IMG/VR virus record: IMGVR_UViG_3300010158_000044
DNA length: 64,000 bases
Strand: one strand, 5' to 3'
Origin: an uncultured virus (IMG/VR IMGVR_UViG_3300010158_000044)
Taxonomy: Duplodnaviria; Heunggongvirae; Uroviricota; Caudoviricetes
Part shown: piece by piece, positions 1 through 64,000 of the stretch
Position numbering within the stretch: position 1 is the first letter of the stretch
Layout: each line of letters begins with the position of its first letter
Program-made: the position numbers and the translations under genes
Notes under the pieces: generated by a model
The model's input: only the letters and a program-made list of their open reading frames with translations
Told to the model about the DNA's origin: nothing
The model's database searches: none

Positions 1-21
1 TACTACTAAGGAGAAATAAAA

Positions 22-303
22 ATGGCTACATATGCAGTAATGGGCGGTAATATAGTAAGCAATGTAATAGTTGCTGATGATAAAGAAGATGCGGCTAGAG
101 TTATGGGCGCAGAATTAATTGAATATACAGATGAGAATCCAGCGGGAATTGGTTGGACTTATGATGCAGAGACAGGGCGCTTTACAGCCCCTGAACCAGT
201 GGCGCCTATAGACTCTGCTACTCAAAAACTAATTGATATGGGATTAACCCAAGAAGAGATTAATGCCCTAGTCGCTCAGGTGGCTAACCCTACTGTAGAC
301 TAA
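22..303 (+). CDS. small tail-fibre-associated protein (assembly/chaperone-like)
   Basis: AAGGAG RBS; YAV..GNIVSNVIVA...GIGWTYD...GRF pattern shared with 3946 and 5910 ORFs. Confidence 0.5.
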   Translation: MATYAVMGGNIVSNVIVADDKEDAARVMGAELIEYTDENPAGIGWTYDAETGRFTAPEPVAPIDSATQKLIDMGLTQEEINALVAQVANPTVD

Positions 304-308
304 ACACC

Positions 309-1298
309 ATGAATTTGGTGCAGAGGGCGGTAGAACAAGGCGGTAAGTTAGCCCCCATAGTTTTTCCACACGATCTTACAGCTTTGATGAATCCATCTAT
401 CTACATAGATAGTGATGGGGACATCTTAGTTAACGTCAGGGCTACTAACTATACGTTATACCACTCTGAGAATAAACAACTCTTTCCCTCACCCTGGGGC
501 CCTTTGGCATACCTACACCCTGAAAAAGATCAACGTTTAATTACTGAAAACTACTTAGTAAGGTTAGATAAAAACCTTGAAGTTATTAACCACACAATAA
601 TAGAGATGTTAAATCTACACACTCCTATCTGGGAGTTTGTTGGTTTAGAAGATGCTCGCCTTGTTCAATGGGATAATAAGTATTATATTATTGGGGTGCG
701 GCGTGATACCACAACTAGTGGTCAAGGTCGTATGGAACTTACCCAGATAGATATTGATAAAGAAACTTGGACTGTTAAAGAGGTTAGCCGTGATCGTATC
801 CCGACTCCAGAACCTGATACATCATACTGTGAAAAAAACTGGATGCCTATTGCTGATAGTCCTTATAATTTTATTAAGTGGGCTTCTCCTGTGGAAGTTG
901 TGCAATACATCCCAGAGATCAAAACTACCAAACAAGTATCCCTCAAGCAAGGTATCAGACCAAACAAAGATCAACGTGGGGGGTCTCAACTTGTCAGATG
1001 GGGTGACGGTTACATCTCAATCACCCATGAAGTAGATCTATTTAAAAATTACTTAATTCAAAAAGACGGCATCTATCGTCATAGATTATGTGTCTGGAAT
1101 AACAATCTAGATCTAGTAGGTTTATCTAAACCCTTCTCTTTCCTAGATGCTCGAATTGAATTCTGCGTTGGAGCGGCAGAGCTTGATAGGGATCTACTCC
1201 TAAGCTTTAGCGTCAGCGATAACTGCGCTTTCATTATTCGTACTCCAGGTATATTGGTAGAGGAATTAATCGTGGAGGCCCTTAACTATGAGAATTGA
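309..1298 (+). CDS. five-bladed beta-propeller glycoside hydrolase/phosphorylase-like protein (GH130/DUF377-like)
   Basis: MNPSI, GLEDARL, EKNWMP, RGGSQL, IEFCVG motifs. Confidence 0.65.
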   Translation: MNLVQRAVEQGGKLAPIVFPHDLTALMNPSIYIDSDGDILVNVRATNYTLYHSENKQLFPSPWGPLAYLHPEKDQRLITENYLVRLDKNLEVINHTIIEMLNLHTPIWEFVGLEDARLVQWDNKYYIIGVRRDTTTSGQGRMELTQIDIDKETWTVKEVSRDRIPTPEPDTSYCEKNWMPIADSPYNFIKWASPVEVVQYIPEIKTTKQVSLKQGIRPNKDQRGGSQLVRWGDGYISITHEVDLFKNYLIQKDGIYRHRLCVWNNNLDLVGLSKPFSFLDARIEFCVGAAELDRDLLLSFSVSDNCAFIIRTPGILVEELIVEALNYEN

Positions 1299-1845
1299 AG
1301 AGTTGATAGTAGACCTGTCTAAGGATCCTTTTAACCCGGAGTTAAACTTTAGGGTAGCGGTTAAGTACGAAGATCTTAAGCAAGCAGCTTCTGCTATAAC
1401 CTTTTATTTGAGGACTGCTGAATATGGGGTAGATACCCACAATGACCTGGCGTATGCTTCCCTATTAAAAATGGCGGTTTGTCTTTCTACCCAAAATAAC
1501 AGAGAGCATACGGTACTTAATTGTTGGCGCCAAGCTTTGATAGTTAACCCGGATCGTCCTGAAGCTTATTTTATTATGGCCCAGTATCATGAACAAAAAG
1601 CGGAATGGCATGAAGCCTATACCTGGGCAGTTATGGGCCTTTCTAAAGTTGAGCAAACGCCCCTGCCCGTTGATGTAGGTTACCCTGGAAACTTTGCCCT
1701 AGAGTTTGAAAAAGCGGTTGCTGGTTGGTGGATAGGAAGAGCCGAAGAGTCAAAAGCTATATTTTCCAAACTACTTACTATGGACATTCCTAGTAACTAT
1801 GTGGAAGCCATTATAGATAATTTTAAGCGTATAAACCCTTCCTAA
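1288..1845 (+). CDS. TPR-like helical repeat protein
   Basis: QAL..NPDRPEAYF..A TPR-like segments; overlaps upstream gene. Confidence 0.65.
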   Translation: MRIEELIVDLSKDPFNPELNFRVAVKYEDLKQAASAITFYLRTAEYGVDTHNDLAYASLLKMAVCLSTQNNREHTVLNCWRQALIVNPDRPEAYFIMAQYHEQKAEWHEAYTWAVMGLSKVEQTPLPVDVGYPGNFALEFEKAVAGWWIGRAEESKAIFSKLLTMDIPSNYVEAIIDNFKRINPS

Positions 1846-1889
1846 TAGATATCCCTCCTGCTATAGTAGGGGCATAACTAAGGAGCACC

Positions 1890-2813
1890 ATGACAGCTGT
1901 ATTTCCTAATAGCGTACGAAACTACACCGCTCAACAGGACCTTGTAAACACCGTTATTGCTGACAACGTTAACTCTCTGCAAGAAGAAGTAAAGCAGATT
2001 GAGACAGTTATCGGTAGTGCGGCCACGTCACAAAATCCTCTTGTCTCTACATGGTCTGGGTCGTTCTCTCAAAGTACAACTTGGGGAACTCTCTATGATC
2101 GTATTGCTAATATTGAGGCGGGAATTTTACAAGGTACGTCTTCTGGACCTTATGTTTTTAAATCCGGTGGAAGCACAATTACCGTAACTACAGCAACCGC
2201 TGCCCCAGGATTAACTCTTACTACAAGTTCCGGAACTAATAATCTTCTTACCGCAGGAATCTTTACCCTAAGCTCTACTGGCCTACCACAAGTTAGCGGA
2301 AGTAACGTTCTCTATGTAGGTAGTTCAGACTATACAACTTTAACTTCTGCTACCTCTGCGGCATCAACTGCTGCGGCAGCTAAGATTCCTTTATCTACCG
2401 TAACAACTGCCGGTGATCTTATACTTGGAACTGGAAATGCTACGGTCGGTCGTTTAGGTATCGGTACTACCGGATATGCTCTTGTAAGCAATGGCACTAC
2501 TGCTGCTTGGGCTATCCCTACAGATACCTCTAAAATCCCTCTAGCGACCGTTACAGCGGTTGGAGACCTTATCCTAGGGTCAGGAGCTGGGGCTGTTTCT
2601 AGACTCGGTCTAGGGGCCTCTGGAACCGTTTTAACAAGCAATGGTACGACCGCAACATGGGCTACCCCAACTACCTACCTAGCTACAGCTAACGCTGCGG
2701 TTACTGCAGCAAACACATCTTCTGGCGTAGTTCGTAATATTTATTTAAACACTGCGGCACCTTCTACTACCACAGGATATCTTGATGGAGATATTTGGTT
2801 GGTCTACGTATAA
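1890..2813 (+). CDS. virion structural/tail fibre protein with two 50-aa repeats
   Basis: AAGGAG RBS; Thr/Ser/Gly-rich; KIPL.TVT..GDLILG.G...V.RLG.G..G..L.SNGTTA.W twice; C-terminal DGDIW motif. Confidence 0.65.
   Translation: MTAVFPNSVRNYTAQQDLVNTVIADNVNSLQEEVKQIETVIGSAATSQNPLVSTWSGSFSQSTTWGTLYDRIANIEAGILQGTSSGPYVFKSGGSTITVTTATAAPGLTLTTSSGTNNLLTAGIFTLSSTGLPQVSGSNVLYVGSSDYTTLTSATSAASTAAAAKIPLSTVTTAGDLILGTGNATVGRLGIGTTGYALVSNGTTAAWAIPTDTSKIPLATVTAVGDLILGSGAGAVSRLGLGASGTVLTSNGTTATWATPTTYLATANAAVTAANTSSGVVRNIYLNTAAPSTTTGYLDGDIWLVYV
2382..2670 (+). repeat. 150-nt-period intragenic duplication (2 copies)
   Basis: repeat units start at 2382 and 2532. Confidence 0.8.
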
Positions 2814-3937
2814 TGCAAGGTCAGATTAAAGTAGGTGGGTCTTGGAACCATGCCGCTAAAACTATATTTGTAAAGGTAACTACAGGGGGGGCCTCTGGTT
2901 GGCATAACGTAACCTCTGGTTGGGTTAAAGTTAGCGGTGTATGGAAAAAATGGTTTTTATCTACTTTCTTAGATAACTTTCAACGTACTACTAGCGCCAC
3001 TTCTTTAGGCTCTCCTGATGGAATTAAAACTTGGAGTAACATTCGCGGTGCTTGGGGCATTGTAAGTAACACAGCAACAGCTAATTCTGCTGCCAGTACA
3101 TACCCAATTGCAACTATTGACTTTGGTTCTACAGATGTAACGATTCTTCAAGATGGCTTAACTCCAGGTGTTGGTGCTGCTTTTTGGGTGACTGATAGCA
3201 ATAACTGGTGGGCTACGGCTACTAATGAAACTCAAAACTCTCAAACTCAATATGTAGCTGGTAGTACTAGCTACGGTACTTGTTATTCCCCCGCTACTAC
3301 TAACTACGGCACTTGCTATAACGCTGGAAATCCCAACTATGGTACATGTACTGGTGGTGGAAATATCTATTTTGGTACTTGCTCTACCCCTGGAAATACT
3401 ATCTATGGCACCTGTTATTCTTACGTTTACGGCAGTTATTACAATTCCTATACATGTGCTATCGGAACTAATCCAACCACTTATTATTCATGTTCTGGAG
3501 TTAACCCGACGTATAATTATTCTTGTCCTGATGGTGGTAGTAACACTGGAAATTCTTTTTCCTGTCCTTCAGGAAGTAACGCAGCTTATAATTATACTTG
3601 CGCTACTGGAACTAATGCGCCATATTATACAACTACGTACTCTTATGCCTATACAGTAAATGTTCTTAAGTCTATAGCTGGAACAATTACTACGGCAGCA
3701 ACGTTTACTTTTTCATCTTTAGTTGTTGGCCTTAAAACATTAATATACGGATCAACAGGAAACATAACTGTTAGGGCCTATTCAGCTTCAGGATTTGGCA
3801 GTCAAATTGGCTCTGATCAGACCTATACAGCCCCAAGTTACACAGCAACTACAACTCATGGTATAATTCTTGCTCCAGCAAACTATGCACAGGGCACTAC
3901 ATTTTCTAGTTACGAAGTAGACTTTATAACAATTTAG
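2813..3937 (+). CDS. tail fibre/receptor-binding protein with Cys/Tyr-rich insert
   Basis: TAATG-coupled start at 2813; N-terminal KVGGSW/VKVSGVWK repeats, lectin-like beta-rich body, 10 regularly spaced Cys. Confidence 0.6.
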   Translation: MQGQIKVGGSWNHAAKTIFVKVTTGGASGWHNVTSGWVKVSGVWKKWFLSTFLDNFQRTTSATSLGSPDGIKTWSNIRGAWGIVSNTATANSAASTYPIATIDFGSTDVTILQDGLTPGVGAAFWVTDSNNWWATATNETQNSQTQYVAGSTSYGTCYSPATTNYGTCYNAGNPNYGTCTGGGNIYFGTCSTPGNTIYGTCYSYVYGSYYNSYTCAIGTNPTTYYSCSGVNPTYNYSCPDGGSNTGNSFSCPSGSNAAYNYTCATGTNAPYYTTTYSYAYTVNVLKSIAGTITTAATFTFSSLVVGLKTLIYGSTGNITVRAYSASGFGSQIGSDQTYTAPSYTATTTHGIILAPANYAQGTTFSSYEVDFITI

Positions 3938-3945
3938 GGATAAAA

Positions 3946-4281
3946 ATGGCATTTAAAAATCGGTACAAAGAAGAACTTAAACAATACAAAAATAACAAAA
4001 GAAAAAACTTTATAAAATCTTTGCCGCATAAATTAGGTTTTCATTTTCATTGGTATAAAGACTTACAAATGAAAAATATTATAGAACAAAATTTATTGCC
4101 AGATACCTCTTCTGTTAATAAACATCTTGCTTTTATAATAGATGATGAAGTAGTAGAGATCATGCACTGTCAAGAAAGATTAGCTGCTATTTTATTAAGT
4201 AATCCAAAAATTGTTGAAGTATTAGACCTTACTATGGTTAAAGTTGGATATAAATATAAAAACAATAAGTTTATAAAATAA
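3946..4281 (+). CDS. hypothetical protein, paralogue of 5910..6173
   Basis: LAFIIDDEVVEIM...LAAILLSNP.IV. Confidence 0.6.
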   Translation: MAFKNRYKEELKQYKNNKRKNFIKSLPHKLGFHFHWYKDLQMKNIIEQNLLPDTSSVNKHLAFIIDDEVVEIMHCQERLAAILLSNPKIVEVLDLTMVKVGYKYKNNKFIK

Positions 4282-4297
4282 CTTTTAAGGAGGCAAA

Positions 4298-5056
4298 ATG
4301 TATAAAAAAATAGAGTTTGTACTAGATTCTGGATACACTCTTCCAATTAATATTCCAATACCCGCAGCATCAATTTTACCTAATTGGTGGAAAGAAGGGG
4401 AATCTTTTATTAATAGAGAAACTGGTGCTTTAGATATGAGTACCCCAGATTTAAAAGCTGCAGGTATGAAATCTTGCATGCCATTTCTTGATGCTCTTAA
4501 TTCAGGTTATTTTCTTACTACTTGGGTTGATATTGAAATTACTAAAAATGACGGGGTAGAAATTAAGTACAAATATTTAGATAAAAATTCTAAGGGGGAA
4601 AATATTTATAGCGCCATTGATTGGGGAATGGTTAAAGAAAGAAATGGAGCTATTGGGTATACGATTCCACGTCCTGCCGGTCATTCTCACAATCACATGG
4701 TATGGGATAGTAAATGGGGTTGGGAAGTTCCTAAGGGGTGGAGCGTGCTTGTTACACATCCTTTAAACCAAGCACAATTACCTTTTACAACATTATCCGC
4801 TATAGTAGACAGTGATAGATATGTCCCTCATGGAAATATTCCTTTCTTTTTGAAAGAAGGTTGGACAGGTGTTATTGAAAAAGGAACTCCTTTTGCTCAG
4901 TTAATACCGATTAATCGGCAAGAATGGATGGCTACCTCTAAAGTAGCCGGTCCTAAAGAAAAATTTATTGCCAATAAAGCTAGGTCTGTGCAATTTGGTT
5001 ATTATAGGTCTAAACTTTGGGTACCTAAAAAATATAGAAATGATACAGATGTTTAA
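4298..5056 (+). CDS. conserved phage hypothetical protein (DUF6065-like), paralogue A
   Basis: AAGGAGG RBS; P.WW, K.C.PFLD..GY, P.GWS.L.THP.N, VD.D, GTP.AQ..P. Confidence 0.6.
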   Translation: MYKKIEFVLDSGYTLPINIPIPAASILPNWWKEGESFINRETGALDMSTPDLKAAGMKSCMPFLDALNSGYFLTTWVDIEITKNDGVEIKYKYLDKNSKGENIYSAIDWGMVKERNGAIGYTIPRPAGHSHNHMVWDSKWGWEVPKGWSVLVTHPLNQAQLPFTTLSAIVDSDRYVPHGNIPFFLKEGWTGVIEKGTPFAQLIPINRQEWMATSKVAGPKEKFIANKARSVQFGYYRSKLWVPKKYRNDTDV

Positions 5057-5837
5057 AAATAATAAAAAATTAAGCATTACGCCAACAAAAGATAACACAA
5101 TTGAGTTTTTGCTTACTGATACTGATTTAAATAGTTCCCCCGTAAATATAGTAAGGGGCATAGATAAAATACCTGACTGGTATAAAGACCTTACTATTAG
5201 AACTTCAATTACTCATGAAGAAGAAAATGTTACGCACACTAATTTTACAATTAAACGTTGCATTCCTGTGTTAGATGTTTTAACTTTAGGGTACTATATT
5301 GTTACCGCTAGAGACTATACATTTAAGTATGATGAGGAAAAAGGTCACCATACAATATCCGGGGCTTTTAATACATCCTATCAACCAGTAAGTATGCACC
5401 CCATAGAACAACTTGGGGGTATGCCATTTTCTTCTGAGTATTGTGTCTTTGCCTATAAGTGGATTAACCCATATGTAATCAAAACTCCAGCTGGGTATAG
5501 CTCTTTGATAAGTCATCCATCTAATTCCCCATACCTACCCTTTTATACCCTTGGTGGGGTTGTAGATACAGACTCTTATTTTAGGCCTATAAATTTTCCA
5601 TTCCTTGTTAAGAATACGTTTAGTGGGGTTTTACCCGCAGGAACCCCTATAGCCCAGATTACCCCTTTTAAAAGAGATGAGTGGTCTTCAAAAATTATCA
5701 CTAACCCTTCCGATGAATTTAGGGTAAGCCAAAATTTGTTAACAGAACAGTACGAAAAAGATAGGCAAGGGCCTGGCGGCAAGGAAGTAGGCGGGGTTTA
5801 TAAAAAGCTTTACCGCACTAAAAAACGGTATCTTTAA
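5049..5837 (+). CDS. conserved phage hypothetical protein (DUF6065-like), paralogue B
   Basis: same motifs as 4298..5056; start could be 5040 or 5049. Confidence 0.6.
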   Translation: MFKNNKKLSITPTKDNTIEFLLTDTDLNSSPVNIVRGIDKIPDWYKDLTIRTSITHEEENVTHTNFTIKRCIPVLDVLTLGYYIVTARDYTFKYDEEKGHHTISGAFNTSYQPVSMHPIEQLGGMPFSSEYCVFAYKWINPYVIKTPAGYSSLISHPSNSPYLPFYTLGGVVDTDSYFRPINFPFLVKNTFSGVLPAGTPIAQITPFKRDEWSSKIITNPSDEFRVSQNLLTEQYEKDRQGPGGKEVGGVYKKLYRTKKRYL

Positions 5838-5909
5838 TACTATAGGTCTTACTTATATAAGTTTCCTGTATACTATAGGAAATTGGTAAATTAATTTTAG
5901 GAGATTTTA

Positions 5910-6173
5910 ATGGCTACTGAGTCAAATAATAAGCAAATAGATCCGTACCGTGATGACCTGCCTAAGGTAGCACTTATTGTTGGTACCGAAGTTCTACAGG
6001 TTATGGCTGTTGAAGAGTCTACTCTTGCAGCTTTTAAAAGCAACCCAATTTTTGTGGATCTAGGTTTTAATACTGATAGAATTATGCAGGGTGATACATA
6101 TAACCCAAGCACAGGTAAATTCACTCGTTATGAAGATGTTCTTGCTGCACGTGCTAAGGCTGCCGGTAACTAA
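5910..6173 (+). CDS. hypothetical protein, paralogue of 3946..4281
   Basis: AGGAG RBS; VALIVGTEVLQVM...LAAFKSNP.FV. Confidence 0.65.
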   Translation: MATESNNKQIDPYRDDLPKVALIVGTEVLQVMAVEESTLAAFKSNPIFVDLGFNTDRIMQGDTYNPSTGKFTRYEDVLAARAKAAGN

Positions 6174-6194
6174 GTTTTGTAGGGGAGGCAAAAA

Positions 6195-6443
6195 ATGAAT
6201 CCTTGGGAAGAATATAAAGCTAAAAACGGAGTTACTCCTTTAGATTTATTGAGACTTAAAAGTCAAACAATTCCTAAAGAAAAAGCTGACGCTAGGTATA
6301 CCATATGTTTATCTTGTCCTTTTTTGCAAAAAATGACGAAGCAGTGTTTAAAGTGTGGATGCTTTATGGCAGCAAAAACTAAGTTAGATTTAGCAACATG
6401 TCCCATTGGTAAATGGGGCGAATACACCGAAGATACGGAGTAA
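6195..6443 (+). CDS. small six-Cys protein (DUF6171-like)
   Basis: GGAGG RBS; R..IC..C...QC.KCGCFM.AK..L..A.CP.GKW. Confidence 0.65.
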   Translation: MNPWEEYKAKNGVTPLDLLRLKSQTIPKEKADARYTICLSCPFLQKMTKQCLKCGCFMAAKTKLDLATCPIGKWGEYTEDTE

Positions 6444-6445
6444 AG

Positions 6446-7027
6446 ATGCGTGGAGACCAAAAAGAGGGACGCTTCAACATCCAGTATGAACGTGGGTCTT
6501 TTGTCTCCGGTACTATTACTGAATTAGTACAGACTGTCGGTACATTTGTAGACTGGTGGATTTTTGATCCAGTAAATACTGCGGTAGATCCAATCTATGA
6601 TGTGGGTTCATCAGTAGTTGGTGGAGGTCGTAAGTGGCTTAGCCCATTTACTATACCTGTAGTTAATGCCCATTTAGAGCAGGGTGCTACGGTACAGAAC
6701 GACCGTGGTTTCTATAACACAGATATCTTAACCGTTACAATTAACGTTGATGTTATTGAAAACCATCTAAACTTTTATGGTGGAAATGCGGCCAATCGTC
6801 GTGAGCTTTCAACTATAGAGATAAACCCAGACGCATACCTGCGTGATAGAATCGTATTCAGAAATGAAGTATTCTCTCCGACACAGGTATCACCACACGG
6901 TATAATTAAGAACAAATACACCTTGTTACAGATATCCTGTGAACAGGTAAATCCGGAAGAACTAGTAAATGACGCGCAGTTCCAGCGCTATGCTGGTTAT
7001 TCTGCCTTTGATCAGACTTCACTATAG
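6446..7027 (+). CDS. head-tail joining/neck protein (putative)
   Basis: position ahead of the tail operon; beta-rich, DPIYDVG and DRIVFRNEVF segments. Confidence 0.45.
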   Translation: MRGDQKEGRFNIQYERGSFVSGTITELVQTVGTFVDWWIFDPVNTAVDPIYDVGSSVVGGGRKWLSPFTIPVVNAHLEQGATVQNDRGFYNTDILTVTINVDVIENHLNFYGGNAANRRELSTIEINPDAYLRDRIVFRNEVFSPTQVSPHGIIKNKYTLLQISCEQVNPEELVNDAQFQRYAGYSAFDQTSL

Positions 7028-7035
7028 GGGTAAAA

Positions 7036-7242
7036 ATGGCAAAACTAAAGGTTAGTGGCAAAGTCCACGTAGTAAAGAAGAATAAAAAGGGCGACGTTAT
7101 AGTTGACCATGCGGGGAAAAATGACCCTAAGTGGGATAAGATTAACCTCACCAAGAAAGCTGGAGCTAAGACAGTTAAAGAAGGCGTCAAGGCAACTAAA
7201 GAATGGCATAAGAAAAACCCCCATACGAAAGGTAAGAAATAA
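7036..7242 (+). CDS. small Lys-rich protein
   Basis: 68-aa ORF, first of a TAATG-coupled chain. Confidence 0.7.
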   Translation: MAKLKVSGKVHVVKKNKKGDVIVDHAGKNDPKWDKINLTKKAGAKTVKEGVKATKEWHKKNPHTKGKK

Positions 7243-7436
7243 TGGCAACCCCAACAAAAGCCTGCGAAAGCTGCAAAGGCACTGGAAAAGTTGTAGACAA
7301 CGCTAAGAAGATGCACATTGATTCTGGCAAAGAGCGCGTTAGTAAAAAAGACTCTTCAGGATCATACCCAAGCCGTAAGACTGATAACATCAAGGGCCGT
7401 GAGACTAATAACATCAAGGGTAGGGGTAAGAAGTAA
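7242..7436 (+). CDS. small basic protein with CxxCxGxG motif
   Basis: TAATG coupling at both ends; CESCKGTG. Confidence 0.65.
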   Translation: MATPTKACESCKGTGKVVDNAKKMHIDSGKERVSKKDSSGSYPSRKTDNIKGRETNNIKGRGKK

Positions 7437-7579
7437 TGTGTGCTACCTGTGGCTGTGGTAAGCCAAAAGATAAGCATGGCATGAAGACCCTATCTGCTGC
7501 TAATAAAAAGTTTGCTAAAAAGTCTAACTCAAAAAGTAAGGCTAAGAAGACTAGCGCAGTAAGAAAGAAAGGCATGTAA
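7436..7579 (+). CDS. 47-aa Lys-rich protein starting MCATCGCG
   Basis: read manually (below ORF-track cutoff); TAATG coupling at both ends. Confidence 0.7.
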   Translation: MCATCGCGKPKDKHGMKTLSAANKKFAKKSNSKSKAKKTSAVRKKGM

Positions 7580-7755
7580 TGGCTCACAATGATAAGAAGT
7601 TTGAAAAAGGCATGACCCCGGCTCAAAAGAAGAAGTTTGAAAAGCAGGACGAAAAGAATGATGCCAAGCTAGCCGATAAAGTTAAAGGCAAAAAGAAAGC
7701 CTGTACTTGCGGTAAGTGCAAAGATTGTAAAGCAAAAAAAGCTAAAAAGAAGTAA
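7579..7755 (+). CDS. 58-aa Lys-rich protein with CxCxxCxxC motif
   Basis: read manually: MAHNDKKFEKG...KACTCGKCKDCKAKKAKKK; followed by terminator. Confidence 0.7.
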   Translation: MAHNDKKFEKGMTPAQKKKFEKQDEKNDAKLADKVKGKKKACTCGKCKDCKAKKAKKK

Positions 7756-7761
7756 CGACTT

Positions 7762-7784
7762 AGCCCCCCAAGTGGGGGCTTTTT
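7762..7784 (+). terminator. intrinsic terminator
   Basis: AGCCCCC-caagt-GGGGGCT followed by TTTT. Confidence 0.85.
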
Positions 7785-7860
7785 CGTTTATTATAGGGAA
7801 CGACGCCAGAGCAATCTGGAACCCTGCTTGTAACACCCTGCGCCTTCCTATGGAGGAATT

Positions 7861-8022
7861 ATGATTAATTTAGCTAATCGGCTTGCTCGTGAAGAGACTG
7901 ATGCCGATAAACAGGAGTTTGTTCGTGGCTTAGCCAGCCTTAACCAAAACGGTGGTAAGAAAATCGTTGTTGGTTTTGCTGCGGGGTTTTTGCTATCGAA
8001 GTGGCTCCGTAACCGTGGCTAA
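7861..8022 (+). CDS. 53-aa protein with C-terminal hydrophobic helix
   Basis: read manually; GGAGG RBS at 7852; MINLANRLAREE...IVVGFAAGFLLSKWLRNRG. Confidence 0.65.
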   Translation: MINLANRLAREETDADKQEFVRGLASLNQNGGKKIVVGFAAGFLLSKWLRNRG

Positions 8023-8284
8023 TATTAAAAAACTCTTCAATAGTGCTATAGTCAAAGCGGAAAAACAAGTAATCCCTCACTATACTGCAAAGCTTCGTAG
8101 CCATGCAACTTCATATGGCTGGCCTGCAGAAATTACAGATCATATTAAAATTTCTCACAATGGTACTGGCCATTCTATTTCTTACCCACAAAAAATTGAA
8201 GAAGCCGTACTTACATTAGAGTATGGAACTCAACATGTTCCTCCTGCTCCGGCTTTACGCACATTTGTTTTAGGGGTTAAATAA
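8015..8284 (+). CDS. putative neck/tail-completion protein
   Basis: GTG start overlapping previous stop; LEYGT...PP.P.LR motif reminiscent of HK97 gp10-like proteins. Confidence 0.5.
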   Translation: MANIKKLFNSAIVKAEKQVIPHYTAKLRSHATSYGWPAEITDHIKISHNGTGHSISYPQKIEEAVLTLEYGTQHVPPAPALRTFVLGVK

Positions 8285-8904
8285 TGCCATTTATTATTAA
8301 TGAGGATGCTGCATTAAAAACTCTACTCTCAGGTATCACAGTATCTGATAGTGGAAATGCCACCCGCCCAGTTGCTGTTTACTATGGCCAACCAGATAAA
8401 GATATCCGTCAACAGAGCTACCCGTATATAACTTTAGATTTAGTAGGTGTTCGTGAAGATATCGAACGCGCTCATCGCGGAAGTGTAGACCTTACCTATA
8501 CTCCTGAAGGTATGACTCCAAATTACACTACTGAAAGTCAACCAGTTAACTTTCCTATCCCGGTAGACCTTATCTACCAAGTCTCCACATGGTCTCGTCA
8601 ACCTCGTCATGATCGTCAGATTATGGCTAAGTTATTTGCACCTGGCAGACTACCACTTAGATTTGGGCAACTCACCATCCCAGAAGATAGCACTATGCGT
8701 CGTCTAGATATGTTGGGCTTCTCAAAAAGAGATACTACTGAAGGTGGCAAACGCCTATTCAGTAATGTCTATAATATTCGAATCAGTGCAGAACTGTTCC
8801 CTGATCAACTCAGCGCAGTTTATACTGTAACCGATGTCAATACATCACTAGGGTATCAAACTACCCTTAACGCAACTATTTGGCAAACAACCCCGTCTCA
8901 CTAA
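8284..8904 (+). CDS. tail terminator/completion protein
   Basis: immediately upstream of sheath; YPYITL, PVDLIYQV motifs. Confidence 0.55.
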   Translation: MPFIINEDAALKTLLSGITVSDSGNATRPVAVYYGQPDKDIRQQSYPYITLDLVGVREDIERAHRGSVDLTYTPEGMTPNYTTESQPVNFPIPVDLIYQVSTWSRQPRHDRQIMAKLFAPGRLPLRFGQLTIPEDSTMRRLDMLGFSKRDTTEGGKRLFSNVYNIRISAELFPDQLSAVYTVTDVNTSLGYQTTLNATIWQTTPSH

Positions 8905-8937
8905 GAAAACAACCTAACCCTAAAGGAGAAACCCCGA

Positions 8938-10947
8938 ATGGCAAATCTTGCCCGTCCCGGAGTCTATATCCAAGAAGTGTCTCTTCCACAAGCTGTGCAG
9001 GCTGCAAATACTGCAAACGCTGTCGGAGCATTTGTTGGAATTCTTCCACAAGGTCCTACATCAGCACCTGTACAAGTAAGTACTTGGCCAGATTTTGTTA
9101 AGACTTTTGGTGGATTAAATGACTTATACCCAACTACTTGGGCTGCTTATAACTTTTTTGCTAATAACGGCCGCAACCTATATGTAAAGCGTGTTATTGG
9201 ATCAGGTTCTGGAATAGGAACTGTCGCTATTAACGATGGTACCGGAACCACTACTACCACTACTGCTACAGTTACTGCAGCCTCTAGTCAATCTACTACA
9301 GCTACAGTTACCGCAGCATCAGCTGCATCCGGTACAGTTACCTATACAGCAACTAATACGTTTGTAGCTGGTCAAACAGTATCTATTACTGGTTTATCTA
9401 CAGCTGCTTTTAACTTAACTTCTGTAACAATTGCTACAGCTACTGGTTCACAATTTACAGTAACAAATGCTGCTACAGGAACCGCAGTAACTGGTGCTAC
9501 AGCTACAGCTACGGCTCTAAGTAATACCGTTACATACACAGCTACTAACACATTTGCCGTTGGACAGACAGTAACTATTACTGGTCTTTCAACAACAGCA
9601 TTTAACTTAAGTAGCGCAACTATTGCTACTCGCTCAAGCTCACAGTTTACTGTTACAAGTACCGCTACAGGTACTGCAGTTACTGGTGCCTCTGCCACAG
9701 CTACTGTTACTGTAACAACAGCTTCTAATACAGTATTTACTATTAACGCTGCTAGCGCAGGAGCTTGGTCTGGTGCTTATTCAGTTAAGATTGTAACCGC
9801 AGGATCTGCTTCTCGTTTTGGTCTTGAGGTTTACCAGACAACTACTGTTAATGGAAACTCAACCACAACTTTGCTTGAGTCTTACACCGATTTAAGTATG
9901 TCCTCGACAGATAGAAATTTTGTTTTATCTGTTGTTAACTCTAATACTACTTCAGTAATTAATATCTCTAATAGTTTAGATAATACAAAGTCTCCAGCAG
10001 TTAACGCAACACCTGTTGCGCTTTCTGGGGGCAGTGATGGTACAACTGTTGCACGTGCAGATTATGCTTCTGCTTGGACAACATTTGATTCAATAGTTAA
10101 CCCATTGGTTATTTACGCACCAGATGCTCCATATGCTGCAACAGGTACTCTAACCGCACAACTTCACGGCGATGCTGTGGTTTATGCTTCTAGTCGTACT
10201 GACTGTTTTGCAGTATTTGATACTCCTTCTGGACTGTCAGCAACAGCTGCACAAACTCAAGTAACTGCAACATACGCAATTTTTTCTGGAGCTACTTCAG
10301 GAAATATTGCTGCAGCTTACTATCCTTGGTATAACATCCCAGATACAACTAAGAGCATTGGCGTAACTCGTCTACAAGCTCCTGGTGCTGGTGTTGTTGG
10401 TCAATACATTGCAACTGATGCTTCTCGTGGTCCATCTAAAACTCCAGCAGGTCTTCAAAATGTTATGGCTCTTGCCGTATCTACTGAACACTTGTTTACT
10501 AACGCTGAGCTAGACGCCATTAATACAAGTGTTGACCCTATTAACGCCATTCGTCAGGTTCCTGGCGCAGGTATCGTTATCATGGGTGGTCGCACTCTAG
10601 ATAATACTCCAAATAATCGTTATATCAACATTCGACGTTCTTTGATTTACATTGAAAAGTCTATGAATGATCTAACATCATTTGCTTTGTTTGAGAACAA
10701 TGACTCACGTCTATGGGCTCAAATTCGCACTAATTTAAATAGCTTCTTGCTTGCTTATTGGCAATCAGGTGGCCTACGTGGAACAAACCCAACTCAAGCA
10801 TATTACGTAAAGTGCGATGCAACTACAACCAGCTTCAGTGATATGCAGCAAGGTAAAGTTAATATTGAAGTTGGAGTTTCTCTTGAATACCCAGCAGAGT
10901 TCGTTGTCATTAAACTTGGACAACTAACCGGAAACGCTTCAGCGTAA
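8938..10947 (+). CDS. contractile tail sheath protein
   Basis: RPGVYIQE N-terminus; AAAYYPW, RGPSKTPAG, GGRTL, YINIRR, FENN, PAEFVVI sheath motifs. Confidence 0.95.
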   Translation: MANLARPGVYIQEVSLPQAVQAANTANAVGAFVGILPQGPTSAPVQVSTWPDFVKTFGGLNDLYPTTWAAYNFFANNGRNLYVKRVIGSGSGIGTVAINDGTGTTTTTTATVTAASSQSTTATVTAASAASGTVTYTATNTFVAGQTVSITGLSTAAFNLTSVTIATATGSQFTVTNAATGTAVTGATATATALSNTVTYTATNTFAVGQTVTITGLSTTAFNLSSATIATRSSSQFTVTSTATGTAVTGASATATVTVTTASNTVFTINAASAGAWSGAYSVKIVTAGSASRFGLEVYQTTTVNGNSTTTLLESYTDLSMSSTDRNFVLSVVNSNTTSVINISNSLDNTKSPAVNATPVALSGGSDGTTVARADYASAWTTFDSIVNPLVIYAPDAPYAATGTLTAQLHGDAVVYASSRTDCFAVFDTPSGLSATAAQTQVTATYAIFSGATSGNIAAAYYPWYNIPDTTKSIGVTRLQAPGAGVVGQYIATDASRGPSKTPAGLQNVMALAVSTEHLFTNAELDAINTSVDPINAIRQVPGAGIVIMGGRTLDNTPNNRYINIRRSLIYIEKSMNDLTSFALFENNDSRLWAQIRTNLNSFLLAYWQSGGLRGTNPTQAYYVKCDATTTSFSDMQQGKVNIEVGVSLEYPAEFVVIKLGQLTGNASA

Positions 10948-10962
10948 AGGAGATAAATAAAA

Positions 10963-11586
10963 ATGGCATCACCAACAGAAAATCTACTTAGTACCTTAAT
11001 GACGGACCCAGTCCGTAATTTTAAGTTCCTAGTAACTTTTAATCCAACAACAGAATGGGGCAAAGGCGATAAGCCAATGAAGATGGGGTTTGTATCTCTA
11101 TCTGGCCTATCTGTAACGACTGAACCAATTGCTTACCGTGAAGGTGGATACAATACTAACGTTCACCAGATCCCGGGTCAATCTGCGTTTACTCCAATTA
11201 CTCTTTCTAAAGGAGTATTGTTGGGACAAGATTCAAATCCAAAATGGATGAAGCGTCTATTCTCAGTCCTAACCCCTAGCCTTACAACAGGCGTAGGACA
11301 AGGATTTCGTTGCGACCTTGATATCCAAGTTTTAAGTCATCCTAATCCACAAGCAGATACAGGTGCGGGAGCTCAAGCAGCACTTCCTGAAGATCAACAC
11401 ACCTCTCTTCGCTTCCGTGTTTATAATGCTTGGATCTCATCACTTTCCTACAGTAATCTAGACGCAGGTGCTAATACCCTTATGGTAGAAGACATGGTTC
11501 TAGTTCATGAAGGTTTTGATGTACAATACGCAAAGGATTACACATCAACAGGTTCAGCCGATGGAAAGACTTTCCTAGGACGATAA
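10963..11586 (+). CDS. tail tube protein (T4 gp19-like)
   Basis: DP.RNFKF, GF..LSGL, YREGG, PG....PITL.KG, VYNAW, LDA, L.HEG. Confidence 0.92.
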   Translation: MASPTENLLSTLMTDPVRNFKFLVTFNPTTEWGKGDKPMKMGFVSLSGLSVTTEPIAYREGGYNTNVHQIPGQSAFTPITLSKGVLLGQDSNPKWMKRLFSVLTPSLTTGVGQGFRCDLDIQVLSHPNPQADTGAGAQAALPEDQHTSLRFRVYNAWISSLSYSNLDAGANTLMVEDMVLVHEGFDVQYAKDYTSTGSADGKTFLGR

Positions 11587-11606
11587 ATTAAACAAAGGTA
11601 AATAAC

Positions 11607-12428
11607 ATGGCAAATGATACGACTATAAATGCGACAAGCAATCCAGCTTTAGCAAATGAAATTGCAGCTAAGGCAATGACTTCACCGGATCCGGTGGTGG
11701 CAGCTAGTACCCAAAAGGTTTCTACACTGCCGCCACCTGATACGACGGTTGAACTATTGGGAGGTTTAGTAGATCCATTTTTGGGCTTAATTTCTACAGC
11801 AGAGATTAGAGAATTAAATGGGATAGATGAGGAATTAATCTCTAAGATTAATGATCCAGGTAAAGCCCTACTAACAATCCTAGAAAGAGCTACAGTAAAG
11901 ATTGGCGATGAACCCGCAGATAAAGAGACGTTAGATGCTCTCTATGCCGGAGATCGTGAGCTTTTACTTTTAGCTATTAGAAATGCTACTTTTGGTACTG
12001 AGGTTAAACTTGGACCAGGAGAATGCCCAAGCTGTGGCGTAGAGCAGGTATTTGAAATAGATTTGGTTAAAGATGTGCCCCTTAAAAAACTTGATGGGGA
12101 CCATATTTTTACCGTTAAATGTAAGGTTGGAGATGTAGTAGTAACTCTTCCTACTGGAAGTACGCAAAAAGCTATTGTTACGTCTACCAATAAAACTTCA
12201 GCAGAATTAGATACAATTCTTTTGAAGAATTGCATTGAGTCCATTAACGATATTCCAGTACTTAGTTTAGACGATGTTCGAAAACTAAGTTTAAAAGATC
12301 GTAGAGACATTTTGCAAGAGATTACAAACCGCAACCCAGGCCCACAACTCAGTGAAATAAAAATTCCATGTCAGTCTTGCGGCACGGAGGTACCGCTTCC
12401 GCTAACTTTAGCGGAGTTGTTTCGCTAA
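11607..12428 (+). CDS. tail assembly chaperone / T4 gp26-like hub assembly protein
   Basis: between tube and tape measure; GDRELLLLAIRNATFG, two CxxCG motifs. Confidence 0.7.
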   Translation: MANDTTINATSNPALANEIAAKAMTSPDPVVAASTQKVSTLPPPDTTVELLGGLVDPFLGLISTAEIRELNGIDEELISKINDPGKALLTILERATVKIGDEPADKETLDALYAGDRELLLLAIRNATFGTEVKLGPGECPSCGVEQVFEIDLVKDVPLKKLDGDHIFTVKCKVGDVVVTLPTGSTQKAIVTSTNKTSAELDTILLKNCIESINDIPVLSLDDVRKLSLKDRRDILQEITNRNPGPQLSEIKIPCQSCGTEVPLPLTLAELFR

Positions 12429-12573
12429 CGAGATTGACTACGAACTGCTTATGGATATGCAGGATCTATTGATCCAAAGTTATCCTGGGTGGACATTAAA
12501 TGAGGTACGTAACCTTAGTATGAGGGAACGTATAAATTGGTTAGATAGAGCTACGGCTAGAATAAGGCGGTGA
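12421..12573 (+). CDS. second tail-chaperone segment (+1 frame; possible frameshift extension, own ATG at 12451)
   Basis: read manually: FANEIDYELLMDMQDLLIQSYPGWTLNEVRNLSMRERINWL; W....I..L...R pattern typical of chaperone extensions. Confidence 0.6.
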   Translation, partial: FANEIDYELLMDMQDLLIQSYPGWTLNEVRNLSMRERINWLDRATARIRR

Positions 12574-12578
12574 TGTAA

Positions 12579-14876
12579 ATGGCAACTCAAAGTATGTTCC
12601 CACCATCGGATGCTGAGTCTACGCCTTTTTCTGCCATGGGAGATGATGTTGACTTTGATGGTCTTCCTAAAAACTTTATTAAATACTTTAAAGAGGCTAA
12701 AAAACTTGTAGACCAAATGGTTGATGAGTGGTCTAAAGCCATTAAAGACACCGAAGCCGCTACAGGAAAAATGAGTGCAGGAAGGCCTGGCGCTGGACGC
12801 CTAGGCCTTGGTGAGTTTACCCGTGCTGAAAAAGTAGGTATAGGTATTGGCGTAGCAACTGCTGGGGCGGCTGTCTATAGCTCCATGGCACCTAATACTA
12901 TGGCTGCTGTTACGCAACGTATGGGTGCGGATACATATGCCGGACTTAGTGGCATGTCCTCCCGTACTGCAATTCTTCAAGCTAACAATCAAGTAGGCGG
13001 CGGAGCAACAAGTGCTATGGGTCCAACCATGGCCGCAATGAACTTAATGTATCAAGGTGGTTATACCGCTAATTCACTAAGCTCTAAAAATATTATGGGT
13101 CAACTTGCTGGCCTAAGTGCTATGACTGGCATGAGCAACGAACAGGCTGCTGCAAGTATGGCCGGTATGAATGGCATGAGTTTCTTACGTGCTGGCATTC
13201 AAATCCGTGATCGTCAAGGTAACTTAAAACCGCCAAACCAAATTATTAATGACGTATATAGCTTTTTGTATCGTGGACAAAAGATTACAAAAGAACAAGC
13301 AGCAATGGTATTAAACCCTGGAAGTAAGGGTTATGCAACCATTCAACAAATTACTGGTGGCGACCAAGCATTAATGCAGACTATTCAAGCAGGTATTTTA
13401 GCTCGTGCATCTAATGGCTCTTCGCTTACTTCATCTCAAATGAAAGACCCAAACTCAATTCTTAATGCTATGGGCGTAGATCAAAGCAGCCCTATTCGTG
13501 CTAACTTTAGATTTAACTCTAGTGAAAATAAAAAACTTGCCGCAACTGAACAAGGTTTAGTCGGTGGTTATGATGCATCTCTTCGTACTGCTGCATCACT
13601 TAATGATGCATACAGCACTATGGCAGGATTGCTTGGTCCGGTTAATCAGGGTCTTATGACTCTTAAGGGTATTCTTCAAACATTCCCTAATGCTGGTGGC
13701 ATGGGAGGAACTGTTTCTGGTTTAGCCGGTGGTGCTATGGGTCTTGCAAAAGACTATATGGGCTACAAGATGATGAGTAAAATTTTGGGCGGTGCTGGTG
13801 CCGCTGCAGGTGGAAAATCATTATTAGGTAAGATGGGTGGTTTCTTAAAGGGTGCTGGAAGATTTATATCAAAACCAAAAAATCTTATTAAGATAGGAGA
13901 GATTGGGCTTTTAGAAACACAAGCTGCTTTAGCTGAAGCAGGGACTGTAGGTACTCTAGGAACTGCAGATGAAGTTGCTACTCAAGCACTTGTAGCTAAA
14001 ATTCTTTCTGCTGGTGGTAAAGGTGGCCCTAGTGATCACGGTAACTTAGGTACTGGAGCTTCTGGAAGTTCTGCTCCGCTATCTTTTTATAGCCCTGTTC
14101 CAAAGGGAACTCACATTACTTCTGAATTTGGAAAACGTGAATCTCCTGGAGGTAAAGGATCTATTGACCATAAAGGTATTGACTTTGGTACAGCCGTAGG
14201 AAGTACACTAACCGCTGTTACCGATGGACACATTAGTTATCTTGGCAATGACGCTATGGGTTATGGTAACTGGATTGAGGTACAACATGATGATGGTACT
14301 AAATCTAGATATGCCCACATGTCTCAAGTTAGTGTTTCTAGGGGACAAAAAGTAACTCCTGGACAAGCTCTTGGTAAATCCGGAGGTAAATCTGGTGCCG
14401 CTGGAGCGGGTAACTCTACTGGTCCCCATCTTCACTTTGAAATTCTTAACGAAAAAGGAGTAAAGATAAACCCTGCTCCTTATTTAAGTGGGGCACCTGC
14501 AACCCCTATTAGTGCTAGTTCTAATTCAGTTATAGTACCTAAGGGTGTTTCTGGTCAATCTATGGCTATTGCAAAAAATACAAAAGCTAAAAAAATTGTA
14601 AGCAATCACTCAGTAAATATAAAAAGTTTATCAAGTCCAAGTTTAGGAACATCATTAACTAGCGCAGGATTTAATGAAGATTTAGGTGGTCCTATTGAAG
14701 GTATGAATATTGGAACTGCTAAAGGTATGTCTAGTGGTAAAAATGTAGTTATTAATCTACAAATGAAAGTTAATATTGCTCAAGGAAGCGTTCAAGAAAC
14801 AGATCGTATGGTTAAATTAATTGGTAAAAAACTTGCTGAAAGTGATGTACTTAAGAGGATTGGAAGTGCTCTTTAA
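12579..14876 (+). CDS. tape measure protein with C-terminal M23 peptidase
   Basis: Ala/Gly/Met-rich helical body; HKGID, YGNW, YAHM, GNSTGPHLHFE M23 motifs. Confidence 0.9.
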   Translation: MATQSMFPPSDAESTPFSAMGDDVDFDGLPKNFIKYFKEAKKLVDQMVDEWSKAIKDTEAATGKMSAGRPGAGRLGLGEFTRAEKVGIGIGVATAGAAVYSSMAPNTMAAVTQRMGADTYAGLSGMSSRTAILQANNQVGGGATSAMGPTMAAMNLMYQGGYTANSLSSKNIMGQLAGLSAMTGMSNEQAAASMAGMNGMSFLRAGIQIRDRQGNLKPPNQIINDVYSFLYRGQKITKEQAAMVLNPGSKGYATIQQITGGDQALMQTIQAGILARASNGSSLTSSQMKDPNSILNAMGVDQSSPIRANFRFNSSENKKLAATEQGLVGGYDASLRTAASLNDAYSTMAGLLGPVNQGLMTLKGILQTFPNAGGMGGTVSGLAGGAMGLAKDYMGYKMMSKILGGAGAAAGGKSLLGKMGGFLKGAGRFISKPKNLIKIGEIGLLETQAALAEAGTVGTLGTADEVATQALVAKILSAGGKGGPSDHGNLGTGASGSSAPLSFYSPVPKGTHITSEFGKRESPGGKGSIDHKGIDFGTAVGSTLTAVTDGHISYLGNDAMGYGNWIEVQHDDGTKSRYAHMSQVSVSRGQKVTPGQALGKSGGKSGAAGAGNSTGPHLHFEILNEKGVKINPAPYLSGAPATPISASSNSVIVPKGVSGQSMAIAKNTKAKKIVSNHSVNIKSLSSPSLGTSLTSAGFNEDLGGPIEGMNIGTAKGMSSGKNVVINLQMKVNIAQGSVQETDRMVKLIGKKLAESDVLKRIGSAL

Positions 14877-16642
14877 TGGCTACAAAATATTATGCAGATG
14901 TTAAACGTTATAAAACAGAGCGAGAAGGAGAATCTCTTGCTACTTTACTTAACACAGCAGAAGTAACAAGAGTTCCTGATACTAATATTATAACTAATAC
15001 TGCATGGTATGTTTATTATGTAATTGATATCTATGCCAGTAATATACAAACTTTTTCTGATTGGCAAACTGCTTTTAACGCTGGAACTACCGGAATTGAT
15101 GGCAAAGGAATATTAGTATCAACTAACTCATCTACTAATCAAAGAAATGGATTAGAGGCAGGATTAACTATTGGAGTTACTGTTAGTCCAGGCACTACTG
15201 ATAAAAATGTTCGCACAGGAGGACTTATATATGAAAATTCTCATTATAGAATTAGTTTTAATCGCACCTCAAAAACTACAAATGGTCAGGTAGTAGCTAC
15301 ACCTCAAATTGAGGCTTATACAAAAAGTACTCTTAGCCCTAATGCAACAAAAATTTCAGGTATAAACTGGAGAACTACATCTAATGCAGTACCAAGTATT
15401 ACTTGGACAACTACACATACTCAACCAACTTTTCCAGCACCTGCTATTGAAATAGCTACTAGAGATGCAAGTGGTGTGGGAGCTAAACTTTCTCCTGGAT
15501 ATGAGCAAACAGTTTCAAATTATTACTATGACATTTGTTCTACACAGTGGTGGTTTTTAATATATCATCTTACCCAAAGTTATTCAGTTCTTTGGAGCTG
15601 TGATAAAAATGGAAACACATTAACAGCGCACCCTGCACCAAAAGATGCAGATTTGGTCACAAAAAGTTCTAAACTTAAATTTAGTCAAGCAGCTTTACAG
15701 CAATGGTTAAGAATAAAAAGTAGTAGTACAGATTGTAATGCTGTAGATCGAGTTACCTATAAAAGTATTCCTACTGAAGAACCAAAAGATGTTTATAGAT
15801 ATAATCCACCTCCATATGATCAAGCTTCAAGAACATCTTTTTCAGAAAAATTAATTTATGATACTACTAATGATTATAGTTATAGAGATCTTTATACGGT
15901 TACAAATAGGTTAAAAACTGTTCCAACTTTTGCAGCAAGTGAACGTGGAACAATTTATCAAGATGTAAATGGAGCTAAAACTTTAAATAGAAACCCTGAT
16001 AAATTAAAAGAAGTTATTTCTACAGGATCAAATCAATGGGGTTTTAGATTTATGTACAATCCAACTACATTTAATTATAATACATCTTCTAACAATTCAA
16101 TTGATTGGACTTTAGGTTCAAAAGATCCTGCTAGTTTACTTACTGGTAATTCAACTGTATCTTTTGAATTATATTTAAATAGAATTCCTGATTTAAGTTA
16201 TTTACGAATGTCATATCCAGAAGTTCCTCAAAAACAATTGTACGGTAGAGATTTAAAACCTTGGGAAATAGAGGGCATTTTAAATCGTGGTACAGAGTAT
16301 GATATAGAATTTTTATACCGTGTTTTAAATGGAGATCCTTTAAAAAAACCACTGTTATTTGATAGTTTATATGAAGGTGCTACTGCAGATTTTGGTTATA
16401 CTACTGGTGTTCCTTGTTGGCTTCAATTAAATAAAAATTTAAAATATTTTGGGTCAGTAACTGGTTTTCAAGTAAATCATGTTATGTTTGATCTAAACAT
16501 GGTCCCTATGTTGAGCACAGTAAACATTACGTTTAGTCGTTACCCAGCTTTATGGACAGATAGTAGTTTACCGGCAAGCGTTGTTGGGGCAGATTCTATT
16601 AAACAGTGGATAGCTAATGGCGGAAAGGCACCGGGTTCATAA
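14876..16642 (+). CDS. baseplate/tail-tube initiator-like protein
   Basis: position after tape measure; GFRFMYNP and HVMFD.NMVP...V.I C-terminal domain. Confidence 0.55.
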   Translation: MATKYYADVKRYKTEREGESLATLLNTAEVTRVPDTNIITNTAWYVYYVIDIYASNIQTFSDWQTAFNAGTTGIDGKGILVSTNSSTNQRNGLEAGLTIGVTVSPGTTDKNVRTGGLIYENSHYRISFNRTSKTTNGQVVATPQIEAYTKSTLSPNATKISGINWRTTSNAVPSITWTTTHTQPTFPAPAIEIATRDASGVGAKLSPGYEQTVSNYYYDICSTQWWFLIYHLTQSYSVLWSCDKNGNTLTAHPAPKDADLVTKSSKLKFSQAALQQWLRIKSSSTDCNAVDRVTYKSIPTEEPKDVYRYNPPPYDQASRTSFSEKLIYDTTNDYSYRDLYTVTNRLKTVPTFAASERGTIYQDVNGAKTLNRNPDKLKEVISTGSNQWGFRFMYNPTTFNYNTSSNNSIDWTLGSKDPASLLTGNSTVSFELYLNRIPDLSYLRMSYPEVPQKQLYGRDLKPWEIEGILNRGTEYDIEFLYRVLNGDPLKKPLLFDSLYEGATADFGYTTGVPCWLQLNKNLKYFGSVTGFQVNHVMFDLNMVPMLSTVNITFSRYPALWTDSSLPASVVGADSIKQWIANGGKAPGS

Positions 16643-16923
16643 TGATTGAAAGAGTATCAAGATATTATGACGGTTCTTTAACTCAAACTCCTCATAAATA
16701 TACAGGAGATTACATTATCTCTGTATTTAGAAATTTTCCTGATAGCAAAACAATTAATTATATTAGTTATACTTGGAAAAATGGAGATAATCTTTCTAGA
16801 CTTTCTGAGGTATTTGGTATAGGAGCAAAGTATTGGTGGGAAATTATGGAAATTAATCCTGAAATTGACGACCCATTTGGTATTCCAGAAGGAACTATAT
16901 TAAGGATTCCTTATGGCAATTAA
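16642..16923 (+). CDS. LysM/tail protein X-like baseplate wedge protein
   Basis: GDNL..LS, WWEI.EINP.I.DP..IP.GT.LRIP. Confidence 0.85.
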   Translation: MIERVSRYYDGSLTQTPHKYTGDYIISVFRNFPDSKTINYISYTWKNGDNLSRLSEVFGIGAKYWWEIMEINPEIDDPFGIPEGTILRIPYGN

Positions 16924-17779
16924 CACTAACACTCCTGATCAAAAAAACTTTGTATGGAACTCTAACGCACAAGATAGTACTTTTGCCGCATCTTTTCCTA
17001 AAGCTTCTGACATGGATCTTATATTAATTAGTGCTGAACTACATCAAGATCCAGAAGAACACGATCGTTTAGTTCTTCATTACAAAGGTAAACCAGTTAA
17101 TAGGCGACAGGCATTACTCTCAGGTGATCCAATAATCTTTACCTATCGGTCAGGAAAGTTAAAGTCTACTTGGCATGGGTATATTCACCATGTTCGTCAA
17201 GACAATACTTTTCAAGGTGGTAATACAGATGTTGTCTGCGTAGGTGCATCTTGGGTGTTAAAAAATACAGATCAAAAAATCTATAAAAATATAACCTCAG
17301 ACCAAGTTATTTCTAAAATTGCTAAAAAACATAGTATGGAAGCAGTGACTCAAAGAGATCCTAGAGTACGAGATCAAGTTGTTCAATCTGGTCAAAGTGA
17401 TTGGCAACTATGTAGAAGTTTAGCTAAACAAACTGGTTTTGCATTATTAACTGAAAATACTACTATTACTTTTGTATCTAAAGATAAAATTTATCAAAGT
17501 AAAAAAATGTCAGCCCCATACTTTAACTATGTAGATGATGAAATAGGTGGAGTAGTTCCAAGAGAACTTCGTATGACAGGAACTATTCTTATCTTTGAAC
17601 CTGAAATTTCAGACCAGGCTCCAGAAGCTGGGTTAAGAATTGATAGGGTTATTAGTGGAATTAATAGTAAAACTGCTTCTACAATTAAAGTTACTCATTC
17701 ACATACTGCCCCTAAGAGGGGCAATCCTGGAGTTGTTATTCCTAGTAAAACTTATTTTACTCAGAAAATTGGTAAATAA
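16913..17779 (+). CDS. baseplate hub (gpD/gp27-like), N-terminal part
   Basis: QSGQSDWQL...LAK.TGF; T..Q.I.KIAKKH. Confidence 0.75.
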   Translation: MAINTNTPDQKNFVWNSNAQDSTFAASFPKASDMDLILISAELHQDPEEHDRLVLHYKGKPVNRRQALLSGDPIIFTYRSGKLKSTWHGYIHHVRQDNTFQGGNTDVVCVGASWVLKNTDQKIYKNITSDQVISKIAKKHSMEAVTQRDPRVRDQVVQSGQSDWQLCRSLAKQTGFALLTENTTITFVSKDKIYQSKKMSAPYFNYVDDEIGGVVPRELRMTGTILIFEPEISDQAPEAGLRIDRVISGINSKTASTIKVTHSHTAPKRGNPGVVIPSKTYFTQKIGK

Positions 17780-18393
17780 TGAGTAACTTTTCTAATAATA
17801 AATCTGACGGTACACAAACTGCTGTATTTAAAAAACATCATCCCCATGAAGTAATTAAAGATTTAGTTAACTCTAAACATGTTGCCCAGTCCTATAATGA
17901 ATCTAATAAGTATCAACATAGAGCAAAAGTTAGTATAGTAGGGCATGCTACTTTGCGTCCTTATGATCCAATTTATCTTGATGGTCTTCCTAATGGTATG
18001 TCTGGTTACTGGACAGTTCTTTCTGTTGAACATGTGTTCGGAGGACGTGTTGCAAACTACATTTTAAACCTTGAAGTTGGCACAGATTTTATTGGGGATA
18101 GTGATCCTAAAGCTAGAGATAGATCTGATACTAGGGATGTTCAAAGTGATTTTGCAAATCAATCATTAACTAGTGCCTCTTCTAAATTAGTTGAGTACAA
18201 CTTATCCCCAAATTCTTCAACTCTTAATCCTTCTTATGGAGCTACTGTTAAAACGGCTGTACAAAATATATCTCAAATTGCTGTACCTAAAGTTGCTGGA
18301 AGTACTAATTTTATCTATTCTCCACCAAATATTGATGGAATTAAAAAAACGGTACAATGGTCTGCTACTAGTAGTGGAAAGGTACTACAATGA
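17779..18393 (+). CDS. baseplate hub (gpD-like), C-terminal part
   Basis: G.ATLRP...I.LDGL...SG.W.V.SVEH.F; TAATG coupling. Confidence 0.7.
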   Translation: MSNFSNNKSDGTQTAVFKKHHPHEVIKDLVNSKHVAQSYNESNKYQHRAKVSIVGHATLRPYDPIYLDGLPNGMSGYWTVLSVEHVFGGRVANYILNLEVGTDFIGDSDPKARDRSDTRDVQSDFANQSLTSASSKLVEYNLSPNSSTLNPSYGATVKTAVQNISQIAVPKVAGSTNFIYSPPNIDGIKKTVQWSATSSGKVLQ

Positions 18394-18998
18394 ATCACAG
18401 CACTGAATATATGATGGATCCTCAGGGTCGTCCTCGTTTTTATGGTATTTACTCTGGACAAGTAACTAACGTAAAAGATCCTTTAAATAAAAATAGAATT
18501 CAAGTTTTAGTTCATGGACCTACTGGTGTTGAATCTCATAATTGGGCTTCAGCTTGTTTACCCATTACAGACTCCTCTTATCATCCAGATCATCTACCAC
18601 ATACAGCAACACAAGTTGCTGCCCTTCTTACAACCTCTACAACAAGTGCATCAGGTTCAGATCCTCAAGGAGGAACAGTAACCATTAGTATCCCAGCACT
18701 TACTGTAGTTGCTAAAGATGCAACTAAACAACTTAATCATGCCCACACACCAACTAAAACTATGATTACAAAAAATGTTGCCGTAACTGCACCTACATCT
18801 ACAACAGACATACAGGAAACTAGCGCCTATACTACTGCTAGTGGTCTCAGTGCTCCTGGAATTACTAGTTCATCTACTAGTCTTAAAACCCCAGAGCATA
18901 CATTTCACAGAACTATTCCTGCGGTAAACCAACTAGTTTGGGTAATGTTTATTGCTGGGGATCCTGATTACCCAGTATGGATAGGAGTACAGTCATGA
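18390..18998 (+). CDS. baseplate spike (gp5/gpV/VgrG OB-fold) with His-rich insert
   Basis: FYGIY.G.V....DP....RIQV.V...WA..C and P.V...VWVMF.AGDP.YPVW.G. Confidence 0.85.
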   Translation: MNHSTEYMMDPQGRPRFYGIYSGQVTNVKDPLNKNRIQVLVHGPTGVESHNWASACLPITDSSYHPDHLPHTATQVAALLTTSTTSASGSDPQGGTVTISIPALTVVAKDATKQLNHAHTPTKTMITKNVAVTAPTSTTDIQETSAYTTASGLSAPGITSSSTSLKTPEHTFHRTIPAVNQLVWVMFIAGDPDYPVWIGVQS

Positions 18999-19387
18999 GT
19001 AAAGCCTTAAGTTATCCGTATACAATTGGTCCTGATTCAGGGGTAGTTCAATATACTGAGTCAGCTGCTAAAATTTATGTCGATAAAGTTTTGACTTTGC
19101 TATCTTATTACGTAGGGCAACGCCCTATGCTTCCTACTTATGGAGTTGACTGGAGTAAGTCTTTATTTGAAAACGATAGTGATGCTCAAATTGCTATTCC
19201 TTTGGCAATTTCAGAAGCTATTTCAAAATGGATTCCAGAAGTTTCTGTGACCTCAGTAGATTTTGCTGGAAATAATTTTGACGGTACAGAAAATGTAATT
19301 GTGTCTTTAAAGCTGCCGGATGATACACTTACTTCTTTAACAATTAATACAGGCACCATTAGCTACAGCGGAATTATTGCGGGGTAA
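18995..19387 (+). CDS. gp25/gpW-like baseplate wedge protein
   Basis: GQRPMLPTYG, LFE, I..AI.KWIP.V. Confidence 0.88.
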   Translation: MSKALSYPYTIGPDSGVVQYTESAAKIYVDKVLTLLSYYVGQRPMLPTYGVDWSKSLFENDSDAQIAIPLAISEAISKWIPEVSVTSVDFAGNNFDGTENVIVSLKLPDDTLTSLTINTGTISYSGIIAG

Positions 19388-19389
19388 TT

Positions 19390-21141
19390 ATGCAAATCGA
19401 CTATACATCCAGAGACTTTGCCGCATTAAAAGCGGATTTAATTGCACTTATTAGGGAGCGTACCGGTACTAATTGGAACCCTACTGACTATTCAGATTTG
19501 GGCAATGTTCTTGTAGAAACGTTTGCTTATATGGGAGACATTATGTCACATTACTTAGATAGAATTGCTAATGAGACAACTATAGATACCGCTATCCAGC
19601 GTAAGACTTTGCTTTCTTTTGCAAAACTATATGACTATGTTATTTCAGGTCCTACCCCAGCAACTGTAAATGTAACTTTTACTAATGTAAGTTCTAATAC
19701 TATTGATATACCTATTGGTACACAAGTTATGGCGCCGCTATCTTTTGGTGCTTATGCAGAAGTGTATTTTGAAACAACAACTGCAGCGACTGCTATAGTT
19801 CCTGGGGCATCTATTACTTTACCTTGTCAAGAAGGAAAGACAGTAAATACAGATAAACCAGACTTAATTGATAGTACCTATAACATATCTCTTCCAGCTA
19901 ACTTAGGTTCTTCAGATGGTTCTGCTAATCAAACATTTTATATTCCTGAAACAGGCGTAGTAAATAACTCTATTACAGTATATGTAGGTCAAGGTGTTGC
20001 TTTTGGTATCTGGACCTATAAAGATAACCTATTTGAAGCTGGTCCTGGAGATAGGGTATTTACTACATCTCCTAATGAAGATGGAACAATTAACATTGTT
20101 TTTGGAGACAATGTGAACGGCGCTATTCCTCCTAGTGGGCAATTAATTAGTGCATCATATAAAGTTAGTGTTGGTTCTGCGGGAAATATTAAATCTTTAG
20201 CAATTACAGAACTTACTTTTTTTCCTGGAAATTTAGATCCACAAGTAACAACTTACTTTACAGTATCTAATAGTACTCCAGCTACTGGGGGTGCTGACGC
20301 AGACTCTACAGTTGATATTAAAAATAAAATTAAAGCTGCAGTACTTACTCGTCGTAGAGCAGTAACTCTATCAGATTATGCTTATTTAGCAAATCTAACA
20401 GAAGGTGTTGGCAAAGCCAATGCTGCATCAAGTGTATACACAAATATTAACCTTTATATTCAACCTATGAATGATGGACAAGCAGCTACCGGATACCCTC
20501 AAGTTAATATTGTTGGTACTTCTACAACCGGTTCTGCGGTTACGTTTGCTACAGATGTAGATCATGGCTTTGCTATTGGAAATACTGTTAATATATCTGG
20601 TGTAAATCCAAGTGTATATAATTTACAGGGAGCAGTTATTACTGCTATCCCAACATCTTCTTCTTTTACTGTAGCCGGTACTCCAACAGCAACATATATT
20701 GGCAATGGACTAGCTATTTCATTAACCCCAACTTCTGCTTGGACTAATCTTTCAACAGCAGTTCAAACTTATATGTCAGATAAAATTTTAACAGGAACTT
20801 CCTTAACAATTCTACCTCCAACATATGTCCCTATTTACTTATCTTCTACTGTAGTTGCAAATTCAGCATACAAAAATTCAGATATTAAACTAGCAATTTA
20901 TCAAGCTTTTCTTGGACAAGGCGGAATATTTTACTATGACAATAACGTATTTGGTGATGTAATTAACTTATCTCAAATAACTACAGCTATTCAATCTGTA
21001 CCAGGTGTTATTTCTGCAACTGTAACTCAGTTTTCTAGAGACGCATCAGCTACCGTAAATAACTCTTTAACTCTTGCTGCAAATGAAATTCCATATCTTC
21101 TTGCTTCTGCCTTAACAACTACAGTTACTGGTGGTATTTAA
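19390..21141 (+). CDS. baseplate J / gp6-like wedge protein
   Basis: IDYTSRDF, E.FAY.GD...YLDR.ANE, FGD.VNG.IP, A.GGAD, RAVT..DY. Confidence 0.92.
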   Translation: MQIDYTSRDFAALKADLIALIRERTGTNWNPTDYSDLGNVLVETFAYMGDIMSHYLDRIANETTIDTAIQRKTLLSFAKLYDYVISGPTPATVNVTFTNVSSNTIDIPIGTQVMAPLSFGAYAEVYFETTTAATAIVPGASITLPCQEGKTVNTDKPDLIDSTYNISLPANLGSSDGSANQTFYIPETGVVNNSITVYVGQGVAFGIWTYKDNLFEAGPGDRVFTTSPNEDGTINIVFGDNVNGAIPPSGQLISASYKVSVGSAGNIKSLAITELTFFPGNLDPQVTTYFTVSNSTPATGGADADSTVDIKNKIKAAVLTRRRAVTLSDYAYLANLTEGVGKANAASSVYTNINLYIQPMNDGQAATGYPQVNIVGTSTTGSAVTFATDVDHGFAIGNTVNISGVNPSVYNLQGAVITAIPTSSSFTVAGTPTATYIGNGLAISLTPTSAWTNLSTAVQTYMSDKILTGTSLTILPPTYVPIYLSSTVVANSAYKNSDIKLAIYQAFLGQGGIFYYDNNVFGDVINLSQITTAIQSVPGVISATVTQFSRDASATVNNSLTLAANEIPYLLASALTTTVTGGI

Positions 21142-21144
21142 TAA

Positions 21145-22467
21145 ATGGCAAAGTATGGTACTAAACTATATGGGTCTGGAGTACGCTATGGAGTTACCTC
21201 TGTAGTAGGTGTTTACTACCAGTCTAATATTGTTGCACTTTCAAGTGATTACCAAACTATTAAGCTTTCTTGGAGCCCGATAATTCCCGATCCTTCTGAT
21301 CCTACACCTACTCACTGGGCGTTAGTAAAAAGCTACACCGGTACATTAGATGATCCAAATAAAGGTACAATCCTTATCGGAGGTGCCTATAACTCAATTG
21401 GTATTTCCTATACAGATGTTATTGCAGATTATCAAGACTTAGAAATATCATATTCTATTTGGTTATTTAACGGATCTAGCTGGAAATTTTGTGGCTCTAC
21501 CTATACGTTTCTTGTTTCTGACAAAAACTCTTTAGTTAAAATAAGTAATTGGTTGCCTAAAGCATGGCTTAATCAAAGTAGTAATATTGGAGAAGGTTTA
21601 TCCTACTATGGAGATAATAGCTTTGTAACTATCCTTGGCGTATTTGCTTTTATGTACGATTATATGCGGGTAGAGGGAAATGTACTAGGAAATTCTTTAA
21701 ATCCAATTTATACTCCAAGTGCTTTGTTGCAAAATAAATCTACAAGTTTAGGGTTTACTTACGAAGCTGCATTAGGAGATATTTACAATCGTTCTATTTC
21801 CTCAACCGGAAATATCATAAACTCTTATAAAGGAACTTCGCTTGGTTTAACAACCTACACCACAGCTTTGACTCACTGGGGCGCCAGCTATTCTTTAGGT
21901 CATAATTTAATGCTTGACTATAACGACTCTTCTTTTGAAGAATCTATAGGACGGTGGGGCGTTTCTGCGGGTACTCTTATTAAATCAACTTACACTATTG
22001 AAAGTATAATTGCCCCTACCCCATTTATTGATTCAGCATACCCTGCAAAAAATACAGGCGTAGGTAAATTAAACACTGCTGGATTAAGCTCAGTAACTAT
22101 GTCATTACCGGCTTCAGGCCTTGATATAAAAACTAACGGCATACCGATTAGCGCCAATACCCGCTATCTATTTAGTGGTTGGGTACGTCATGATGCGGGC
22201 AGTGCTAAAACAATTTCTGCTACCATTACTTGGTATGACCAGTTTGGTAAGTCTTTGGGAACAACCGCAGCCGGTACCAGCCTAACCACATCTACTACTT
22301 TTTCTGAGTTTACTACCGCCTCTGATTCAGGTAGAAACGGTAAACTTTCTCCTTTAAATTCTGTTTTTGCCCAGATTACTATTACTATTTCCACTAGTAT
22401 TTCTACTAATACATTCACCCTAGACAGCTCTGTCAATGGTATACTCGACACCTCAGTGCTAGGATAG
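21145..22467 (+). CDS. baseplate wedge/tail protein (P2 gpI-like plus carbohydrate-binding domain), N-terminal part
   Basis: YKGT..GL motif; NDSSFEESIGRW start of a CBM-like domain; unusual C-terminus. Confidence 0.7.
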   Translation: MAKYGTKLYGSGVRYGVTSVVGVYYQSNIVALSSDYQTIKLSWSPIIPDPSDPTPTHWALVKSYTGTLDDPNKGTILIGGAYNSIGISYTDVIADYQDLEISYSIWLFNGSSWKFCGSTYTFLVSDKNSLVKISNWLPKAWLNQSSNIGEGLSYYGDNSFVTILGVFAFMYDYMRVEGNVLGNSLNPIYTPSALLQNKSTSLGFTYEAALGDIYNRSISSTGNIINSYKGTSLGLTTYTTALTHWGASYSLGHNLMLDYNDSSFEESIGRWGVSAGTLIKSTYTIESIIAPTPFIDSAYPAKNTGVGKLNTAGLSSVTMSLPASGLDIKTNGIPISANTRYLFSGWVRHDAGSAKTISATITWYDQFGKSLGTTAAGTSLTTSTTFSEFTTASDSGRNGKLSPLNSVFAQITITISTSISTNTFTLDSSVNGILDTSVLG

Positions 22468-22477
22468 TAAGGAAAAA

Positions 22478-22753
22478 ATGACATATAAACTATTTAACAG
22501 TGGCGATATTCTCACTGCTGCAAATGTTAATAGCTATCTAATGAATCAAAGTACAATGGTTTTTGCCTCTGCCTCTGCACGTACAACCGCCCTTACTAGC
22601 GTGCTAGCTGAAGGTATGGTATCTTATCGTACAGACAGCCACATACTAGAGTACTATAATGGAACTACTTGGACCTCTATAATTCCTTCACTTACAACAA
22701 CTTCTGGGGCAGATGACAACATAATCCTTACTACTATGGGAGCGTATCTATAA
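22478..22753 (+). CDS. small tail-fibre anchor-type protein
   Basis: F.SGD.LTAA.VN.YLM.Q..MVFA...AR..AL...LAEGM.SY..D motif of actinophage minor tail proteins. Confidence 0.65.
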   Translation: MTYKLFNSGDILTAANVNSYLMNQSTMVFASASARTTALTSVLAEGMVSYRTDSHILEYYNGTTWTSIIPSLTTTSGADDNIILTTMGAYL

Positions 22754-23070
22754 TGGCCGTATCAGCAAAAACCCTCTTTAGAGGAGCAGCCACAACCACT
22801 ACAACAACTACGTTGTATACAGTGCCTACTACCTCAACCACGACAGTAGTAACTAACATTGCCGTTACCAATACAGCAGCATCTGCTGGTACCTTTACTC
22901 TTACAATAGACGGAGTTGATTTACATACGGCAACAACAATTGCCGCAAGTACAACTGTCTACATTGATTGCAAGCAAGTAATACCTGCTAACGCAACTCC
23001 TAAAATTATAAGGGGTGGCGCTTCAGCAACTACTATTAACTTTCACATAAGCGGAGTGGAGATAGTCTAA
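22753..23070 (+). CDS. small structural protein
   Basis: TLYTVP...TTVVTNI.V.N...NFHISGVEI; TAATG coupling. Confidence 0.6.
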   Translation: MAVSAKTLFRGAATTTTTTTLYTVPTTSTTTVVTNIAVTNTAASAGTFTLTIDGVDLHTATTIAASTTVYIDCKQVIPANATPKIIRGGASATTINFHISGVEIV

Positions 23071-23071
23071 A

Positions 23072-24430
23072 ATGGGTATTAGTACATTTCCTGTAGCCGC
23101 AAGTTCTTCATCATCTTCTTTACCTGCTGGTGCAACTTCTTTAGTTTATTCTGGAAACGTTGGTAAAGGCATAGGATTTTATACAACTTCACTTAATGCT
23201 GGAAACTATATTATTAACGTAGCTCCTGCAGAAGGTTTAGCCTATATATCTGCTAACTCACCTGTTAACGCGTATTACTCAGATGAATTAGCTTCTTTTC
23301 AAAATCAATATATATCTTTAACAACTACCGAATCAAACTTTACAGTAGGAGCTGGATTAGGAACTGGAAAAGAAAATCGAATAAATCTTAATACGGCTGG
23401 CGGAGCCTCCTATGGAACCCCCGCTTTTCAAAGTACTGTAATAATTGGAACATCCATATTTTTTACTTCTTGGACTGGTGCCCAGACTTTTGTAAATAAA
23501 ATAGTAGGAACTACGGCTCAAACTGTATCTTCAGCTCTTGCTACATATACGACTACAGGTAGCCCAAATATTGCTGGAGTTTCGGCTTACGGTAATTCTA
23601 TCGGTTTATTGCCTGCCACAGATATTCTTACTAACTATTATTTTAGAACTACAGATGCTGGTGTTAGCTGGTCTCGCGTTGGCGGGGCAACTACAGCAAC
23701 AACACAAATATTTTTTGGATCTAATACTAATACTTTTATTACTGTAGCTAATTCTGGAAACTCCACCTCCTCTATTTATTCATCTACAGATGCAGCTACT
23801 TGGACAGCTAGAACCGTTCCTACAAGTGGTGCGGCCATGTACTGTGGGGTATATGGAAACAACGCGTTTGTAGCTGCTGGCGCTTCTGGAACAATTATTT
23901 CATCTACTGACGGAATTACTTGGGCAGCCCGTACTGTTGCATATACAAATACTTTTAACTCTGCAACTTTTGGAAATGGTAAATTTTTAGTGGGTGGCTC
24001 AGTAAATAACCTTACTTATGGAAGTGCAGCAAACGGTGCATATTCTACTGATGGAACTACTTGGACAATTACCTCTATTAACGGAAGAGGTAACCAATCA
24101 AATCCAACTATATCAACTAATAACTTATTTTTTGCTAATGGATATTATTGGTATATGGATACAGGTAACATTCCAGAAACAGCTCCTCGTAAAAGTAGAT
24201 ATATTTTGCATTTTTCTACAGATGCAATTACTTGGAGAACAGTTACGGGAGAAAATACTTTGTTTAGTAATATTCAAAATGCTACTAGCTCTTGGGCTGC
24301 TCAAAATACTAGCACCTATCCTTTAATCTATAATAATCAAATTTATTGGAGTACGAGTAGTGGTGGCAATAATTTCGCAAATTTACAGCCATTAATTCCG
24401 TTTACTGTTTCAATTTATTCTGCTTCATAA
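23072..24430 (+). CDS. tail fibre/spike with Asp-box (BNR-like) beta-propeller repeats
   Basis: TTDAGVSW, SSTDAATW, SSTDGITW, YSTDGTTW, FSTDAITW. Confidence 0.75.
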   Translation: MGISTFPVAASSSSSSLPAGATSLVYSGNVGKGIGFYTTSLNAGNYIINVAPAEGLAYISANSPVNAYYSDELASFQNQYISLTTTESNFTVGAGLGTGKENRINLNTAGGASYGTPAFQSTVIIGTSIFFTSWTGAQTFVNKIVGTTAQTVSSALATYTTTGSPNIAGVSAYGNSIGLLPATDILTNYYFRTTDAGVSWSRVGGATTATTQIFFGSNTNTFITVANSGNSTSSIYSSTDAATWTARTVPTSGAAMYCGVYGNNAFVAAGASGTIISSTDGITWAARTVAYTNTFNSATFGNGKFLVGGSVNNLTYGSAANGAYSTDGTTWTITSINGRGNQSNPTISTNNLFFANGYYWYMDTGNIPETAPRKSRYILHFSTDAITWRTVTGENTLFSNIQNATSSWAAQNTSTYPLIYNNQIYWSTSSGGNNFANLQPLIPFTVSIYSAS

Positions 24431-24443
24431 CGAAAGGTAAAAA

Positions 24444-25118
24444 ATGGAAGGCAAACCACACGCAAATATAGTAATCTGTACTCCAGGTTCATCTATGTTA
24501 GGTTCTTATGTTCAATCATTATTAAGATTAGTTGCTTATTTAGCGCAAGAAAAAATTACTTTTGCGTTTGCTAACGGGGTTTCATCTCATGTTGGGGATG
24601 CTCGAGAAGTAACATTAAGCGGAACTAGAGAAAATTCTTTTACAGAACAACGACCATTAGAAGGTGGTCTTACTTACGACAAGTTAATGTGGATAGATTC
24701 TGATATTGCTTTTGAACCTGAAGACGTAGTAAAGCTTTACAGAAGCGATAAAGATATTATTTCAGGCGGATATTTAATGGCTAACGGTACTGTTCCAATT
24801 CATAAAGAAACATTAGCTTCACCAATTACTTACGAAGAAGTATTAGAGATGAAAGAACCTGTTAAAATTGCTGGGGCAGGCTTTGGATTTATATGTATTA
24901 AACAGGGCGTATTTGAAAGTATTCCTCGCCCGTGGTTTCAATCTGTACAAGTTACTGCACAAGTAGACGGAAAAGGGTATAATTTTAATATGATGGGAGA
25001 AGACCTATCGTTTTGCGAAAGTGCAAGTCAAGCTGGTTTTGAAATCTGGTTTGACCCTAGCGTTCGTGTAACACACCACAAAACTGTAAAACTTACTTGG
25101 GAAGGAATAAGACCATAA
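24444..25118 (+). CDS. glycosyltransferase (GT-A fold, family 2-like)
   Basis: MWIDSDI DxD motif, AGFGF..IK.GVFE...PWF, GEDLSFC, V.H.K. Confidence 0.85.
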   Translation: MEGKPHANIVICTPGSSMLGSYVQSLLRLVAYLAQEKITFAFANGVSSHVGDAREVTLSGTRENSFTEQRPLEGGLTYDKLMWIDSDIAFEPEDVVKLYRSDKDIISGGYLMANGTVPIHKETLASPITYEEVLEMKEPVKIAGAGFGFICIKQGVFESIPRPWFQSVQVTAQVDGKGYNFNMMGEDLSFCESASQAGFEIWFDPSVRVTHHKTVKLTWEGIRP

Positions 25119-25339
25119 TGGCAAAAAATCCATTTCGCTATGAAGTAGATGACGAAAACACCGTTCGTATTTGGAACGCCAATACACCTAATGAGGCAGG
25201 CGCACCTGATATTCTTCAACCTTTTAATCCTAACAATAGCAATCAACCTTGGGCTTCTAAAGAGGAAGCAACTGAATGGGCTAAAAATGTTATTGCTGAA
25301 TTATCAAATCCACCAGTTATAGAAACCCCAACAGAATAA
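25118..25339 (+). CDS. small tail-fibre-associated protein
   Basis: TAATG coupling; QP..P....PW...EEA..WA. Confidence 0.55.
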   Translation: MAKNPFRYEVDDENTVRIWNANTPNEAGAPDILQPFNPNNSNQPWASKEEATEWAKNVIAELSNPPVIETPTE

Positions 25340-25363
25340 TTATTTACTCTTTAAGGAGATCTG

Positions 25364-27328
25364 ATGGCTGACAATGTTTACTTTGACATGCTTCAATTTG
25401 CTGAAGCATCTCATAGTCTTATGTATGAAGACGCCCGTAAGATCTACATTAATGTTGCTGGTGAAAAAGAAAACTACTTTTACAATCCAGAAATGGAATA
25501 CGGTTTATCTTCTTGGACTCCTTTAAATGGAAACCTTAGTCAAGACAGTGTAACTACTGCGGCAATTGTTCACGGAACTAAAGTAGGCAAGTTAACTTCT
25601 ATTGCTACCGGTACCGCTGCTTATATCTCTGATTGGGTTGCTATAGAGCCAGGACAACAAATTGTTGCCAGTGCTTATATACTGGGGTCTGCGGCTAGGA
25701 CAGTAAAAGTAAGAATTGAATTTTCTAATCAATCCTCTACACAACTGCAGTCATCAATTCTTTCAGATGCTGATGGACAATATTACCCAACTACTCAATA
25801 TTTTGTAGATAGCAATCCTTTTACTCTTTCTACTACTGCACCTATTCAAGTTTATGGTACAGGTATTACCCCACCATTTTCTCAAGATGCTGGCAATCCT
25901 TTAGTTAAAGTAAGTTTTTATTTTACAGACAATGTGGCTGGAGATAGTTACTGGTTAGATGGAGGACTCCTTGAAAAGTCTTCTGCAATTGATCCATTTT
26001 TTTCTGGCGATGGTGGAATAGCTATCACTAATCCATTGACTCAACAATATTACGCCCCCGCAGATTGTAAATGGGAATTTAAAGAAGTATATAACTATGT
26101 AAGTAACTCGGGATTTGAAACAAATACTACAGACTGGACAGCAGGTAGCGGTACTCTTACCCGTATTGCTTCAGATGCGGGTTTGTTACCTAAGTATGGC
26201 AATTATTTTGGAAAGTTAACTTATTCTTCTACCGGATCTTTAAGCGGAACTGCTTATCTTTCTTCAGCAGCAGTCGGTGGAGAAGACTTTATCATTTCTG
26301 CCTATGTTCGTGGAGCTCAAGCAACATATACATTAGGTACAAATACATTTACAATTTCTTCAGCTGAAAAGGGGGATTGGAAAAGAATTCACACCGTAGT
26401 TCAGTTAGCTGCTGGTGCCACTACTGTTCCTTTTACTATTTCTATATCTAATACTACAGGCTCTACCTCAACATACTTTCATATTGATGGAGTTCATGGC
26501 GAGTATGGTCGAATAGTAAATCAATATTTAGATATAACTTCTGGAAGTACTTTTATTATTAATAACCCTTTAACTTCTGGTAAAACTATTTGGGCAGCTA
26601 AAGTTCAAAGTGTTGGTGGAGGAAAGAGCAGTTATTTTTCTAACTATGGAACTAAAATTAATAGATTAAATGCAACTTTAGGAAACTATATGCCCGTAGG
26701 GGGGAACTGGGGAATTGCTACAGGCCGATCATCTGATGTTTACGCAGACCTACCTAACGCTAAAATTTCCTCTTCTTCTTTTGAAAATGATTTAAATGGT
26801 TGGGCTGCAGTTAACTCTACATTAACTAGAAAAATTGCTAGTGGAACTTTATTAGGTGATAGTGTCACTCATGGCCAAGGATATTGCCGAGTTACTACGG
26901 CAGGCTCTAGTTTCAGCCCATATTTTGGTATTCAAACTGGAAAAATTTATATTGTTGCTGATGCCGGTTATTATTCTTCTGTAGCTATACGTCCAATTAA
27001 CTCAGACTCTTTAGGCATCTATAGCCTAAGAGTAGATTACTACGACATTAATGATAACGTTATAGTTGTATATCAAGATAATATTACCGGCGCTAAAACT
27101 ACTAACTCTAAAGACTCTACAGGGGCTTCTAACTCAGAAATTACTTCAACTGCTAGGTCTAAAGTTGTTTCAATAACTCACACTAATCGTTGGGCTTATA
27201 TTGGAAACTCATTTCCGGTTAGCTCTATTACTGGATCCGCATACGCAATTGTTACCATATCTTGTGGCCCAACCACATATGTCTCAGGTCAAGGCTTCGA
27301 TATTGACAGAGTTGTCTTTAGAGAGTAG
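25364..27328 (+). CDS. tail protein with tandem carbohydrate-binding (CBM4/9-like) domains; C-terminal part of split wedge gene
   Basis: TAAGGAG RBS; repeated NP.ME/NSGFE/SSSFE...W domain starts and LDG/IDG/IDR closing strands. Confidence 0.7.
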   Translation: MADNVYFDMLQFAEASHSLMYEDARKIYINVAGEKENYFYNPEMEYGLSSWTPLNGNLSQDSVTTAAIVHGTKVGKLTSIATGTAAYISDWVAIEPGQQIVASAYILGSAARTVKVRIEFSNQSSTQLQSSILSDADGQYYPTTQYFVDSNPFTLSTTAPIQVYGTGITPPFSQDAGNPLVKVSFYFTDNVAGDSYWLDGGLLEKSSAIDPFFSGDGGIAITNPLTQQYYAPADCKWEFKEVYNYVSNSGFETNTTDWTAGSGTLTRIASDAGLLPKYGNYFGKLTYSSTGSLSGTAYLSSAAVGGEDFIISAYVRGAQATYTLGTNTFTISSAEKGDWKRIHTVVQLAAGATTVPFTISISNTTGSTSTYFHIDGVHGEYGRIVNQYLDITSGSTFIINNPLTSGKTIWAAKVQSVGGGKSSYFSNYGTKINRLNATLGNYMPVGGNWGIATGRSSDVYADLPNAKISSSSFENDLNGWAAVNSTLTRKIASGTLLGDSVTHGQGYCRVTTAGSSFSPYFGIQTGKIYIVADAGYYSSVAIRPINSDSLGIYSLRVDYYDINDNVIVVYQDNITGAKTTNSKDSTGASNSEITSTARSKVVSITHTNRWAYIGNSFPVSSITGSAYAIVTISCGPTTYVSGQGFDIDRVVFRE

Positions 27329-27338
27329 ACTGTTTTAT

Positions 27339-27605
27339 ATGGGCACATTAATAGTTTCAGCGTTAGCAACAGCGTGTATTTTGGCTGCAGTAGAAGCATT
27401 CTTACTCAAGCTTGGTAAGTGGCGTAGCTTGTTAGGTCTTGTACTAAGTTTAATCTTTTGTCTAATCTTGACAGTAAGGTTGCGCTTTCTATTTCCTTAC
27501 ATTCTAGCATCCACATTCATTGGGCTTACACTGTCACTGCTTGTGGAACAGATCTTTACCGGACTTCCAAAAGGCGATTTGCCAAAACGTATCCCACCTC
27601 GGTAG
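27339..27605 (+). CDS. small membrane protein (3 hydrophobic segments)
   Basis: leaderless-type start TAGACT-N7-ATG; hydrophobic helices. Confidence 0.65.
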   Translation: MGTLIVSALATACILAAVEAFLLKLGKWRSLLGLVLSLIFCLILTVRLRFLFPYILASTFIGLTLSLLVEQIFTGLPKGDLPKRIPPR

Positions 27606-27626
27606 AATATTTAAAGAGGGGGCTTT

Positions 27627-28547
27627 ATGAAATCAGCATATTCAAATCCGTACTTGTCCGCTAGGGCAAAAGGGGTGTTCGCATATTACGCAGAGCTAGG
27701 CAGACCTGTATCTGCCGACGAGCTTTCTGCTGTCATGCCCGAAGGCAGAGACGCTATCCAGTCTGCAATCAACGAATTGAAACGTTTTGGATACATTATC
27801 ACGACCCGAGAGCAAGTTAACGGGAAGTGGAATTCATACATGAAGTTCACAAAAGGGGCTAAAAAGCTTCTTGGCACCGACACCGGATTTTCAGGGCTCT
27901 TGTATGTCTATAGTGATACAGCTGCTGTGACTAGTACTAACGATATATCTACAGTAGATAAACCTATAGTAGAACTACTACGTAGTTCTACTATATTGGG
28001 AAAAAATTTCCCAAGTAAAGAAGGAGTTGAAATGGGATGGGATTTAGATGGAGATGAAACTCCTAAGCCTAAAAAGTTTGTCGAAGAGGATCCTGCTGGA
28101 GCGGTAGGTCGAATTGAAGACAAGGTCGCTATGCGCAGACTTAAGTATGGGGCTAAGCCTGAGACTTCAGTTACTCATCGCAGCAATATGCCTGAGGAGA
28201 ACTGGAGTACAGCAGATTTAGTTTCAGAGTTTGGATCATTACTAAACGCAAGTACAGCTGGACATCTCACCATGCAGCTTAACACACGCTCACTAGCGTT
28301 ATGGATTAACCAGCAGGTTGGTAAAGGTGCGACTAGACAACAGGTACTTACATCGATTAGAATGTTCTTTGAGGACCCACGCAATTTAAACAACGCTGGA
28401 ACAGGTATTCCTATCTGGCGTAAGTTCATCGCTTACTATCAGACGGTAGAGGGAACTGTGACTCGGGAAGAACTTCCTGACTCATACGATGAAGAGATGG
28501 TTAGAAACCAGCAAGAAAAGATGCTACGACTACTAGGGGGCAAGTAA
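27627..28547 (+). CDS. replication initiator (N-terminal winged HTH)
   Basis: LS..AKGV..Y, EGRDAI.SAINEL...GYI; upstream of DnaC-like loader. Confidence 0.7.
   Translation: MKSAYSNPYLSARAKGVFAYYAELGRPVSADELSAVMPEGRDAIQSAINELKRFGYIITTREQVNGKWNSYMKFTKGAKKLLGTDTGFSGLLYVYSDTAAVTSTNDISTVDKPIVELLRSSTILGKNFPSKEGVEMGWDLDGDETPKPKKFVEEDPAGAVGRIEDKVAMRRLKYGAKPETSVTHRSNMPEENWSTADLVSEFGSLLNASTAGHLTMQLNTRSLALWINQQVGKGATRQQVLTSIRMFFEDPRNLNNAGTGIPIWRKFIAYYQTVEGTVTREELPDSYDEEMVRNQQEKMLRLLGGK
27946..28014. repeat. three consecutive perfect inverted repeats (candidate origin)
   Basis: TATCTAC-a-GTAGATA; TATAGTAGAACTAC-tac-GTAGTTCTACTATA; TTGGGAAA-aaa-TTTCCCAA. Confidence 0.8.
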
Positions 28548-29188
28548 TGTACGACATTAACAAAGAGTCTCCTACAACCCGCCACGCTATCCTGCGGGCT
28601 ACCTTGCCTATGAAAACCATCGGTATGGAGTTCTCAGACCTAGATAACCCTCAGGTTGTCTCCGTGGTCCAGAAATGGGTAGATACAGTCCGGTCAGGGA
28701 TGGTCATTAAAAGCCCTGGAAGCCCCTCTAGCGGCCTTGGACTAGCCTTGGTAGGGTTACCAGGTCATGGCAAGACCACATTGGCCTCTGTAGCCCTGCA
28801 GGAGCTTATTCGTACTATGCCAGTCTCCTCTAACCAGCCAGGTCTATTTATGGATTACCCAAAATACCTACGGCTTGAGAAGGAGTCTTGGACAGACTCT
28901 GAAGCTAAGGACTTGATTCAAAAGATTAACGGGGATGTAAGAGATGCCATACCACTTTTTATCTTAGATGACTTAGGAAAAGAATATCGAACTGCAAGTG
29001 GTTGGTCAGAAAATATGTTTGATGCGGTGTTGCGTTCTCGCTTTAATGCGGGATTACCAACTATCGTAACTACAAATGTTAAGTTTTCAAAGTGGAGAAG
29101 TACTTACGGAGAAGCAATGGAAAGCTTTGCCCATGAAGCATTCATGTGGGCTGATGTAGAATTAGAGACAGGGGATCGACGCAAATGA
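28547..29188 (+). CDS. DnaC/IstB-like AAA+ helicase loader
   Basis: GLPGHGKT Walker A, ILDDLGKE Walker B, PTIVTTN. Confidence 0.9.
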   Translation: MYDINKESPTTRHAILRATLPMKTIGMEFSDLDNPQVVSVVQKWVDTVRSGMVIKSPGSPSSGLGLALVGLPGHGKTTLASVALQELIRTMPVSSNQPGLFMDYPKYLRLEKESWTDSEAKDLIQKINGDVRDAIPLFILDDLGKEYRTASGWSENMFDAVLRSRFNAGLPTIVTTNVKFSKWRSTYGEAMESFAHEAFMWADVELETGDRRK

Positions 29189-29481
29189 AAGAGAAAACTA
29201 TGGGTTGGATGATCACTCAGATTTTTTTATCTGAAACAGGTGTTCATGAAGTGCACGTGCATCACAGCTCTCTCAAGTTGCGTTGTAATTGTGCTGGCTT
29301 TGAGACACGCAATACTTGCAAGCACACACGCTTTGTTAAAGACCGTATGAATTTAAACGGCGGTGTCTATCCTGTAGAAATTTCTAACAAGGTAGATCGT
29401 GAACAAAGTGCTACCGCTAGTGAAGATCCGGAAGCCTTCAGACAGCTTCTGGTAAACTACGGCAAAATAGAAATAGTTTAG
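29185..29481 (+). CDS. SWIM zinc-finger protein
   Basis: CNC.GF..RNTCKH. Confidence 0.8.
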   Translation: MKEKTMGWMITQIFLSETGVHEVHVHHSSLKLRCNCAGFETRNTCKHTRFVKDRMNLNGGVYPVEISNKVDREQSATASEDPEAFRQLLVNYGKIEIV

Positions 29482-29483
29482 AA

Positions 29484-29900
29484 ATGCGTGGGGGCGATAT
29501 TTCAAATGAAATCCCAATGCGAGTTCTAGTTTCTTTAGATTGCTTGCTTGTAAGAGAACCTAGAATTAACAAGGTGCTGGGCATTTCAGTTCCTTACATA
29601 GAGACAACCTATGATAGAAGAGCCCTTGCTCATTTCTGGAGATTTAAAGATACCTATGAGTATTCACTAGAGCTTGTGGGGTTTGAAAGATCTCAAAATG
29701 ATATGGATAGAATCCTAGAGGATTTAGATAACCTAGGAACTAATCCGTTTAACTATGCAAAAGCTTACAACGTAGTTGCTGATCTTGTAGCGGAGCTTCC
29801 TTATAGGCCAGAAGTAAAGCATGTAATTGATATTCCAGATCGTGCGCTAAGATACGGTCACTGGTTTTTGGATGAGGGGAGAGTGAATGGCCGCCAATAA
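29484..29900 (+). CDS. HAD-fold-like protein (degenerate motif I)
   Basis: VLVSLDCLL in place of DxD; HVID near C-terminus. Confidence 0.4.
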   Translation: MRGGDISNEIPMRVLVSLDCLLVREPRINKVLGISVPYIETTYDRRALAHFWRFKDTYEYSLELVGFERSQNDMDRILEDLDNLGTNPFNYAKAYNVVADLVAELPYRPEVKHVIDIPDRALRYGHWFLDEGRVNGRQ

Positions 29901-31122
29901 TGAAGAGCGTTTATTATCTAAAGCTATCCGTAGCAGAGATATTCAACCGCTGCTTGAGTGCGGGGTACAAGAAGACTGGTTCTTTAACGACCTTAACAAG
30001 CAGGTATGGAAGTTTGTTTCTAAACATAACGAGAAGTACGGAGAAGTCCCTACAGCCGTAACGGTTAGAGATAACTTTCCTACGTATACTTTGCATGCCG
30101 TAGAAGACAGCATTGAGTATTTACTCGACCAGTTAATAGAATACCGTAAGCGTCAGAAGACTATCGATGCTTTGCTGGAAGCTCAGCAGGCAGTATCACA
30201 ACAAGATCACAACACTGCATTGCAGACCATGGCATCAGCAGCACAAATCTTGATGAATGATAATCAAAGAGATTCTACTGATGAGAATCTTAGTGATCAT
30301 CCTATGCAACGTTACGATGAATACATTGCTATCAAGACTCGTCCTAATGGTTTGCTTGGGTTATCTACTGGTTTTAAAACTATTGATGAGATTACCTCCG
30401 GTGTTTTGAAACAACAGCTGTGGACTATTGCAGCCCCTCCTAAGACCGGTAAGTCCGTGCTTGCTATGCAGATGGCTATTAGAGCACAGGATGAAAACCA
30501 ACGGGTCATGTTTCAGTCGTTTGAAATGACCGCTAGAGAAATGAAGACTCGCTATGATGCGATGCGTTCTCATATCTCACACAAGCGTTTGATCATGGGT
30601 GCGTTGCGTCCTGATGAAGAGAAGAGCTACTTAAATCATTTAGGTATGGCACGTGATGACTTCTGGATGCCTGACACAGTGGCTTCTAGAACTATTACAG
30701 GGCTCTGTGCAAAGGTAGAAAAATATAAACCTGACATTTTATTTGTGGACGGTATGTATCTTATGTTTGACGAAGAGACCGGTGAGACTGAAAGTGAGAG
30801 ATCACTTCGTAGTCTTACTCGTGGAATGAAACGTGTAGCACAGCGCTACGACATTCCGGTTGTAGTTAGTACTCAGACTCTGCGCTCTAAAATGCGTGGG
30901 GGCAAGGTAACTGCAGACTCTATTGGTTACACATCATCGTTCTTGCAGGACTCAGACATTGTTCTAGTTTTACAACGACAGGATGAAGAGGATGACTCAT
31001 CTCGTTCTCTAAGCGTGGCAGCTAGCCGTATATCAGGTATGGGATCCACAGATCTACTGTGGGATTGGGAGGAGGGTCGCTTTGAAGAGTATGCAGCTTT
31101 CAATAATATCCAGTCCATTTGA
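29887..31122 (+). CDS. dnaB: replicative DnaB-like helicase
   Basis: TGF..IDE.T.G, AAPPKTGKS, SFEM, FVDGMYL, QDSDIV. Confidence 0.92.
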   Translation: MAANNEERLLSKAIRSRDIQPLLECGVQEDWFFNDLNKQVWKFVSKHNEKYGEVPTAVTVRDNFPTYTLHAVEDSIEYLLDQLIEYRKRQKTIDALLEAQQAVSQQDHNTALQTMASAAQILMNDNQRDSTDENLSDHPMQRYDEYIAIKTRPNGLLGLSTGFKTIDEITSGVLKQQLWTIAAPPKTGKSVLAMQMAIRAQDENQRVMFQSFEMTAREMKTRYDAMRSHISHKRLIMGALRPDEEKSYLNHLGMARDDFWMPDTVASRTITGLCAKVEKYKPDILFVDGMYLMFDEETGETESERSLRSLTRGMKRVAQRYDIPVVVSTQTLRSKMRGGKVTADSIGYTSSFLQDSDIVLVLQRQDEEDDSSRSLSVAASRISGMGSTDLLWDWEEGRFEEYAAFNNIQSI

Positions 31123-31351
31123 TGGTACTCAGCTATGCCTGCAGTATCCTACAGATATTTTTTACCCTGAAGCAGATGATCTTGGAAACTATAACGAATC
31201 TGATTTTGATATGGCTAAAAATATTTGCAGTAGCTGCTGGCTTAAAGACAAATGCTTAGAATTTGCTTTAAAGACTAATGAAAAAGAAGGTGTATGGGGT
31301 GGAACAACCCCTAAAGAACGCCGTAGTATTCGCAGAAAGGCGAGACGATGA
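31091..31351 (+). CDS. whiB: WhiB family transcription factor
   Basis: C...IFYPE...AKNICSSC...C..AL...E..GVWGG.T..ER. Confidence 0.93.
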   Translation: MQLSIISSPFDGTQLCLQYPTDIFYPEADDLGNYNESDFDMAKNICSSCWLKDKCLEFALKTNEKEGVWGGTTPKERRSIRRKARR

Positions 31352-31560
31352 TTAATAAAGAAGAAAATTTAGCAATAGATCTACAAGGAGAGCCTACACA
31401 CGTTTGCGTATGTGGATCTCGAGTTTGGAATCTTCAAGTAATGTTTGAAGACTATGAGATTGGGATGTACTTTACAGATATGGAGTGTGCGCTTTGTGGT
31501 TCTAAAGCCACAGCTCCTACACTTCCAGACAAGCCAGGTTGGTTCAGAGGGGTTGAATAA
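31348..31560 (+). CDS. small zinc-ribbon protein
   Basis: CVCG and CALCG. Confidence 0.7.
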   Translation: MINKEENLAIDLQGEPTHVCVCGSRVWNLQVMFEDYEIGMYFTDMECALCGSKATAPTLPDKPGWFRGVE

Positions 31561-32525
31561 TGTATGCAGAGGGCGCAGTAGAAGGAGTCTTACTTACCTT
31601 AGGTATTGAGACTACTCAGCGTGGGGATGAGCTGCTTGGCTTATGCCCAATGCACTTAGAGCGCACAGGCCGGGAAGACAACCATCCTTCTTGGTCTATG
31701 AATGCTGAGTCTGGTGTTCACCACTGCTTCTCCTGTGGATACAAAGGAACTTTGCTTACTCTTGTGGGTGAAGTTAAAGAGTTTACAACTCCATGGGGAC
31801 ACGTTGACTTTGATGCTGCCAAAGATTGGCTTCGTAACAATATCGAAGTTAATTTTGAACACCTTGCTCGTCAGCTTGAGGAAGCCCGCAATACCTACAT
31901 CGCACTTCCAGCACCAGTTAGCATGAGTGAGGCAAGGCTGTCAATCTTTGACAGTGTAGCCCCTGATTGGGCTTTATCTGCTAGGGGTTTAACTGAGAAG
32001 GCTTGCAAGCTTTACGGAGTACGTTGGAGTCCTTTAAAGAATTCTTGGATAACTCCTATTCGTAACCCAGCAACTAAAACATTAATGGGTTGGCAAGAAA
32101 AGAGTCAGACAGAAAGATTCTTTCGTAATCGTCCTACCGGTGTGGCTAAATCCAAAACTTTATTTGGTCTTGACGCATTTACTGGAGGAACAATGATTGT
32201 AGTTGAGTCTCCTTTAGACTCCGTACGTCTAGCATCATTGGGGGTTATTGGGGGCGTCTCAACATTTGGTGCAGCTGTAAGTGCGGATCAGATCCAGCTA
32301 ATGAAGGGTGCAGATAAATTAATTCTTGCAATGGATAATGATGCTGCGGGAAAGAAAGCATCTTCAGATCTTTTAGAACGAACACGCAAAGAGGGAATGG
32401 AGTGTTGGTTTTTAAACTATCAAGGTAGTGAATACAAGGACATTGGCGATATGCCAGAGGATTTGGTACACTATTGCTTAGAGGGTTCAAAACATTCAGT
32501 GTTCGGTGAGGCGGCATTTTTATGA
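31560..32525 (+). CDS. DNA primase (CHC2 zinc finger + TOPRIM)
   Basis: CPMH...HCFSCG; VVESPLD; MDNDAAG; KDIGD. Confidence 0.92.
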   Translation: MYAEGAVEGVLLTLGIETTQRGDELLGLCPMHLERTGREDNHPSWSMNAESGVHHCFSCGYKGTLLTLVGEVKEFTTPWGHVDFDAAKDWLRNNIEVNFEHLARQLEEARNTYIALPAPVSMSEARLSIFDSVAPDWALSARGLTEKACKLYGVRWSPLKNSWITPIRNPATKTLMGWQEKSQTERFFRNRPTGVAKSKTLFGLDAFTGGTMIVVESPLDSVRLASLGVIGGVSTFGAAVSADQIQLMKGADKLILAMDNDAAGKKASSDLLERTRKEGMECWFLNYQGSEYKDIGDMPEDLVHYCLEGSKHSVFGEAAFL

Positions 32526-32761
32526 ACAAATGTAAAGCTATAACATTAAAGGGAACTCCTTGTTTAATTACTGAACGTATTACTGATGAAGGCTTTTGCC
32601 ATGTTCACGATCCTAATGGGGTATTTCAAAACCAACATCCAGATAAAAAACGTTCTCATAAAAGAAAACTTTGGGAAGATCGTATACGTGAACAAATAGC
32701 TAAACAACTAGAAGCAGCCGGATTAACAGAAGCAGTTAAAATAGTGAGGGATGGGTCATGA
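32522..32761 (+). CDS. small C3H zinc-binding protein
   Basis: CKAIT.KG.PC...FCHVH. Confidence 0.6.
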   Translation: MNKCKAITLKGTPCLITERITDEGFCHVHDPNGVFQNQHPDKKRSHKRKLWEDRIREQIAKQLEAAGLTEAVKIVRDGS

Positions 32762-33309
32762 TCATAGGTTTGACAGGGTACGCACAGTCAGGTAAAGATA
32801 CGGTAGCTAAGATCTTAATAAACCAGTATGGGTTTACCAGAGTAGCGTTTGCAGATAAGATCCGTGAGTTTCTTTATGAGACCAATCCAATGTTTGATTC
32901 TATTGCTGGTGAACCTTTGTTCGTTAAAGCACGGGTAGACCGTGATGGGTGGGAAAAAGCTAAGCAATCCCCACAGATTCGTCGCCTATTACAGAACTCT
33001 GGTGTAGCTGCTCGCAAAGTATTTGGAGAAGGATTTTGGGTACATGAAGCAATGAAAACAATGCTTAATGATCCTAGACCAGATATGAACTATGTTATAA
33101 CAGATGTTAGATTTATTAATGAAGCAGATATGATACGAGCTAACCATGGTCAGCTCTGGCGCATAAAGCGCTTAAATGTTGGAGCTGTTAATAATCATGT
33201 GTCTGAAAACCAAATGGACGACTACCCGGTAGATCAGATCTTTACTAACAACTCTTCTATAGAAGACTTAGAACTTATGATTAAGACAAGGATGATGTCG
33301 CTCGTATGA
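32758..33309 (+). CDS. deoxynucleoside monophosphate kinase
   Basis: IIGLTGYAQSGKDT, FAD, R.LLQ..G, ITDVRF.NE, H.SE. Confidence 0.92.
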   Translation: MIIGLTGYAQSGKDTVAKILINQYGFTRVAFADKIREFLYETNPMFDSIAGEPLFVKARVDRDGWEKAKQSPQIRRLLQNSGVAARKVFGEGFWVHEAMKTMLNDPRPDMNYVITDVRFINEADMIRANHGQLWRIKRLNVGAVNNHVSENQMDDYPVDQIFTNNSSIEDLELMIKTRMMSLV

Positions 33310-34856
33310 GTTTTACAGGGACACTTTTACCTTATCAAGTTGATGCCGTAGAGGCTATGATCGCACGCAAAAAGATGCTTGTGGCCTACGATCTTGGCTT
33401 GGGTAAAACTGTTTTGACTATTGCAGCTCTAGAAGAATTAAAAGAACAAGGAAAGATCACAGAACCTGGTATCATTATCTGCTTATCAAGTCTTAAATAT
33501 CAATGGGCAGAACAGATTAGGAAATTTACAGATGACACTGCACACCCTTTGGTCGTTGATGGAACGCCAAAACAAAGACAGGCCCAATATGAAGAGGCAT
33601 TCGACTGGGGGCATTCTCTCGTTGATTACGTCATCCTTAACTATGAGCAAGTTGTTAACGACTGGGAGCAAGTATCAAAGCTCTGCAGAGGCTTCATCGT
33701 ATGCGACGAAGCAACCGCAATCAAAAGCTTTAGATCCAAACGTTCCAAACACGTAAAGAAACTAGATAGTAGGGTAAAGTTTGCTCTTACCGGTACTCCA
33801 ATTGAAAACGGTAAACCTGAAGAACTCTATAGCATTATGCAATTTGTAGATTCTAAAGTATTAGGACGCTACGATTTGTTTGATAAAACATTTATTGTAC
33901 GTAATCATTTCGGTGGAGTAGAACGCTACCGAAATCTACAGACTTTAAATACAGCGATGTCCCAGGTTAGCGTGCGTAAACGTCAGCAAGATCCTGATGT
34001 TGCGCCCTACCTGCCGGACACTATCTTTGCAGAGCCTCTTCGTATTTCCTTTGATAGGGCTGGAGTTAAACTTTACAATCATATAGCTAATGAAATCCTA
34101 GAGGACCTAGAGCAAGCCATAGATAACTATGGGGCTTCTTTTGACATATTCTCACACTACTCTGGTGAGAATCAAAACGAGGCGGCCAATGCTCTTAAAG
34201 GTAAGATCATGTCTAAACTAACAGCATTAAGAATGCTCTGTGATAGTCCAAGTTTATTTGACACCTCAGGATCAGGCTATGTAGATGCTTTAAAAGAAGC
34301 CGGTAAGTTAGATATGCTTACTAAGTCTCCAAAGCTTATAGCGCTTAAACAATATGTGGACGATTTCTTAGAACAGAATGATGCTAACAAGCTAGTTATC
34401 TTTACTAGCTATGTACATATGGTTTGGTTAATTCAAGAACACTTAGGACACGCCTCAGCAAAATATACTGGAGAGATGGATGCAAAACAAAAAGAAGAAT
34501 CTAAGATTTGGTTTCAGACTGATCCAGATTGCCGCATCCTTGTTTCTTCTGATGCTGGAGGTTATGGTGTTGACCTTCCTCAAGCCAATCTTCTCATTAA
34601 TTATGATCTGCCATGGAATGCTGGCCTGGCTCTTCAAAGAAATGGCCGCATACGCAGGGCGTCTTCGACTTGGCCTAGTATCGTTATTCAAGACTTCTTA
34701 ATGGAGGGGTCTATAGAGGAGCGCCAGCACGACATGTTGCTGCAAAAGAATGCAGTGGCCGACGCTGTGATGGATGGAGAAGGTATCAATGCTACCGGTG
34801 GCGTAGAGATGAATTTAGGTAGTCTTAAAGCGTTCTTGCAAAGGGCCATAGTCTAA
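33306..34856 (+). CDS. SNF2-family helicase
   Basis: LLPYQ, DLGLGKT, CDEAT, ALTGTPIEN, AGGYGVDL, YDLPWN, QRNGRIRR. Confidence 0.93.
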   Translation: MSFTGTLLPYQVDAVEAMIARKKMLVAYDLGLGKTVLTIAALEELKEQGKITEPGIIICLSSLKYQWAEQIRKFTDDTAHPLVVDGTPKQRQAQYEEAFDWGHSLVDYVILNYEQVVNDWEQVSKLCRGFIVCDEATAIKSFRSKRSKHVKKLDSRVKFALTGTPIENGKPEELYSIMQFVDSKVLGRYDLFDKTFIVRNHFGGVERYRNLQTLNTAMSQVSVRKRQQDPDVAPYLPDTIFAEPLRISFDRAGVKLYNHIANEILEDLEQAIDNYGASFDIFSHYSGENQNEAANALKGKIMSKLTALRMLCDSPSLFDTSGSGYVDALKEAGKLDMLTKSPKLIALKQYVDDFLEQNDANKLVIFTSYVHMVWLIQEHLGHASAKYTGEMDAKQKEESKIWFQTDPDCRILVSSDAGGYGVDLPQANLLINYDLPWNAGLALQRNGRIRRASSTWPSIVIQDFLMEGSIEERQHDMLLQKNAVADAVMDGEGINATGGVEMNLGSLKAFLQRAIV

Positions 34857-34865
34857 ACTTATGAC

Positions 34866-35021
34866 ATGCCTAATGCACCTAAGACCCCGACCCGTACCAT
34901 CCGGGTATCCACTGAGCTGTGGACTGCTGTCAAAGACAAAGCTCAGATTGATGGCCGTACAGTCACGGATGTAATCGTGGCTGCCCTCAAAGAGTATATT
35001 AAGGTCGATTTGCCTGAGTAG
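34866..35021 (+). CDS. ribbon-helix-helix DNA-binding protein
   Basis: read manually: MPNAPKTPTRTIRVSTELWTAVKDKAQIDGRTVTDVIVAALKEYI; TAAACT-N6-ATG start. Confidence 0.8.
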   Translation: MPNAPKTPTRTIRVSTELWTAVKDKAQIDGRTVTDVIVAALKEYIKVDLPE

Positions 35022-35038
35022 TGCTTTTGTGGTAAAGT
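35010..35038 (+). promoter_or_regulatory. sigma70/HrdB-type promoter
   Basis: TTGCCT-N17-TAAAGT with TGTGG extended -10. Confidence 0.6.
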
Positions 35039-35060
35039 ATTTAATAAGGGGGGTATACAA

Positions 35061-35498
35061 ATGCCAAAAGTTATTGAAAGAGAAACACCTAAAGAAGGCA
35101 ATCCAGTGCTTGCCAAGGTGCGTAAATACGTAAGTCTGCGTGGTCGTATAGAAGACCTAACCAAGGAACAGTCCAGTCTTAAGACAGAGTTATCTGAGCT
35201 TGTAGATGCCGAGGGCACTCCTGATGAAAAGGGTCATATCTGGTACTCATTGCCTGAAGAGGTAGATGGTTACCTGTCTCTACAACGTCAACGTCGAGTC
35301 ACACAAAAGCTTGATGAAGATACTGCTCGTGCAATCCTAAAGCAAAAGGGTCTAACAGATCGTTGCTACAAGCTTGTGCCAGTACTAGATGAGTCAGAAG
35401 TTATGGCTTGCCTGTATGAGGGATCTCTCACCGAAGAAGAGATCGACTCAATGTTTCCTAAGTCCGTTTCATATGCATTTATTCCGAGCAAGTCATGA
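35061..35498 (+). CDS. conserved phage hypothetical protein (N-terminal coiled coil)
   Basis: ORF downstream of promoter, coupled to next gene. Confidence 0.6.
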   Translation: MPKVIERETPKEGNPVLAKVRKYVSLRGRIEDLTKEQSSLKTELSELVDAEGTPDEKGHIWYSLPEEVDGYLSLQRQRRVTQKLDEDTARAILKQKGLTDRCYKLVPVLDESEVMACLYEGSLTEEEIDSMFPKSVSYAFIPSKS

Positions 35499-35860
35499 CC
35501 GTATACACTCAAACAGCGGCATACAGACATGTTGATATCCTTGCACCACAGTTAGAAAACTTCATCCAGGATAACTTTCCTGGCGTAGATGAAGAGAATT
35601 TAGCTGCGGTTGCTAAGGCTCTAGTAGAGATTGTTCTAACAGAACATCATTCTCTATTGCTTAAGGAAGAAAAGGATGCACAGATTGCTACCCAAAAGGC
35701 ACGTGATGCTGCAATGAAGAAAGCTTCTAAGAAGCCTACGCAGTATTCTCAGGAGCATAAGTCTATCCATCTAACTAAGCATAAAGAATCTACTAACTGG
35801 GGAGGAAAGGACTCTCATGAGTGGCGAACAAATCGATCGTCTGCTATCGGAGCTCGATGA
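35495..35860 (+). CDS. hypothetical protein
   Basis: ATGA-coupled ORF. Confidence 0.55.
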   Translation: MTVYTQTAAYRHVDILAPQLENFIQDNFPGVDEENLAAVAKALVEIVLTEHHSLLLKEEKDAQIATQKARDAAMKKASKKPTQYSQEHKSIHLTKHKESTNWGGKDSHEWRTNRSSAIGAR

Positions 35861-36287
35861 ATACTACCCAGGTTCTAAAAGAAAGCGTCGCCCTTTAAAT
35901 CCTAAGGCTAAAAAGCCAAAGGTTAAAGAAGAGGGCTCGTGGGACTCAAACCCACAAAGTAAAAAACTACCTAACGGAAGTGTGGTAGAATTATTTAGTG
36001 CAGGGGCTTTTGCTCTTGCATTAGGTAGGCCACTAGTAACTGTAAGACTTTGGGAACGTAAAGGTTATATACCACGTGCACCTTACAGACTAAAGTCTAT
36101 GCTTGTTGATGGTGTAAAGAAGCCAGGTTGGCGGATGTACAGCAGAACAATGATAGTGGCTACACTTGAAGCTTTTGAAGCCCGAGGGCTTATAGAAGCT
36201 CCAAGAATTGATTGGAATAGGCATAACGATTTATCCATTGAACTAATGGAAACTTGGAAGCGTATTCACGATCAAGAAACTAACTGA
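35817..36287 (+). CDS. MerR-like HTH DNA-binding protein
   Basis: FSAGAFALALGR...TVRLWERKGYIP...R...G.R.Y. Confidence 0.75.
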   Translation: MSGEQIDRLLSELDEYYPGSKRKRRPLNPKAKKPKVKEEGSWDSNPQSKKLPNGSVVELFSAGAFALALGRPLVTVRLWERKGYIPRAPYRLKSMLVDGVKKPGWRMYSRTMIVATLEAFEARGLIEAPRIDWNRHNDLSIELMETWKRIHDQETN

Positions 36288-36320
36288 CCAATGACCAATA
36301 ACCTATGAAAGAAGACCAAC

Positions 36321-37028
36321 ATGACTGCAACAACATCACTACGAGCTACAAAGTCTAACGTTCCAAACGTAGACTCTTATACAACACCATCTTCTGTTAC
36401 TGAAGAAGATCTATTTATTGAGGAAGATGAGACAACCTCATCTACCAACTCGTCTATCATCCAAACCGGTTGGGCAGCAGCTAAGCAAGCTTCTGTAAAG
36501 AACAGCAAGTTCGCTACCGACTTTAAGTTTGATGAAGACCTCCAACTTGTTAAGTTCATCTCATCCGAGCCAATGGCATTTATGCAGCACTGGGTTAATC
36601 GCCCAGGCAAGAAGTCATTCATCTCTATCGGTGAGAATGATCCACTAATCGCAGTAGGCAGTGTGCCATCACAGAAGTTTGCGTTCACAGTGCTAAACCT
36701 TTCTGATCCTGAAGGCCCATCGCTTGAACTCATGATCGTTGGTGTACGACTCTGTAAGCAACTTGAGAAGCTTGCGTCTGATCCTAAGACAGGCCCACTC
36801 AATCGCACAGATTTGTACTACGCAGTAAGTAAGGCTGGTACTGGTACCAAGACTACTCACTCCGTTGTTCCTGTAAAGGAACGTGATCTTGCTGAAGATT
36901 GGGATATCGATCCAGTTGCTACAGCTGACTACATCAAGACTCTTAAGGCCTTTGGCCCTGAAGCACTTTATATGTCTTCAAAAGAAGAGCTTGCTGAAAT
37001 CGCACGAGAAATCGCATCAGCTAACTAA
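36321..37028 (+). CDS. single-stranded DNA-binding protein (gp32-like, putative)
   Basis: QHW, F.F.V.N, V.K.G.GTKT...V.P pattern; directly upstream of polymerase. Confidence 0.6.
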   Translation: MTATTSLRATKSNVPNVDSYTTPSSVTEEDLFIEEDETTSSTNSSIIQTGWAAAKQASVKNSKFATDFKFDEDLQLVKFISSEPMAFMQHWVNRPGKKSFISIGENDPLIAVGSVPSQKFAFTVLNLSDPEGPSLELMIVGVRLCKQLEKLASDPKTGPLNRTDLYYAVSKAGTGTKTTHSVVPVKERDLAEDWDIDPVATADYIKTLKAFGPEALYMSSKEELAEIAREIASAN

Positions 37029-37045
37029 TCTATCCCACTAATGTT

Positions 37046-37085
37046 GGGGAGCCGGGTTTTTGAACCTCCTTTCTACCGGCTCCTT
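37046..37085 (+). promoter_or_regulatory. stem-loop with anti-SD sequence in the loop, upstream of polA RBS
   Basis: GGGGAGCCGG / CCGGCTCCTT stem; loop contains ACCTCCTTTCT. Confidence 0.7.
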
Positions 37086-37105
37086 AACCTACTTTCAGGA
37101 GCGCA

Positions 37106-39085
37106 ATGAATATTATTACAACCGACGAACAGCTCTCAGAGCTCGTCGAGTACTACCTAAGTAAGGATTCCTTTGTCTACGACGTAGAAACAATGGGAGA
37201 TTACCGTGGAGATCCTAGACAAAATCAAGTCGTGTGGATTGCCCTGGCTACTTATGACCGTGTAGATGTAATTCCTATGGGTCATCCTAACGGTGACTAT
37301 ATTCGTACTGAGTATCCTCTATTGCCTTCTGCCCAAGATCGTATTATTAAGGGCTTGCCCCTTCGTGCAATTGACCACAGTAAAGATGAACGTAAAGCTA
37401 CAAAGATTTTTAGTGAGCCGCCTGAGCAATTAACTCCAGGTGAAGTATTCAAAGCCCTCAAACCATTGTTCTTTAGTGACCTATTAAAGATCGGTCACAA
37501 CCTTAAGTTTGATTTACAAAGCGTAACAAAGTATCTAGGGCAGTTGCCTTCGCAACCCTATGCTTGTACTCTTAATGCTGCTTTTATTCTTGATACCCGT
37601 AATAGCCGTCAACTAGGACTTGATGACTGCTTGAAGCGTGAGTTTGATTACAACATGGTTAAAGGTGTTGGTGCACAGATTGAAGCACATACCTTTAATG
37701 ACGTAGCTACCTATGCTGCGCTAGACGCCGAATGGACCTGGAAGTTGTGGAAGAAGTTTGAGCCACGACTTGATAGGGATAACGTACGTGGCGTATTTAA
37801 TCTTGAGATGGATGTCCTTCGTGTTATCTCAAGTATGGAGCTGCATGGTGCAGATATAGATGTTGATGCTCTTCAGATTCTTAAAGATAATCTAGAGCTT
37901 CAATTAGAAACAACTAAAGCAACTATCTATCAACTAGCTGCTAAAGCTTTTAATATTAATAGTGTTCCAGAGAAACAAAGACTACTCTTTTCATCTAAAG
38001 AAGTGGGCGGTCGTGGACTCCGACCTCGCCTACTTACGCCTAAGGGCATCAGCAATAGCGAAGCGGGGTTGGCTCCCGTCATTTCAGACTACTCGGTGTC
38101 TGAACCTGCGCTTAAAGTATTCCAGGGCAAGGATGCTTTGGTTGATGCCCTACTTAATTATTCCGACTTGAATAAGTTGCTTACGACTTATGTGATTCCT
38201 TATCTCGGTGGCGACATTGTTCGCACTACGGGGGGCAAAGCTAAAACTATTGCCAAGAAATCTCTCCTTCTAAGAGGTCGTATTCACACTGACTTCATCC
38301 AATATGGTGCAGATACAGGGCGCTTTTCAAGTCGGAACCCTAACCTACAGAACGTACCTAATCCACGTACTATCAATGGTAAGGCTATCCGCAATCTGTT
38401 CATAGCTCCTGAAGGACATCAGCTTGTAGTAGCTGACTACTCACAGATCGAGCCACGCATTCTTTCATCATTTAGTGGTGACAGGATTCTATGCCAGAAT
38501 TATTTAGACGGTGTAGATATTTATACGACTATTGGTGACACTGTTGGTGTGGATCGTTCAGGTGCTAAGACCTTAGTACTTGGTATGATGTATGGCATCG
38601 GTCCTGAAAAGATTGCTACTTCTATTGGAGTATCTTCTAAAGAAGCACGTGATCTTTTAGATAACTTTAGCCGTAAGTTTCCATCTATCTCAAAGTATAA
38701 GAAGCAGGTTGTTGCTGAAACACGCAGACGTGGTCCAGTTCCTTATGCTCTTACATATATGAATCGCCGTCGCTATCTTCCAGACCTACTCTCTCCAGAA
38801 ATGGGGAGACGTGCCGGAGCAGAACGACAAGCATTCAACACAGTGATCCAAGGCTCAGCTGCGGATCTTATTAAGCTTGCAATGGTCCGGGCATATAGTT
38901 TGTTACCAGACGGTGCTGCAATGATCCTTACCATCCACGATGAGTTAGTTACTACAGCGCCTAAAGAACTCATAGAAGAAACAGCAGCCGCTATTCGTGA
39001 GGCTATGGAGGGCATCAAAGCCCTAAATATCCCTATGTTAGCCGATGTTAAAATCGTTAACAAATGGGGAGAGGCAAAAGACTAA
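37106..39085 (+). CDS. polA: family A DNA polymerase with 3'-5' exonuclease
   Basis: DVET, HNLKFD, YAALDA; TGRFSSRNPNLQN, ADYSQIEPR, AK.....MYG, IQGSAAD, IHDEL. Confidence 0.96.
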   Translation: MNIITTDEQLSELVEYYLSKDSFVYDVETMGDYRGDPRQNQVVWIALATYDRVDVIPMGHPNGDYIRTEYPLLPSAQDRIIKGLPLRAIDHSKDERKATKIFSEPPEQLTPGEVFKALKPLFFSDLLKIGHNLKFDLQSVTKYLGQLPSQPYACTLNAAFILDTRNSRQLGLDDCLKREFDYNMVKGVGAQIEAHTFNDVATYAALDAEWTWKLWKKFEPRLDRDNVRGVFNLEMDVLRVISSMELHGADIDVDALQILKDNLELQLETTKATIYQLAAKAFNINSVPEKQRLLFSSKEVGGRGLRPRLLTPKGISNSEAGLAPVISDYSVSEPALKVFQGKDALVDALLNYSDLNKLLTTYVIPYLGGDIVRTTGGKAKTIAKKSLLLRGRIHTDFIQYGADTGRFSSRNPNLQNVPNPRTINGKAIRNLFIAPEGHQLVVADYSQIEPRILSSFSGDRILCQNYLDGVDIYTTIGDTVGVDRSGAKTLVLGMMYGIGPEKIATSIGVSSKEARDLLDNFSRKFPSISKYKKQVVAETRRRGPVPYALTYMNRRRYLPDLLSPEMGRRAGAERQAFNTVIQGSAADLIKLAMVRAYSLLPDGAAMILTIHDELVTTAPKELIEETAAAIREAMEGIKALNIPMLADVKIVNKWGEAKD

Positions 39086-39516
39086 TGTTTAGACGTAAAA
39101 AGAAGTTTATTAGGAGAGAGCTTAAGCATATTCCATTGCCTATCTTGATCCGTCAAGTAATCTACGACACTATGCTAGAGCCTGCTGAGGGTATAGCAGA
39201 TGCTTTAGGTCTTCCTCCCATCTCAGATGAAGTTGCAGATATGGAATCACAAGCTAGTCAAAAACGTTTAGAACGCTTTGCTGACTTACTTCCCTTCATA
39301 GACTCTCATTCAGATATGGCTGGTCGCATAGCTGCAGCTGCATATACTATCGATGATGACGAGGATGAAATAAGTTCTTTGGGAATAGACGAGGCATCTG
39401 TCGAGCGTATAGCTTCACTGTTTAAGATCATAGCCTTGTCTGCATCTCTTTCTTGCATCTCAACTCTTTTTAATTTAGAACTACTAGAATCAAGGGCAGG
39501 ATATATACATGAGTAA
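39085..39516 (+). CDS. hypothetical protein
   Basis: TAATG-coupled ORF. Confidence 0.6.
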   Translation: MFRRKKKFIRRELKHIPLPILIRQVIYDTMLEPAEGIADALGLPPISDEVADMESQASQKRLERFADLLPFIDSHSDMAGRIAAAAYTIDDDEDEISSLGIDEASVERIASLFKIIALSASLSCISTLFNLELLESRAGYIHE

Positions 39517-39901
39517 CTCAAACTGGTGGGCAAATAAACTAGGCAATCAAAATCCAAGGCAACCAGGTGTACAAAGCTCACCTACACAGCAGGTTCCTTA
39601 TACGCCGCCGGCACAACAGCCAAACGTGCAGGTTAACTATGATCCTAATACAGATCAGGTAACTACTAGGGCTCAGAGTGCTAGGAGATCTGATCATTGT
39701 CCTGAATGTAATTCTGGTAATTACTTTGCTCCTCAGGGTACACAACGTATGCGTTGCTATGACTGTGGTTACCCGGTAATACAGCAAGCCTCTGGTGCTG
39801 GAATGCCTGCAAATTCTTCAGGAGCTCCTACTCAGAAAGCAAAGCAAGTAGGCCAAGGTGGCGGCTTTAATCCAAATATCATAGTAGATCGGATCGGTTA
39901 A
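39509..39901 (+). CDS. zinc-ribbon protein
   Basis: CPECNSGNY...RCYDCGYP. Confidence 0.7.
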   Translation: MSNSNWWANKLGNQNPRQPGVQSSPTQQVPYTPPAQQPNVQVNYDPNTDQVTTRAQSARRSDHCPECNSGNYFAPQGTQRMRCYDCGYPVIQQASGAGMPANSSGAPTQKAKQVGQGGGFNPNIIVDRIG

Positions 39902-40962
39902 TGACAATGACAATTAATTCAGAGGCGCTAAAGATTGTTGCACAGCTTAATAAAAAGCTTGGTGCTAACACTGTAGTTGCTGCTAGCGATGTGATCCTTA
40001 GCCAACGTATTACTTCAGGGTCTTTAACCCTAGACGTGGTTCTTGGTGGAGGTTGGGCTATGAACCGTTGGGTAGAGCTAGTTGGGGAAGCGTCTCACGG
40101 TAAGACTGCGCTTGCTCTAAAGACTATTGCTGCTAACCAAAAGATTAACCCAGACTTTACCGCTGTATGGATTGCTGCTGAGGACTTTGACTCTAAGTAT
40201 GCAGAACTATGTGGGGTAGATACTAAGCGTGTAATACTTGTAGAGACTAATAATATGGAGGATGCTTATGAAGCAGTCATCAAGTTCATGGAAAGCAAGT
40301 CGGTGGATATGGTTGTTATTGATTCTCTTCCTGCCCTCGTTCCTGGAGCGGAAGATGAGAAAGAAATGGATGAATTCACCGTTGGACGAGGAGCTTTAAT
40401 AACTAATAAGTTCTTCCGTAAGGTGGCCTCAGCAACTAAAAGAGATTTGATTGAATCAGAACGCCCCGTACTGGGCATGATGATCAACCAATACCGTATG
40501 AAGATCGGCGTAATGCATGGCGATCCTCGTACAACACCGGGAGGTCTTGGCAAAGACTATGCCTACAGTATTCGTTGCGAAGTAAAGCGTGATGAGTGGC
40601 TTGAGGTAGGCACCGGACAGGAAAAACGCCGTGTGGGGCAAACAATCCGTGTCCGTACTATTAAGAACAAGACCTATCCTCCACAGCAAACCGCTTACTT
40701 AGACTTCTACTTTGCTAATGGTGGGCCAATTGATGCAGGAAGCTATGACTCTGGTAAAGAAATCGTAGCTTTATCTATACTTAATGGCATCGTGGATCGA
40801 CGTGGCGGTTGGATGTACTATAATGATCGTAAGTGGCAAGGAGCTCAAGCTCTTATTGACTCGCTTCGTGAAGAGATTGATCTTAAGGAAGAACTCACAG
40901 CAGCTGTGATGGATACCTTGAAATCAACCCCAGTATTGATGCTAAGTCCTGATGAAGAGTGA
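39901..40962 (+). CDS. recA: RecA recombinase
   Basis: SGSLTLDVVLGGG, GEASHGKT, VIDSLPALVP, INQYRMKIGVM.G.P.TTPGG, KNK..PP. Confidence 0.96.
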   Translation: MTMTINSEALKIVAQLNKKLGANTVVAASDVILSQRITSGSLTLDVVLGGGWAMNRWVELVGEASHGKTALALKTIAANQKINPDFTAVWIAAEDFDSKYAELCGVDTKRVILVETNNMEDAYEAVIKFMESKSVDMVVIDSLPALVPGAEDEKEMDEFTVGRGALITNKFFRKVASATKRDLIESERPVLGMMINQYRMKIGVMHGDPRTTPGGLGKDYAYSIRCEVKRDEWLEVGTGQEKRRVGQTIRVRTIKNKTYPPQQTAYLDFYFANGGPIDAGSYDSGKEIVALSILNGIVDRRGGWMYYNDRKWQGAQALIDSLREEIDLKEELTAAVMDTLKSTPVLMLSPDEE

Positions 40963-41269
40963 GGGGCAGAAACAATCTCTAAAGCATGAAAAGCGATTAG
41001 AGAAAGCTACGGGTGGCAAGCGCAGTGCCGCCTCTGGTGCATTTTGGTCTCGTAAGGGGGACGTCAGAACAGATGACCTCCTTATCGAGCACAAGTGGAC
41101 TGGTAAAAAGTCGGTAACAATTAAGTCAGATGTACTTGAAAAGATTACTAGAGAAGCAATACTTGATAGCAGAACGCCAGTACTTGGTCTGCATCTTGAT
41201 GGTGAAAACTACGTCGTGCTATTGGAGGAGGATTTTTTTGAACTGCGTAATGCAGTAAGAGGTGAATAG
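40952..41269 (+). CDS. PD-(D/E)xK nuclease / Holliday junction resolvase-like
   Basis: HE.R, ASGA....KGDV......IEHK. Confidence 0.75.
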   Translation: MKSEGQKQSLKHEKRLEKATGGKRSAASGAFWSRKGDVRTDDLLIEHKWTGKKSVTIKSDVLEKITREAILDSRTPVLGLHLDGENYVVLLEEDFFELRNAVRGE

Positions 41270-41610
41270 TGCGATATAGCGACGACCCGGAATGGACTTG
41301 GAGATATGATGCCAAGTGTCAGGGCGAAGATACAGAGATGTTCTTCCCACCCCGAGACAAAGCTCTCTACAAGCCGATAGCGGATAAGGCTAAAGCAATA
41401 TGTTGGGGCAAGGATGGGCGACCACCGTGTCCTGTACGTAAAGAATGTCTTAAGGAAGCTATCAACAACAATGAGTTACATGGAATCTTTGGTGGGCTAT
41501 CCCACAGAGAAAGAAATGCGGCCGAACGTAAACTTAAGAAACAGGGGATAACTTTAGATGAGTGGATTGACCAAGGGAGCAAGTATGGGAAAGCCGGTGA
41601 CGGTTCCTAG
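41269..41610 (+). CDS. whiB: WhiB family transcription factor
   Basis: AKC....EMFFP, AKAIC(8 aa)CPVR.EC..EA, GIFGGLS.RER. Confidence 0.92.
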   Translation: MRYSDDPEWTWRYDAKCQGEDTEMFFPPRDKALYKPIADKAKAICWGKDGRPPCPVRKECLKEAINNNELHGIFGGLSHRERNAAERKLKKQGITLDEWIDQGSKYGKAGDGS

Positions 41611-42439
41611 TAAAGATTTAAAAGCATTCCTTAATGCAAACAAGCGTGATACCCGCCTTATGGGCGCACTAGAACGCTATGTTCTATCTAAGCCCTTCGA
41701 TGATAGAGATCAAAGTTATATCCATCCCTCAGACATTATTAAATCTGAATGGTGTGCGCTTGCCCAATACCACGCCATCAAAGGTAACTATCAAGAGACT
41801 CGTGATAAGACAACTCTTCGCTTAGCATCTATCTTTGCAGAAGGCCATACCATCCATGCTAAGTGGCAGGAATGGTTTAAAGAGATGGGTGTTCTATACG
41901 GTAAGTGGGCTACCTCAACAGAGCCTGCATGGGGGGTATCCCTATCAGATGATTACTTAGAAGTTCCACTACGCAGCGATAAGCACATGATGCGTGGGCA
42001 TGCTGATGGTTGGATCAAAGGACTAGGCGATGACTGCCTGATTGAAATTAAGTCTATTGGTACCGGCACTATCCGCATGGAAATGCCTGCGCTTATGGCT
42101 CAGTACAACAATGATATTGATACTGTGTGGAAAAATATCCGCACACCCCTTCGTTCTCACCAGCTACAAGGTCAGGTTTATCTACACCTTTGTCATCTGA
42201 TGGTAGAAGAAGGATTGCTTGAAACTGCTCCGGATGAGATTGTTTTTATCTATGAGCTTAAAGCTAACCAAGAATACAAAGAGTTCGTGGTTAGATACAA
42301 CTCAGAATACACAGCTGACATCTTTGATAAAGCACTGGACGTAGCTTGGGCTGTAAATAATGATCGTCCACCGGTATGTAACATTGACTCTGAAAAGGGA
42401 TGCAAGCGTTGCGCACCATTTAAGGAGGAAACCGAATGA
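41585..42439 (+). CDS. Cas4/RecB-like exonuclease
   Basis: HPS....WC, G..IH, GHADG...IEIKS, Q...Y, C-terminal C......C..C. Confidence 0.8.
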   Translation: MGKPVTVPSKDLKAFLNANKRDTRLMGALERYVLSKPFDDRDQSYIHPSDIIKSEWCALAQYHAIKGNYQETRDKTTLRLASIFAEGHTIHAKWQEWFKEMGVLYGKWATSTEPAWGVSLSDDYLEVPLRSDKHMMRGHADGWIKGLGDDCLIEIKSIGTGTIRMEMPALMAQYNNDIDTVWKNIRTPLRSHQLQGQVYLHLCHLMVEEGLLETAPDEIVFIYELKANQEYKEFVVRYNSEYTADIFDKALDVAWAVNNDRPPVCNIDSEKGCKRCAPFKEETE

Positions 42440-42915
42440 GTATTTCTAACAAGGTAGTGGCTGCACTTAATGAGTTAGGCTTTGCTTTAACTTCTAAGCC
42501 AGAGTATGGCATGCCGTCTTTGCCACGTGACATTACTGAGCTGGATGATGAAGGTCTTATGGATCTCTTTGTACAGTACACACAGTGGAATGATCACTTA
42601 GCTGGAGCCTTTGCTATCTCTGTCATCAATGAGCGTGAAGCAGAGAGCGTTTTAAAAAATGCAGAAGCAGTGGCTTTGCTTAAAAGCTGGACCGGTAATA
42701 AAGGTGACACAGTCACCTTAATCAAAGCACAGATCCAAGCTTCAGATGAGATCCAGGAATTGATCTACGACTTCGATACGAAGTATGCATTCCGTAAGCT
42801 CATCGAAACTAGAACTCAGAACATTGAGAGAGACTGCTCTGTAGTCTCCCGTGAACTTACCCGCCGCACGTCAGATGGTGGGTTACGATCAAGACAGCGG
42901 AGGTATACAACATGA
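42436..42915 (+). CDS. coiled-coil protein (possible recombination mediator)
   Basis: helical; SRELTRR C-terminal motif; among recombination genes. Confidence 0.5.
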   Translation: MSISNKVVAALNELGFALTSKPEYGMPSLPRDITELDDEGLMDLFVQYTQWNDHLAGAFAISVINEREAESVLKNAEAVALLKSWTGNKGDTVTLIKAQIQASDEIQELIYDFDTKYAFRKLIETRTQNIERDCSVVSRELTRRTSDGGLRSRQRRYTT

Positions 42916-43028
42916 CCTGGGAACAACTATCATTGTTTACAGATGAAGAGCTAGGTATTGATGCCAAGCAGCTTCCTTTAGCTAAAACAAAATGTTGCGA
43001 GGAATGTACTTGTGAGCAATCCAGCTAA
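42912..43028 (+). CDS. 38-aa peptide with QLSLF motif and Cys cluster
   Basis: read manually: MTWEQLSLFTDEELGIDAKQLPLAKTKCCEECTCEQSS; GGAGG RBS, ATGA overlap. Confidence 0.65.
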   Translation: MTWEQLSLFTDEELGIDAKQLPLAKTKCCEECTCEQSS

Positions 43029-43350
43029 GGCAAAAGGTAGTGGAGCTGAGCGTGCTGTAGTTGCATGGCTTAAGCAGTGGTATCCATATGCAGACCGCAG
43101 ATTAGCCGGGGCAACTCTTGATAAGGGAGATGTATCCGGGATTCCTGGGGTCACTATAGAGATCAAGAATCAAGCCACGATGAAATTATCTGAATGGCTT
43201 AAGGAACTTGCTGTAGAGATGAAGAATGATGGTGCGTGGACTGGTGTAGTTATTCATAAGAAAAAAGGAACTACCGATGTAAACGAGTGGTACGCCACTA
43301 TGCCGGCTTCAGTCTGGGTTGAGCTCCTGAACAAGGTACCTAAGAGTTAG
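43012..43350 (+). CDS. Holliday junction resolvase (Hjc-like)
   Basis: K.KG...ER.V..WL, D.GD..G.PG..IEIKN. Confidence 0.85.
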   Translation: MSNPAKAKGSGAERAVVAWLKQWYPYADRRLAGATLDKGDVSGIPGVTIEIKNQATMKLSEWLKELAVEMKNDGAWTGVVIHKKKGTTDVNEWYATMPASVWVELLNKVPKS

Positions 43351-43436
43351 AGGCTTATAGGGGTACTGACGGGCGTTTAAAGGGTATTGTAGGGCTTTAG
43401 GTGGGCACACAAATCGAAACCAAAGGACTACAAATC

Positions 43437-43730
43437 GTGACCGATACTCCAACAACACCTAATACAGAAGAGAAGTTCCTACGTGTAGGGGCTGGCTCTA
43501 ATGCACAGTCAGTCGGGTCGGCTATTGCCCACGCCCTTTATGAAAAACCTCAGGTGCACTTACGTGCAGTGGGGGCCTCAGCAGTTAACCAGGCGGTAAA
43601 AGCTATTGCTATTGCCAGCGGTTACGTTGCACCACGAGGTATGAACCTAACCTGTCGCCCAGGATTTACTACGGTAGATTCAAGAGACGGACAGATTAGT
43701 GCAATTGTCTTTACAATCAACGTAAGTTAA
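43437..43730 (+). CDS. spoVS: stage V sporulation protein S (SpoVS)-family protein
   Basis: LRV...SN..SV..AIA...RAVGA.AVNQAVKAIAIA.G.VAP.G..L.C.P.F matches the SpoVS consensus; AAGGA RBS. Confidence 0.9.
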   Translation: MTDTPTTPNTEEKFLRVGAGSNAQSVGSAIAHALYEKPQVHLRAVGASAVNQAVKAIAIASGYVAPRGMNLTCRPGFTTVDSRDGQISAIVFTINVS

Positions 43731-43777
43731 TATAAGATTTGAGATGAGATCTCACCTCTAACAGTTAGGTACCAACT

Positions 43778-44113
43778 ATGGCAAAATCAGATATCGATGC
43801 TGCAGTAGCAGCAGAGAACACACAAGGTCGCTCTTCAATGGGACGTGGCGGAGTTGCATTTACATCACCATCAGCTAATCCTTCTTCAGGAAAGCTTATG
43901 GCACGTAAGGGCGCTCAAGCAGGAGACCCAACAGTCGAAGCTAAGCCTTCACGTTCTCACACAATGGCAGAGCGTAATGGCGCTGCACATACAATCATTT
44001 CTAACATTGTAAAGCCAAACGATCCAGCTGCAGGTATGACACAGGCTAACAGCCCAATCATTCCTCCAGTTACTCATCGTGGTTTTGCAGCTGGAATTGA
44101 ATCTTCATACTAA
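43778..44113 (+). CDS. hypothetical low-complexity protein
   Basis: ORF with abundant-protein-like codon bias. Confidence 0.6.
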   Translation: MAKSDIDAAVAAENTQGRSSMGRGGVAFTSPSANPSSGKLMARKGAQAGDPTVEAKPSRSHTMAERNGAAHTIISNIVKPNDPAAGMTQANSPIIPPVTHRGFAAGIESSY

Positions 44114-44179
44114 TATGTAGTACAATGTTTGATAGGGGCCTATTTAGGTAGGCCTCTATTAAATAATCAAGGAGGAGCA

Positions 44180-44419
44180 ATGAGCTTAGATTCTTTATAT
44201 TCTGAAGCTAAAGTAACAAACCCTTATGTAGCAGGTATGTGTGTAGTAGGCGCTTGGTCCACCACACTGAATGAAAAAGACCTGGCTGCATTCAAGACAT
44301 CTTTAAATGATGATGATTTTTCTACACGAAGTCTATTTGATCTTTATAAATCTGCTGGAGCAATATTCGGACTAACCTCTCTAAGAGAGCATAGAAATGG
44401 AAACTGCACATGTCACTAG
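44180..44419 (+). CDS. small Cys/His protein paired with phosphoesterase
   Basis: AGGAGG RBS; C.V...HRNG.C.C. Confidence 0.65.
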   Translation: MSLDSLYSEAKVTNPYVAGMCVVGAWSTTLNEKDLAAFKTSLNDDDFSTRSLFDLYKSAGAIFGLTSLREHRNGNCTCH

Positions 44420-45564
44420 AAGACTCATACAATACCGCTAAAGCAGATGGAGCTCTAAGCTCTATAGATAAACTACTTAAGGCCAACGGTCTTACACCTG
44501 ATGATGTAGGTAAGATTAGTAAGGTTAGCCTTTCTACTAATCCAGATGATACAAAAATTATTCTTTCTCCCAAATGGAGCGAGGGACCAGAGTGGCAGCC
44601 AGTACAACAGGCAGCCCCAACAGTGGTGCAACCAAAGGTTCGCACTCCTGCTTTGATAAGCAGTGACTGGAAAGTTGCTGTAGCTTTACCAGATCCACAG
44701 ATCGGTTATCGCAAATATGAAGATGGTACCTTAGACCCATTCCATGATGAATCTGCTATGGATGTGGCGTTACAAGTTGTAGGGTTAGACCACGGTCACC
44801 CACTAGCCCAGGTAATTAACCTTGGGGATTTCTTAGATCTACCTATGTATGGTAAGTATGACCAAGAGCCTAACTTTGCCCATACTGCCCAGCTTGCTAT
44901 TGATCGTGGTCACCTCTTCCTTGCTCAGCAACGTGCTGAAGCAGGAGCATATGCCCGCATCATTCTGCTTGAAGGTAATCATGATAAGCGACTCAGCATG
45001 TTTATCAATAACAATGCCGCATCAGCATACGGAATTAAGGTAGCTAACATGCCTGAGTCTTGGCCAGTGCTAAGCCTACAAAATCTATTACGTTGTGAAG
45101 AACTAGGAGTGGAATTTATCGATGGATACCCTGCTGCAGCTCATTGGATTAATAAGCGTTTGCGTGCTATGCACGGTGACCGTGCTAACTCTAGTGGTTC
45201 TACTGCGGCGCAATATGCCAACTCGAATCCTAACATCTCAACCTTATTTGGTCATACGCATCGTATGGAACAGCAAAGCAAGACGGTATTTGATCGTGAC
45301 CAGGCAATTAAGAGTGTATCTTTTAGCCCAGGATGCCTATGCCGGGTTGATGGTGCGGTCCCATCTGTAAAAGGTGGCGTGGATGGTAAGGGCCAAGCTT
45401 TACAGTACTTTGAAAACTGGCAACAAGGAGTAAGCGTTATCTTCTTTAAAGATGGAGATGATGATAGCTTCCACTTTGATCAAGTACATATTCATAAGGG
45501 TAAAACCATGTATCGTGGGCAAGAAATTCATTCTACCGTGGATGTAACGGGTAACCCACTATAA
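44410..45564 (+). CDS. calcineurin-like metallophosphoesterase
   Basis: PDPQ, LGDFLD, EGNHD, HG, GHTHR. Confidence 0.9.
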   Translation: MSLEDSYNTAKADGALSSIDKLLKANGLTPDDVGKISKVSLSTNPDDTKIILSPKWSEGPEWQPVQQAAPTVVQPKVRTPALISSDWKVAVALPDPQIGYRKYEDGTLDPFHDESAMDVALQVVGLDHGHPLAQVINLGDFLDLPMYGKYDQEPNFAHTAQLAIDRGHLFLAQQRAEAGAYARIILLEGNHDKRLSMFINNNAASAYGIKVANMPESWPVLSLQNLLRCEELGVEFIDGYPAAAHWINKRLRAMHGDRANSSGSTAAQYANSNPNISTLFGHTHRMEQQSKTVFDRDQAIKSVSFSPGCLCRVDGAVPSVKGGVDGKGQALQYFENWQQGVSVIFFKDGDDDSFHFDQVHIHKGKTMYRGQEIHSTVDVTGNPL

Positions 45565-45597
45565 TAAAAAAAGCCCCCTAGCGATAGGGGGCTTTTT
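45565..45597. terminator. bidirectional intrinsic terminator
   Basis: A-tract AAAAGCCCCCTA-gcga-TAGGGGGCTTTT between convergent genes. Confidence 0.9.
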
Positions 45598-45598
45598 A

Positions 45599-45880
45599 CT
45601 ACTTAACTTTTTTTTGCTCTAATATCAGATCTGCTTCAGTTTTAGCTTTTGAGTCAATCTGAGAGAAAGCAGCATCAATTTCATCTTGATCTAGTTTACC
45701 GTCGTCTAAAAAAGAACGAGCAAGACGTTCAACAACTGTGGCTACACCTGTAATCCCAGCTATTGCTACAACTTTAAGTGTACTAATTCCAACTAAAGCA
45801 CCCGCACCAATTACAGATAAACCACTAGATGCAAATACTGCCACAATCCGCATAATCGTGTTATATATTTTACTCATCAT
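45599..45880 (-). CDS. small membrane protein (holin-like)
   Basis: AAGGAG RBS; two hydrophobic segments; DDGKL...EI..AF. Confidence 0.6.
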   Translation of the reverse strand: MMSKIYNTIMRIVAVFASSGLSVIGAGALVGISTLKVVAIAGITGVATVVERLARSFLDDGKLDQDEIDAAFSQIDSKAKTEADLILEQKKVK

Positions 45881-45974
45881 TAGCTCCTTCTATGCTCATA
45901 GATAGTTTAACATTACAAGGTGTATTTTTGTCGGCATACTATCTTTATTGTCACTACAAAATCCGGAGAGATAT

Positions 45975-46274
45975 ATGACGACTTCAGACTGGGCAACAGT
46001 AATTTATTCTTACTTTTTTGTTAGCGCTGGAGTAGTTAGCGTTCTATGGTTTGTTGCTAAAAAAGCAATACACCATGTGATTGACGAAAGTATGTCAGAT
46101 ATTAAAGTTATTAAGACTGAGATGACCCCTAACCATGGATCTTCAATTCATGATAAAATTAATTTAGAAATTATTCCTATGTTAGTGGATCTTAAATCTA
46201 ATCAAGATAAAATTAAAAATTCGGTTTCCAAGTTGGAAGGCCGGTTTGAACAACACGTAGAAGAGGGTGACTAA
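45975..46274 (+). CDS. membrane protein of lysis cassette
   Basis: GGAG RBS; N-terminal TM helix; PNHGSS..D motif then coiled coil. Confidence 0.65.
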   Translation: MTTSDWATVIYSYFFVSAGVVSVLWFVAKKAIHHVIDESMSDIKVIKTEMTPNHGSSIHDKINLEIIPMLVDLKSNQDKIKNSVSKLEGRFEQHVEEGD

Positions 46275-46821
46275 TATGACAACAGCAGTAGCAAAACCAG
46301 TACCACCTGTTACAACACATCCGACAGGTTCAGCAGCTCGTTTTTTAGAAGTAGCTGCATCTCAAGTTGGTGTTATTGAGGGGCCTAAAGATAATGAAAC
46401 TATTTATGGTGCATTTACTAAGGCCAACTTTCAAGCATGGTGCGGAAGTTTTTGTATGTGGGTAGCAAATGAATCTGGAGTAAAAATTCCTAATACAGTT
46501 TTTACACCTTCAGGAGCATCAGCATTTAAAGCTAATAAAAAATGGTCTGATGCAGCAACTGCAAAACCACAACCTGGAGATCTTGTTTATTTTGATTTTG
46601 TAAAGGGTGGGGCAGAAGTAGAGCATGTCGGCATTGTGGTTAAAGACAATGGCGATGGCACTATAACTACTATCGAAGGAAACACCTCCCCTGAGCATAA
46701 GGCCACAGGTAGCCAAGCAAATGGTGGAGAATGTGCTCAACGTATTCGTGCGTTTAAAGCAAATAAACGCGGTTTGTTACCATTTGTAGTTGGTTTTGGC
46801 CATCCAAATTGGACAAACTAA
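46267..46821 (+). CDS. endolysin, CHAP domain
   Basis: A.SQVG..E, WCGSF..W, PQPGDLVYF, HVGIV, TIEGNT. Confidence 0.92.
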   Translation: MTNMTTAVAKPVPPVTTHPTGSAARFLEVAASQVGVIEGPKDNETIYGAFTKANFQAWCGSFCMWVANESGVKIPNTVFTPSGASAFKANKKWSDAATAKPQPGDLVYFDFVKGGAEVEHVGIVVKDNGDGTITTIEGNTSPEHKATGSQANGGECAQRIRAFKANKRGLLPFVVGFGHPNWTN

Positions 46822-46881
46822 TACTTTTCCCTGTAGAATAGATATAGCCCCTAAAGGGGATTAACCTAAACAAGGAGAAAC

Positions 46882-47076
46882 ATGAACACAACGCAAATCC
46901 AAGCAATGGCAGCCTCATGGGCCCGCTCATTCTTAGCAGCAGCTCTTGCTGTTTATATGTCCGGAAACCACGACGCCAAGGCTGTAGCCATGGGCGGAGT
47001 AGCAGCACTACTTCCAGTAGTTCTACGCTTCCTAAATCCAAAGGACGCCGCATTCGGTATCGGCGCTTCAAAGTAA
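46882..47076 (+). CDS. holin (putative)
   Basis: AAGGAG RBS; SWARSFLAA..AVY..G, LRFLNP.D.AFG; follows endolysin. Confidence 0.7.
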   Translation: MNTTQIQAMAASWARSFLAAALAVYMSGNHDAKAVAMGGVAALLPVVLRFLNPKDAAFGIGASK

Positions 47077-47091
47077 TCATTAAACGCAATC

Positions 47092-47118
47092 GGCCGGGGA
47101 TACACACCCCGGCCTTTT
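47092..47118 (+). terminator. intrinsic terminator
   Basis: GGCCGGGG-atacaca-CCCCGGCC-TTTT. Confidence 0.85.
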
Positions 47119-47141
47119 GCTTTTAAGGGTATGATGGGGGC

Positions 47142-47399
47142 ATGAGCTCAAGAGAATGCGACTTCTGTGGTATGCCTGAAGACCACTATGGTAAAAATAC
47201 CGTGCCTGTTTACAGAATTCCTCAAGGTAAGCACAGATCAGCTCTAGCTTGTGATGAATGTATTCAAAATGAAGTACAATACCTCGCTAATAATAGTGAT
47301 GATGTTCCAGATCTATCTCATCTACCAAAAAAGTACACGGATAGTTATAATAGGCATAGACAAGCTCAAGACTTTGATCAATGGGAGGCAGGACACTAA
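47142..47399 (+). CDS. small zinc-binding protein
   Basis: CDFC...CDEC; TATGAT-N6-ATG start. Confidence 0.65.
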   Translation: MSSRECDFCGMPEDHYGKNTVPVYRIPQGKHRSALACDECIQNEVQYLANNSDDVPDLSHLPKKYTDSYNRHRQAQDFDQWEAGH

Positions 47400-47944
47400 T
47401 GCCTAACTCTCATAATAACTGGCAGTACCTAGGAGCCAGCGGATATATCGGCGCATATACAACCACCGGCGGTGGTGGAACCCCAGTCGTACCTCGTAGT
47501 GCTATGGACTTTCTTCGTATTGGTGTGGGCCGTGCTCCTCAAGCAGAATATCCTGACGGTTACCTTGGAACAATTCGTACACGCCGTGACGATAAAGGAA
47601 AGCCTTACTCAATAGGCGACACAGTTTTAGATTCACTTAAGAATCGACAGAACCAACGTGCGTATCAACGTGGTGTTCACCGTGGAGAACGTATCGATCC
47701 CGCCCAATATTTATGGCCAGAGAACTTTCAACCAGATAGAAGACTCAATAAGAAAAACTACCACTTGACTGAGGTCGACGGGGCAGTGGTCTATCTGAAC
47801 AAGCGTAATGCTCCTAAAATGGCATTAGCTCCAGCTCCACAGTTAGTTAATGATGGTAAAGCAAATATTTCATCTAACGTGCCTGCAGAATTTAATCCTC
47901 GCACCGGACAAAACTTTCAGCATATGAAACCAAGGTGGCAATAA
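47399..47944 (+). CDS. hypothetical protein
   Basis: TAATG-coupled; YPDGYLGTI, YQRGVH.GERID. Confidence 0.65.
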   Translation: MPNSHNNWQYLGASGYIGAYTTTGGGGTPVVPRSAMDFLRIGVGRAPQAEYPDGYLGTIRTRRDDKGKPYSIGDTVLDSLKNRQNQRAYQRGVHRGERIDPAQYLWPENFQPDRRLNKKNYHLTEVDGAVVYLNKRNAPKMALAPAPQLVNDGKANISSNVPAEFNPRTGQNFQHMKPRWQ

Positions 47945-48168
47945 TGGGTTGGGACGCACCTTCAGCAGAGTATTACGACGAGGGAGAAAACTTTGCGCAT
48001 GAGCACACTGACGGTATGGCCGGTATTAGAGATATGGGCCATGGTAATACTTGCAGTCACTGCAACGATGCTCGTTTACATGGCATTAAAAAAGATATTG
48101 GAAGAATAGGCTCATTTAAAATGGGTATGGTAGAACATAAGATACGTAAACTTCACGGGAGGGCCTAA
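47944..48168 (+). CDS. hypothetical His/Cys protein
   Basis: TAATG coupling at both ends. Confidence 0.55.
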   Translation: MGWDAPSAEYYDEGENFAHEHTDGMAGIRDMGHGNTCSHCNDARLHGIKKDIGRIGSFKMGMVEHKIRKLHGRA

Positions 48169-48527
48169 TGCAACACCAAGATGGCGTCTATGACCATAGT
48201 AAGGGTCGTCCAGTTGTTAGCGAAGATCCAGATGCATCGCTATTACGCTATGACTACATGGGGCCTTTTGCTAACGCACAAGAAGCTTTTATGGTGCGGG
48301 CACTTCGCTCAGCTACAATGCCAGCAGCTTTGCTACAAGATTTAGTTCGCCCACCTCTACCTCAGGTACAATTATTTCCACCACGTTTTGGGTACCGCAC
48401 TCGTGCACTTGGTATCATGGACGTGATGGATGTGAACGAAGAGTTCTACCCAACTCGTGTGGACTTCACACGTGAAAATGGTTCGTACTCTGGTACAGCC
48501 CGTAACGTCTCAGAAAGTGTGTGGTAA
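48168..48527 (+). CDS. hypothetical protein
   Basis: GGAGG RBS, TAATG coupling. Confidence 0.6.
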   Translation: MQHQDGVYDHSKGRPVVSEDPDASLLRYDYMGPFANAQEAFMVRALRSATMPAALLQDLVRPPLPQVQLFPPRFGYRTRALGIMDVMDVNEEFYPTRVDFTRENGSYSGTARNVSESVW

Positions 48528-48853
48528 TGGCACCTAGAAAAAAGAAAGCTGCACCTGCAGCTCCAGCAGCTCCAGCAGCTCCAGCAGCTCCAGCAGCACG
48601 TACACCAGGAACTAATAAGTCTTCTGCTATGAAGAAGCCTAAGCTTTATACTCCTTCACAAGTAGCGGCTATCTACAGCGTAGATCCAAAGACTGTTACC
48701 CGCTGGACCACAGGCGGCAAGATTGATTCTGTTATGACCCCAGCAGGAACTCACAGAATTCCAGATCATGTTCTGCATTCATCTGGCGTTTGCCGCAAGT
48801 GCGAGACTCTTAAGACAGCTCAAGGCGCTTGTGAGTGCACCGCAAATGGCTGA
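48527..48853 (+). CDS. bldC: BldC-like MerR-HTH regulator with APA linker and C-terminal Cys motif
   Basis: LYTPSQVA....VDPKTVTRW...GK.....T..G..R matches the BldC signature. Confidence 0.8.
   Translation: MAPRKKKAAPAAPAAPAAPAAPAARTPGTNKSSAMKKPKLYTPSQVAAIYSVDPKTVTRWTTGGKIDSVMTPAGTHRIPDHVLHSSGVCRKCETLKTAQGACECTANG
48551..48595 (+). repeat. 9-nt tandem repeat (GCTCCAGCA x4 plus one variant)
   Basis: encodes (APA)5. Confidence 0.9.
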
Positions 48854-49022
48854 AGATATCTCAACTACCACTATCTATGATGGTACTTTAGTTTGTAAGA
48901 ACTGCGGGTACCCAATGACTCCTCTAGAAGCTATGTACAGTGATGATGGTCTATGCCCTTATTGCCGTAACGCTAACTATGAGAAGCATTCTAAGAGTTT
49001 GATGGCTAGCCGTGCAGAGTAG
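48846..49022 (+). CDS. small zinc-ribbon protein
   Basis: CKNCG...LCPYC. Confidence 0.6.
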   Translation: MAEDISTTTIYDGTLVCKNCGYPMTPLEAMYSDDGLCPYCRNANYEKHSKSLMASRAE

Positions 49023-49215
49023 ACAATTCACCTCAGTAGATAGCTGGAATAAGAAAGCCGCAGGCCTTTGGGTCTCCGGACAATCTTCCAGCTTAAATCC
49101 AGGCAGCAAGTCAGCCTCCACAAAGCGTCGCCAGAAGACCAGCCACGCTAGGGGTAAAAAAGTTACCCGTCCACGTGTTAGAAAACACCATAGTCCTGAC
49201 ACAAAAGCAAAATAA
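49012..49215 (+). CDS. small Arg/Lys-rich protein
   Basis: fills the gap between genes, overlaps upstream stop. Confidence 0.45.
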   Translation: MQSRQFTSVDSWNKKAAGLWVSGQSSSLNPGSKSASTKRRQKTSHARGKKVTRPRVRKHHSPDTKAK

Positions 49216-49230
49216 AGGAATAATGACACC

Positions 49231-49386
49231 ATGGCAAAGATGCGTATCAAAGATCCTCATGGCAAGGATATGGACTATAAAGTTGAAAAACTTAAAGTCA
49301 TGACTCCTGAACGTAAGGCTCAAATTGAGGCTAAAGCCAAGGCTTCAGCTAAACCGACAGATAAAAAGAAAGCGAAGAAAAAGTAA
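49231..49386 (+). CDS. 51-aa Lys-rich protein
   Basis: read manually: MAKMRIKDPHGKDMDYKVEK...KKKAKKK; TAATG-coupled to next gene. Confidence 0.6.
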   Translation: MAKMRIKDPHGKDMDYKVEKLKVMTPERKAQIEAKAKASAKPTDKKKAKKK

Positions 49387-49862
49387 TGGATCTAAACAAG
49401 AAGCGTAGAGAGCACAACACTAAGCGTGTTGGAGAAGCAATCCGTGGAAACAAATGGGATTTGAACAAGCCATCTGTTCATGTTATTCCTCGTACTGCTG
49501 ATAAGGTAGAGCCTAAGAAACCTGAATCAGGTAGCCCTAAACCTAAAACTGATTTTGGTGATCACGAAGGACATCGTTATTGGCATGATCATGGCCCATA
49601 TACTAAGCCAAAGCCAAAGCCAAAACCAACTCCAGTAATTGAAACACCTAAATCAAAGCCTAACTCTTCCCAGGAGGATAGTTGGTTTAAAGATGAAGAC
49701 AGTGCTAAACGTCGTAAACCACATCGTCCTTATGATGATGATGATAAACCAAATGGCGGTTCACCTATAGTACCTAAGATAAAGCCAAAATCTCCAGCTG
49801 GTGGGCAATCAAAAGAAATTCCAACAACTAAAAAGTATTTACCAGAATATAACAAACACTAA
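49386..49862 (+). CDS. Lys/Pro-rich disordered protein
   Basis: ORF track; KP repeats. Confidence 0.6.
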   Translation: MDLNKKRREHNTKRVGEAIRGNKWDLNKPSVHVIPRTADKVEPKKPESGSPKPKTDFGDHEGHRYWHDHGPYTKPKPKPKPTPVIETPKSKPNSSQEDSWFKDEDSAKRRKPHRPYDDDDKPNGGSPIVPKIKPKSPAGGQSKEIPTTKKYLPEYNKH

Positions 49863-49870
49863 GGATAACT

Positions 49871-50149
49871 ATGCGCACAGAGAATAAATCACTTAACCAA
49901 AGCGTTAATGAAGGCGCCACAGATGGAAAGTACCGCAAGGTACGTCCTAATACAACTGTTGCTCCAGGTACAGGCGAAGATATTACTCTAGCCAATCGCC
50001 GTGGACTACACCCATACTGGAACTATGATTTTATTGATCAAGAGACACCTAACAAGGTTGCTCCAGGATCTGACGAGGCTAATTCAACACCTCGTGCAGC
50101 TATGCCTGTAGCTCACATCTCTAATGATCAGATGTTAGGTACATACTAA
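49871..50149 (+). CDS. hypothetical protein
   Basis: AAGGA RBS; EGATDGKYRK.RP. Confidence 0.65.
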   Translation: MRTENKSLNQSVNEGATDGKYRKVRPNTTVAPGTGEDITLANRRGLHPYWNYDFIDQETPNKVAPGSDEANSTPRAAMPVAHISNDQMLGTY

Positions 50150-50153
50150 TATT

Positions 50154-50438
50154 GTGGAAGAAACTCCAGACAATGTAGTCAAATTTCCTATGACTAGAGC
50201 TATGCGCTTTCGGCATTCCGTAAATAAAGCTAAAGATGCATTGTTTGAACCTGAGCAGGACACCCATGAAACAAAAGAACCTGTAGCAGAAGAGCCGCTA
50301 AGGCAAGAACATTTTGATGTAGGGCAACAAGAAGCAAAAATTCATTCTTTACGTGATCAGCAGATTAAGCGTAATATGAAAGCAGGCGATGAGTCTGTTG
50401 ATCGTATGATTAACATGAAAGACCCAACAAAGGATTAA
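50154..50438 (+). CDS. hypothetical protein
   Basis: ORF track; NVVKFP motif. Confidence 0.5.
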   Translation: MEETPDNVVKFPMTRAMRFRHSVNKAKDALFEPEQDTHETKEPVAEEPLRQEHFDVGQQEAKIHSLRDQQIKRNMKAGDESVDRMINMKDPTKD

Positions 50439-50440
50439 TA

Positions 50441-50647
50441 ATGGCTACAGTACCCCGCAGAGAATTTAAGCGACCCCACGTAAAATTTCGCACTGGTGTT
50501 ATTTCTTCTGAAGAAATTATGAAAGCTGTGGCAGCTAGCGGAGTACCTGATGACACAGAGCTAACTGGTGTTAAAGGGCTTCGTAATAAACCTGTCCTTG
50601 AAGGTGAAAAAGATCCTAAGGTAAAGAACTTATACGGGAAGAAGTAA
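50441..50647 (+). CDS. hypothetical protein
   Basis: AAGGA RBS. Confidence 0.55.
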   Translation: MATVPRREFKRPHVKFRTGVISSEEIMKAVAASGVPDDTELTGVKGLRNKPVLEGEKDPKVKNLYGKK

Positions 50648-50649
50648 CT

Positions 50650-51888
50650 ATGTCGGCAGAAGAGATTCTAAGCTTTGCTAAAACACATGCCGGTAAAGGT
50701 TATCGTTCTGCCTTTGATCCTGAAGATGATCGTGGCGATGAAGGCGAAAACATTCAAGGAGAAGAAATTCTCCGTGAACCTAAGCATCGTGCTAAGCAGA
50801 AGAGCATTGAAGTATTTCCAAGCAACCCTGAATCAGGAACTTCTGCAGCTTTAAAAACTACAGCTATCACACAGCGCCGCAAGTCTGATCAAGGGCTTCC
50901 TTGCTTTAACGCAAATAAGAATCAAGGACATCCTAAAGCAACTCACATCTTTCATACCCCATCTACTAGCGTAGAAGGTGGCGTAGGCTATCCACTATGC
51001 GCAAGCTGCCTTTCAGAAGAACAAGAACATCTTGCCACATGGCGTAAAAAGAACCCAGATACATACGTAAAATCTCCAGAAGCAATTACTCCAGACGTAG
51101 CTACTCGTCAAATTGGAGAAGAAGCTGGTATGAGGAATGATAAAAGAGCTCTTATGTCTGCATATATGGTCTTTGGTAAAGGTATTAGCCCAGAAGATGA
51201 GCGTTCTTGGGTAGAGACTAAGGCCGGCTACGCTGGTCCAGGCCGTACTCCAGGTACAACTAAGGGCATAGAAAGAACTCCTGAGTTTAAAGCTACTGCA
51301 TTAGAAACAGCTCTAGAGCGTGCTCGTTCCGGTAAGGGCGGCCGTACAGCTGAAGAGCTACAAAAAATCGGTGAGTCTGAAGAAGAACGTAGAGATTATT
51401 CAAAGGGTTACGTAAAAAATAAAGCGGGAAAGCTCACACGTTTTTACAAGCCTCTTGGTGAAGCTGCTAAAGGCAAGCGTAAGCCTATTGCTAAGGGTAA
51501 CTATGTAGCTAAAAAAGATGCTGCTCCAGGAGAAGCACCTATTGAAAAGGTTATGTCTGTAGCTAAGGAAGCCAAGAAGCACGGTACATATTTAGATAAA
51601 GATATTTGGCGTGCCATCATTGAGAATCATGGTGAAGGCGTAGTTCAGCCTAAGCATGTCGTAGAGCATGTTAAGGGCCAGCAAATGCAAAAAGAGTTTG
51701 AAGCTAAAAACAAGGGTAAGAAGCAAAAAGCCCTCCCTATTTCACGCCGTCCTGGCGCATTCTCATCTTATGTACAGAACGCTGCCGGATCTAATGACTT
51801 TGAAGAGCGTAAGGAAGCTAATGCTGATGAAGATTGGCAAAGCTACCTATCTCGTAATGAAGAATTTAACGGTGGTTCTGGCCGCTAG
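50650..51888 (+). CDS. large charged hypothetical protein
   Basis: 412-aa ORF; C...H...CASC possible zinc site. Confidence 0.7.
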   Translation: MSAEEILSFAKTHAGKGYRSAFDPEDDRGDEGENIQGEEILREPKHRAKQKSIEVFPSNPESGTSAALKTTAITQRRKSDQGLPCFNANKNQGHPKATHIFHTPSTSVEGGVGYPLCASCLSEEQEHLATWRKKNPDTYVKSPEAITPDVATRQIGEEAGMRNDKRALMSAYMVFGKGISPEDERSWVETKAGYAGPGRTPGTTKGIERTPEFKATALETALERARSGKGGRTAEELQKIGESEEERRDYSKGYVKNKAGKLTRFYKPLGEAAKGKRKPIAKGNYVAKKDAAPGEAPIEKVMSVAKEAKKHGTYLDKDIWRAIIENHGEGVVQPKHVVEHVKGQQMQKEFEAKNKGKKQKALPISRRPGAFSSYVQNAAGSNDFEERKEANADEDWQSYLSRNEEFNGGSGR

Positions 51889-51934
51889 CATTTTGTGGTA
51901 CGATATTGTATAGAGGGATAAGTGGGGTAAATAA

Positions 51935-52513
51935 ATGACCATTCCAATTTTGGGTCAAGGCGGCAACGCCGATGAAGGAACATACACAGAGATCAAGGAC
52001 GACGGTCCTAAGATTCGTCTGCTCTACTGCTATAACTGCAAATCAATTGAAGAGCTTCCAGACTTTGAAGGTCATCCAGATGACGACGTAACTCTTCAGG
52101 TTTTGATTGATCGTCATGAATCTGCAGGAATTCCACATAGCGGATTTTTATCTAAAGTGGGAGTTAAGCTGTACTCTCGTCCTGAGGTACGTAAGCAGAT
52201 TATTGAAAACCTTCGTAACAAGGTCGGTGGCGGCTTAGCTGATATAGATCCTGATTACTATACGACCAAGGCAACATTCTTTGATGATGCTATGAAGTGC
52301 TTTAATCTACACTTACGTCCTGTAGAGGGATGTTATGATTGGAAAGTTGAAAGCAAGCGCTTGGTACCAAAAAGCACAGCAGAAGCTAGAAAAGAACTCG
52401 GTCTTGAAACTGCAGCAAAATCTGGTGGCACAAAGGTATACTTGTGCGACTTTTGCCCAGCTAAGACTTTTGTAGTAGAACAAAACCGTAAAAAACTCGG
52501 ACTATACGAATAG
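51935..52513 (+). CDS. zinc-binding hypothetical protein
   Basis: CYNC, H...H, C..H....C, LCDFCP. Confidence 0.7.
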   Translation: MTIPILGQGGNADEGTYTEIKDDGPKIRLLYCYNCKSIEELPDFEGHPDDDVTLQVLIDRHESAGIPHSGFLSKVGVKLYSRPEVRKQIIENLRNKVGGGLADIDPDYYTTKATFFDDAMKCFNLHLRPVEGCYDWKVESKRLVPKSTAEARKELGLETAAKSGGTKVYLCDFCPAKTFVVEQNRKKLGLYE

Positions 52514-52521
52514 GATATAAA

Positions 52522-52803
52522 ATGACAGACGAAACAACAACCTCAGATGCGACAGCCGAAGCTCCAGCTCATCCAGCAATTAAGTTTGGTTTTGCTGTTC
52601 TTATTGATGATGGCGGAAACGTATTCATTGAAAAGAGCCCATCGGTATTTTCTTTGCCAGTAGAGCGTGAAGCAACTCTTATCGAAGTTCGCCGCTACAC
52701 CTCTGAAATTCTTATGGATCTTCAGGCACAGGCAGCAGCTGAATACTCAGCGCTTCGAATTGCAGCTATTGCAGAAGAAGCTAAGGCAGCTAAAAACTCC
52801 TAA
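52522..52803 (+). CDS. hypothetical protein
   Basis: AGGA RBS; REATL motif. Confidence 0.6.
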   Translation: MTDETTTSDATAEAPAHPAIKFGFAVLIDDGGNVFIEKSPSVFSLPVEREATLIEVRRYTSEILMDLQAQAAAEYSALRIAAIAEEAKAAKNS

Positions 52804-52857
52804 TATTAATAGTATTCAAGCCAAGACGTAACTACGTGAGGATGAAAGAATACGGAT

Positions 52858-53772
52858 ATGGGAATTTATGATTATCAGAAGGCTCCGGGTATTGCACCCG
52901 GGGCTACTTCTTATTTCAGCGCACCTGCAGCTGAACTAGATCCTCGTTTATTCCAAGGTGAATCATTACGCATAACTATGCGTGATGGAATCTTAGAGAT
53001 TCTTTTTGATTTCTTAGGCCGCAATTTCTCTGATCCATATAATTGGACTAGAGCTTGGTTAGCTGGTTCTGGTGTCTCTTATCAATGGCAAGCAGCTCGT
53101 CAACCTGGCGATCTGGATTGTCTTGTTGGTATTGAGTATGTAAAGTTTCGTCAATCAAACCCAGAATATATAGGCTTCTCTAATCAAGAGATAGCTTCTA
53201 TGTTCAATGAAAGCTTTAATGCTGAGATTATGCCTAATACCCGTAACTGGGAAGGCTACGAGCTTACATTTTATGTAAACCCTGCAACTGATATTCGGGA
53301 GATTAACCCGTATGCAGCCTATGATCTTATTGCGGATGCTTGGACTGTAAAACCTGAGCACAATCCTCAACCACCATTCAGTCGTGATTGGGAACAAAAA
53401 GCACAGCGTGATCATGACATGGCGGCGGAGATCTTAGATAGGTATAACAGCGCTATCAATGATCTTAGAGGAGCACCAAATGATGCTTATCGAATTAATG
53501 CTGAGAGAAAGCTGAGACTTGCTCAAGATCAAGCTGTCGCATTCTATGATGATGTTCATCATGGTCGCAATATTGCATTCAGTCAGACGGGTACCGGGTA
53601 CGCAGACTTCCACAACTATCGCTGGCAAGCCGGTAAGAAATCTGGAGCTATACAAGCTTTAAGAACTATCAAAGATCAAAGAGATTCGTTAGAAAAAAAG
53701 AGTCAAAAAGAGCTCTATGGTATAGAGCTTCCAACTACAGCTACGCTTATACGGAGAACACTCCGAGGTTAG
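52858..53772 (+). CDS. Pol-beta superfamily nucleotidyltransferase
   Basis: WLAGSGVSYQW...GDLDCLV (GS...DxD) and a downstream YELTFY acidic residue. Confidence 0.75.
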   Translation: MGIYDYQKAPGIAPGATSYFSAPAAELDPRLFQGESLRITMRDGILEILFDFLGRNFSDPYNWTRAWLAGSGVSYQWQAARQPGDLDCLVGIEYVKFRQSNPEYIGFSNQEIASMFNESFNAEIMPNTRNWEGYELTFYVNPATDIREINPYAAYDLIADAWTVKPEHNPQPPFSRDWEQKAQRDHDMAAEILDRYNSAINDLRGAPNDAYRINAERKLRLAQDQAVAFYDDVHHGRNIAFSQTGTGYADFHNYRWQAGKKSGAIQALRTIKDQRDSLEKKSQKELYGIELPTTATLIRRTLRG

Positions 53773-53790
53773 ATGCTGTAGAATAAGGGC

Positions 53791-53889
53791 ATGGACAGGT
53801 ACCAATGCCAGATCTGCAACAAGATGTACGTGGTAACTTCTCTCGCAAGATATTGTGAGCAGAAACATTTGGACAAAGATGAGGAATGA
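53791..53889 (+). CDS. 32-aa zinc-finger peptide
   Basis: read manually: MDRYQCQICNKMYVVTSLARYCEQKHLDKDEE; TAGAAT-N6-ATG. Confidence 0.65.
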   Translation: MDRYQCQICNKMYVVTSLARYCEQKHLDKDEE

Positions 53890-54350
53890 TGTCAGCAATT
53901 ATTGCAATAGAGGGTGTTTTAATGACCGAGGTTGGAGATCCAATCCCGGAAGGCATTAAGCTGTTCCGAATTCTTTCTGAAGTTTATCGTGTTGTTTTAA
54001 GCTCCGATATGGATCCAGATAAAACTGAGCATTGGCTTCGTAGCCATTTAATCTTTGGGTACGGCGATATCTATGATAATTCAAAGTTTTTTGTAGGACA
54101 AGAGCTACGCCTACGCCACCTGGATATAGCTAAGTCGCAAGGCAAGGTTGAGCTATTTATTGACTCAGACGCAGATTTTTGCGCTGCTGCCCTATCTATG
54201 AACATCCCAACTATTATGTTTGCTTCTCCTCGTTTTGTTAGAACTAACCGCAGTGTTAAACCGTGGGAAGATCTGCAGAAAGAAGTAGATCTGCAGCGTG
54301 AAGCTCTTTTGGAAGCTCACCTAGGTAGTAGAATCAACCGGTTCGAATGA
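53886..54350 (+). CDS. HAD-fold protein with degenerate catalytic motif
   Basis: IIAIEGVL (cf. DxDGVL), PI.EG, VLSS, LFIDSD. Confidence 0.65.
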   Translation: MMSAIIAIEGVLMTEVGDPIPEGIKLFRILSEVYRVVLSSDMDPDKTEHWLRSHLIFGYGDIYDNSKFFVGQELRLRHLDIAKSQGKVELFIDSDADFCAAALSMNIPTIMFASPRFVRTNRSVKPWEDLQKEVDLQREALLEAHLGSRINRFE

Positions 54351-55825
54351 ACCTGGTATTCATGGGGGCTGAAGTACCGTCCCATCGCATATTACTTACT
54401 AACATGGGAGTTAAGCATGTTAGCGTCAACTATTATCGTTTAGTCAAGCGTGGCTTGCCTAAGACCAAAGATTACTTGATCCAGGGAAGATTTCCGGATG
54501 ATGTTAAAGTCTACGTAGATGGTGGCGGGCACCAGATCAATGACCTTAACATGACTGAGCGTGAGATTCAAGAGTATGCGGAGAACTACCAGGAATGGGT
54601 CGGCATCAATGCCGAAAGAATCTCTGGAGCTACTGAGCTAGACGCTAAAGTACTTGGGCCTTCATGGACTAACTACCATCGCACCACTATGATTGAGAAT
54701 CTTGGGGAAGATAAGCTTTGGGTAGTGTGGCACCCAGAATTAGGCCATACGGCCCTCTACGGCCTTGCAGAGCGATACATGAACATTGCCCTACTAGGAG
54801 AGACTTTAGAGGACGATACAAGCCTTGCAGCCCGTTCTAGAGCCCTTCTAAATGAGTTCCCTGATCTACAATTTCACGGTGTGGCATGTGCCAAACCTGA
54901 TAACCTACGCCAGGTGGCATTGACCACAGCAAGCAGTCTTTCTTGGTTAAGTCCAATGATGCGTGGAGAAACAATTGTCTGGGATGGAACCCGTTTGGTT
55001 CGTTACCAGAAGAAGCAAAAAGATCAAGCTCGTCCTCGCTATAAAGCGATCATTGAGAGAGCTGGTTTAGACTACGACAAGATTATTAATGACGATAGTA
55101 ATGAGGTAACCCGCCTCGCTATATGGTCCTACATGCAACTGGAGAACGCCTTGGATAAAAGATCCGGTAAGAAGCTATCTGATAACAGTGAGTTTATAGA
55201 TGACCCAGGAAGTGCGGAAACAGGTGGTGCGCTTCCTGATAAGAGACCTTCAGAAGGTAGGAAAGTTTTGGCAGAAAGAGACGTAAATGACCGTCAGATT
55301 CTGCCTGTTTTTGGTGTAAAAGTTAAGACGGTTGTTGAAAAAGATGAGGATGGAAAAGATGTTCTTAAAGATGTACCTATCCTTTCTAGCACCTCTGCAT
55401 CACTTCGTCAATGCGATACTTGCTTTGTAGCGGCAAATTGTCCTGCTTTTAAACCTGCTAATAGTTGTGCTTTCAATCTACCTGTAGAGATTAAGACTAA
55501 AGAGCAACTTAAGGGTTTACTCAACACAGTTATCGAAATGCAGGGCGCTAGAGTCGCTTTTGCACGATATGCAGAGGAATTGAACGGCGGATACCCGGAT
55601 CCTAACACTGGACAAGAGATTGATCGACTCTTTAAATTGGTTGGTCAAATGAAAGAACTGGAAGAGAATAAAGAGTTCATCCGTATCACAGCAGAGCGCC
55701 AAACTTCTGGCGGTGTATTGTCAGCCCTATTTGGTGACAAAGCTAACACTCTCCGTGAGCTCCCTAACGGTGGACTAAGTGAGGCCCAATCGAGTAGAAT
55801 ATTAGATGAGGGCTTTAAACTTTAA
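54347..55825 (+). CDS. TGT/DpdA-like TIM-barrel protein with C-terminal Cys4 and helical domain
   Basis: ordered motifs VDGGG, ELD, VWH, IALLG, HGVA, SSLSW, RG echo DSGAF/LD/PV.H/ALGG/H.LG/DS.SW; CDTC....C......C. Confidence 0.55.
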   Translation: MNLVFMGAEVPSHRILLTNMGVKHVSVNYYRLVKRGLPKTKDYLIQGRFPDDVKVYVDGGGHQINDLNMTEREIQEYAENYQEWVGINAERISGATELDAKVLGPSWTNYHRTTMIENLGEDKLWVVWHPELGHTALYGLAERYMNIALLGETLEDDTSLAARSRALLNEFPDLQFHGVACAKPDNLRQVALTTASSLSWLSPMMRGETIVWDGTRLVRYQKKQKDQARPRYKAIIERAGLDYDKIINDDSNEVTRLAIWSYMQLENALDKRSGKKLSDNSEFIDDPGSAETGGALPDKRPSEGRKVLAERDVNDRQILPVFGVKVKTVVEKDEDGKDVLKDVPILSSTSASLRQCDTCFVAANCPAFKPANSCAFNLPVEIKTKEQLKGLLNTVIEMQGARVAFARYAEELNGGYPDPNTGQEIDRLFKLVGQMKELEENKEFIRITAERQTSGGVLSALFGDKANTLRELPNGGLSEAQSSRILDEGFKL

Positions 55826-55866
55826 TACCTGTTAATAGTAAATCCCACCTAGAAAAGAGGCTGTAA

Positions 55867-57900
55867 TTGTTTTCGTTTAATCTTGCTGAAGAGTTTGTAA
55901 ATACCTACCGTTCCAAGAAGGTTAACTGGGGGTACCGTGATGCTGCGGGAAACTCTGTCGGGGAAATTACTTTTATCAGAACTTATTCTCGTCTTAAAGA
56001 GGATGGAACCAAGGAGACTTGGGCAGATACTTGTGAGCGTGTTATTAATGGCATGTACTCAATCCAAAAAGACCATGCTAAGAGCCAACGTCTCCCATGG
56101 TCAGATGCTAAGGCTCAAGCCTCGGCTAAAGAAGCATTCGACCGTATGTTCGAATTCAAATGGACTCCACCTGGTCGTGGTCTATGGATGATGGGAACTC
56201 CCCTCGTCAATGTTCAAAAGAATTCTGCAGCGTTGCAGAACTGTTCCTTTGTATCCACAGATGCGATGACCAAGATTAACCCTGCCAAACCATTCGCATT
56301 CTTAATGGAAGCATCTATGCTGGGAGTCGGCGTAGGCTTTGATACCAAGGGTGCAGACAAGGACTTTACGATCTATGACCCACAACCAGATTCCGATCCA
56401 ATCATCATCCCAGACACCCGTGAGGGCTGGGTTGAAAGCACCACTACCGTCATCAATAGCTACCTTACATCAGATAAGAAGAAGCCTGTATTCGACTACA
56501 GCCAAATCAGGCCTGCAGGAACTCAGATTAAAACCTTTGGGGGCACAGCAGCCGGAGCAGAACCACTAATCAAACTTCATAAGCACATTGACAGTATCTT
56601 CTCAGGCCGTGCTGGAGAAAAGCTAACCGTTCGTGATATCGCAGATCTTGGAAACTTAATTGGAGTATGCGTAGTATCTGGAAACGTACGCCGATCAGCT
56701 GAGCTACTTATGGGTAAGATTGATGATGAAGTATTTCTTAATCTTAAGAACTACGATAAGTACCCAGAACGTATAGGCCACGGCTGGATGTCTAACAACT
56801 CTGTTGAGGTATCTGTAGGACAAGATCTATCTCCCATCATTGATGGTATTGCTCGTAACGGTGAACCTGGCGTAATCTGGATGGATGTTACCCGTCAATA
56901 CGGTCGTCTATCAGACCCAATTAATAATAAAGACTGGAGAGCTGCCGGCTATAACCCATGTGCTGAGCAATCTCTAGAATCTATGGAGTGCTGTACTCTT
57001 GTTGAGACCTATATTGGTCGCCACGAGACTCTTGAGGATTTCAAGCGCACTCTTAAGTTCGCTTATCTCTATGCTAAGACTGTAACTCTTCTTCCAACTC
57101 ACTGGGAAGAAACCAATGCAATCATGCAACGCAACCGTCGCATTGGAACCTCTATTTCAGGCGTGGCTAATTTTGCTGACACTAAAGGCCTCCCTGTCCT
57201 ACGTAAGTGGATGGATGAGGGCTATGCAACAGTTCAAGGCTATGATAAGAGTTACTCAGAGTGGTTAGGTATCCGTGAGTCTATTAAGACCACAACCATC
57301 AAGCCATCAGGAACAGTCTCTATTTTAGCTGGCGAGTCTCCTGGAGTTCACTGGACACCGGGTGGAAAGTACTTCCTTCGTACCATTCGTTTTGCTAACA
57401 ATGATCCTATGCTGCCACTGTTTAAGATGGCTAATTACCGTGTTGAACCTGAGGTACATTCCCCAGATACAACATCAGTTGTGTACTTCCCAATCGAAGC
57501 ACAAGCAGTACGCTCTGAGAAGGAAGTATCTATCTATGAAAAAATGGCACTAGCCGCAACTGCACAACGATATTGGTCTGACAACTCTGTATCTGTCACC
57601 GTATCATTTGACCCTAAGACTGAAGCAGAAGCAATTGGTACAGCTCTGCACATGTATGATGGACAACTTAAAACTGTTTCATTCTTAGCAATGGATGACG
57701 GGGCATACCCCCAGATGCCATATACTCGCAGTAATCCTGAAGAGTACGAAGAAGGTCGCATGACCCTATTCCCAATCGATCTAAGCGGTGTCTATGCTGG
57801 AATGGCATTTGATGCTGTTGGTGAGGCTTACTGTACAACAGACGCATGTGAAGTAAAAATGATCAAAGATGTAAATCCAGAAGACATCAAAACTAACTAA
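55867..57900 (+). CDS. nrdJ: class II (adenosylcobalamin-dependent) ribonucleotide reductase, monomeric type
   Basis: RTYSR, PPGRGLW, LQNC, VVSGNVRRSA, YNPCAEQ.L...ECC.L.E, KPSGTVS, WSDNSVS. Confidence 0.95.
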   Translation: MFSFNLAEEFVNTYRSKKVNWGYRDAAGNSVGEITFIRTYSRLKEDGTKETWADTCERVINGMYSIQKDHAKSQRLPWSDAKAQASAKEAFDRMFEFKWTPPGRGLWMMGTPLVNVQKNSAALQNCSFVSTDAMTKINPAKPFAFLMEASMLGVGVGFDTKGADKDFTIYDPQPDSDPIIIPDTREGWVESTTTVINSYLTSDKKKPVFDYSQIRPAGTQIKTFGGTAAGAEPLIKLHKHIDSIFSGRAGEKLTVRDIADLGNLIGVCVVSGNVRRSAELLMGKIDDEVFLNLKNYDKYPERIGHGWMSNNSVEVSVGQDLSPIIDGIARNGEPGVIWMDVTRQYGRLSDPINNKDWRAAGYNPCAEQSLESMECCTLVETYIGRHETLEDFKRTLKFAYLYAKTVTLLPTHWEETNAIMQRNRRIGTSISGVANFADTKGLPVLRKWMDEGYATVQGYDKSYSEWLGIRESIKTTTIKPSGTVSILAGESPGVHWTPGGKYFLRTIRFANNDPMLPLFKMANYRVEPEVHSPDTTSVVYFPIEAQAVRSEKEVSIYEKMALAATAQRYWSDNSVSVTVSFDPKTEAEAIGTALHMYDGQLKTVSFLAMDDGAYPQMPYTRSNPEEYEEGRMTLFPIDLSGVYAGMAFDAVGEAYCTTDACEVKMIKDVNPEDIKTN

Positions 57901-57909
57901 GGAGATAGC

Positions 57910-58071
57910 GTGTCAGAAGAGCAAGATATCAATCCAGACCTATTCGATGAAGATTTTGAAGCAGAGCTTGAGGATGGCTTTGAAGACTTTGATTTCGATG
58001 AGGAAGATCTAGAAGATCTAGAGGATTCAATTGTTGATGATGAGCCAGAGGCTGACGAAGACCTCGCATAA
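57910..58071 (+). CDS. 53-aa extremely acidic protein
   Basis: read manually; TAAGGAG RBS, GTG start; 29 of 53 residues D/E, no K/R/H. Confidence 0.75.
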   Translation: MSEEQDINPDLFDEDFEAELEDGFEDFDFDEEDLEDLEDSIVDDEPEADEDLA

Positions 58072-58089
58072 ACGGCCAACACAAACATT

Positions 58090-58124
58090 AAGCCCCCCGA
58101 CCATAATGGCCGAGGGGCTTTTTG
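58090..58124. terminator. terminator at convergence of the two genome arms
   Basis: AAGCCCC..CCAT-a-ATGG..GGGGCTT-TTT. Confidence 0.8.
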
Positions 58125-58131
58125 TTTGAGA

Positions 58132-58344
58132 TTATTCGGCTATTAACTTACCGTTACCAGAGCGTAGTTCATAGAACGTAGAGCTACTCTCTTCAGTTTG
58201 TTCCTGGGCATCATCAAGATCATCTATATAGATATCCTCTGTTAAAAGATTTTCATAGATTTCAATTGCGTGGTTATCATCATCCGCTATGAATGATAAT
58301 ACTCCTGCCCTACTACTATCGAATATAACGCTATAACGTGCCAT
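58132..58344 (-). CDS. small acidic hypothetical protein
   Basis: GGAGG RBS. Confidence 0.6.
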   Translation of the reverse strand: MARYSVIFDSSRAGVLSFIADDDNHAIEIYENLLTEDIYIDDLDDAQEQTEESSSTFYELRSGNGKLIAE

Positions 58345-58528
58345 CTTTGTCCTCCATTTCCATTTCTATTTGGTCATATGCATCAGCAGCTAGGAGATAG
58401 TTAGCTCCCGCCTCATCATCACAGTCTTCACAAGGTTGTACATCCCATTCTTCTGTGTTACCAAAGAATAGATATCCCCTGCCATGGCAGTTACTACATG
58501 TCAGGGGTTTAACTGTTTCCATATCCAT
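58331..58528 (-). CDS. small zinc-finger protein
   Basis: CSNCHGRG...PCEDC. Confidence 0.6.
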   Translation of the reverse strand: MDMETVKPLTCSNCHGRGYLFFGNTEEWDVQPCEDCDDEAGANYLLAADAYDQIEMEMEDKDGTL

Positions 58529-58818
58529 TATGCTCTCTCGTCTACCTTATAGGTTAGTTCGCCAGTTAAATGAGACGGCTTACCTAGTGGAGTTGTAGCT
58601 TGAACTACCATCTTAATAGACTTGCGTGGTGTGAATCTGATTACGAACTGCTTTAGATAGCGTTTAGCAGCAGATGGGTTAGCCCATGCTGTAAAGCTAT
58701 CTGTTATGGTGGTGTCTTCTTCTGTTACTGTTATATGTAGTAACCATGCTCCACCTTTTTCTACGATGACGTTCTTATTTAGATCTGCTTTTAGCATTTG
58801 TGATACTTTTTTATCCAT
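58528..58818 (-). CDS. hypothetical protein
   Basis: AGGAG RBS; AW.N.SAAKR. Confidence 0.6.
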   Translation of the reverse strand: MDKKVSQMLKADLNKNVIVEKGGAWLLHITVTEEDTTITDSFTAWANPSAAKRYLKQFVIRFTPRKSIKMVVQATTPLGKPSHLTGELTYKVDERA

Positions 58819-58829
58819 TTGTTGCTCTC

Positions 58830-59069
58830 CTATAGTTTTATGTTTGACTCAAAGCCTACCTTCTTTAGGTCTCTGAGTATATTTTTTCCTGCTCTAAAGT
58901 CTCCTAAGGACTGTTGTCCAAAGAATACCACTTGTTTGGTGTCACTATTGACCACTTTTATGTGGTGCTTGCCTGGCGTTATTGAGACGTCAAGGCCAGC
59001 ATCCTCTAGAGCAGAGATCAGTTTTCGCATTTGTTTATCCTTCAATTGAAAGTTAGCAAATTCGAACAT
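58830..59069 (-). CDS. HicA-like toxin/RNA-binding protein
   Basis: RKLI.AL...G..V....GKHHIKV...S.GD.RA.KN...DL...G; AGAAAGGA RBS. Confidence 0.7.
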   Translation of the reverse strand: MFEFANFQLKDKQMRKLISALEDAGLDVSITPGKHHIKVVNSDTKQVVFFGQQSLGDFRAGKNILRDLKKVGFESNIKL

Positions 59070-59168
59070 TGGATATCCTTTCTAGTGTGTAAGGTATACT
59101 AAAGGTGCTAGCTCTAAGTACGACAGAGTTATCACCCTCAGTTGAGTACCCCGGACATGCGCCCGGGG

Positions 59169-59378
59169 TTACTCTTCTATTATGTGTATGTGTTTAATAA
59201 CTGCACCTTCGCCTGGTGAATCTAATGCATTAACCTGGATCCATTCTTCTTTGTTGCGGTCATACACATATAGACACCATTCTCGGTTTTCTATTTGTTC
59301 TTGATCTCCAATACGCCACTTGGCAATAGTTACCTCATAGAGTATTTTGAGTTTTGTTGTTAACTTGTCATTGGACAT
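59169..59378 (-). CDS. hypothetical protein
   Basis: GGAG RBS. Confidence 0.55.
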   Translation of the reverse strand: MSNDKLTTKLKILYEVTIAKWRIGDQEQIENREWCLYVYDRNKEEWIQVNALDSPGEGAVIKHIHIIEE

Positions 59379-59415
59379 TTTCTCCCATTTCTGCTGATGT
59401 TTGTGTTGGGCGATG

Positions 59416-59640
59416 TCACAGTATCAGTGCGGCATTTATTTCATCTTCTTCGGTTTCATTATATATGTCTCCTACTTCAGCCCATCCAGCGTTAAAGTCC
59501 TCACGCCATTTGGCTGAGTTCTCATCCATAATCTGTTCTTCAGCAAGAGCTTTAGCTTCAGCTTCGGATGATGCTGTAATGAATGAGTCATATATCCTAT
59601 GTTCATGGATTGTTACTCTATACATATTTCTATCTACCAT
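59416..59640 (-). CDS. small acidic hypothetical protein
   Basis: TAATG-coupled; Y.V.I.E......I.A.S..EA...A. Confidence 0.6.
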   Translation of the reverse strand: MVDRNMYRVTIHEHRIYDSFITASSEAEAKALAEEQIMDENSAKWREDFNAGWAEVGDIYNETEEDEINAALIL

Positions 59641-60092
59641 TATTCCACCCCCTTTGTTGTTACTCGGAATGACCCATCTGGCATAGGCCATTTGTATGGC
59701 AAGTCATCTTCTACCTCAAAGTCATAATGCTCTGGAAGCTTACGCTTTAAGTTAGATTGATGACTCTTATGAAACTCTTCTGCTCCTAACCACCAAGGTT
59801 TCTTGATAGCTACAAGCTTATGTTGTTTCATAAGTTCGATTATTTGCCCCCTCATATTATCTACGAACCCACGCTTTGACCACTCATTACACATAGTGAT
59901 AGCATAGGCAGCTAGCATACCTTCGTTACCACGCCACATTACAGCAGCAGGGTGATTGCGCCATCCCTCAGTTAGACCCAGGTTGGCCTTGAGTATTTGA
60001 AACGCTTCTACACGTTGCTTACCCAATCTCCTATCGTCTAAGGATTCCGCTACTTGCACGAAGTCTGCATACGGTAGAAATGTATTTACCAT
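59640..60092 (-). CDS. pyrimidine dimer DNA glycosylase (MSMEG_6728/DenV-like)
   Basis: TFLPY.DF...A..LD.RRLGKQRVEA.QIL, W.NHPA..MW.G, PWWLG...H.SH.SNL.RK. Confidence 0.9.
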   Translation of the reverse strand: MVNTFLPYADFVQVAESLDDRRLGKQRVEAFQILKANLGLTEGWRNHPAAVMWRGNEGMLAAYAITMCNEWSKRGFVDNMRGQIIELMKQHKLVAIKKPWWLGAEEFHKSHQSNLKRKLPEHYDFEVEDDLPYKWPMPDGSFRVTTKGVE

Positions 60093-60406
60093 GGTGCGCT
60101 CCAAGCGTTTAGGTTACATGATGTACAACGGACTTGATAGTCCTCTTCCATTACCTCCCACTCAAAATGTTTACACATTTGGTGTTCAGGTTTTAGCGAG
60201 TCCTCTTTCAATATAAATGGGTAACCAGGCGGCCAATCTGACTCATCTGGATCCACATCATATTGATAGTACTCACCCGCTAATTCTTCTGGAGTAAATT
60301 CTTTAATCATCTCCCCTGCTACTTGTCTAGCAGACCTGAGTGCCTGTATAGATACTCCAGCTTTTTTTGCTGTTAGATATTCTTCGAAGTTAAACACTTC
60401 TCCCAT
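60086..60406 (-). CDS. hypothetical protein
   Basis: ORF track; C.H...C..C. Confidence 0.55.
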   Translation of the reverse strand: MGEVFNFEEYLTAKKAGVSIQALRSARQVAGEMIKEFTPEELAGEYYQYDVDPDESDWPPGYPFILKEDSLKPEHQMCKHFEWEVMEEDYQVRCTSCNLNAWSAPW

Positions 60407-60597
60407 TACATTACCGCTTCCATTAATAGGTGATTATCCATTGCCCATTCCTGTGGTTCAGAGATGGATTCGATTGTTAGATTGGCGCCACCATCAATCA
60501 TGGCATCTGAAGCATGCAGTATGAACATCTCTGCACTTTCATAGTCATTGAATGGCCCTATAAGTGTTTCTGTGACATTGTCATATACTGTGTACAT
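60406..60597 (-). CDS. hypothetical protein
   Basis: AAGGAGG RBS; IGPF...ESA..F. Confidence 0.6.
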   Translation of the reverse strand: MYTVYDNVTETLIGPFNDYESAEMFILHASDAMIDGGANLTIESISEPQEWAMDNHLLMEAVM

Positions 60598-60619
60598 TTT
60601 TCCTCCTTGTTTGTGTTGG

Positions 60620-62515
60620 TTAAGCGCTTCTACGCTTTTTGATTGCACCCATTACTACCGCTTTGGCAAATGGGATTAGATCACGGGCAGAGTTGATACG
60701 CCCATAGATTTCAGCTTCATGGCGAAAACTATTATCGCTTTCTCCACGTTCTGTATACCACGTGTAATCTCGATCACGCATGATTAGAGTCATCGCAGTT
60801 AGAATGCCACGCTTACTAATACGTTGTATAACCTCGTCATTTCTTTCGTGGTTAAACGCACCATCAGTAATGATAAACAGCATTTTGTTCTTCTTACGAG
60901 AAGACATGAGAAGCTGTTCAGCAGCAATCAGTGAGCCATATGGATTGGTACCTCCATTGCCATATATAAACTTAAAGCGTGTTTTGTGAGCACGCTCTGT
61001 ACGTTTGTAGGCAATCTCGGTTTTATCATCGAATGCGTACACCGTTACCGGTGCATCGATAGCCTCAAGAGCACGCTTGATAGTCCAGCATGCTAAGGAT
61101 GCGCTACGATCATTTTGGTCACTGCTCATAGAACCGGATCGATCAACTAAGATCACCGCTTCTACATCAGCACCATCGTTACCCTCTTCCCAACGGTCAA
61201 AGGCTTCGTCTACTTCACATCCATTGATAACACGTTGGACATTTAGCTTACCACTTGGTACGCCTTTGTTCCAACCTGGCTCACACTCATCACGTAAGCG
61301 CTCAAGCTCTCTAGCAAAAGCACGATACATAACGACTGTGTCATTAGGAACATCGGTGAGGTCGAATTTGCCATCCTTAGTAGACTCATCGAACTTACCA
61401 TCACCACCAACGATTACTCGTTGCTTGGCTTTGATATCCTGTTGAACTGCTTTGTTAGCATAGACCTCATCAATTGCATTGTTTAATGCATTATTGATAT
61501 TGTCTGGAATACCACCCTTACTCTCATGATGTCCTTTACCAGGATCAATAGATGGTGGTGCATCTTGCTGTGCTTTCTGAAGCATGTCACGTATTGCTAG
61601 TGCTTCTGCTGCGCTTTGTGGTGCCGGTATGTTGAGGCCCTCATCGCTGGCATCGGGTTTGTTTGTGTTGGCGTTGTCTTCCTTAGTTTTAGGCTTAGGC
61701 ATATACACTGACTCTGCTTTACCCATATTACTTGCACGTTGTGAGTCTTTCTCTTGCATCTTGCCAGGCTCAGGACGACCCTTAGCCATTGGATCACGGC
61801 TACCGCAAGCATTAGGACCACCCGATATGTCTGGGAACTCTTTGCGTATAGGCTTGAGCACCTCATCATTAAAGCGTTCGATAAGTATTTGTGCTTTCAT
61901 GTAGTCCCTAGGGAATGCAAGTAAGCGATACTGATCCACGATATCCATGATGTTAGGTATAAGTTCGGGGAATGCAAACGCATCTCGATACGCTTCCCGA
62001 ATCTCTACCGGTAGATATCTGCGACCACGTACTAGCATGTAAGCGCCAGAGGTTTCCTCTGGTGTTTCACCTAGCCATCTAGCCACAGTACCAATTAGAT
62101 ATGGAGCAACAGCTGGATACCTAGCACATAGTAATGTCTCAATGCGCTGGTCTTCCAACATGTTGGTAGCCTCCATATAATCATTTTGTAGAACCCATTT
62201 GATCAGTTCTGTACCCTTGCGAGGCGTATAGAAATGATGGGCTAGCTCATGATAGTTCAGGCCCGTCACCTGAGTTAGTGTTTCCATATCCATCTCAGAT
62301 ATTTCTTCTTGATTGATATAGATTGCGGCACCGTCAGACCAAGCGGGCGCAGGCCCACCAGCCATTACGTTGACGATTAGTGGATCACCTGTAAGAACAC
62401 GATCTGCTTGTTCATACACACGACAAAGAGCACCTAATTGAATGATGCGTTCTTGTTCTAGTTCTGAACGAGCGTCTCCTCCCCACGGTGAGTCATCTAC
62501 TTCATCTATAAGCAT
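60620..62515 (-). CDS. vWA domain protein with N-terminal HExxH metallopeptidase-like domain (CobT-like)
   Basis: YHELAH, NMLEDQRIE, SGKLN, LVDRSGSM (MIDAS), GGT, IITDG. Confidence 0.88.
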   Translation of the reverse strand: MLIDEVDDSPWGGDARSELEQERIIQLGALCRVYEQADRVLTGDPLIVNVMAGGPAPAWSDGAAIYINQEEISEMDMETLTQVTGLNYHELAHHFYTPRKGTELIKWVLQNDYMEATNMLEDQRIETLLCARYPAVAPYLIGTVARWLGETPEETSGAYMLVRGRRYLPVEIREAYRDAFAFPELIPNIMDIVDQYRLLAFPRDYMKAQILIERFNDEVLKPIRKEFPDISGGPNACGSRDPMAKGRPEPGKMQEKDSQRASNMGKAESVYMPKPKTKEDNANTNKPDASDEGLNIPAPQSAAEALAIRDMLQKAQQDAPPSIDPGKGHHESKGGIPDNINNALNNAIDEVYANKAVQQDIKAKQRVIVGGDGKFDESTKDGKFDLTDVPNDTVVMYRAFARELERLRDECEPGWNKGVPSGKLNVQRVINGCEVDEAFDRWEEGNDGADVEAVILVDRSGSMSSDQNDRSASLACWTIKRALEAIDAPVTVYAFDDKTEIAYKRTERAHKTRFKFIYGNGGTNPYGSLIAAEQLLMSSRKKNKMLFIITDGAFNHERNDEVIQRISKRGILTAMTLIMRDRDYTWYTERGESDNSFRHEAEIYGRINSARDLIPFAKAVVMGAIKKRRSA

Positions 62516-62524
62516 TTAACCTCC

Positions 62525-63913
62525 TTATACTAGTTGTTTAGCCCATTCTTCCAGGCGTTGGTCAATGCTTGCATCTGCAGGATGCTCTGTTACTTCACCA
62601 GTATCTAGACCAAAGTCAGTCTTGATGTTGTACTCATGAGTCTGGAAGACCATGCGTACGCTGGCTTGCTCATCTGTACTAAAGTGAGCGATAAAGTTCT
62701 CTGCTGCAAACTCATAGCCAAGATCGTCTACAAGCTTAGTGAACTCCATACCCATATTGGTAGAGATTGGTGTTTCATATTGACCTTTAGCAGCCTCTAC
62801 ACGAAGTTGCTTCATCAATATGCGAAGAGCCTTAGAACCAATCAACTTCTCCTCAACAGCATCGTCATAATCCCAAGGGATTTGAATGTCGAAGCGATTG
62901 CGGAACGCAAAGTTGAGCGGCGTGGTGCCGATATAATCTGGATTCATAGTAGCAAAGATAGTAAGGTCTGGATGAGCCTCAATAGTCTCGCCGTGATGAT
63001 CGAGCAATATAATATTGCGACGACCATCGGTCAATGAATACAGATTGGTATAGATCTTAGGATTGATGAAGTTAACCTCATCAAGCAAAAGAACGCCACC
63101 ATTGCGAACTACGTCAGTTACTGGACCATCAATCCACATGAATGCACCTTCTCCATCGGAGACGAATTTTCCAGTCATTTGACTTGGCTCCATTGATGCA
63201 TTACCAGAGATTGATGCCATACGTAAGCCACGCTCTGAGGCCCACGCTTCAACTGATGTAGTCTTACCAGGGCCAGTTGGGCCATAGATAAGCACGTTGA
63301 TACCTTCAGCACGTGCGTGGTCATAGACTTTGAAGTCTTCCACGCCCCACACCTTGCGATGTACATAGCGCTCAGCTAATTCCTTGCGTGGAACTGTTGC
63401 AAGATTTACGCTAAACACTTTGCCACCGGATGATACTGATGTGTTGTCCATTGTTTGTGTTGGCACAGGAACTACCAACGGGACTGTTGCACCAGCTTGA
63501 CGACGATTATCTATTACATATGTTTCCAATGTGTCATCTCCAATTAGTGTTTGGTCATACAGTTCATAGAGTTTATCTAAGAACGGTGTTGTATCTGTAT
63601 TAGGTTCAGCCTTAGCATGCTGATTACATGCTTTAGTTCCCAATACAGGAGAATAGCCTTTGTCTGCAATTGCCTTCTCATCTGCTGCCGTAACATATAC
63701 GCCAACAGGGGTCCGTGTCAATTGCTCATTGCTATCAATCATGTTCACGAATTGATCTACGTGAGCATCCTCCCACTTATTGTGTGGACCTTTGCTACCA
63801 TCAGTCATTCGAGACCAGATTCTGACTCCACCTTCATGCGGGGACATAAGGATTTGACGTCGCTTAGCACCCATACTTGGTTCGTAAGACTCGGTGAATA
63901 CTGCTATCTCCAT
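62525..63913 (-). CDS. MoxR/CbbQ/CobS-like AAA+ ATPase
   Basis: GPTGPGKT, W.DGP, LLLDEVN, ATMNP.Y.GT..LN.AFRNRF; AGAAAGGA RBS. Confidence 0.92.
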   Translation of the reverse strand: MEIAVFTESYEPSMGAKRRQILMSPHEGGVRIWSRMTDGSKGPHNKWEDAHVDQFVNMIDSNEQLTRTPVGVYVTAADEKAIADKGYSPVLGTKACNQHAKAEPNTDTTPFLDKLYELYDQTLIGDDTLETYVIDNRRQAGATVPLVVPVPTQTMDNTSVSSGGKVFSVNLATVPRKELAERYVHRKVWGVEDFKVYDHARAEGINVLIYGPTGPGKTTSVEAWASERGLRMASISGNASMEPSQMTGKFVSDGEGAFMWIDGPVTDVVRNGGVLLLDEVNFINPKIYTNLYSLTDGRRNIILLDHHGETIEAHPDLTIFATMNPDYIGTTPLNFAFRNRFDIQIPWDYDDAVEEKLIGSKALRILMKQLRVEAAKGQYETPISTNMGMEFTKLVDDLGYEFAAENFIAHFSTDEQASVRMVFQTHEYNIKTDFGLDTGEVTEHPADASIDQRLEEWAKQLV

Positions 63914-64000
63914 TGTGTTCCTTTCTAGTTGTAGTTTTCTTCGTCACGAAGAACTTGTCTTTGCATGACGACTGCTGCTTCATACATTGCTACCTTTTGT

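Follow-up and report, generated by a model that had tools for sequence, protein, structure and literature searches.

A putative tail-fibre adhesin of a lake phage with an insert whose cysteines appear paired in mirror order

In this study, we analysed a 64,000-nucleotide stretch of DNA from an uncultured virus (IMG/VR IMGVR_UViG_3300010158_000044; hereafter the window) and characterized one of its genes, whose product, P0001, carries every one of its cysteines in a single insert. We consider it likely that P0001 is a tail-fibre adhesin of a lake myophage with a probably actinobacterial host, and that it combines a ConA-like body with a hairpin laddered by nested pairs of cysteines. We further infer a disulfide chemistry, a three-dimensional shape and a host-binding role for this hairpin. 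Features of the gene and its surroundings are collected in Table 1.

The P0001 open reading frame (ORF) encodes 374 amino acids plus a stop; its ATG at 2813 is common to homologues, and an alternative TTG lies upstream at 2795. An earlier note made from the sequence had claimed that all ten cysteines lie in one 110-residue insert, and translation of 2813..3937 bears this out: Cys 157, 168, 179, 190, 201, 215, 227, 238, 251 and 263 all fall within aa 154-263 (nt 3272-3601), and the remaining 264 residues are free of cysteine. Successive gaps measure 11, 11, 11, 11, 14, 12, 11, 13 and 12 residues. The unit structure described in that note was also recovered, namely five (Y/F)GTC units at an exact 11-residue period (YGTC four times, FGTC once), a Tyr-rich turn (YSYVYGSYYNSY, aa 202-213), and five (Y/F)(T/S)C units spaced by 11-13 residues that end, in order, in YTC, YSC, YSC, FSC and YTC. 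The insert contains 19 Tyr, 17 Gly, 17 Thr, 14 Asn, 13 Ser and 10 Cys; one Asp is its sole charged residue and it has no His. Across the family, inserts are similarly rich in Cys, Tyr, Asn, Gly, Ser and Thr, with His at 0.3% and Lys plus Arg at 1.9% of residues. A tandem repeat at the DNA level was looked for in the ladder region and none was found, so that the units must be old and diverged, and recent slippage can be ruled out as their origin. Since the same logic recurs in hundreds of homologues, the cysteine pattern is not a product of chance.

Table 1. Location of P0001, its predicted parts and adjacent genes in the window
Feature	Position	Strand	Basis or remark
Fibre-like virion protein, 307 aa	1890..2813	+	phrog_23837 virion structural protein, E 4.6e-08
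P0001, ladder protein	2813..3937	+	Member of unnamed phage family
N-terminal beta-repeat module, aa 1-48, KVGGSW-type strands	2813..2956	+	Present in part of family only
Predicted ConA-like lectin/CBM beta-sandwich, N-terminal half, aa 49-150	2957..3262	+	AlphaFold2, fold search
Predicted outgoing long strand into insert, aa 131-148	3203..3256	+	DSSP on AlphaFold2 model
Outbound arm, five (Y/F)GTC, Cys 157, 168, 179, 190, 201	3272..3415	+	Sequence
Tyr-rich centre between C201 and C215, aa 202-214	3416..3454	+	Sequence
Return arm, five (Y/F)(T/S)C, Cys 215, 227, 238, 251, 263	3455..3601	+	Sequence
Predicted ConA-like sandwich, C-terminal half, aa 265-374	3605..3934	+	AlphaFold2, fold search
Predicted returning long strand out of insert, aa 271-288	3623..3676	+	DSSP on AlphaFold2 model
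Small ORF, 111 aa	3946..4281	+	Accompanies family gene
Two paralogous phrog_7084 genes	4298..5056, about 5040..5837	+	E 3e-34, E 4.4e-40

The body of P0001 was modelled by AlphaFold2 with a pLDDT above 90 (mostly >88 in aa 49-150). Alignment of this predicted body with VIA-align returned 4b1m (CBM66; Z 16.1), 9n6a (the C-terminal domain of the receptor-binding protein gp23 of phage TM4; Z 15.4) and 8zdo_a (the BppU-CBM of Douge gp23; Z 15.1), with 149-176 residues aligned at an rmsd of 2.7-3.2 Å, and a BFVD search also yielded actinophage minor tail proteins. All three structures share the predicted body fold, which is that of a ConA-like, two-sheet jelly-roll sandwich split by the insert, and these matches support the earlier suggestion of a lectin-like domain. 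Identity in the structural alignments is only 9-13% and no Pfam family matched, which sets P0001 apart from these proteins. The Thr/Tyr-rich flanks of the insert, previously described as strand-like, were modelled as long strands (AlphaFold2/DSSP). In front of the body, the N-terminal module is modelled with strands at residues 4-7, 10-13, 19-24, 27-32, 35-40 and 43-49; many homologues align only from about query residue 49 onward, and we presume this module to be the virion anchor.

The stop of the fibre-like gene upstream overlaps the P0001 start codon, with base 2813 common to both, and this upstream gene is also conserved in two related loci (L004 and L005). From the 65 loci having an upstream ORF, 23 related ones were selected for scanning, and in 18 of these the gene upstream matches a tail-category PHROG. 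Downstream of P0001 lie neck, sheath and tube genes. Of the 15 loci selected, nine contain BLASTP matches (11 in all) to the 111-residue ORF that follows it, which matched nothing in Pfam or PHROGs; phrog_7084 genes come after the family gene in many relatives. This gene order, that of a tail-fibre module, lends support to the earlier proposal of a tail or receptor-binding protein. The window also encodes a WhiB gene, on the strength of which the host is probably an actinobacterium. The actinophage receptor-binding domains recovered by the fold search resemble P0001 in this respect as well, being encoded in tail-fibre modules of phages with actinobacterial hosts.

P0001 belongs to an unnamed phage family of 382 representative clusters that is found at 214 viral-contig loci. 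Neither Pfam nor PHROGs contained a matching family, a phage GenBank collection gave zero protein and zero DNA matches, Foldseek against the PDB returned nothing at E ≤ 0.001, and aa 145-280 had no usable match in the ESM Atlas. Searched against PDB sequences, the family profile found no chain below E 0.036; the matches to alphavirus E1 at E 0.036-0.05 were taken as compositional. Among GTDB genomes there is one family locus, on a 12.5-kb contig of a metagenome-assembled genome labelled Bacteroidetes, which is uninformative on the host, being probably a phage contig that was binned in. Metatranscriptome contigs are identical to the window over 3461-3611, 3705-3855 and 4109-4300, with DNA carry-over a possible source. 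No account of a phage module of this kind was found in the literature outside subscription journals.

One regularity in the family is the parity of its insert cysteines. Even counts were found in 178 of the 179 homologues whose inserts could be delimited by flank HMMs and in all 61 distinct inserts taken from IMG/VR loci, of which 55 were absent from the first set; when pooled, 233 of 234 distinct inserts are even over a range of 0-64, and an odd count, 17, occurs in P0053. Judged from this parity, the insert cysteines appear to be all paired. Their order is indicated by spacing. Gaps placed opposite one another about the midpoint of the cysteine count correlate with a Spearman coefficient of 0.577 (1374 gap pairs, 166 sequences), compared with 0.202±0.024 and a maximum of 0.275 in 1000 within-sequence shuffles, and gaps compared in direct, tandem register do no better than the shuffles (0.198). 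The mirror correlation drops to 0.10-0.24 when the centre is displaced by 1-3 gaps and still stands at 0.54-0.57 when 1-4 outer gaps are trimmed; the best mirror centre is the cysteine-count midpoint in 104 of 166 sequences. In 14 of 15 homologues, the outbound and return counts about a recognisable centre motif were equal, a comparison that the earlier note had set in advance; the exception is P0034 with 9+11. A centre motif of the VYGSYY type has equal flanking counts in all five homologues that possess it.

Gain and loss of cysteines point the same way. In 14 close pairs that differ by two cysteines, the unmatched cysteines are exact mirror partners in seven, lying 7 to 17 cysteines apart, where the chance of an exact mirror pair would be 1/13 to 1/31 per event. 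Six more pairs are off by one or complex, and one clearly contradicts the rule: in P0031/P0034, P0034 lacks two cysteines of one and the same arm. Among the mirror cases, P0052/L035 differs by a point substitution at Cys 3 and another at Cys 12 of 14, and P0016/L036 by insertion of one unit per arm at Cys 4 and 15 of 18. P0008, a member of the query's own clade, has in each arm one unit without cysteine, unit 4 of 7 on either side and so in mirror position. P0166, by comparison, resembles a tandem duplicate rather than a mirror. The nesting claimed in the earlier note is therefore upheld by evolutionary evidence (mirror spacing, equal counts and mirror co-loss) with one contradiction, and in P0001 this supports the pairs C157-C263, C168-C251, C179-C238, C190-C227 and C201-C215. 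The arms are unlikely to form a regular flat ribbon everywhere, since mirror gaps differ by more than 5 residues in 19% of 1829 pairs and adjacent CC doublets stand opposite cysteines spaced 6 apart in relatives.

Cysteine pairing could not be read from the structural models, because the insert is predicted with a pLDDT under 50 both in P0001 (aa 164-261; 97 sequences) and in the short-ladder homologue P0133 (aa 135-183; 96 sequences). The only strands in the model of the P0001 insert are at its base (154-158 and 262-266) and at its centre (201-205 and 209-213), the latter short and of low confidence. Such scores, together with the low-complexity composition and the seven of 179 delimited homologues that have no cysteine in the insert, are what would be expected of a disordered linker whose cysteine pattern is a by-product of repeat duplication. 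With one cysteine per unit, duplication by itself should leave an odd count in half of all cases, contrary to the parity observed, and point substitutions take out mirror partners together; we regard such a linker as very hard to credit. The cysteine-free homologues do indicate that the fold can do without the ladder. Mirror spacing alone is no proof of nesting either, since the cysteine spacing of granulins is palindromic too, and the insert could instead be a granulin-like stack of small disulfide-closed loops, neighbour-paired or interleaved, with no hairpin. P0031/P0034 and the duplicate in P0166 fit such a stack. Against it stand the loss of mirror partners so many cysteines apart in half of the close pairs, the equal counts about a fixed centre motif, the use of different unit types by the two arms, and a tandem register that is no better than shuffles, all of which make a stack of this kind highly improbable.

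The parity and mirror statistics are equally compatible with links within one chain or between identical chains, and a multi-chain shaft could form if, in a dimer or trimer, Cys i of one chain bonded Cys n+1-i of its neighbour. Phage fibres are usually trimers and, according to PMC13033339, the Douge BppU-CBM homodimerises. In the AlphaFold2 model, the ends of the insert leave and re-enter one sandwich by two adjacent long strands, which favours a single-chain hairpin and leaves interchain links improbable. A further alternative is that metal ions, not disulfides, join the paired cysteines, on the pattern of T4-type fibre tips stapled by metal. Assembly is cytoplasmic, and metal would remove the problem of folding in a reducing compartment; moreover, the tips of T4 gp37 and gp12 do bear metal, in His-containing sites along the fibre axis. 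The P0001 insert differs from these tips in having no His, and His is scarce in the inserts of the family. Cysteine counts that are multiples of four are not favoured among the 179 delimited homologues, cysteines disappear in twos, as mirror partners, and two thiolates alone are a poor site for common structural metals. Metal-held pairs thus seem distinctly improbable.

The nested hairpin that we prefer lies in a fast-changing part of the protein. In 324 of 339 close pairs the insert diverges faster than its flanks (identity 0.43 versus 0.72), and the cysteine count differs in 247 of the 339; in relatives the insert reaches 488 residues and 32 rungs. Of the 40 substitutions listed for another lake metagenome, 28 lie in the 330-nucleotide ladder and none hits a Cys codon. 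Identity across the family is only slightly higher in the centre (0.46) than in the arms (0.42 and 0.41), and greater conservation of the tip than of the arms was rejected as a general rule, the centre being higher in only 175 of 315 pairs.

Several known systems share parts of this design. In the cystine-ladder beta-hairpins of theta-defensins and of the protegrin/tachyplesin type, two antiparallel arms are joined by nested Cys-Cys rungs and every cysteine is paired, as proposed from sequence for the P0001 insert. These peptides are free-standing and cationic, with about 18 residues and 2-3 rungs, whereas the P0001 insert is an uncharged 110-residue part of a virion protein whose rungs lie 11-13 residues apart and vary in number. 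Bovine ultralong CDR H3 regions form a 'stalk and knob', a long projection from a beta-sandwich that serves recognition and keeps an even cysteine count despite diversity in length and cysteines. P0001 is alike in its proposed projection from a beta-sandwich, in a length and cysteine content that vary across the family with an even count, and in being Tyr/Ser/Gly-rich like a binding site. In CDR H3 the disulfides lie in the knob, the stalk has none and diversity comes from somatic mutation; in P0001 the stalk itself would be the ladder, and diversity arises by evolution between phages. The gp38 adhesin of T2/S16-type phages is a small separate protein encoded directly after the fibre gene, with Gly-rich repeats and hypervariable segments that set host range. 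P0001 resembles it in gene position, small size and repeated units; gp38 has neither a cysteine ladder nor a ConA-like body, and no sequence or fold match between the two was found in Pfam, PHROGs, Foldseek or the fold searches. Beetle antifreeze beta-helices are built from a single type of 12-residue Cys repeat, with two cysteines per coil joined by an intra-coil disulfide. That fold was rejected for P0001, which has one cysteine per 11-13-residue unit, two unit types and a mirror rather than tandem register. As for the Douge protein, PMC13033339 describes binding of its CBM to mycobacterial glycans and does not contain the word 'disulfide'; no mention of a cysteine-ladder insert was found for this protein or for the other two fold matches.

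In our model, a 110-residue hairpin splits a sugar-binding-type sandwich between two long strands, and the outbound and return arms of this hairpin would be cross-linked rung by rung in nested order. That phage proteins fold in a reducing cytoplasm counts against disulfides, yet the links would most likely be disulfides that form once the virion reaches oxygenated water. Thiol oxidase, thioredoxin and Dsb-like families were absent from the scanned ORFs of the window, a set that excludes some small ORFs. A precedent for a disulfide-rich phage particle is an actinophage virion with about 1,700 disulfide bonds, as reported in the abstract of PMC13419713. Stapled by covalent links and nearly free of charge, the product would be a projection with abundant Tyr, Ser, Thr, Asn and Gly, and the number of rungs would set its length. 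Over the history of the family, rungs would come and go as mirror pairs, from 0 to 32, against a far slower rate of change in the lectin body. The hairpin may be the fast-evolving host-contact part of the adhesin. More tentatively, and with rather less than even confidence, we propose that the ladder is a length-programmable stapled probe, in which the number of rungs determines the depth to which a sticky Tyr/Ser/Asn surface and its tip extend into or through the envelope glycans of the host, so that host range could be retuned one mirror pair at a time.

To our knowledge, almost nothing is known of how phages recognise freshwater actinobacteria, hosts that are abundant and hard to culture. 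The P0001 family is a widespread, fast-evolving protein of the tail module whose variable part obeys a checkable rule, that cysteines occur in mirror pairs. If the ladder is as we propose, it would be the largest known nested disulfide ladder and a natural recognition stalk of tunable length, and it would pose an evolutionary puzzle, in that two distant sites have to change together. Should its reading as a probe also be true, it would be a protein architecture of a new class, in which one chain builds a giant cystine ladder with as many as 32 rungs under an evolutionary rule of its own, and a possible scaffold for engineered binders. Altogether, P0001 offers a concrete target for work with the few cultured lake actinophage systems.

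The ladder protein of the window (P0001) has ten Cys (aa 157, 168, 179, 190, 201, 215, 227, 238, 251 and 263), all within the insert and none outside it. The first five end (Y/F)GTC units with a period of exactly 11 aa, a Tyr-rich stretch of 13 residues separates C201 from C215, and the last five end (Y/F)(T/S)C units at intervals of 12, 11, 13 and 12 aa. The earlier note had described just this arrangement, with all Cys in one 110-aa insert, five outbound units repeating exactly every 11 aa, a Tyr-rich turn and five return units 11-13 aa apart, and its description is accurate throughout. Tyr, Gly, Thr, Asn, Ser or Cys account for 90 of the 110 residues, and a single Asp is the only charged one. 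No tandem repeats were found in the ladder region at the DNA level, which argues that the units are old.

No match to P0001 was found in Pfam, PHROGs or the GenBank phage collection, and none of the sources searched has a name for it. A word-indexed search returned 42 relatives, exhaustive phmmer 382 representatives at E ≤ 0.001 (187 at E ≤ 1e-10), and a scan of IMG/VR for the family 214 loci, of which 80 were retained. The gene is single-copy in the 71.9-kb record containing the window. The GTDB genome collection yielded a single copy (L082, 78% identical), which lies on a 12.5-kb MAG contig labelled Bacteroidetes, probably a phage contig binned there by mistake. Common to all relatives are one N-terminal and one C-terminal conserved block, with an insert of highly variable length (11-488 aa) between them. 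Across the family the insert comprises 10.7% Cys, 11.1% Tyr, 14.2% Thr, 13.2% Ser, 11.2% Gly and 8.9% Asn, with few charged and few aliphatic residues, and the flanks contain 0.0% Cys. The largest members reach 64 Cys, or 32 putative rungs (Cys pairs), on flanks 70-77% identical to those of 30-40-Cys forms.

With insert bounds set by HMMs of both flanks, 178 of 179 proteins have an even number of Cys in the insert, the exception being P0053 with 17. Totals for whole proteins are odd in 17 of 185, owing to single Cys outside the insert, truncated fragments and P0053. In an independent set of translated IMG/VR loci, all 61 distinct inserts were even, 55 of them absent from the first set, so that 233 of 234 pooled distinct inserts are even over a range of 0 to 64 Cys. 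Since the query's clade carries one Cys per unit, repeat duplication alone cannot account for this parity. Counts such as 10, 14, 18, 22 and 26 are as frequent as multiples of four, which favours Cys pairs over four-Cys metal sites. These counts indicate that all insert Cys are paired. Seven of the 179 delimited members have Cys-free inserts that remain Tyr/Thr-rich (for example, P0021 and P0163), which suggests that the two arms, the outbound and return halves, can also be joined by means other than Cys. In P0021, P0032, P0041, P0162, P0163 and P0165 the Cys-free insert is rich in Tyr, Thr, Ser and Asn with alternating aromatic residues, and seems to be this two-armed module without Cys.

Mirror spacing, equal counts, co-loss and the query's own clade agree on nested pairing, Ci with Cn+1-i. 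Inter-Cys gaps are mirror-symmetric about the midpoint of the Cys count (Spearman 0.577; 1374 gap pairs, 166 sequences), compared with 0.202±0.024 (maximum 0.275) in 1000 within-sequence shuffles and 0.198 in tandem register. Displacing the mirror centre by 1-3 gaps lowers the coefficient to 0.10-0.24, trimming the outer 1-4 gaps leaves it at 0.54-0.57, and the best-fitting centre coincides with the midpoint in 104 of the 166 sequences. The earlier note had staked nested pairing on equal numbers of outbound and return Cys in homologues; among 15 in which a centre motif was recognised independently of Cys counts, the numbers on either side are equal in 14. These are 5+5, 5+5, 6+6, 6+6 and 11+11 for the VYGSYY-type centre, and 7+7, 8+8 (six cases), 9+9 and 11+11 for the DGFRG-type; only P0034 (9+11) is unequal. 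Within the query's clade, P0001 and P0002 carry 5+5 Cys and P0003-P0007 6+6, while both arms of P0008 consist of seven units, of which one lacks Cys, the two Cys-less units standing at mirror positions.

Fourteen close pairs (flank identity ≥ 0.75, insert identity ≥ 0.6) whose Cys counts differ by exactly two were compared, and in seven of them the Cys left without a counterpart form an exact mirror pair. These seven are partly non-independent and fall in four clades. The mirror positions are 8+23 of 30, 10+23 of 32 and 8+25 of 32; 11+18 of 28 in two pairs that have P0039 in common; 4+15 of 18, where each arm has one inserted unit; and 3+12 of 14, through two point substitutions in an alignment otherwise without gaps. 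Chance would give an exact mirror at 1/13 to 1/31 per event. Against nesting, both lost Cys lie on one arm in P0031/P0034, and P0026/P0066 and one side of L048/L064 miss the mirror by one. In P0035/P0038 and P0033/P0038 there are three unmatched Cys versus one, and an exact mirror pair (8+21 of 28) is present in the former but not the latter; L012 shows complex differences from both L014 and L017, and P0166 resembles a tandem duplicate rather than a mirror. P0053, P0034 and P0166 are rule-breakers of the family. The nested ladder proposed by the earlier note is supported by this evolutionary evidence.

In 324 of 339 close pairs with flank identity ≥ 0.6 the insert has diverged more than the flanks (mean identity 0.43 vs 0.72), and Cys counts are unequal in 247 of them, one example being 34 vs 64 Cys at 77% flank identity. 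In a contig of another lake metagenome, 28 of the 40 substitutions listed fall within the 330-nt ladder, with 17 more differences outside these 40; the listed substitutions leave every Cys codon untouched, and there are no indels. Because conservation of the centre barely exceeds that of the arms, we do not propose a functional tip conserved family-wide.

The AlphaFold2 model of P0001 (97 sequences; mean pLDDT 77.8) exceeds 90 in most ten-residue blocks of aa 21-150 and 271-370 and falls below 50 over aa 164-261. Long predicted strands lead into (131-148) and out of (271-288) the insert. Low-confidence short strands hold C157 (154-158) and C263 (262-266), and two more (201-205, 209-213) fall in the stretch from C201 to C215. 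Strands so placed would fit a hairpin at its base and at its centre, and confidence is low there. A structural search of the full library matched the predicted body to CBM66 (4b1m, Z 16.1), the C-terminal receptor-binding domain of mycobacteriophage TM4 gp23 (9n6a, Z 15.4) and Douge gp23 (8zdo_a, Z 15.1), bearing out the proposed lectin-like domain as a ConA-like lectin/CBM fold. Residues 116-311 of Douge gp23 are described as a carbohydrate-binding module that binds mycobacterial LAM/AM and alpha-glucan (PMC13033339). BFVD matches were uncharacterised uncultured-phage proteins (E down to 5e-26), followed by actinophage minor tail proteins; Foldseek against the PDB alone gave weak matches, and no significant sequence relative of the family was found in the PDB.

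Gene order likewise supports the earlier assignment to a tail or receptor-binding protein. The start codon (ATG) of the ladder gene overlaps the stop codon of the preceding gene, which encodes a fibre-like virion protein of 307 aa (phrog_23837). Downstream lie a small conserved ORF, a pair of phrog_7084 paralogues, genes of the neck region, and those for tail sheath, tube and baseplate. In 23 related loci, picked from 65 with an upstream ORF, the upstream neighbour has a tail-category PHROG match in 18, a glycosyltransferase match in two, a virion structural protein match in one and no match in two. The phrog_7084 paralogues lie 3' of the ladder gene in most of 15 compared loci and may act on or with fibre proteins. 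Glycosyltransferase-related enzymes, beside the fibre genes here and immediately 5' of the ladder gene in two related loci, might glycosylate virion proteins. In the sheath protein, an insertion of about 200 aa rich in Thr, Ser and Ala, two segments of which are near-duplicates, may be an extra surface domain. An 82-aa protein with CxxC...CxxCxC...C motifs, matched by BLASTP in 9 of 15 selected related loci, might be a zinc ribbon, and a redox role is conceivable. WhiB is described as exclusive to Actinobacteriota and a marker of actinophages (PMC10202952), and the WhiB-like factor encoded in the window suggests that this myophage, of 41% GC, has an actinobacterial host. Metagenomes from freshwater and lakes, belonging to several coded studies, contain near-identical DNA.

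Coordinates of the ladder gene, its relatives and other features (window positions unless a locus is named)
Feature	Position	Strand	Basis or remark
Ladder protein P0001, 374 aa	2813..3937	+	ORF call
Cys-bearing insert, aa 154-263, 110 aa	3272-3601	+	Cys positions in translation
GH130-like match and TPR / phrog_13126 fragment	309-1845	+	weak GH130-like match
phrog_7084 paralogues	4298-5837	+	weak DUF6065 matches
82-aa CxxC protein	6195-6443	+	weak DUF6171 match, E 0.0013
Tail sheath protein, 669 aa	8938..10947	+	
WhiB-like transcription factor	41269..41610	+	Pfam PF02467, E 1.4e-17
SpoVS-like protein	43401-43730		other cargo
Queuine tRNA-ribosyltransferase-like protein	54347-55825		other cargo
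Pyrimidine-dimer DNA glycosylase	59640-60104		other cargo
VWA-domain protein adjoining porphyrin-biosynthesis/ATPase-like (phrog_249) protein	60620-63913		other cargo
Long family members	L018:6001-8034; also L010, L017, L019, L042		about 575-680 aa forms
Full phrog_13126 beta-1,4-glycosyltransferase	L023:3653-4693; L040:5181-5978		immediately 5' of ladder gene

For strictly pairwise Cys the simplest rung chemistry would be disulfides, which could form in oxic water once the cell has lysed; about 1,700 disulfides are reported for one actinophage virion (PMC13419713). The hairpin may be an extended ribbon with roughly 11 residues per rung, or may be packed more tightly in two layers, every unit making a turn. 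In 48% of pairs the mirror gaps match to within ±1 residue, in 19% they differ by more than 5, and CC doublets stand opposite Cys spaced 6 apart, which disfavours a uniform flat ribbon.

We found no description of such a phage Cys-ladder module in the literature covered, which lay outside subscription journals. The bovine ultralong CDR H3 embodies the same idea, projecting far and varying in its Cys while keeping their number even, but its disulfides are placed elsewhere. Small cystine-ladder hairpin peptides have the connectivity proposed here at about one tenth the size of the P0001 insert, and actinophage ConA-like receptor-binding domains share the body fold but are not known to carry a ladder. 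We regard the ladder module as a variant, so far undescribed, of the variable region in a phage adhesin. In the best-supported reading, the ladder protein would be a lectin-type adhesin associated with the tail fibre, whose host-contact surface would be a single long hairpin with its arms held together by Cys pairs in a nested ladder.

Follow-up and report, generated by a model that had tools for sequence, protein, structure and literature searches.

A DpdA-like protein without the nucleophile aspartate and its gene module in a lake-water phage of actinobacteria

Genes of the module and their conservation

Our analysis concerns a 64,000-nucleotide stretch of DNA from an uncultured virus (IMG/VR IMGVR_UViG_3300010158_000044), referred to below as the window, whose source is a lake-water phage of actinobacteria. 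On its plus strand a run of genes ending in TGT492, a DpdA-like protein, leads into a gene for a class II ribonucleotide reductase (RNR) (Table 1). An earlier note made from the sequence had described four ORFs, from NT304 to TGT492, with their motifs and two ATGA overlaps; all of these are present as described, the overlaps being read directly at both the Zn32/HAD154 and the HAD154/TGT492 junctions. The limits it set to the module were too narrow, as they missed the constant upstream partners g192 and g93. We found no published description of this module in the literature.

Table 1. Genes, protein regions and other features at the locus, in window coordinates.
Feature	Position	Strand	Basis
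g192, 192-aa Cys/His-rich protein (probably Zn-binding), constant module member	51935..52513	+	tblastn, HMM, alignment
g93, 93-aa protein, usual module companion	52522..52803	+	tblastn, weak HMM matches
NT304, 304-aa Pol-beta-type nucleotidyltransferase-like protein, accessory member	52858..53772	+	motif, AF2 model, Foldseek
Zn32, 32-aa C2-C-H peptide, lineage-specific small gene	53791..53889	+	ORF call, weak Pfam
HAD154, 154-aa HAD-like protein without motif I nucleophile	53886..54350	+	alignment, Atlas features
TGT492, 492-aa DpdA-like protein	54347..55825	+	ORF, fold, homology
TGT492 residues 1-275, DpdA/TGT-type TIM barrel without nucleophile Asp	54347..55171	+	model, hhalign
TGT492 residues 276-320, disordered fast-evolving linker	55172..55306	+	pLDDT, dN/dS
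TGT492 residues 321-492, beta-hairpin, CxxCx5CPx7C and helical hairpin tail	55307..55825	+	alignment, hhalign
Class II (B12-dependent) ribonucleotide reductase, 677 aa	55867..57900	+	Pfam, PHROG
Strong hairpin, 14-bp stem, 9 G-C pairs	58090..58120	.	consensus scan only

All five genes tested are under purifying selection (dN/dS 0.03-0.20), which argues that the ORFs of the module are real genes and not chance reading frames. The ATGA overlap suggests that HAD154 is translationally coupled to TGT492. The RNR is recognized by PF17975 (2.5e-29), PF21995 (4e-16) and phrog_367 (2e-136), and the hairpin beyond it, at the convergence of plus- and minus-strand gene blocks, likely marks the end of the transcription unit.

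The genes for g192, the HAD-like protein and the DpdA-like protein are linked in all 47 close IMG/VR loci, and HMM searches find the same three linked in L058, L059, BRock, GiJojo and 8-9 of 11 genome_contigs loci. This linkage, which had been proposed for the whole cluster, persists down to about 33% identity for these genes, while NT304 and Zn32 are not fixed members. The module core is found again in BRock-like phages of Streptomyces and in the chromosomes of actinobacteria, where the copies sit at apparent prophage ends. The RNR gene, claimed earlier as a neighbor, follows the module in 45/47 close loci, the remaining two being cut, but the adjacency is a trait of the freshwater clade alone, BRock and GiJojo lacking it. 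The conserved core comprises four proteins: g192, g93, the HAD-like protein without its nucleophile, and the DpdA-like protein. NT304 is optional, and Zn32 and the RNR adjacency are lineage-specific. An ArdA-like gene lies near the module in GiJojo.

By tblastn g192 was found in 47/47 IMG/VR loci, always upstream and with the gene order unchanged, and its HMM matches BRock, GiJojo, L058, L059 and 8/11 genome_contigs loci. Its Cys and His residues C32, C35, H61, H68, C122, H126, C133, C171 and C174 are invariant, its dN/dS is 0.04-0.07, and it has no Pfam or PHROG match. The g93 gene was detected by tblastn in 45/47 loci, with weak HMM matches in L046, GiJojo and five bacterial loci, and likewise matches no Pfam or PHROG family.

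The HAD fold of HAD154, described earlier together with a degenerate motif I, is putative; the layout of motifs I, II and IV is readable in an alignment of its relatives. Motif I reads IIAIEGVL and takes the form h-h-[A/S/V]-x-[E/D]-G in all 19 aligned relatives, BRock and GiJojo included, so that the first Asp, the nucleophile, is replaced by A, S or V throughout and the second position is E or D. Language-model features in the Atlas place HAD154 nearest a NIF-type HAD cluster (0.92, 172 shared features); HAD Pfam models match 0/19 members at E <= 5, there is no PDB profile match, and a comparison with an NT5C protein by hhalign reaches E 0.12. HAD154 is a constant partner of TGT492: in L058, L059, BRock, GiJojo and 9/11 genome_contigs loci an HMM match directly precedes the DpdA-like gene. 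Its dN/dS is 0.03-0.14.

In NT304 the Pol-beta motif G70-S71-G72...D85-L86-D87 is intact, as claimed earlier, and is invariant in 27 sequences together with E135, the N-terminal TSYFS (17-21) and many residues of the helical domain; judging by its place on the next strand, E135 would be the third carboxylate. The AF2 model has a pLDDT of 83.7, and support for the candidate nucleotidyltransferase fold is moderate: CD-NTases, ANT and cGAS head the Foldseek matches in the PDB, the best E being 0.02, residues 43-157 superpose on the minimal NTase 1ylq_B with VIA Z 6.5 (rmsd 3.4, 89 aligned), and PF01909 is the family of the closest Atlas clusters that have a name (0.96-0.97). There is no Pfam match at E <= 0.1. 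NT304 is 35% identical to BRock gp39 (E 1e-64), has a dN/dS of 0.07-0.13 and is present in 47/47 close loci and in L059; it is missing from L058 and 10/11 genome_contigs loci, and is thus not the fixed partner that the earlier note took it for. Zn32, with the motif C6-x2-C9-x12-C22-x3-H26, has zinc-finger Pfam matches that are weak and below cut-offs (E 0.0066 and 0.0097). Its dN/dS is 0.11-0.20 in four comparisons, but it is no regular member either, as tblastn detects it in 13/47 related loci and in some loci NT304 abuts the HAD-like gene, leaving no room for it.

Barrel, active site and tail of TGT492

The N-terminal part of TGT492 is a true TGT/DpdA barrel and a homologue of validated phage DpdAs, which bears out the fold predicted earlier from motif order. 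The barrel is confirmed for residues 1-277, and the AF2 model has a pLDDT of about 97 over residues 1-272; its top 50 Foldseek matches are all TGT (best E 9e-6), and it superposes on ArcTGT, TGT and DpdA structures with VIA Z 17.4-17.7, the values being Z 17.7 for 1iq8_A (rmsd 3.5, 259 aligned) and Z 17.4 for the DpdA 7ui4 (rmsd 3.4, 261 aligned). Comparison by hhalign of a 57-sequence family profile with six que-linked DpdAs (9g, Iggy, VpKK5, Sonali, phiFN37 and BCD7) gives a probability of 99.67 and E 2e-25 over 249 columns. TGT492 is matched by phrog_887, 'queuine tRNA-ribosyltransferase' (E 1.9e-52), and has no Pfam TGT match at E <= 0.1 and no PDB sequence match.

Selection on TGT492 is uneven along its length. 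Its overall dN/dS is 0.06-0.13 and that of the barrel 0.05-0.09, with residues 181-260 the most constrained part of the protein (0.01-0.08). Within the barrel, conservation among 38 close orthologues is lowest in the pocket loops (residues 61-140). The barrel residues G7, E9, W128, W200, G207 and W212 are nearly invariant, as is the acidic residue E/D208, and full-length barrels have been retained throughout 848 clusters formed at 50% identity. The linker (pLDDT 40-57) evolves at a dN/dS of 0.23-0.48 and is very variable in length among relatives.

The nucleophile Asp is invariant in TGT and DpdA. The corresponding motifs of TGT492 read VD58-G-G and S196-S-L-S-W200, and S196 aligns with D215 of 9g and with the nucleophile Asp of BCD7, as expected from the earlier reading of this site. 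An Asp is found here in 1/129 family representatives and in 0/38 close orthologues. D58 aligns with the acid/base residue D72 of 9g (S. Montevideo D95; DSG motif); 25 of the 38 close orthologues have D at this site, ten have T, two A and one H, and among 151 sequences it holds D in 85 and E in 19. D99 aligns with the base-recognition residue D114 of 9g (S. Montevideo D130) and is kept in 35/38 close orthologues and 109/130 ungapped representatives. TGT492 itself retains D58, D99, H129 and H177. In L046, whose orthologue is 50% identical and whose synteny is complete, the three active-site Asp are replaced by H, N and S. In the S. Montevideo DpdA, Ala at the nucleophile or the acid/base Asp abolishes exchange (PMC10164549).

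The genes that would supply a 7-deazaguanine precursor were reported missing in the earlier note, and we likewise found no Que, FolE or TGT Pfam families among the 70 window ORFs scanned, no QueC in the virus's own 71.9-kb record, and no QueC, PTPS/QueD or FolE in any of five complete relatives. No further modification gene was recognized in a complete relative.

The fused Cys4 site and helical tail noted earlier form the best-conserved part: the cluster C356-x2-C359-x5-C365-x8-C374 is followed by helices, and each of its Cys is shared by 147-148 of 148 ungapped representatives. What the earlier note missed is the relation of this tail to putative small terminases. By hhalign, residues 354-466 align with residues 268-391 of Mbo2_001 from Rhodococcus phage Mbo2 (probability 90.8, E 1.2e-6), a 'terminase small subunit' with the identical Cys spacing CxxCx5Cx8C; tblastn to Mbo2 gives E 2e-3, and Gordonia phage Jumbo TerS is a BFVD match (E 2.5e-5). 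Individual Gordonia and Tsukamurella tblastn matches have E 0.3-4, and the matches to phrog_6902 are weak and concern 3/14 members. Mbo2 gene 1, of which the homology covers the C-terminal region, immediately precedes TerL, and genes of the Mbo2/GTE7 type are putative small terminases by position. In Bacteroides phage BS162P1 the tail is a separate gene (hhalign E 1.9e-20); the tail is a separable module that also occurs in putative small terminases.

TGT492-type genes do not lie directly upstream of TerL in G001 or GiJojo. In G001, a complete relative, the module spans about 34.4-38.7 kb and TerL 3616-5208, some 30 kb apart; small ORFs of 88 and 143 aa directly upstream of TerL may be the real TerS. 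GiJojo has its TerL at 24.6 kb and its DpdA-like gene at 99 kb, and neither GiJojo nor BCD7 carries a gene annotated as small terminase. All 10 'phages' records with the tail fall among the 12 records of one TerL lineage, a co-occurrence that may reflect only the common descent of these phages.

A disabled DpdA binding DNA as the proposed explanation, and the alternatives

We propose, with a probability of about 0.5, that TGT492 is a DpdA that has lost its catalytic ability and now serves to bind DNA, without catalysis, together with HAD-like and g192 partners. Since the nucleophile is lost and the tail is shared with putative small terminases, the database name of TGT492 is probably wrong, and the protein most likely binds DNA rather than modifies it. 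The ancestor would have been a long-form phage DpdA with a barrel and a Cys4-helical tail, as in BCD7; loss of the nucleophile Asp would have abolished the exchange of guanine for 7-deazaguanine. The barrel could then supply a surface for binding nucleic acid or guanine, as Asp99 and His177 are mostly kept, and the conserved function would be carried by region 181-260 and the Cys4-helical tail. We infer that TGT492 acts in a complex with its coupled nucleophile-less HAD-like partner and the Zn-type g192, to which some lineages add the nucleotidyltransferase.

Our favored narrower hypothesis, still less likely than not, is that the tail is a small-terminase-type module through which TGT492 takes part in DNA recognition for packaging or a related transaction. 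However, the tail of BCD7 joins an apparently active DpdA in a que cluster, and thus it may simply help a DpdA work on DNA. More speculative again, and in our view improbable, is the idea of a DNA-modifying enzyme recycled into the genome-packaging machinery, with the barrel as the DNA-recognition head of a small terminase. If this were true, 7-deazaguanine insertion would have been tied to packaging in the ancestor through a fusion of DpdA with a Cys4-type small-terminase module (the BCD7 form); the actinophages would have dropped the chemistry and kept the barrel, which might flip a guanine where packaging begins, and the pseudo-HAD and Zn proteins would be new packaging subunits. In this scenario the Cys4 cluster (CxxCx5CP) might hold iron-sulfur instead of zinc.

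The earlier note had left a choice between repurposed pseudo-enzymes and new chemistry on the TGT scaffold. The first fits better, because the acid/base Asp varies (it is lost in 13/38 close orthologues) and because L046 lacks all three Asp with its synteny intact; nothing in our analysis pointed to new nucleotide chemistry. A DNA or tRNA modification of an undescribed kind, performed with the NTase and the HAD-like protein by a barrel that still flips guanine or binds a nucleotide and works without a covalent Asp intermediate, is unlikely in our estimation. In its favor, TGT492 keeps Asp58 and Asp99 and might thus retain an activity that depends on the pocket, for example as a hydrolytic glycosylase or by direct displacement; it also has His129 and His177, E9 and E/D208 could in principle serve catalysis, and the NTase is constrained, with an invariant G-S...D-x-D...E. 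Yet that NTase is missing from L058 and most genome_contigs loci that retain the rest, the pocket loops are poorly conserved, and a complete relative has no other recognizable modification gene. If TGT492 were a singleton DpdA of the usual kind, placing preQ0 or another 7-deazaguanine made by the host into the phage's DNA, this would agree with the phrog_887 match, with the RefSeq and SEA-PHAGES names in BRock and GiJojo, and with the host-reliant singleton DpdAs described in PMC6884629. We consider this highly improbable, as the essential nucleophile is Ser here and the Asp is missing in 128/129 representatives, and QueC, QueD and FolE are absent from all five complete relatives; Mycobacterium hosts lack Q-pathway genes according to Hutinet 2019.

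A dead DpdA might instead serve as an anti-defense decoy that binds the DNA sites or partner proteins of a Dpd-type or other guanine-directed host defense, or shields DNA from it, having been kept after deazaguanine modification was abandoned under pressure from host glycosylases. A recent preprint describes such glycosylases, Dag1 and Dag2, which destroy 7-deazaguanine DNA and which phages escape by DpdA G217E (bioRxiv 10.1101/2025.10.29.685425), and this offers a selective route to DpdA inactivation; the position of the module at apparent prophage ends and the ArdA-like gene of GiJojo point the same way. The gene behaves, however, as part of a lineage core, in every close locus and in a single TerL lineage. 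Anti-defense genes are usually patchy, and we regard a decoy as quite unlikely. The barrel might also be a relic that persists by fusion to a tail that alone is functional: the tail stands alone in BS162P1 and occurs without a DpdA barrel in Mbo2-type proteins, and the active-site residues drift. The low dN/dS of the barrel, the particular constraint on residues 181-260, its full-length retention across the clusters and its nearly invariant Gly, Glu and Trp residues make this very unlikely. We infer that a disabled, DNA-binding DpdA, with or without a part in packaging, accounts best for the observations.

Comparison with known systems

TGT barrels without catalytic residues are known from eukaryotic QTRT2 and the N-terminal domain of ArcS, where they are kept as nucleic-acid-binding partners. 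These paralogues work beside a catalytic TGT or ArcS domain, whereas these phages encode no catalytic TGT or DpdA. The validated short DpdA1 of Enterobacteria phage 9g and Pseudomonas phage Iggy and the S. Montevideo DpdA (7UI4) have a barrel homologous to that of TGT492 and share with it the acid/base Asp, the base-recognition Asp and two His; their nucleophile (9g D215, S. Montevideo D256) is Ser196 in TGT492, they lack the Cys4-helical tail, and they are linked to que genes or a ParB-like DpdB, none of which is present beside TGT492.

The 'terminase small subunit' proteins of Rhodococcus phage Mbo2 and of the Gordonia/Tsukamurella phages GTE7, GMA7, TIN3/4, Woes and Jumbo (phrog_6902) carry a Cys4 cluster and helices like those of TGT492. 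Their N-terminal part does not align with the barrel, their putative role comes from annotation, and they are encoded by the first gene, directly upstream of TerL, unlike the distant TGT492-type gene of G001. In BS162P1, which shares its TerL lineage with this family, a barrel gene (00087; hhalign E 2.2e-14) precedes gene 00088, whose 251-aa product is the Cys4 tail by itself, so that the modules fused in TGT492 are unfused, and the barrel keeps both DSG and VDSVTW; the module partners were not found in the region examined.

Bacillus phage BCD7 has no g192, HAD-like or NT304 homologue within the 25-kb region examined, and its gp021, a long-form DpdA of 757 aa, adjoins GTP cyclohydrolase, QueC, QueE and QueD. 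Unlike in TGT492, the motifs IDSG and GDSTTW of gp021 are intact, the nucleophile Asp included, and the linker is much longer. Like TGT492, it joins a barrel (BLASTP E 3e-13) to a Cys4-helical tail (E 3e-11), and the two proteins belong to the same PHROG, phrog_887, and to phages of the same TerL lineage.

Fold and active site of the DpdA-like protein

Our analysis indicates that the 492-aa DpdA-like protein combines the barrel of the tRNA-guanine transglycosylases (TGTs) with an active site that has lost its catalytic nucleophile. The four ORFs described in the earlier note lie exactly where it placed them, and both ATGA overlaps are present in the sequence. No Pfam family matched the 492-aa protein at E ≤ 0.1; in PHROGs its full length matched phrog_887, 'queuine tRNA-ribosyltransferase' (E = 1.9e-52). 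An AlphaFold2 model, for which 57 diverse family members formed the input alignment, has a pLDDT of ~97 across residues 1-272, and its top Foldseek matches in the PDB are all tRNA-guanine transglycosylases (best E = 9e-6). VIA-align superposes model residues 1-277 on archaeosine TGT (1iq8_A; Z = 17.7, rmsd 3.5, 259 aligned) and on the DNA preQ0 insertase DpdA (7ui4; Z = 17.4, rmsd 3.4, 261 aligned). Six reference DpdAs were chosen as neighbours of que genes or of a ParB-like gene (9g and Iggy, both experimentally validated, VpKK5, Sonali, phiFN37 and BCD7), and in hhalign their profile matches that of the family with a probability of 99.7% (E = 2e-25, 249 columns). These fold and profile matches bear out the TGT-type barrel and thus dispose of the objection that the large protein might have another fold. 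A PDB profile search with the family alignment returned nothing, or chance rows only (E ≥ 0.06), phmmer searches of the PDB with the 492-aa protein and with BCD7 gp21, a long-form Asp-bearing DpdA, gave 0 matches, and hhalign of the family profile against the single E. coli Tgt sequence gave a probability of 0.4, the lone aligned stretch pairing DSGG with DGGG.

In the S. Montevideo DpdA, Asp95 is reported to act as acid/base, Asp130 in base recognition and Asp256 as nucleophile; all three are described as invariant in TGT as well as DpdA, and exchange is lost when the acid/base or the nucleophile residue is replaced by alanine (PMC10164549). The same residues are invariant in our six-DpdA alignment (D72, D114 and D215 in 9g). 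Profile alignment places window D58 on D72, D99 on D114, and H129 and H177 on two invariant His of the DpdAs; the nucleophile D215 is aligned with S196, and BLASTP with BCD7 gp21 gives the identical pairing of nucleophile Asp and S196. Residues were counted in a wide set of 151 sequences (the window protein and 150 representatives, 129 of them with residues at all three sites) and in a narrow set of 38 non-identical close orthologues. At the nucleophile site, Asp occurs in 1/129 representatives (P0137), and the close orthologues have Ser (33) or Ala (5). The related-locus search did not recover P0137 among related viral loci, and with the distant members P0205 and P0254 it gave no viral loci. 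The acid/base site is D in 85, E in 19, Y in 12, H in 7, T in 4 and S in 3 of the 151 sequences, and D in 25, T in 10, A in 2 and H in 1 of the close orthologues. Base recognition retains D in 109 of 130 representatives and in 35 of the close orthologues, N occupying the remaining 3. In the viral locus L046, where the full gene order is kept, the DpdA-like protein shares 50% identity with that of the window and has H, N and S at sites 58, 99 and 196; the loss therefore extends past the nucleophile, and relaxed constraint applies to the canonical active site as a whole.

The precursor-pathway genes looked for are likewise missing from the genomes searched. QueC, PTPS/QueD and GTP cyclohydrolase I were found in 0/5 complete relatives, QueC was not found in the window's own 71.9-kb record, none of 70 window ORFs scanned matched a que, folE or TGT Pfam family, and no other DNA-modification gene was recognised when 44 more ORFs of G001, a complete relative, were annotated with PHROGs. 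We consider it very probable that the 492-aa protein is not a working 7-deazaguanine insertase, and the counter-case raised in the earlier note, of a standard DpdA with que genes elsewhere, therefore falls as well.

The gene itself is not decaying. In a comparison with four close relatives, in which dS is near saturation and the values are rough, dN/dS is lowest in residues 181-260 (0.01-0.08) and highest in the disordered linker (0.23-0.48), with 0.05-0.09 in the barrel, 0.05-0.12 in the tail and 0.06-0.13 over the gene as a whole. The best-conserved blocks of the protein are residues 181-260 and 361-460.

Gene linkage, partner proteins and genome setting

The family comprises 848 clusters at 50% identity (1592 matches in the 90% collection) and is abundant in freshwater actinophages, Streptomyces phages and actinobacterial chromosomes. 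All 47 IMG/VR loci with a close relative keep the order g192, g93, NT304, HAD-like gene, DpdA-like gene; the class II ribonucleotide reductase (RNR) follows in 45, the remaining two loci being cut, and the 32-aa peptide is detectable in 13 only. In the Streptomyces phages BRock and GiJojo, whose DpdA-like proteins show 33-35% identity, homologues of three partners lie upstream, namely g192, NT304 (35% identity, E = 1e-64) and the HAD-like protein (25%, E = 2e-12); the module is interleaved with lysis genes there and no RNR follows. In two more distant viral loci, L058 and L059, g192 and the HAD-like gene still accompany the DpdA-like gene, whereas NT304 is present in L059 and missing from L058. 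A chromosomal scan with the tail alignment as query, over one genome per prokaryotic species, gave 11 loci, 9 of them in Streptomyces, Nonomuraea, Kitasatospora and Saccharothrix assemblies, with the HAD-like gene in 9, g192 in 8 and NT304 in 1 only (Nonomuraea). From this pattern of presence across viral and chromosomal loci, the constant core is g192, (g93), the HAD-like protein and the DpdA-like protein, and the nucleotidyltransferase is accessory. The linkage proposed for the cluster thus holds for the core, and is partly broken for the nucleotidyltransferase, which is missing from L058 and from 10/11 scan loci.

Copies of the g192/g93/HAD-like/DpdA-like core occur on Streptomyces, Nonomuraea, Kitasatospora and Saccharothrix chromosomes (L067-L075). 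Annotated chromosomal loci have an fn3 protein, an amidase or CHAP enzyme and an SLT transglycosylase on the upstream side and ordinary cellular genes (P450, MazG) downstream, and the copies look like a prophage end, whereas BRock is described in its genome note as perhaps virulent (PMC7453282). The whole module is also present on a 19-kb contig binned as an Ignavibacteria MAG (L066, VGVV01000016.1), which carries in addition two WhiB genes, an NT5C nucleotidase, an SNF2 helicase and DUF932, and is for these reasons most likely a mis-binned actinophage contig.

Among the partners, NT304 shows no variation at G-S-G...D-L-D...E135 or in a TSYFS motif, and its helical domain is strongly conserved. 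Foldseek with its model lists CD-NTases and ANT enzymes (best E = 0.02), VIA gives Z = 6.5 to a minimal nucleotidyltransferase, a wide VIA search returns mostly non-specific helical bundles, and the nearest named Atlas clusters bear PF01909; together these matches lend moderate support to a putative nucleotidyltransferase fold. BCD7 gp015, annotated 'nucleotidyltransferase', showed no relation to NT304 by BLASTP, and BRock gp37 is likewise unrelated. The HAD-like protein lacks the motif I nucleophile in 19/19 sequences, and its putative HAD fold is assigned from the arrangement of its motifs and from language-model features, which are nearest those of a NIF-type HAD cluster (0.92); relaxed Pfam searches of the 19 sequences gave nothing coherent, and hhalign of their alignment against the NT5C protein of L066 gave E = 0.12. 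PDB profile searches with the NT304 and HAD-like alignments returned nothing, or chance rows (E ≥ 0.06). The g192 protein, which probably binds Zn, has nine invariant Cys/His and no family match.

The phage is of myovirus type, with tail sheath, tube and baseplate genes, and also encodes DnaB, primase, a family A polymerase, a RecA/UvsX-like protein, WhiB and a CHAP endolysin. Its 71.9-kb viral record has a completeness rating of 73%; relatives are closed at ~100 kb with terminal repeats. The nearest cultured relatives are the Streptomyces BRock-like phages and, for the RNR, Actinomycetia phage DSL-LC01; together with WhiB they point to an actinobacterial host, as does the pairing of WhiB with a SpoVS-like protein. 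A promoter scan of the window was uninformative, since it found 15 sites against 15.4 expected by chance. In G001, four paralogous ORFs of ~470-480 aa in two adjacent pairs (L065:6444-13429) all match phrog_2295 and are probably tail-fibre-like proteins. Window features are collected in the table.

Features of the module and of the surrounding window
Feature	Position	Strand	Remark
Paralogous, adjacent gene pair	4298-5837		both phrog_7084 (3e-34, 4.4e-40), function unknown
WhiB-type regulator	41269-41610		PF02467, 1.4e-17
SpoVS-like protein	43401-43730		PF04232, 1.3e-25
K/P/E-rich ORF run just upstream of module	49386-51888		158, 92, 94, 68, 412 aa; no family match for any; 412-aa ORF recognisable solely in two closest loci
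g192	51935..52513	+	
g93	52522..52803	+	
NT304, Pol-beta-type nucleotidyltransferase-like protein	52858..53772	+	
Candidate Zn-finger peptide	53791..53889	+	32 aa
HAD-like protein	53886..54350	+	154 aa
DpdA-like protein	54347..55825	+	492 aa
Class II RNR	55867..57900	+	follows the module in the + strand unit
Extremely acidic (D/E-rich) ORF	57910-58071		53 aa, between RNR and hairpin
Strong convergent hairpin	58090-58120		likely end of the + strand unit
Pyrimidine dimer DNA glycosylase family	59640-60104	-	154 aa; PF03013, 1.3e-18; T4 endonuclease V-type repair enzyme
VWA-domain protein	60620-62515	-	631 aa; pair with MoxR-like ATPase conserved, also in G001
MoxR-like AAA+ ATPase	62525-63913	-	PF07728, 3.7e-18; phrog_249

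The Cys4-helical tail and the proposed function of the protein

The tail (residues 321-492) is modelled as a beta-hairpin, a CxxCx5CPx7C cluster and a helical hairpin, and each of its four Cys is retained in 147-148 of the 148 ungapped representatives. Gene comparison indicates that the tail is an independent module: in Bacteroides phage BS162P1 an Asp-bearing barrel gene (hhalign E = 2.2e-14) is followed by a separate 251-aa gene for the tail (E = 1.9e-20), and in BCD7 the tail is fused to an Asp-bearing barrel within a que cluster. Relaxed Pfam searches of 14 tail sequences gave nothing coherent, and a search for shorter tail-bearing proteins gave contig-end fragments of the same protein only, with uninformative names. 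The iron-staple of RecB-family nucleases offered a basis for comparison with CxxCx5C; this kinship was rejected, phrog_69 matching weakly in 4/14 tails (best E = 0.0054) and the Cas4-like nuclease of the window having other Cys spacing.

A permissive tblastn search that used the BRock tail as query gave 49 records, including 33 Gordonia, 4 Tsukamurella and 1 Rhodococcus phage, in which most of the matching genes bear the name 'terminase small subunit' or are listed as hypothetical, and lie near one record end. Rhodococcus phage Mbo2 alone approaches significance (E = 2e-3; others 0.3-4). The first gene of Mbo2, gene 1, encodes 455 aa and lies directly upstream of the large terminase (TerL) and portal genes; residues 268-391 of its product match the family profile with a probability of 90.8% (E = 1.2e-6) and identical Cys spacing. 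The 'terminase small subunit' family phrog_6902 matches weakly in 3/14 tails (best E = 0.017), and Foldseek on BFVD finds the small terminase of Gordonia phage Jumbo (E = 2.5e-5, with a low TM of 0.23). The TerL of the window's phage group matches 12 of 50,697 phage records by tblastn (E ≤ 1e-10), these 12 including all 10 tail-bearing phage records, and neither GiJojo nor BCD7 has an annotated small terminase.

We propose, at a probability of about 0.5, that the 492-aa protein has no catalytic activity and binds DNA, acting with its pseudo-HAD and Zn partners. Complex prediction of the barrel (1-280) with the HAD-like protein scored 0.00 in both runs, without controls, and is uninformative either way. 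That the DNA transaction is packaging seems to us a possible but less probable extension: the Mbo2 match and the co-occurrence of tail and TerL would suit such a role, but the 'terminase small subunit' label of Mbo2-type genes is positional, the co-occurrence may reflect common descent only, and in G001 the module lies ~30 kb from TerL, directly upstream of which two small ORFs could be the true small terminase. The protein may instead retain a pocket-dependent activity, a reading favoured by the general retention of Asp at site 99 and opposed by the pocket loops (61-140), which are the least conserved stretch of the barrel; it may be an anti-defence decoy; or the barrel, despite its low dN/dS, may be a relic. 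As reported in a preprint, 7-deazaguanine DNA is attacked by host glycosylases and phages escape by DpdA point mutation (10.1101/2025.10.29.685425), which together offer a plausible route to the loss of chemistry.

Comparison with known DpdA systems

If the tail is truly a small-terminase module, the family would rank among the rare documented examples in which an enzyme fold has been co-opted to recognise DNA during packaging, and would be a pointer to the missing small terminase of the BRock-like phages. BRock and its relatives can be cultivated on Streptomyces, so the question is directly testable. A full-text literature search found no paper on a nucleophile-less DpdA clade and none linking DpdA and small terminase, and the accessible text of the BRock genome note does not mention the DpdA-like gene (PMC7453282).

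Public records name members of the family queuine tRNA-ribosyltransferase or DpdA-like. Hutinet et al. (2023) defined DpdA3 and DpdA4 and proposed DpdA as a signature of 7-deazaguanine DNA (PMC10516641); a survey that includes this family in its counts would therefore predict too many modified genomes. The accessible text of that paper and of Hutinet et al. (2019) contains no mention of Streptomyces or BRock, and their supplementary lists may include BCD7 or relatives.

Two of the reference phages, Arthrobacter phage Sonali (L055) and Fusobacterium phage phiFN37 (L056), have a ParB-like gene directly upstream of a short DpdA, an echo of the bacterial DpdA-DpdB pair, and phiFN37 has an additional gene annotated queuosine precursor transporter. 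Hutinet et al. (2019) described singleton DpdAs in Mycobacterium phages, whose hosts are without Q genes, and left their function open, remarking that singleton DpdAs may have acquired a different function in actinophages with hosts devoid of the Q pathway (PMC6884629); it is on this remark that a DpdA-like family without the nucleophile bears.
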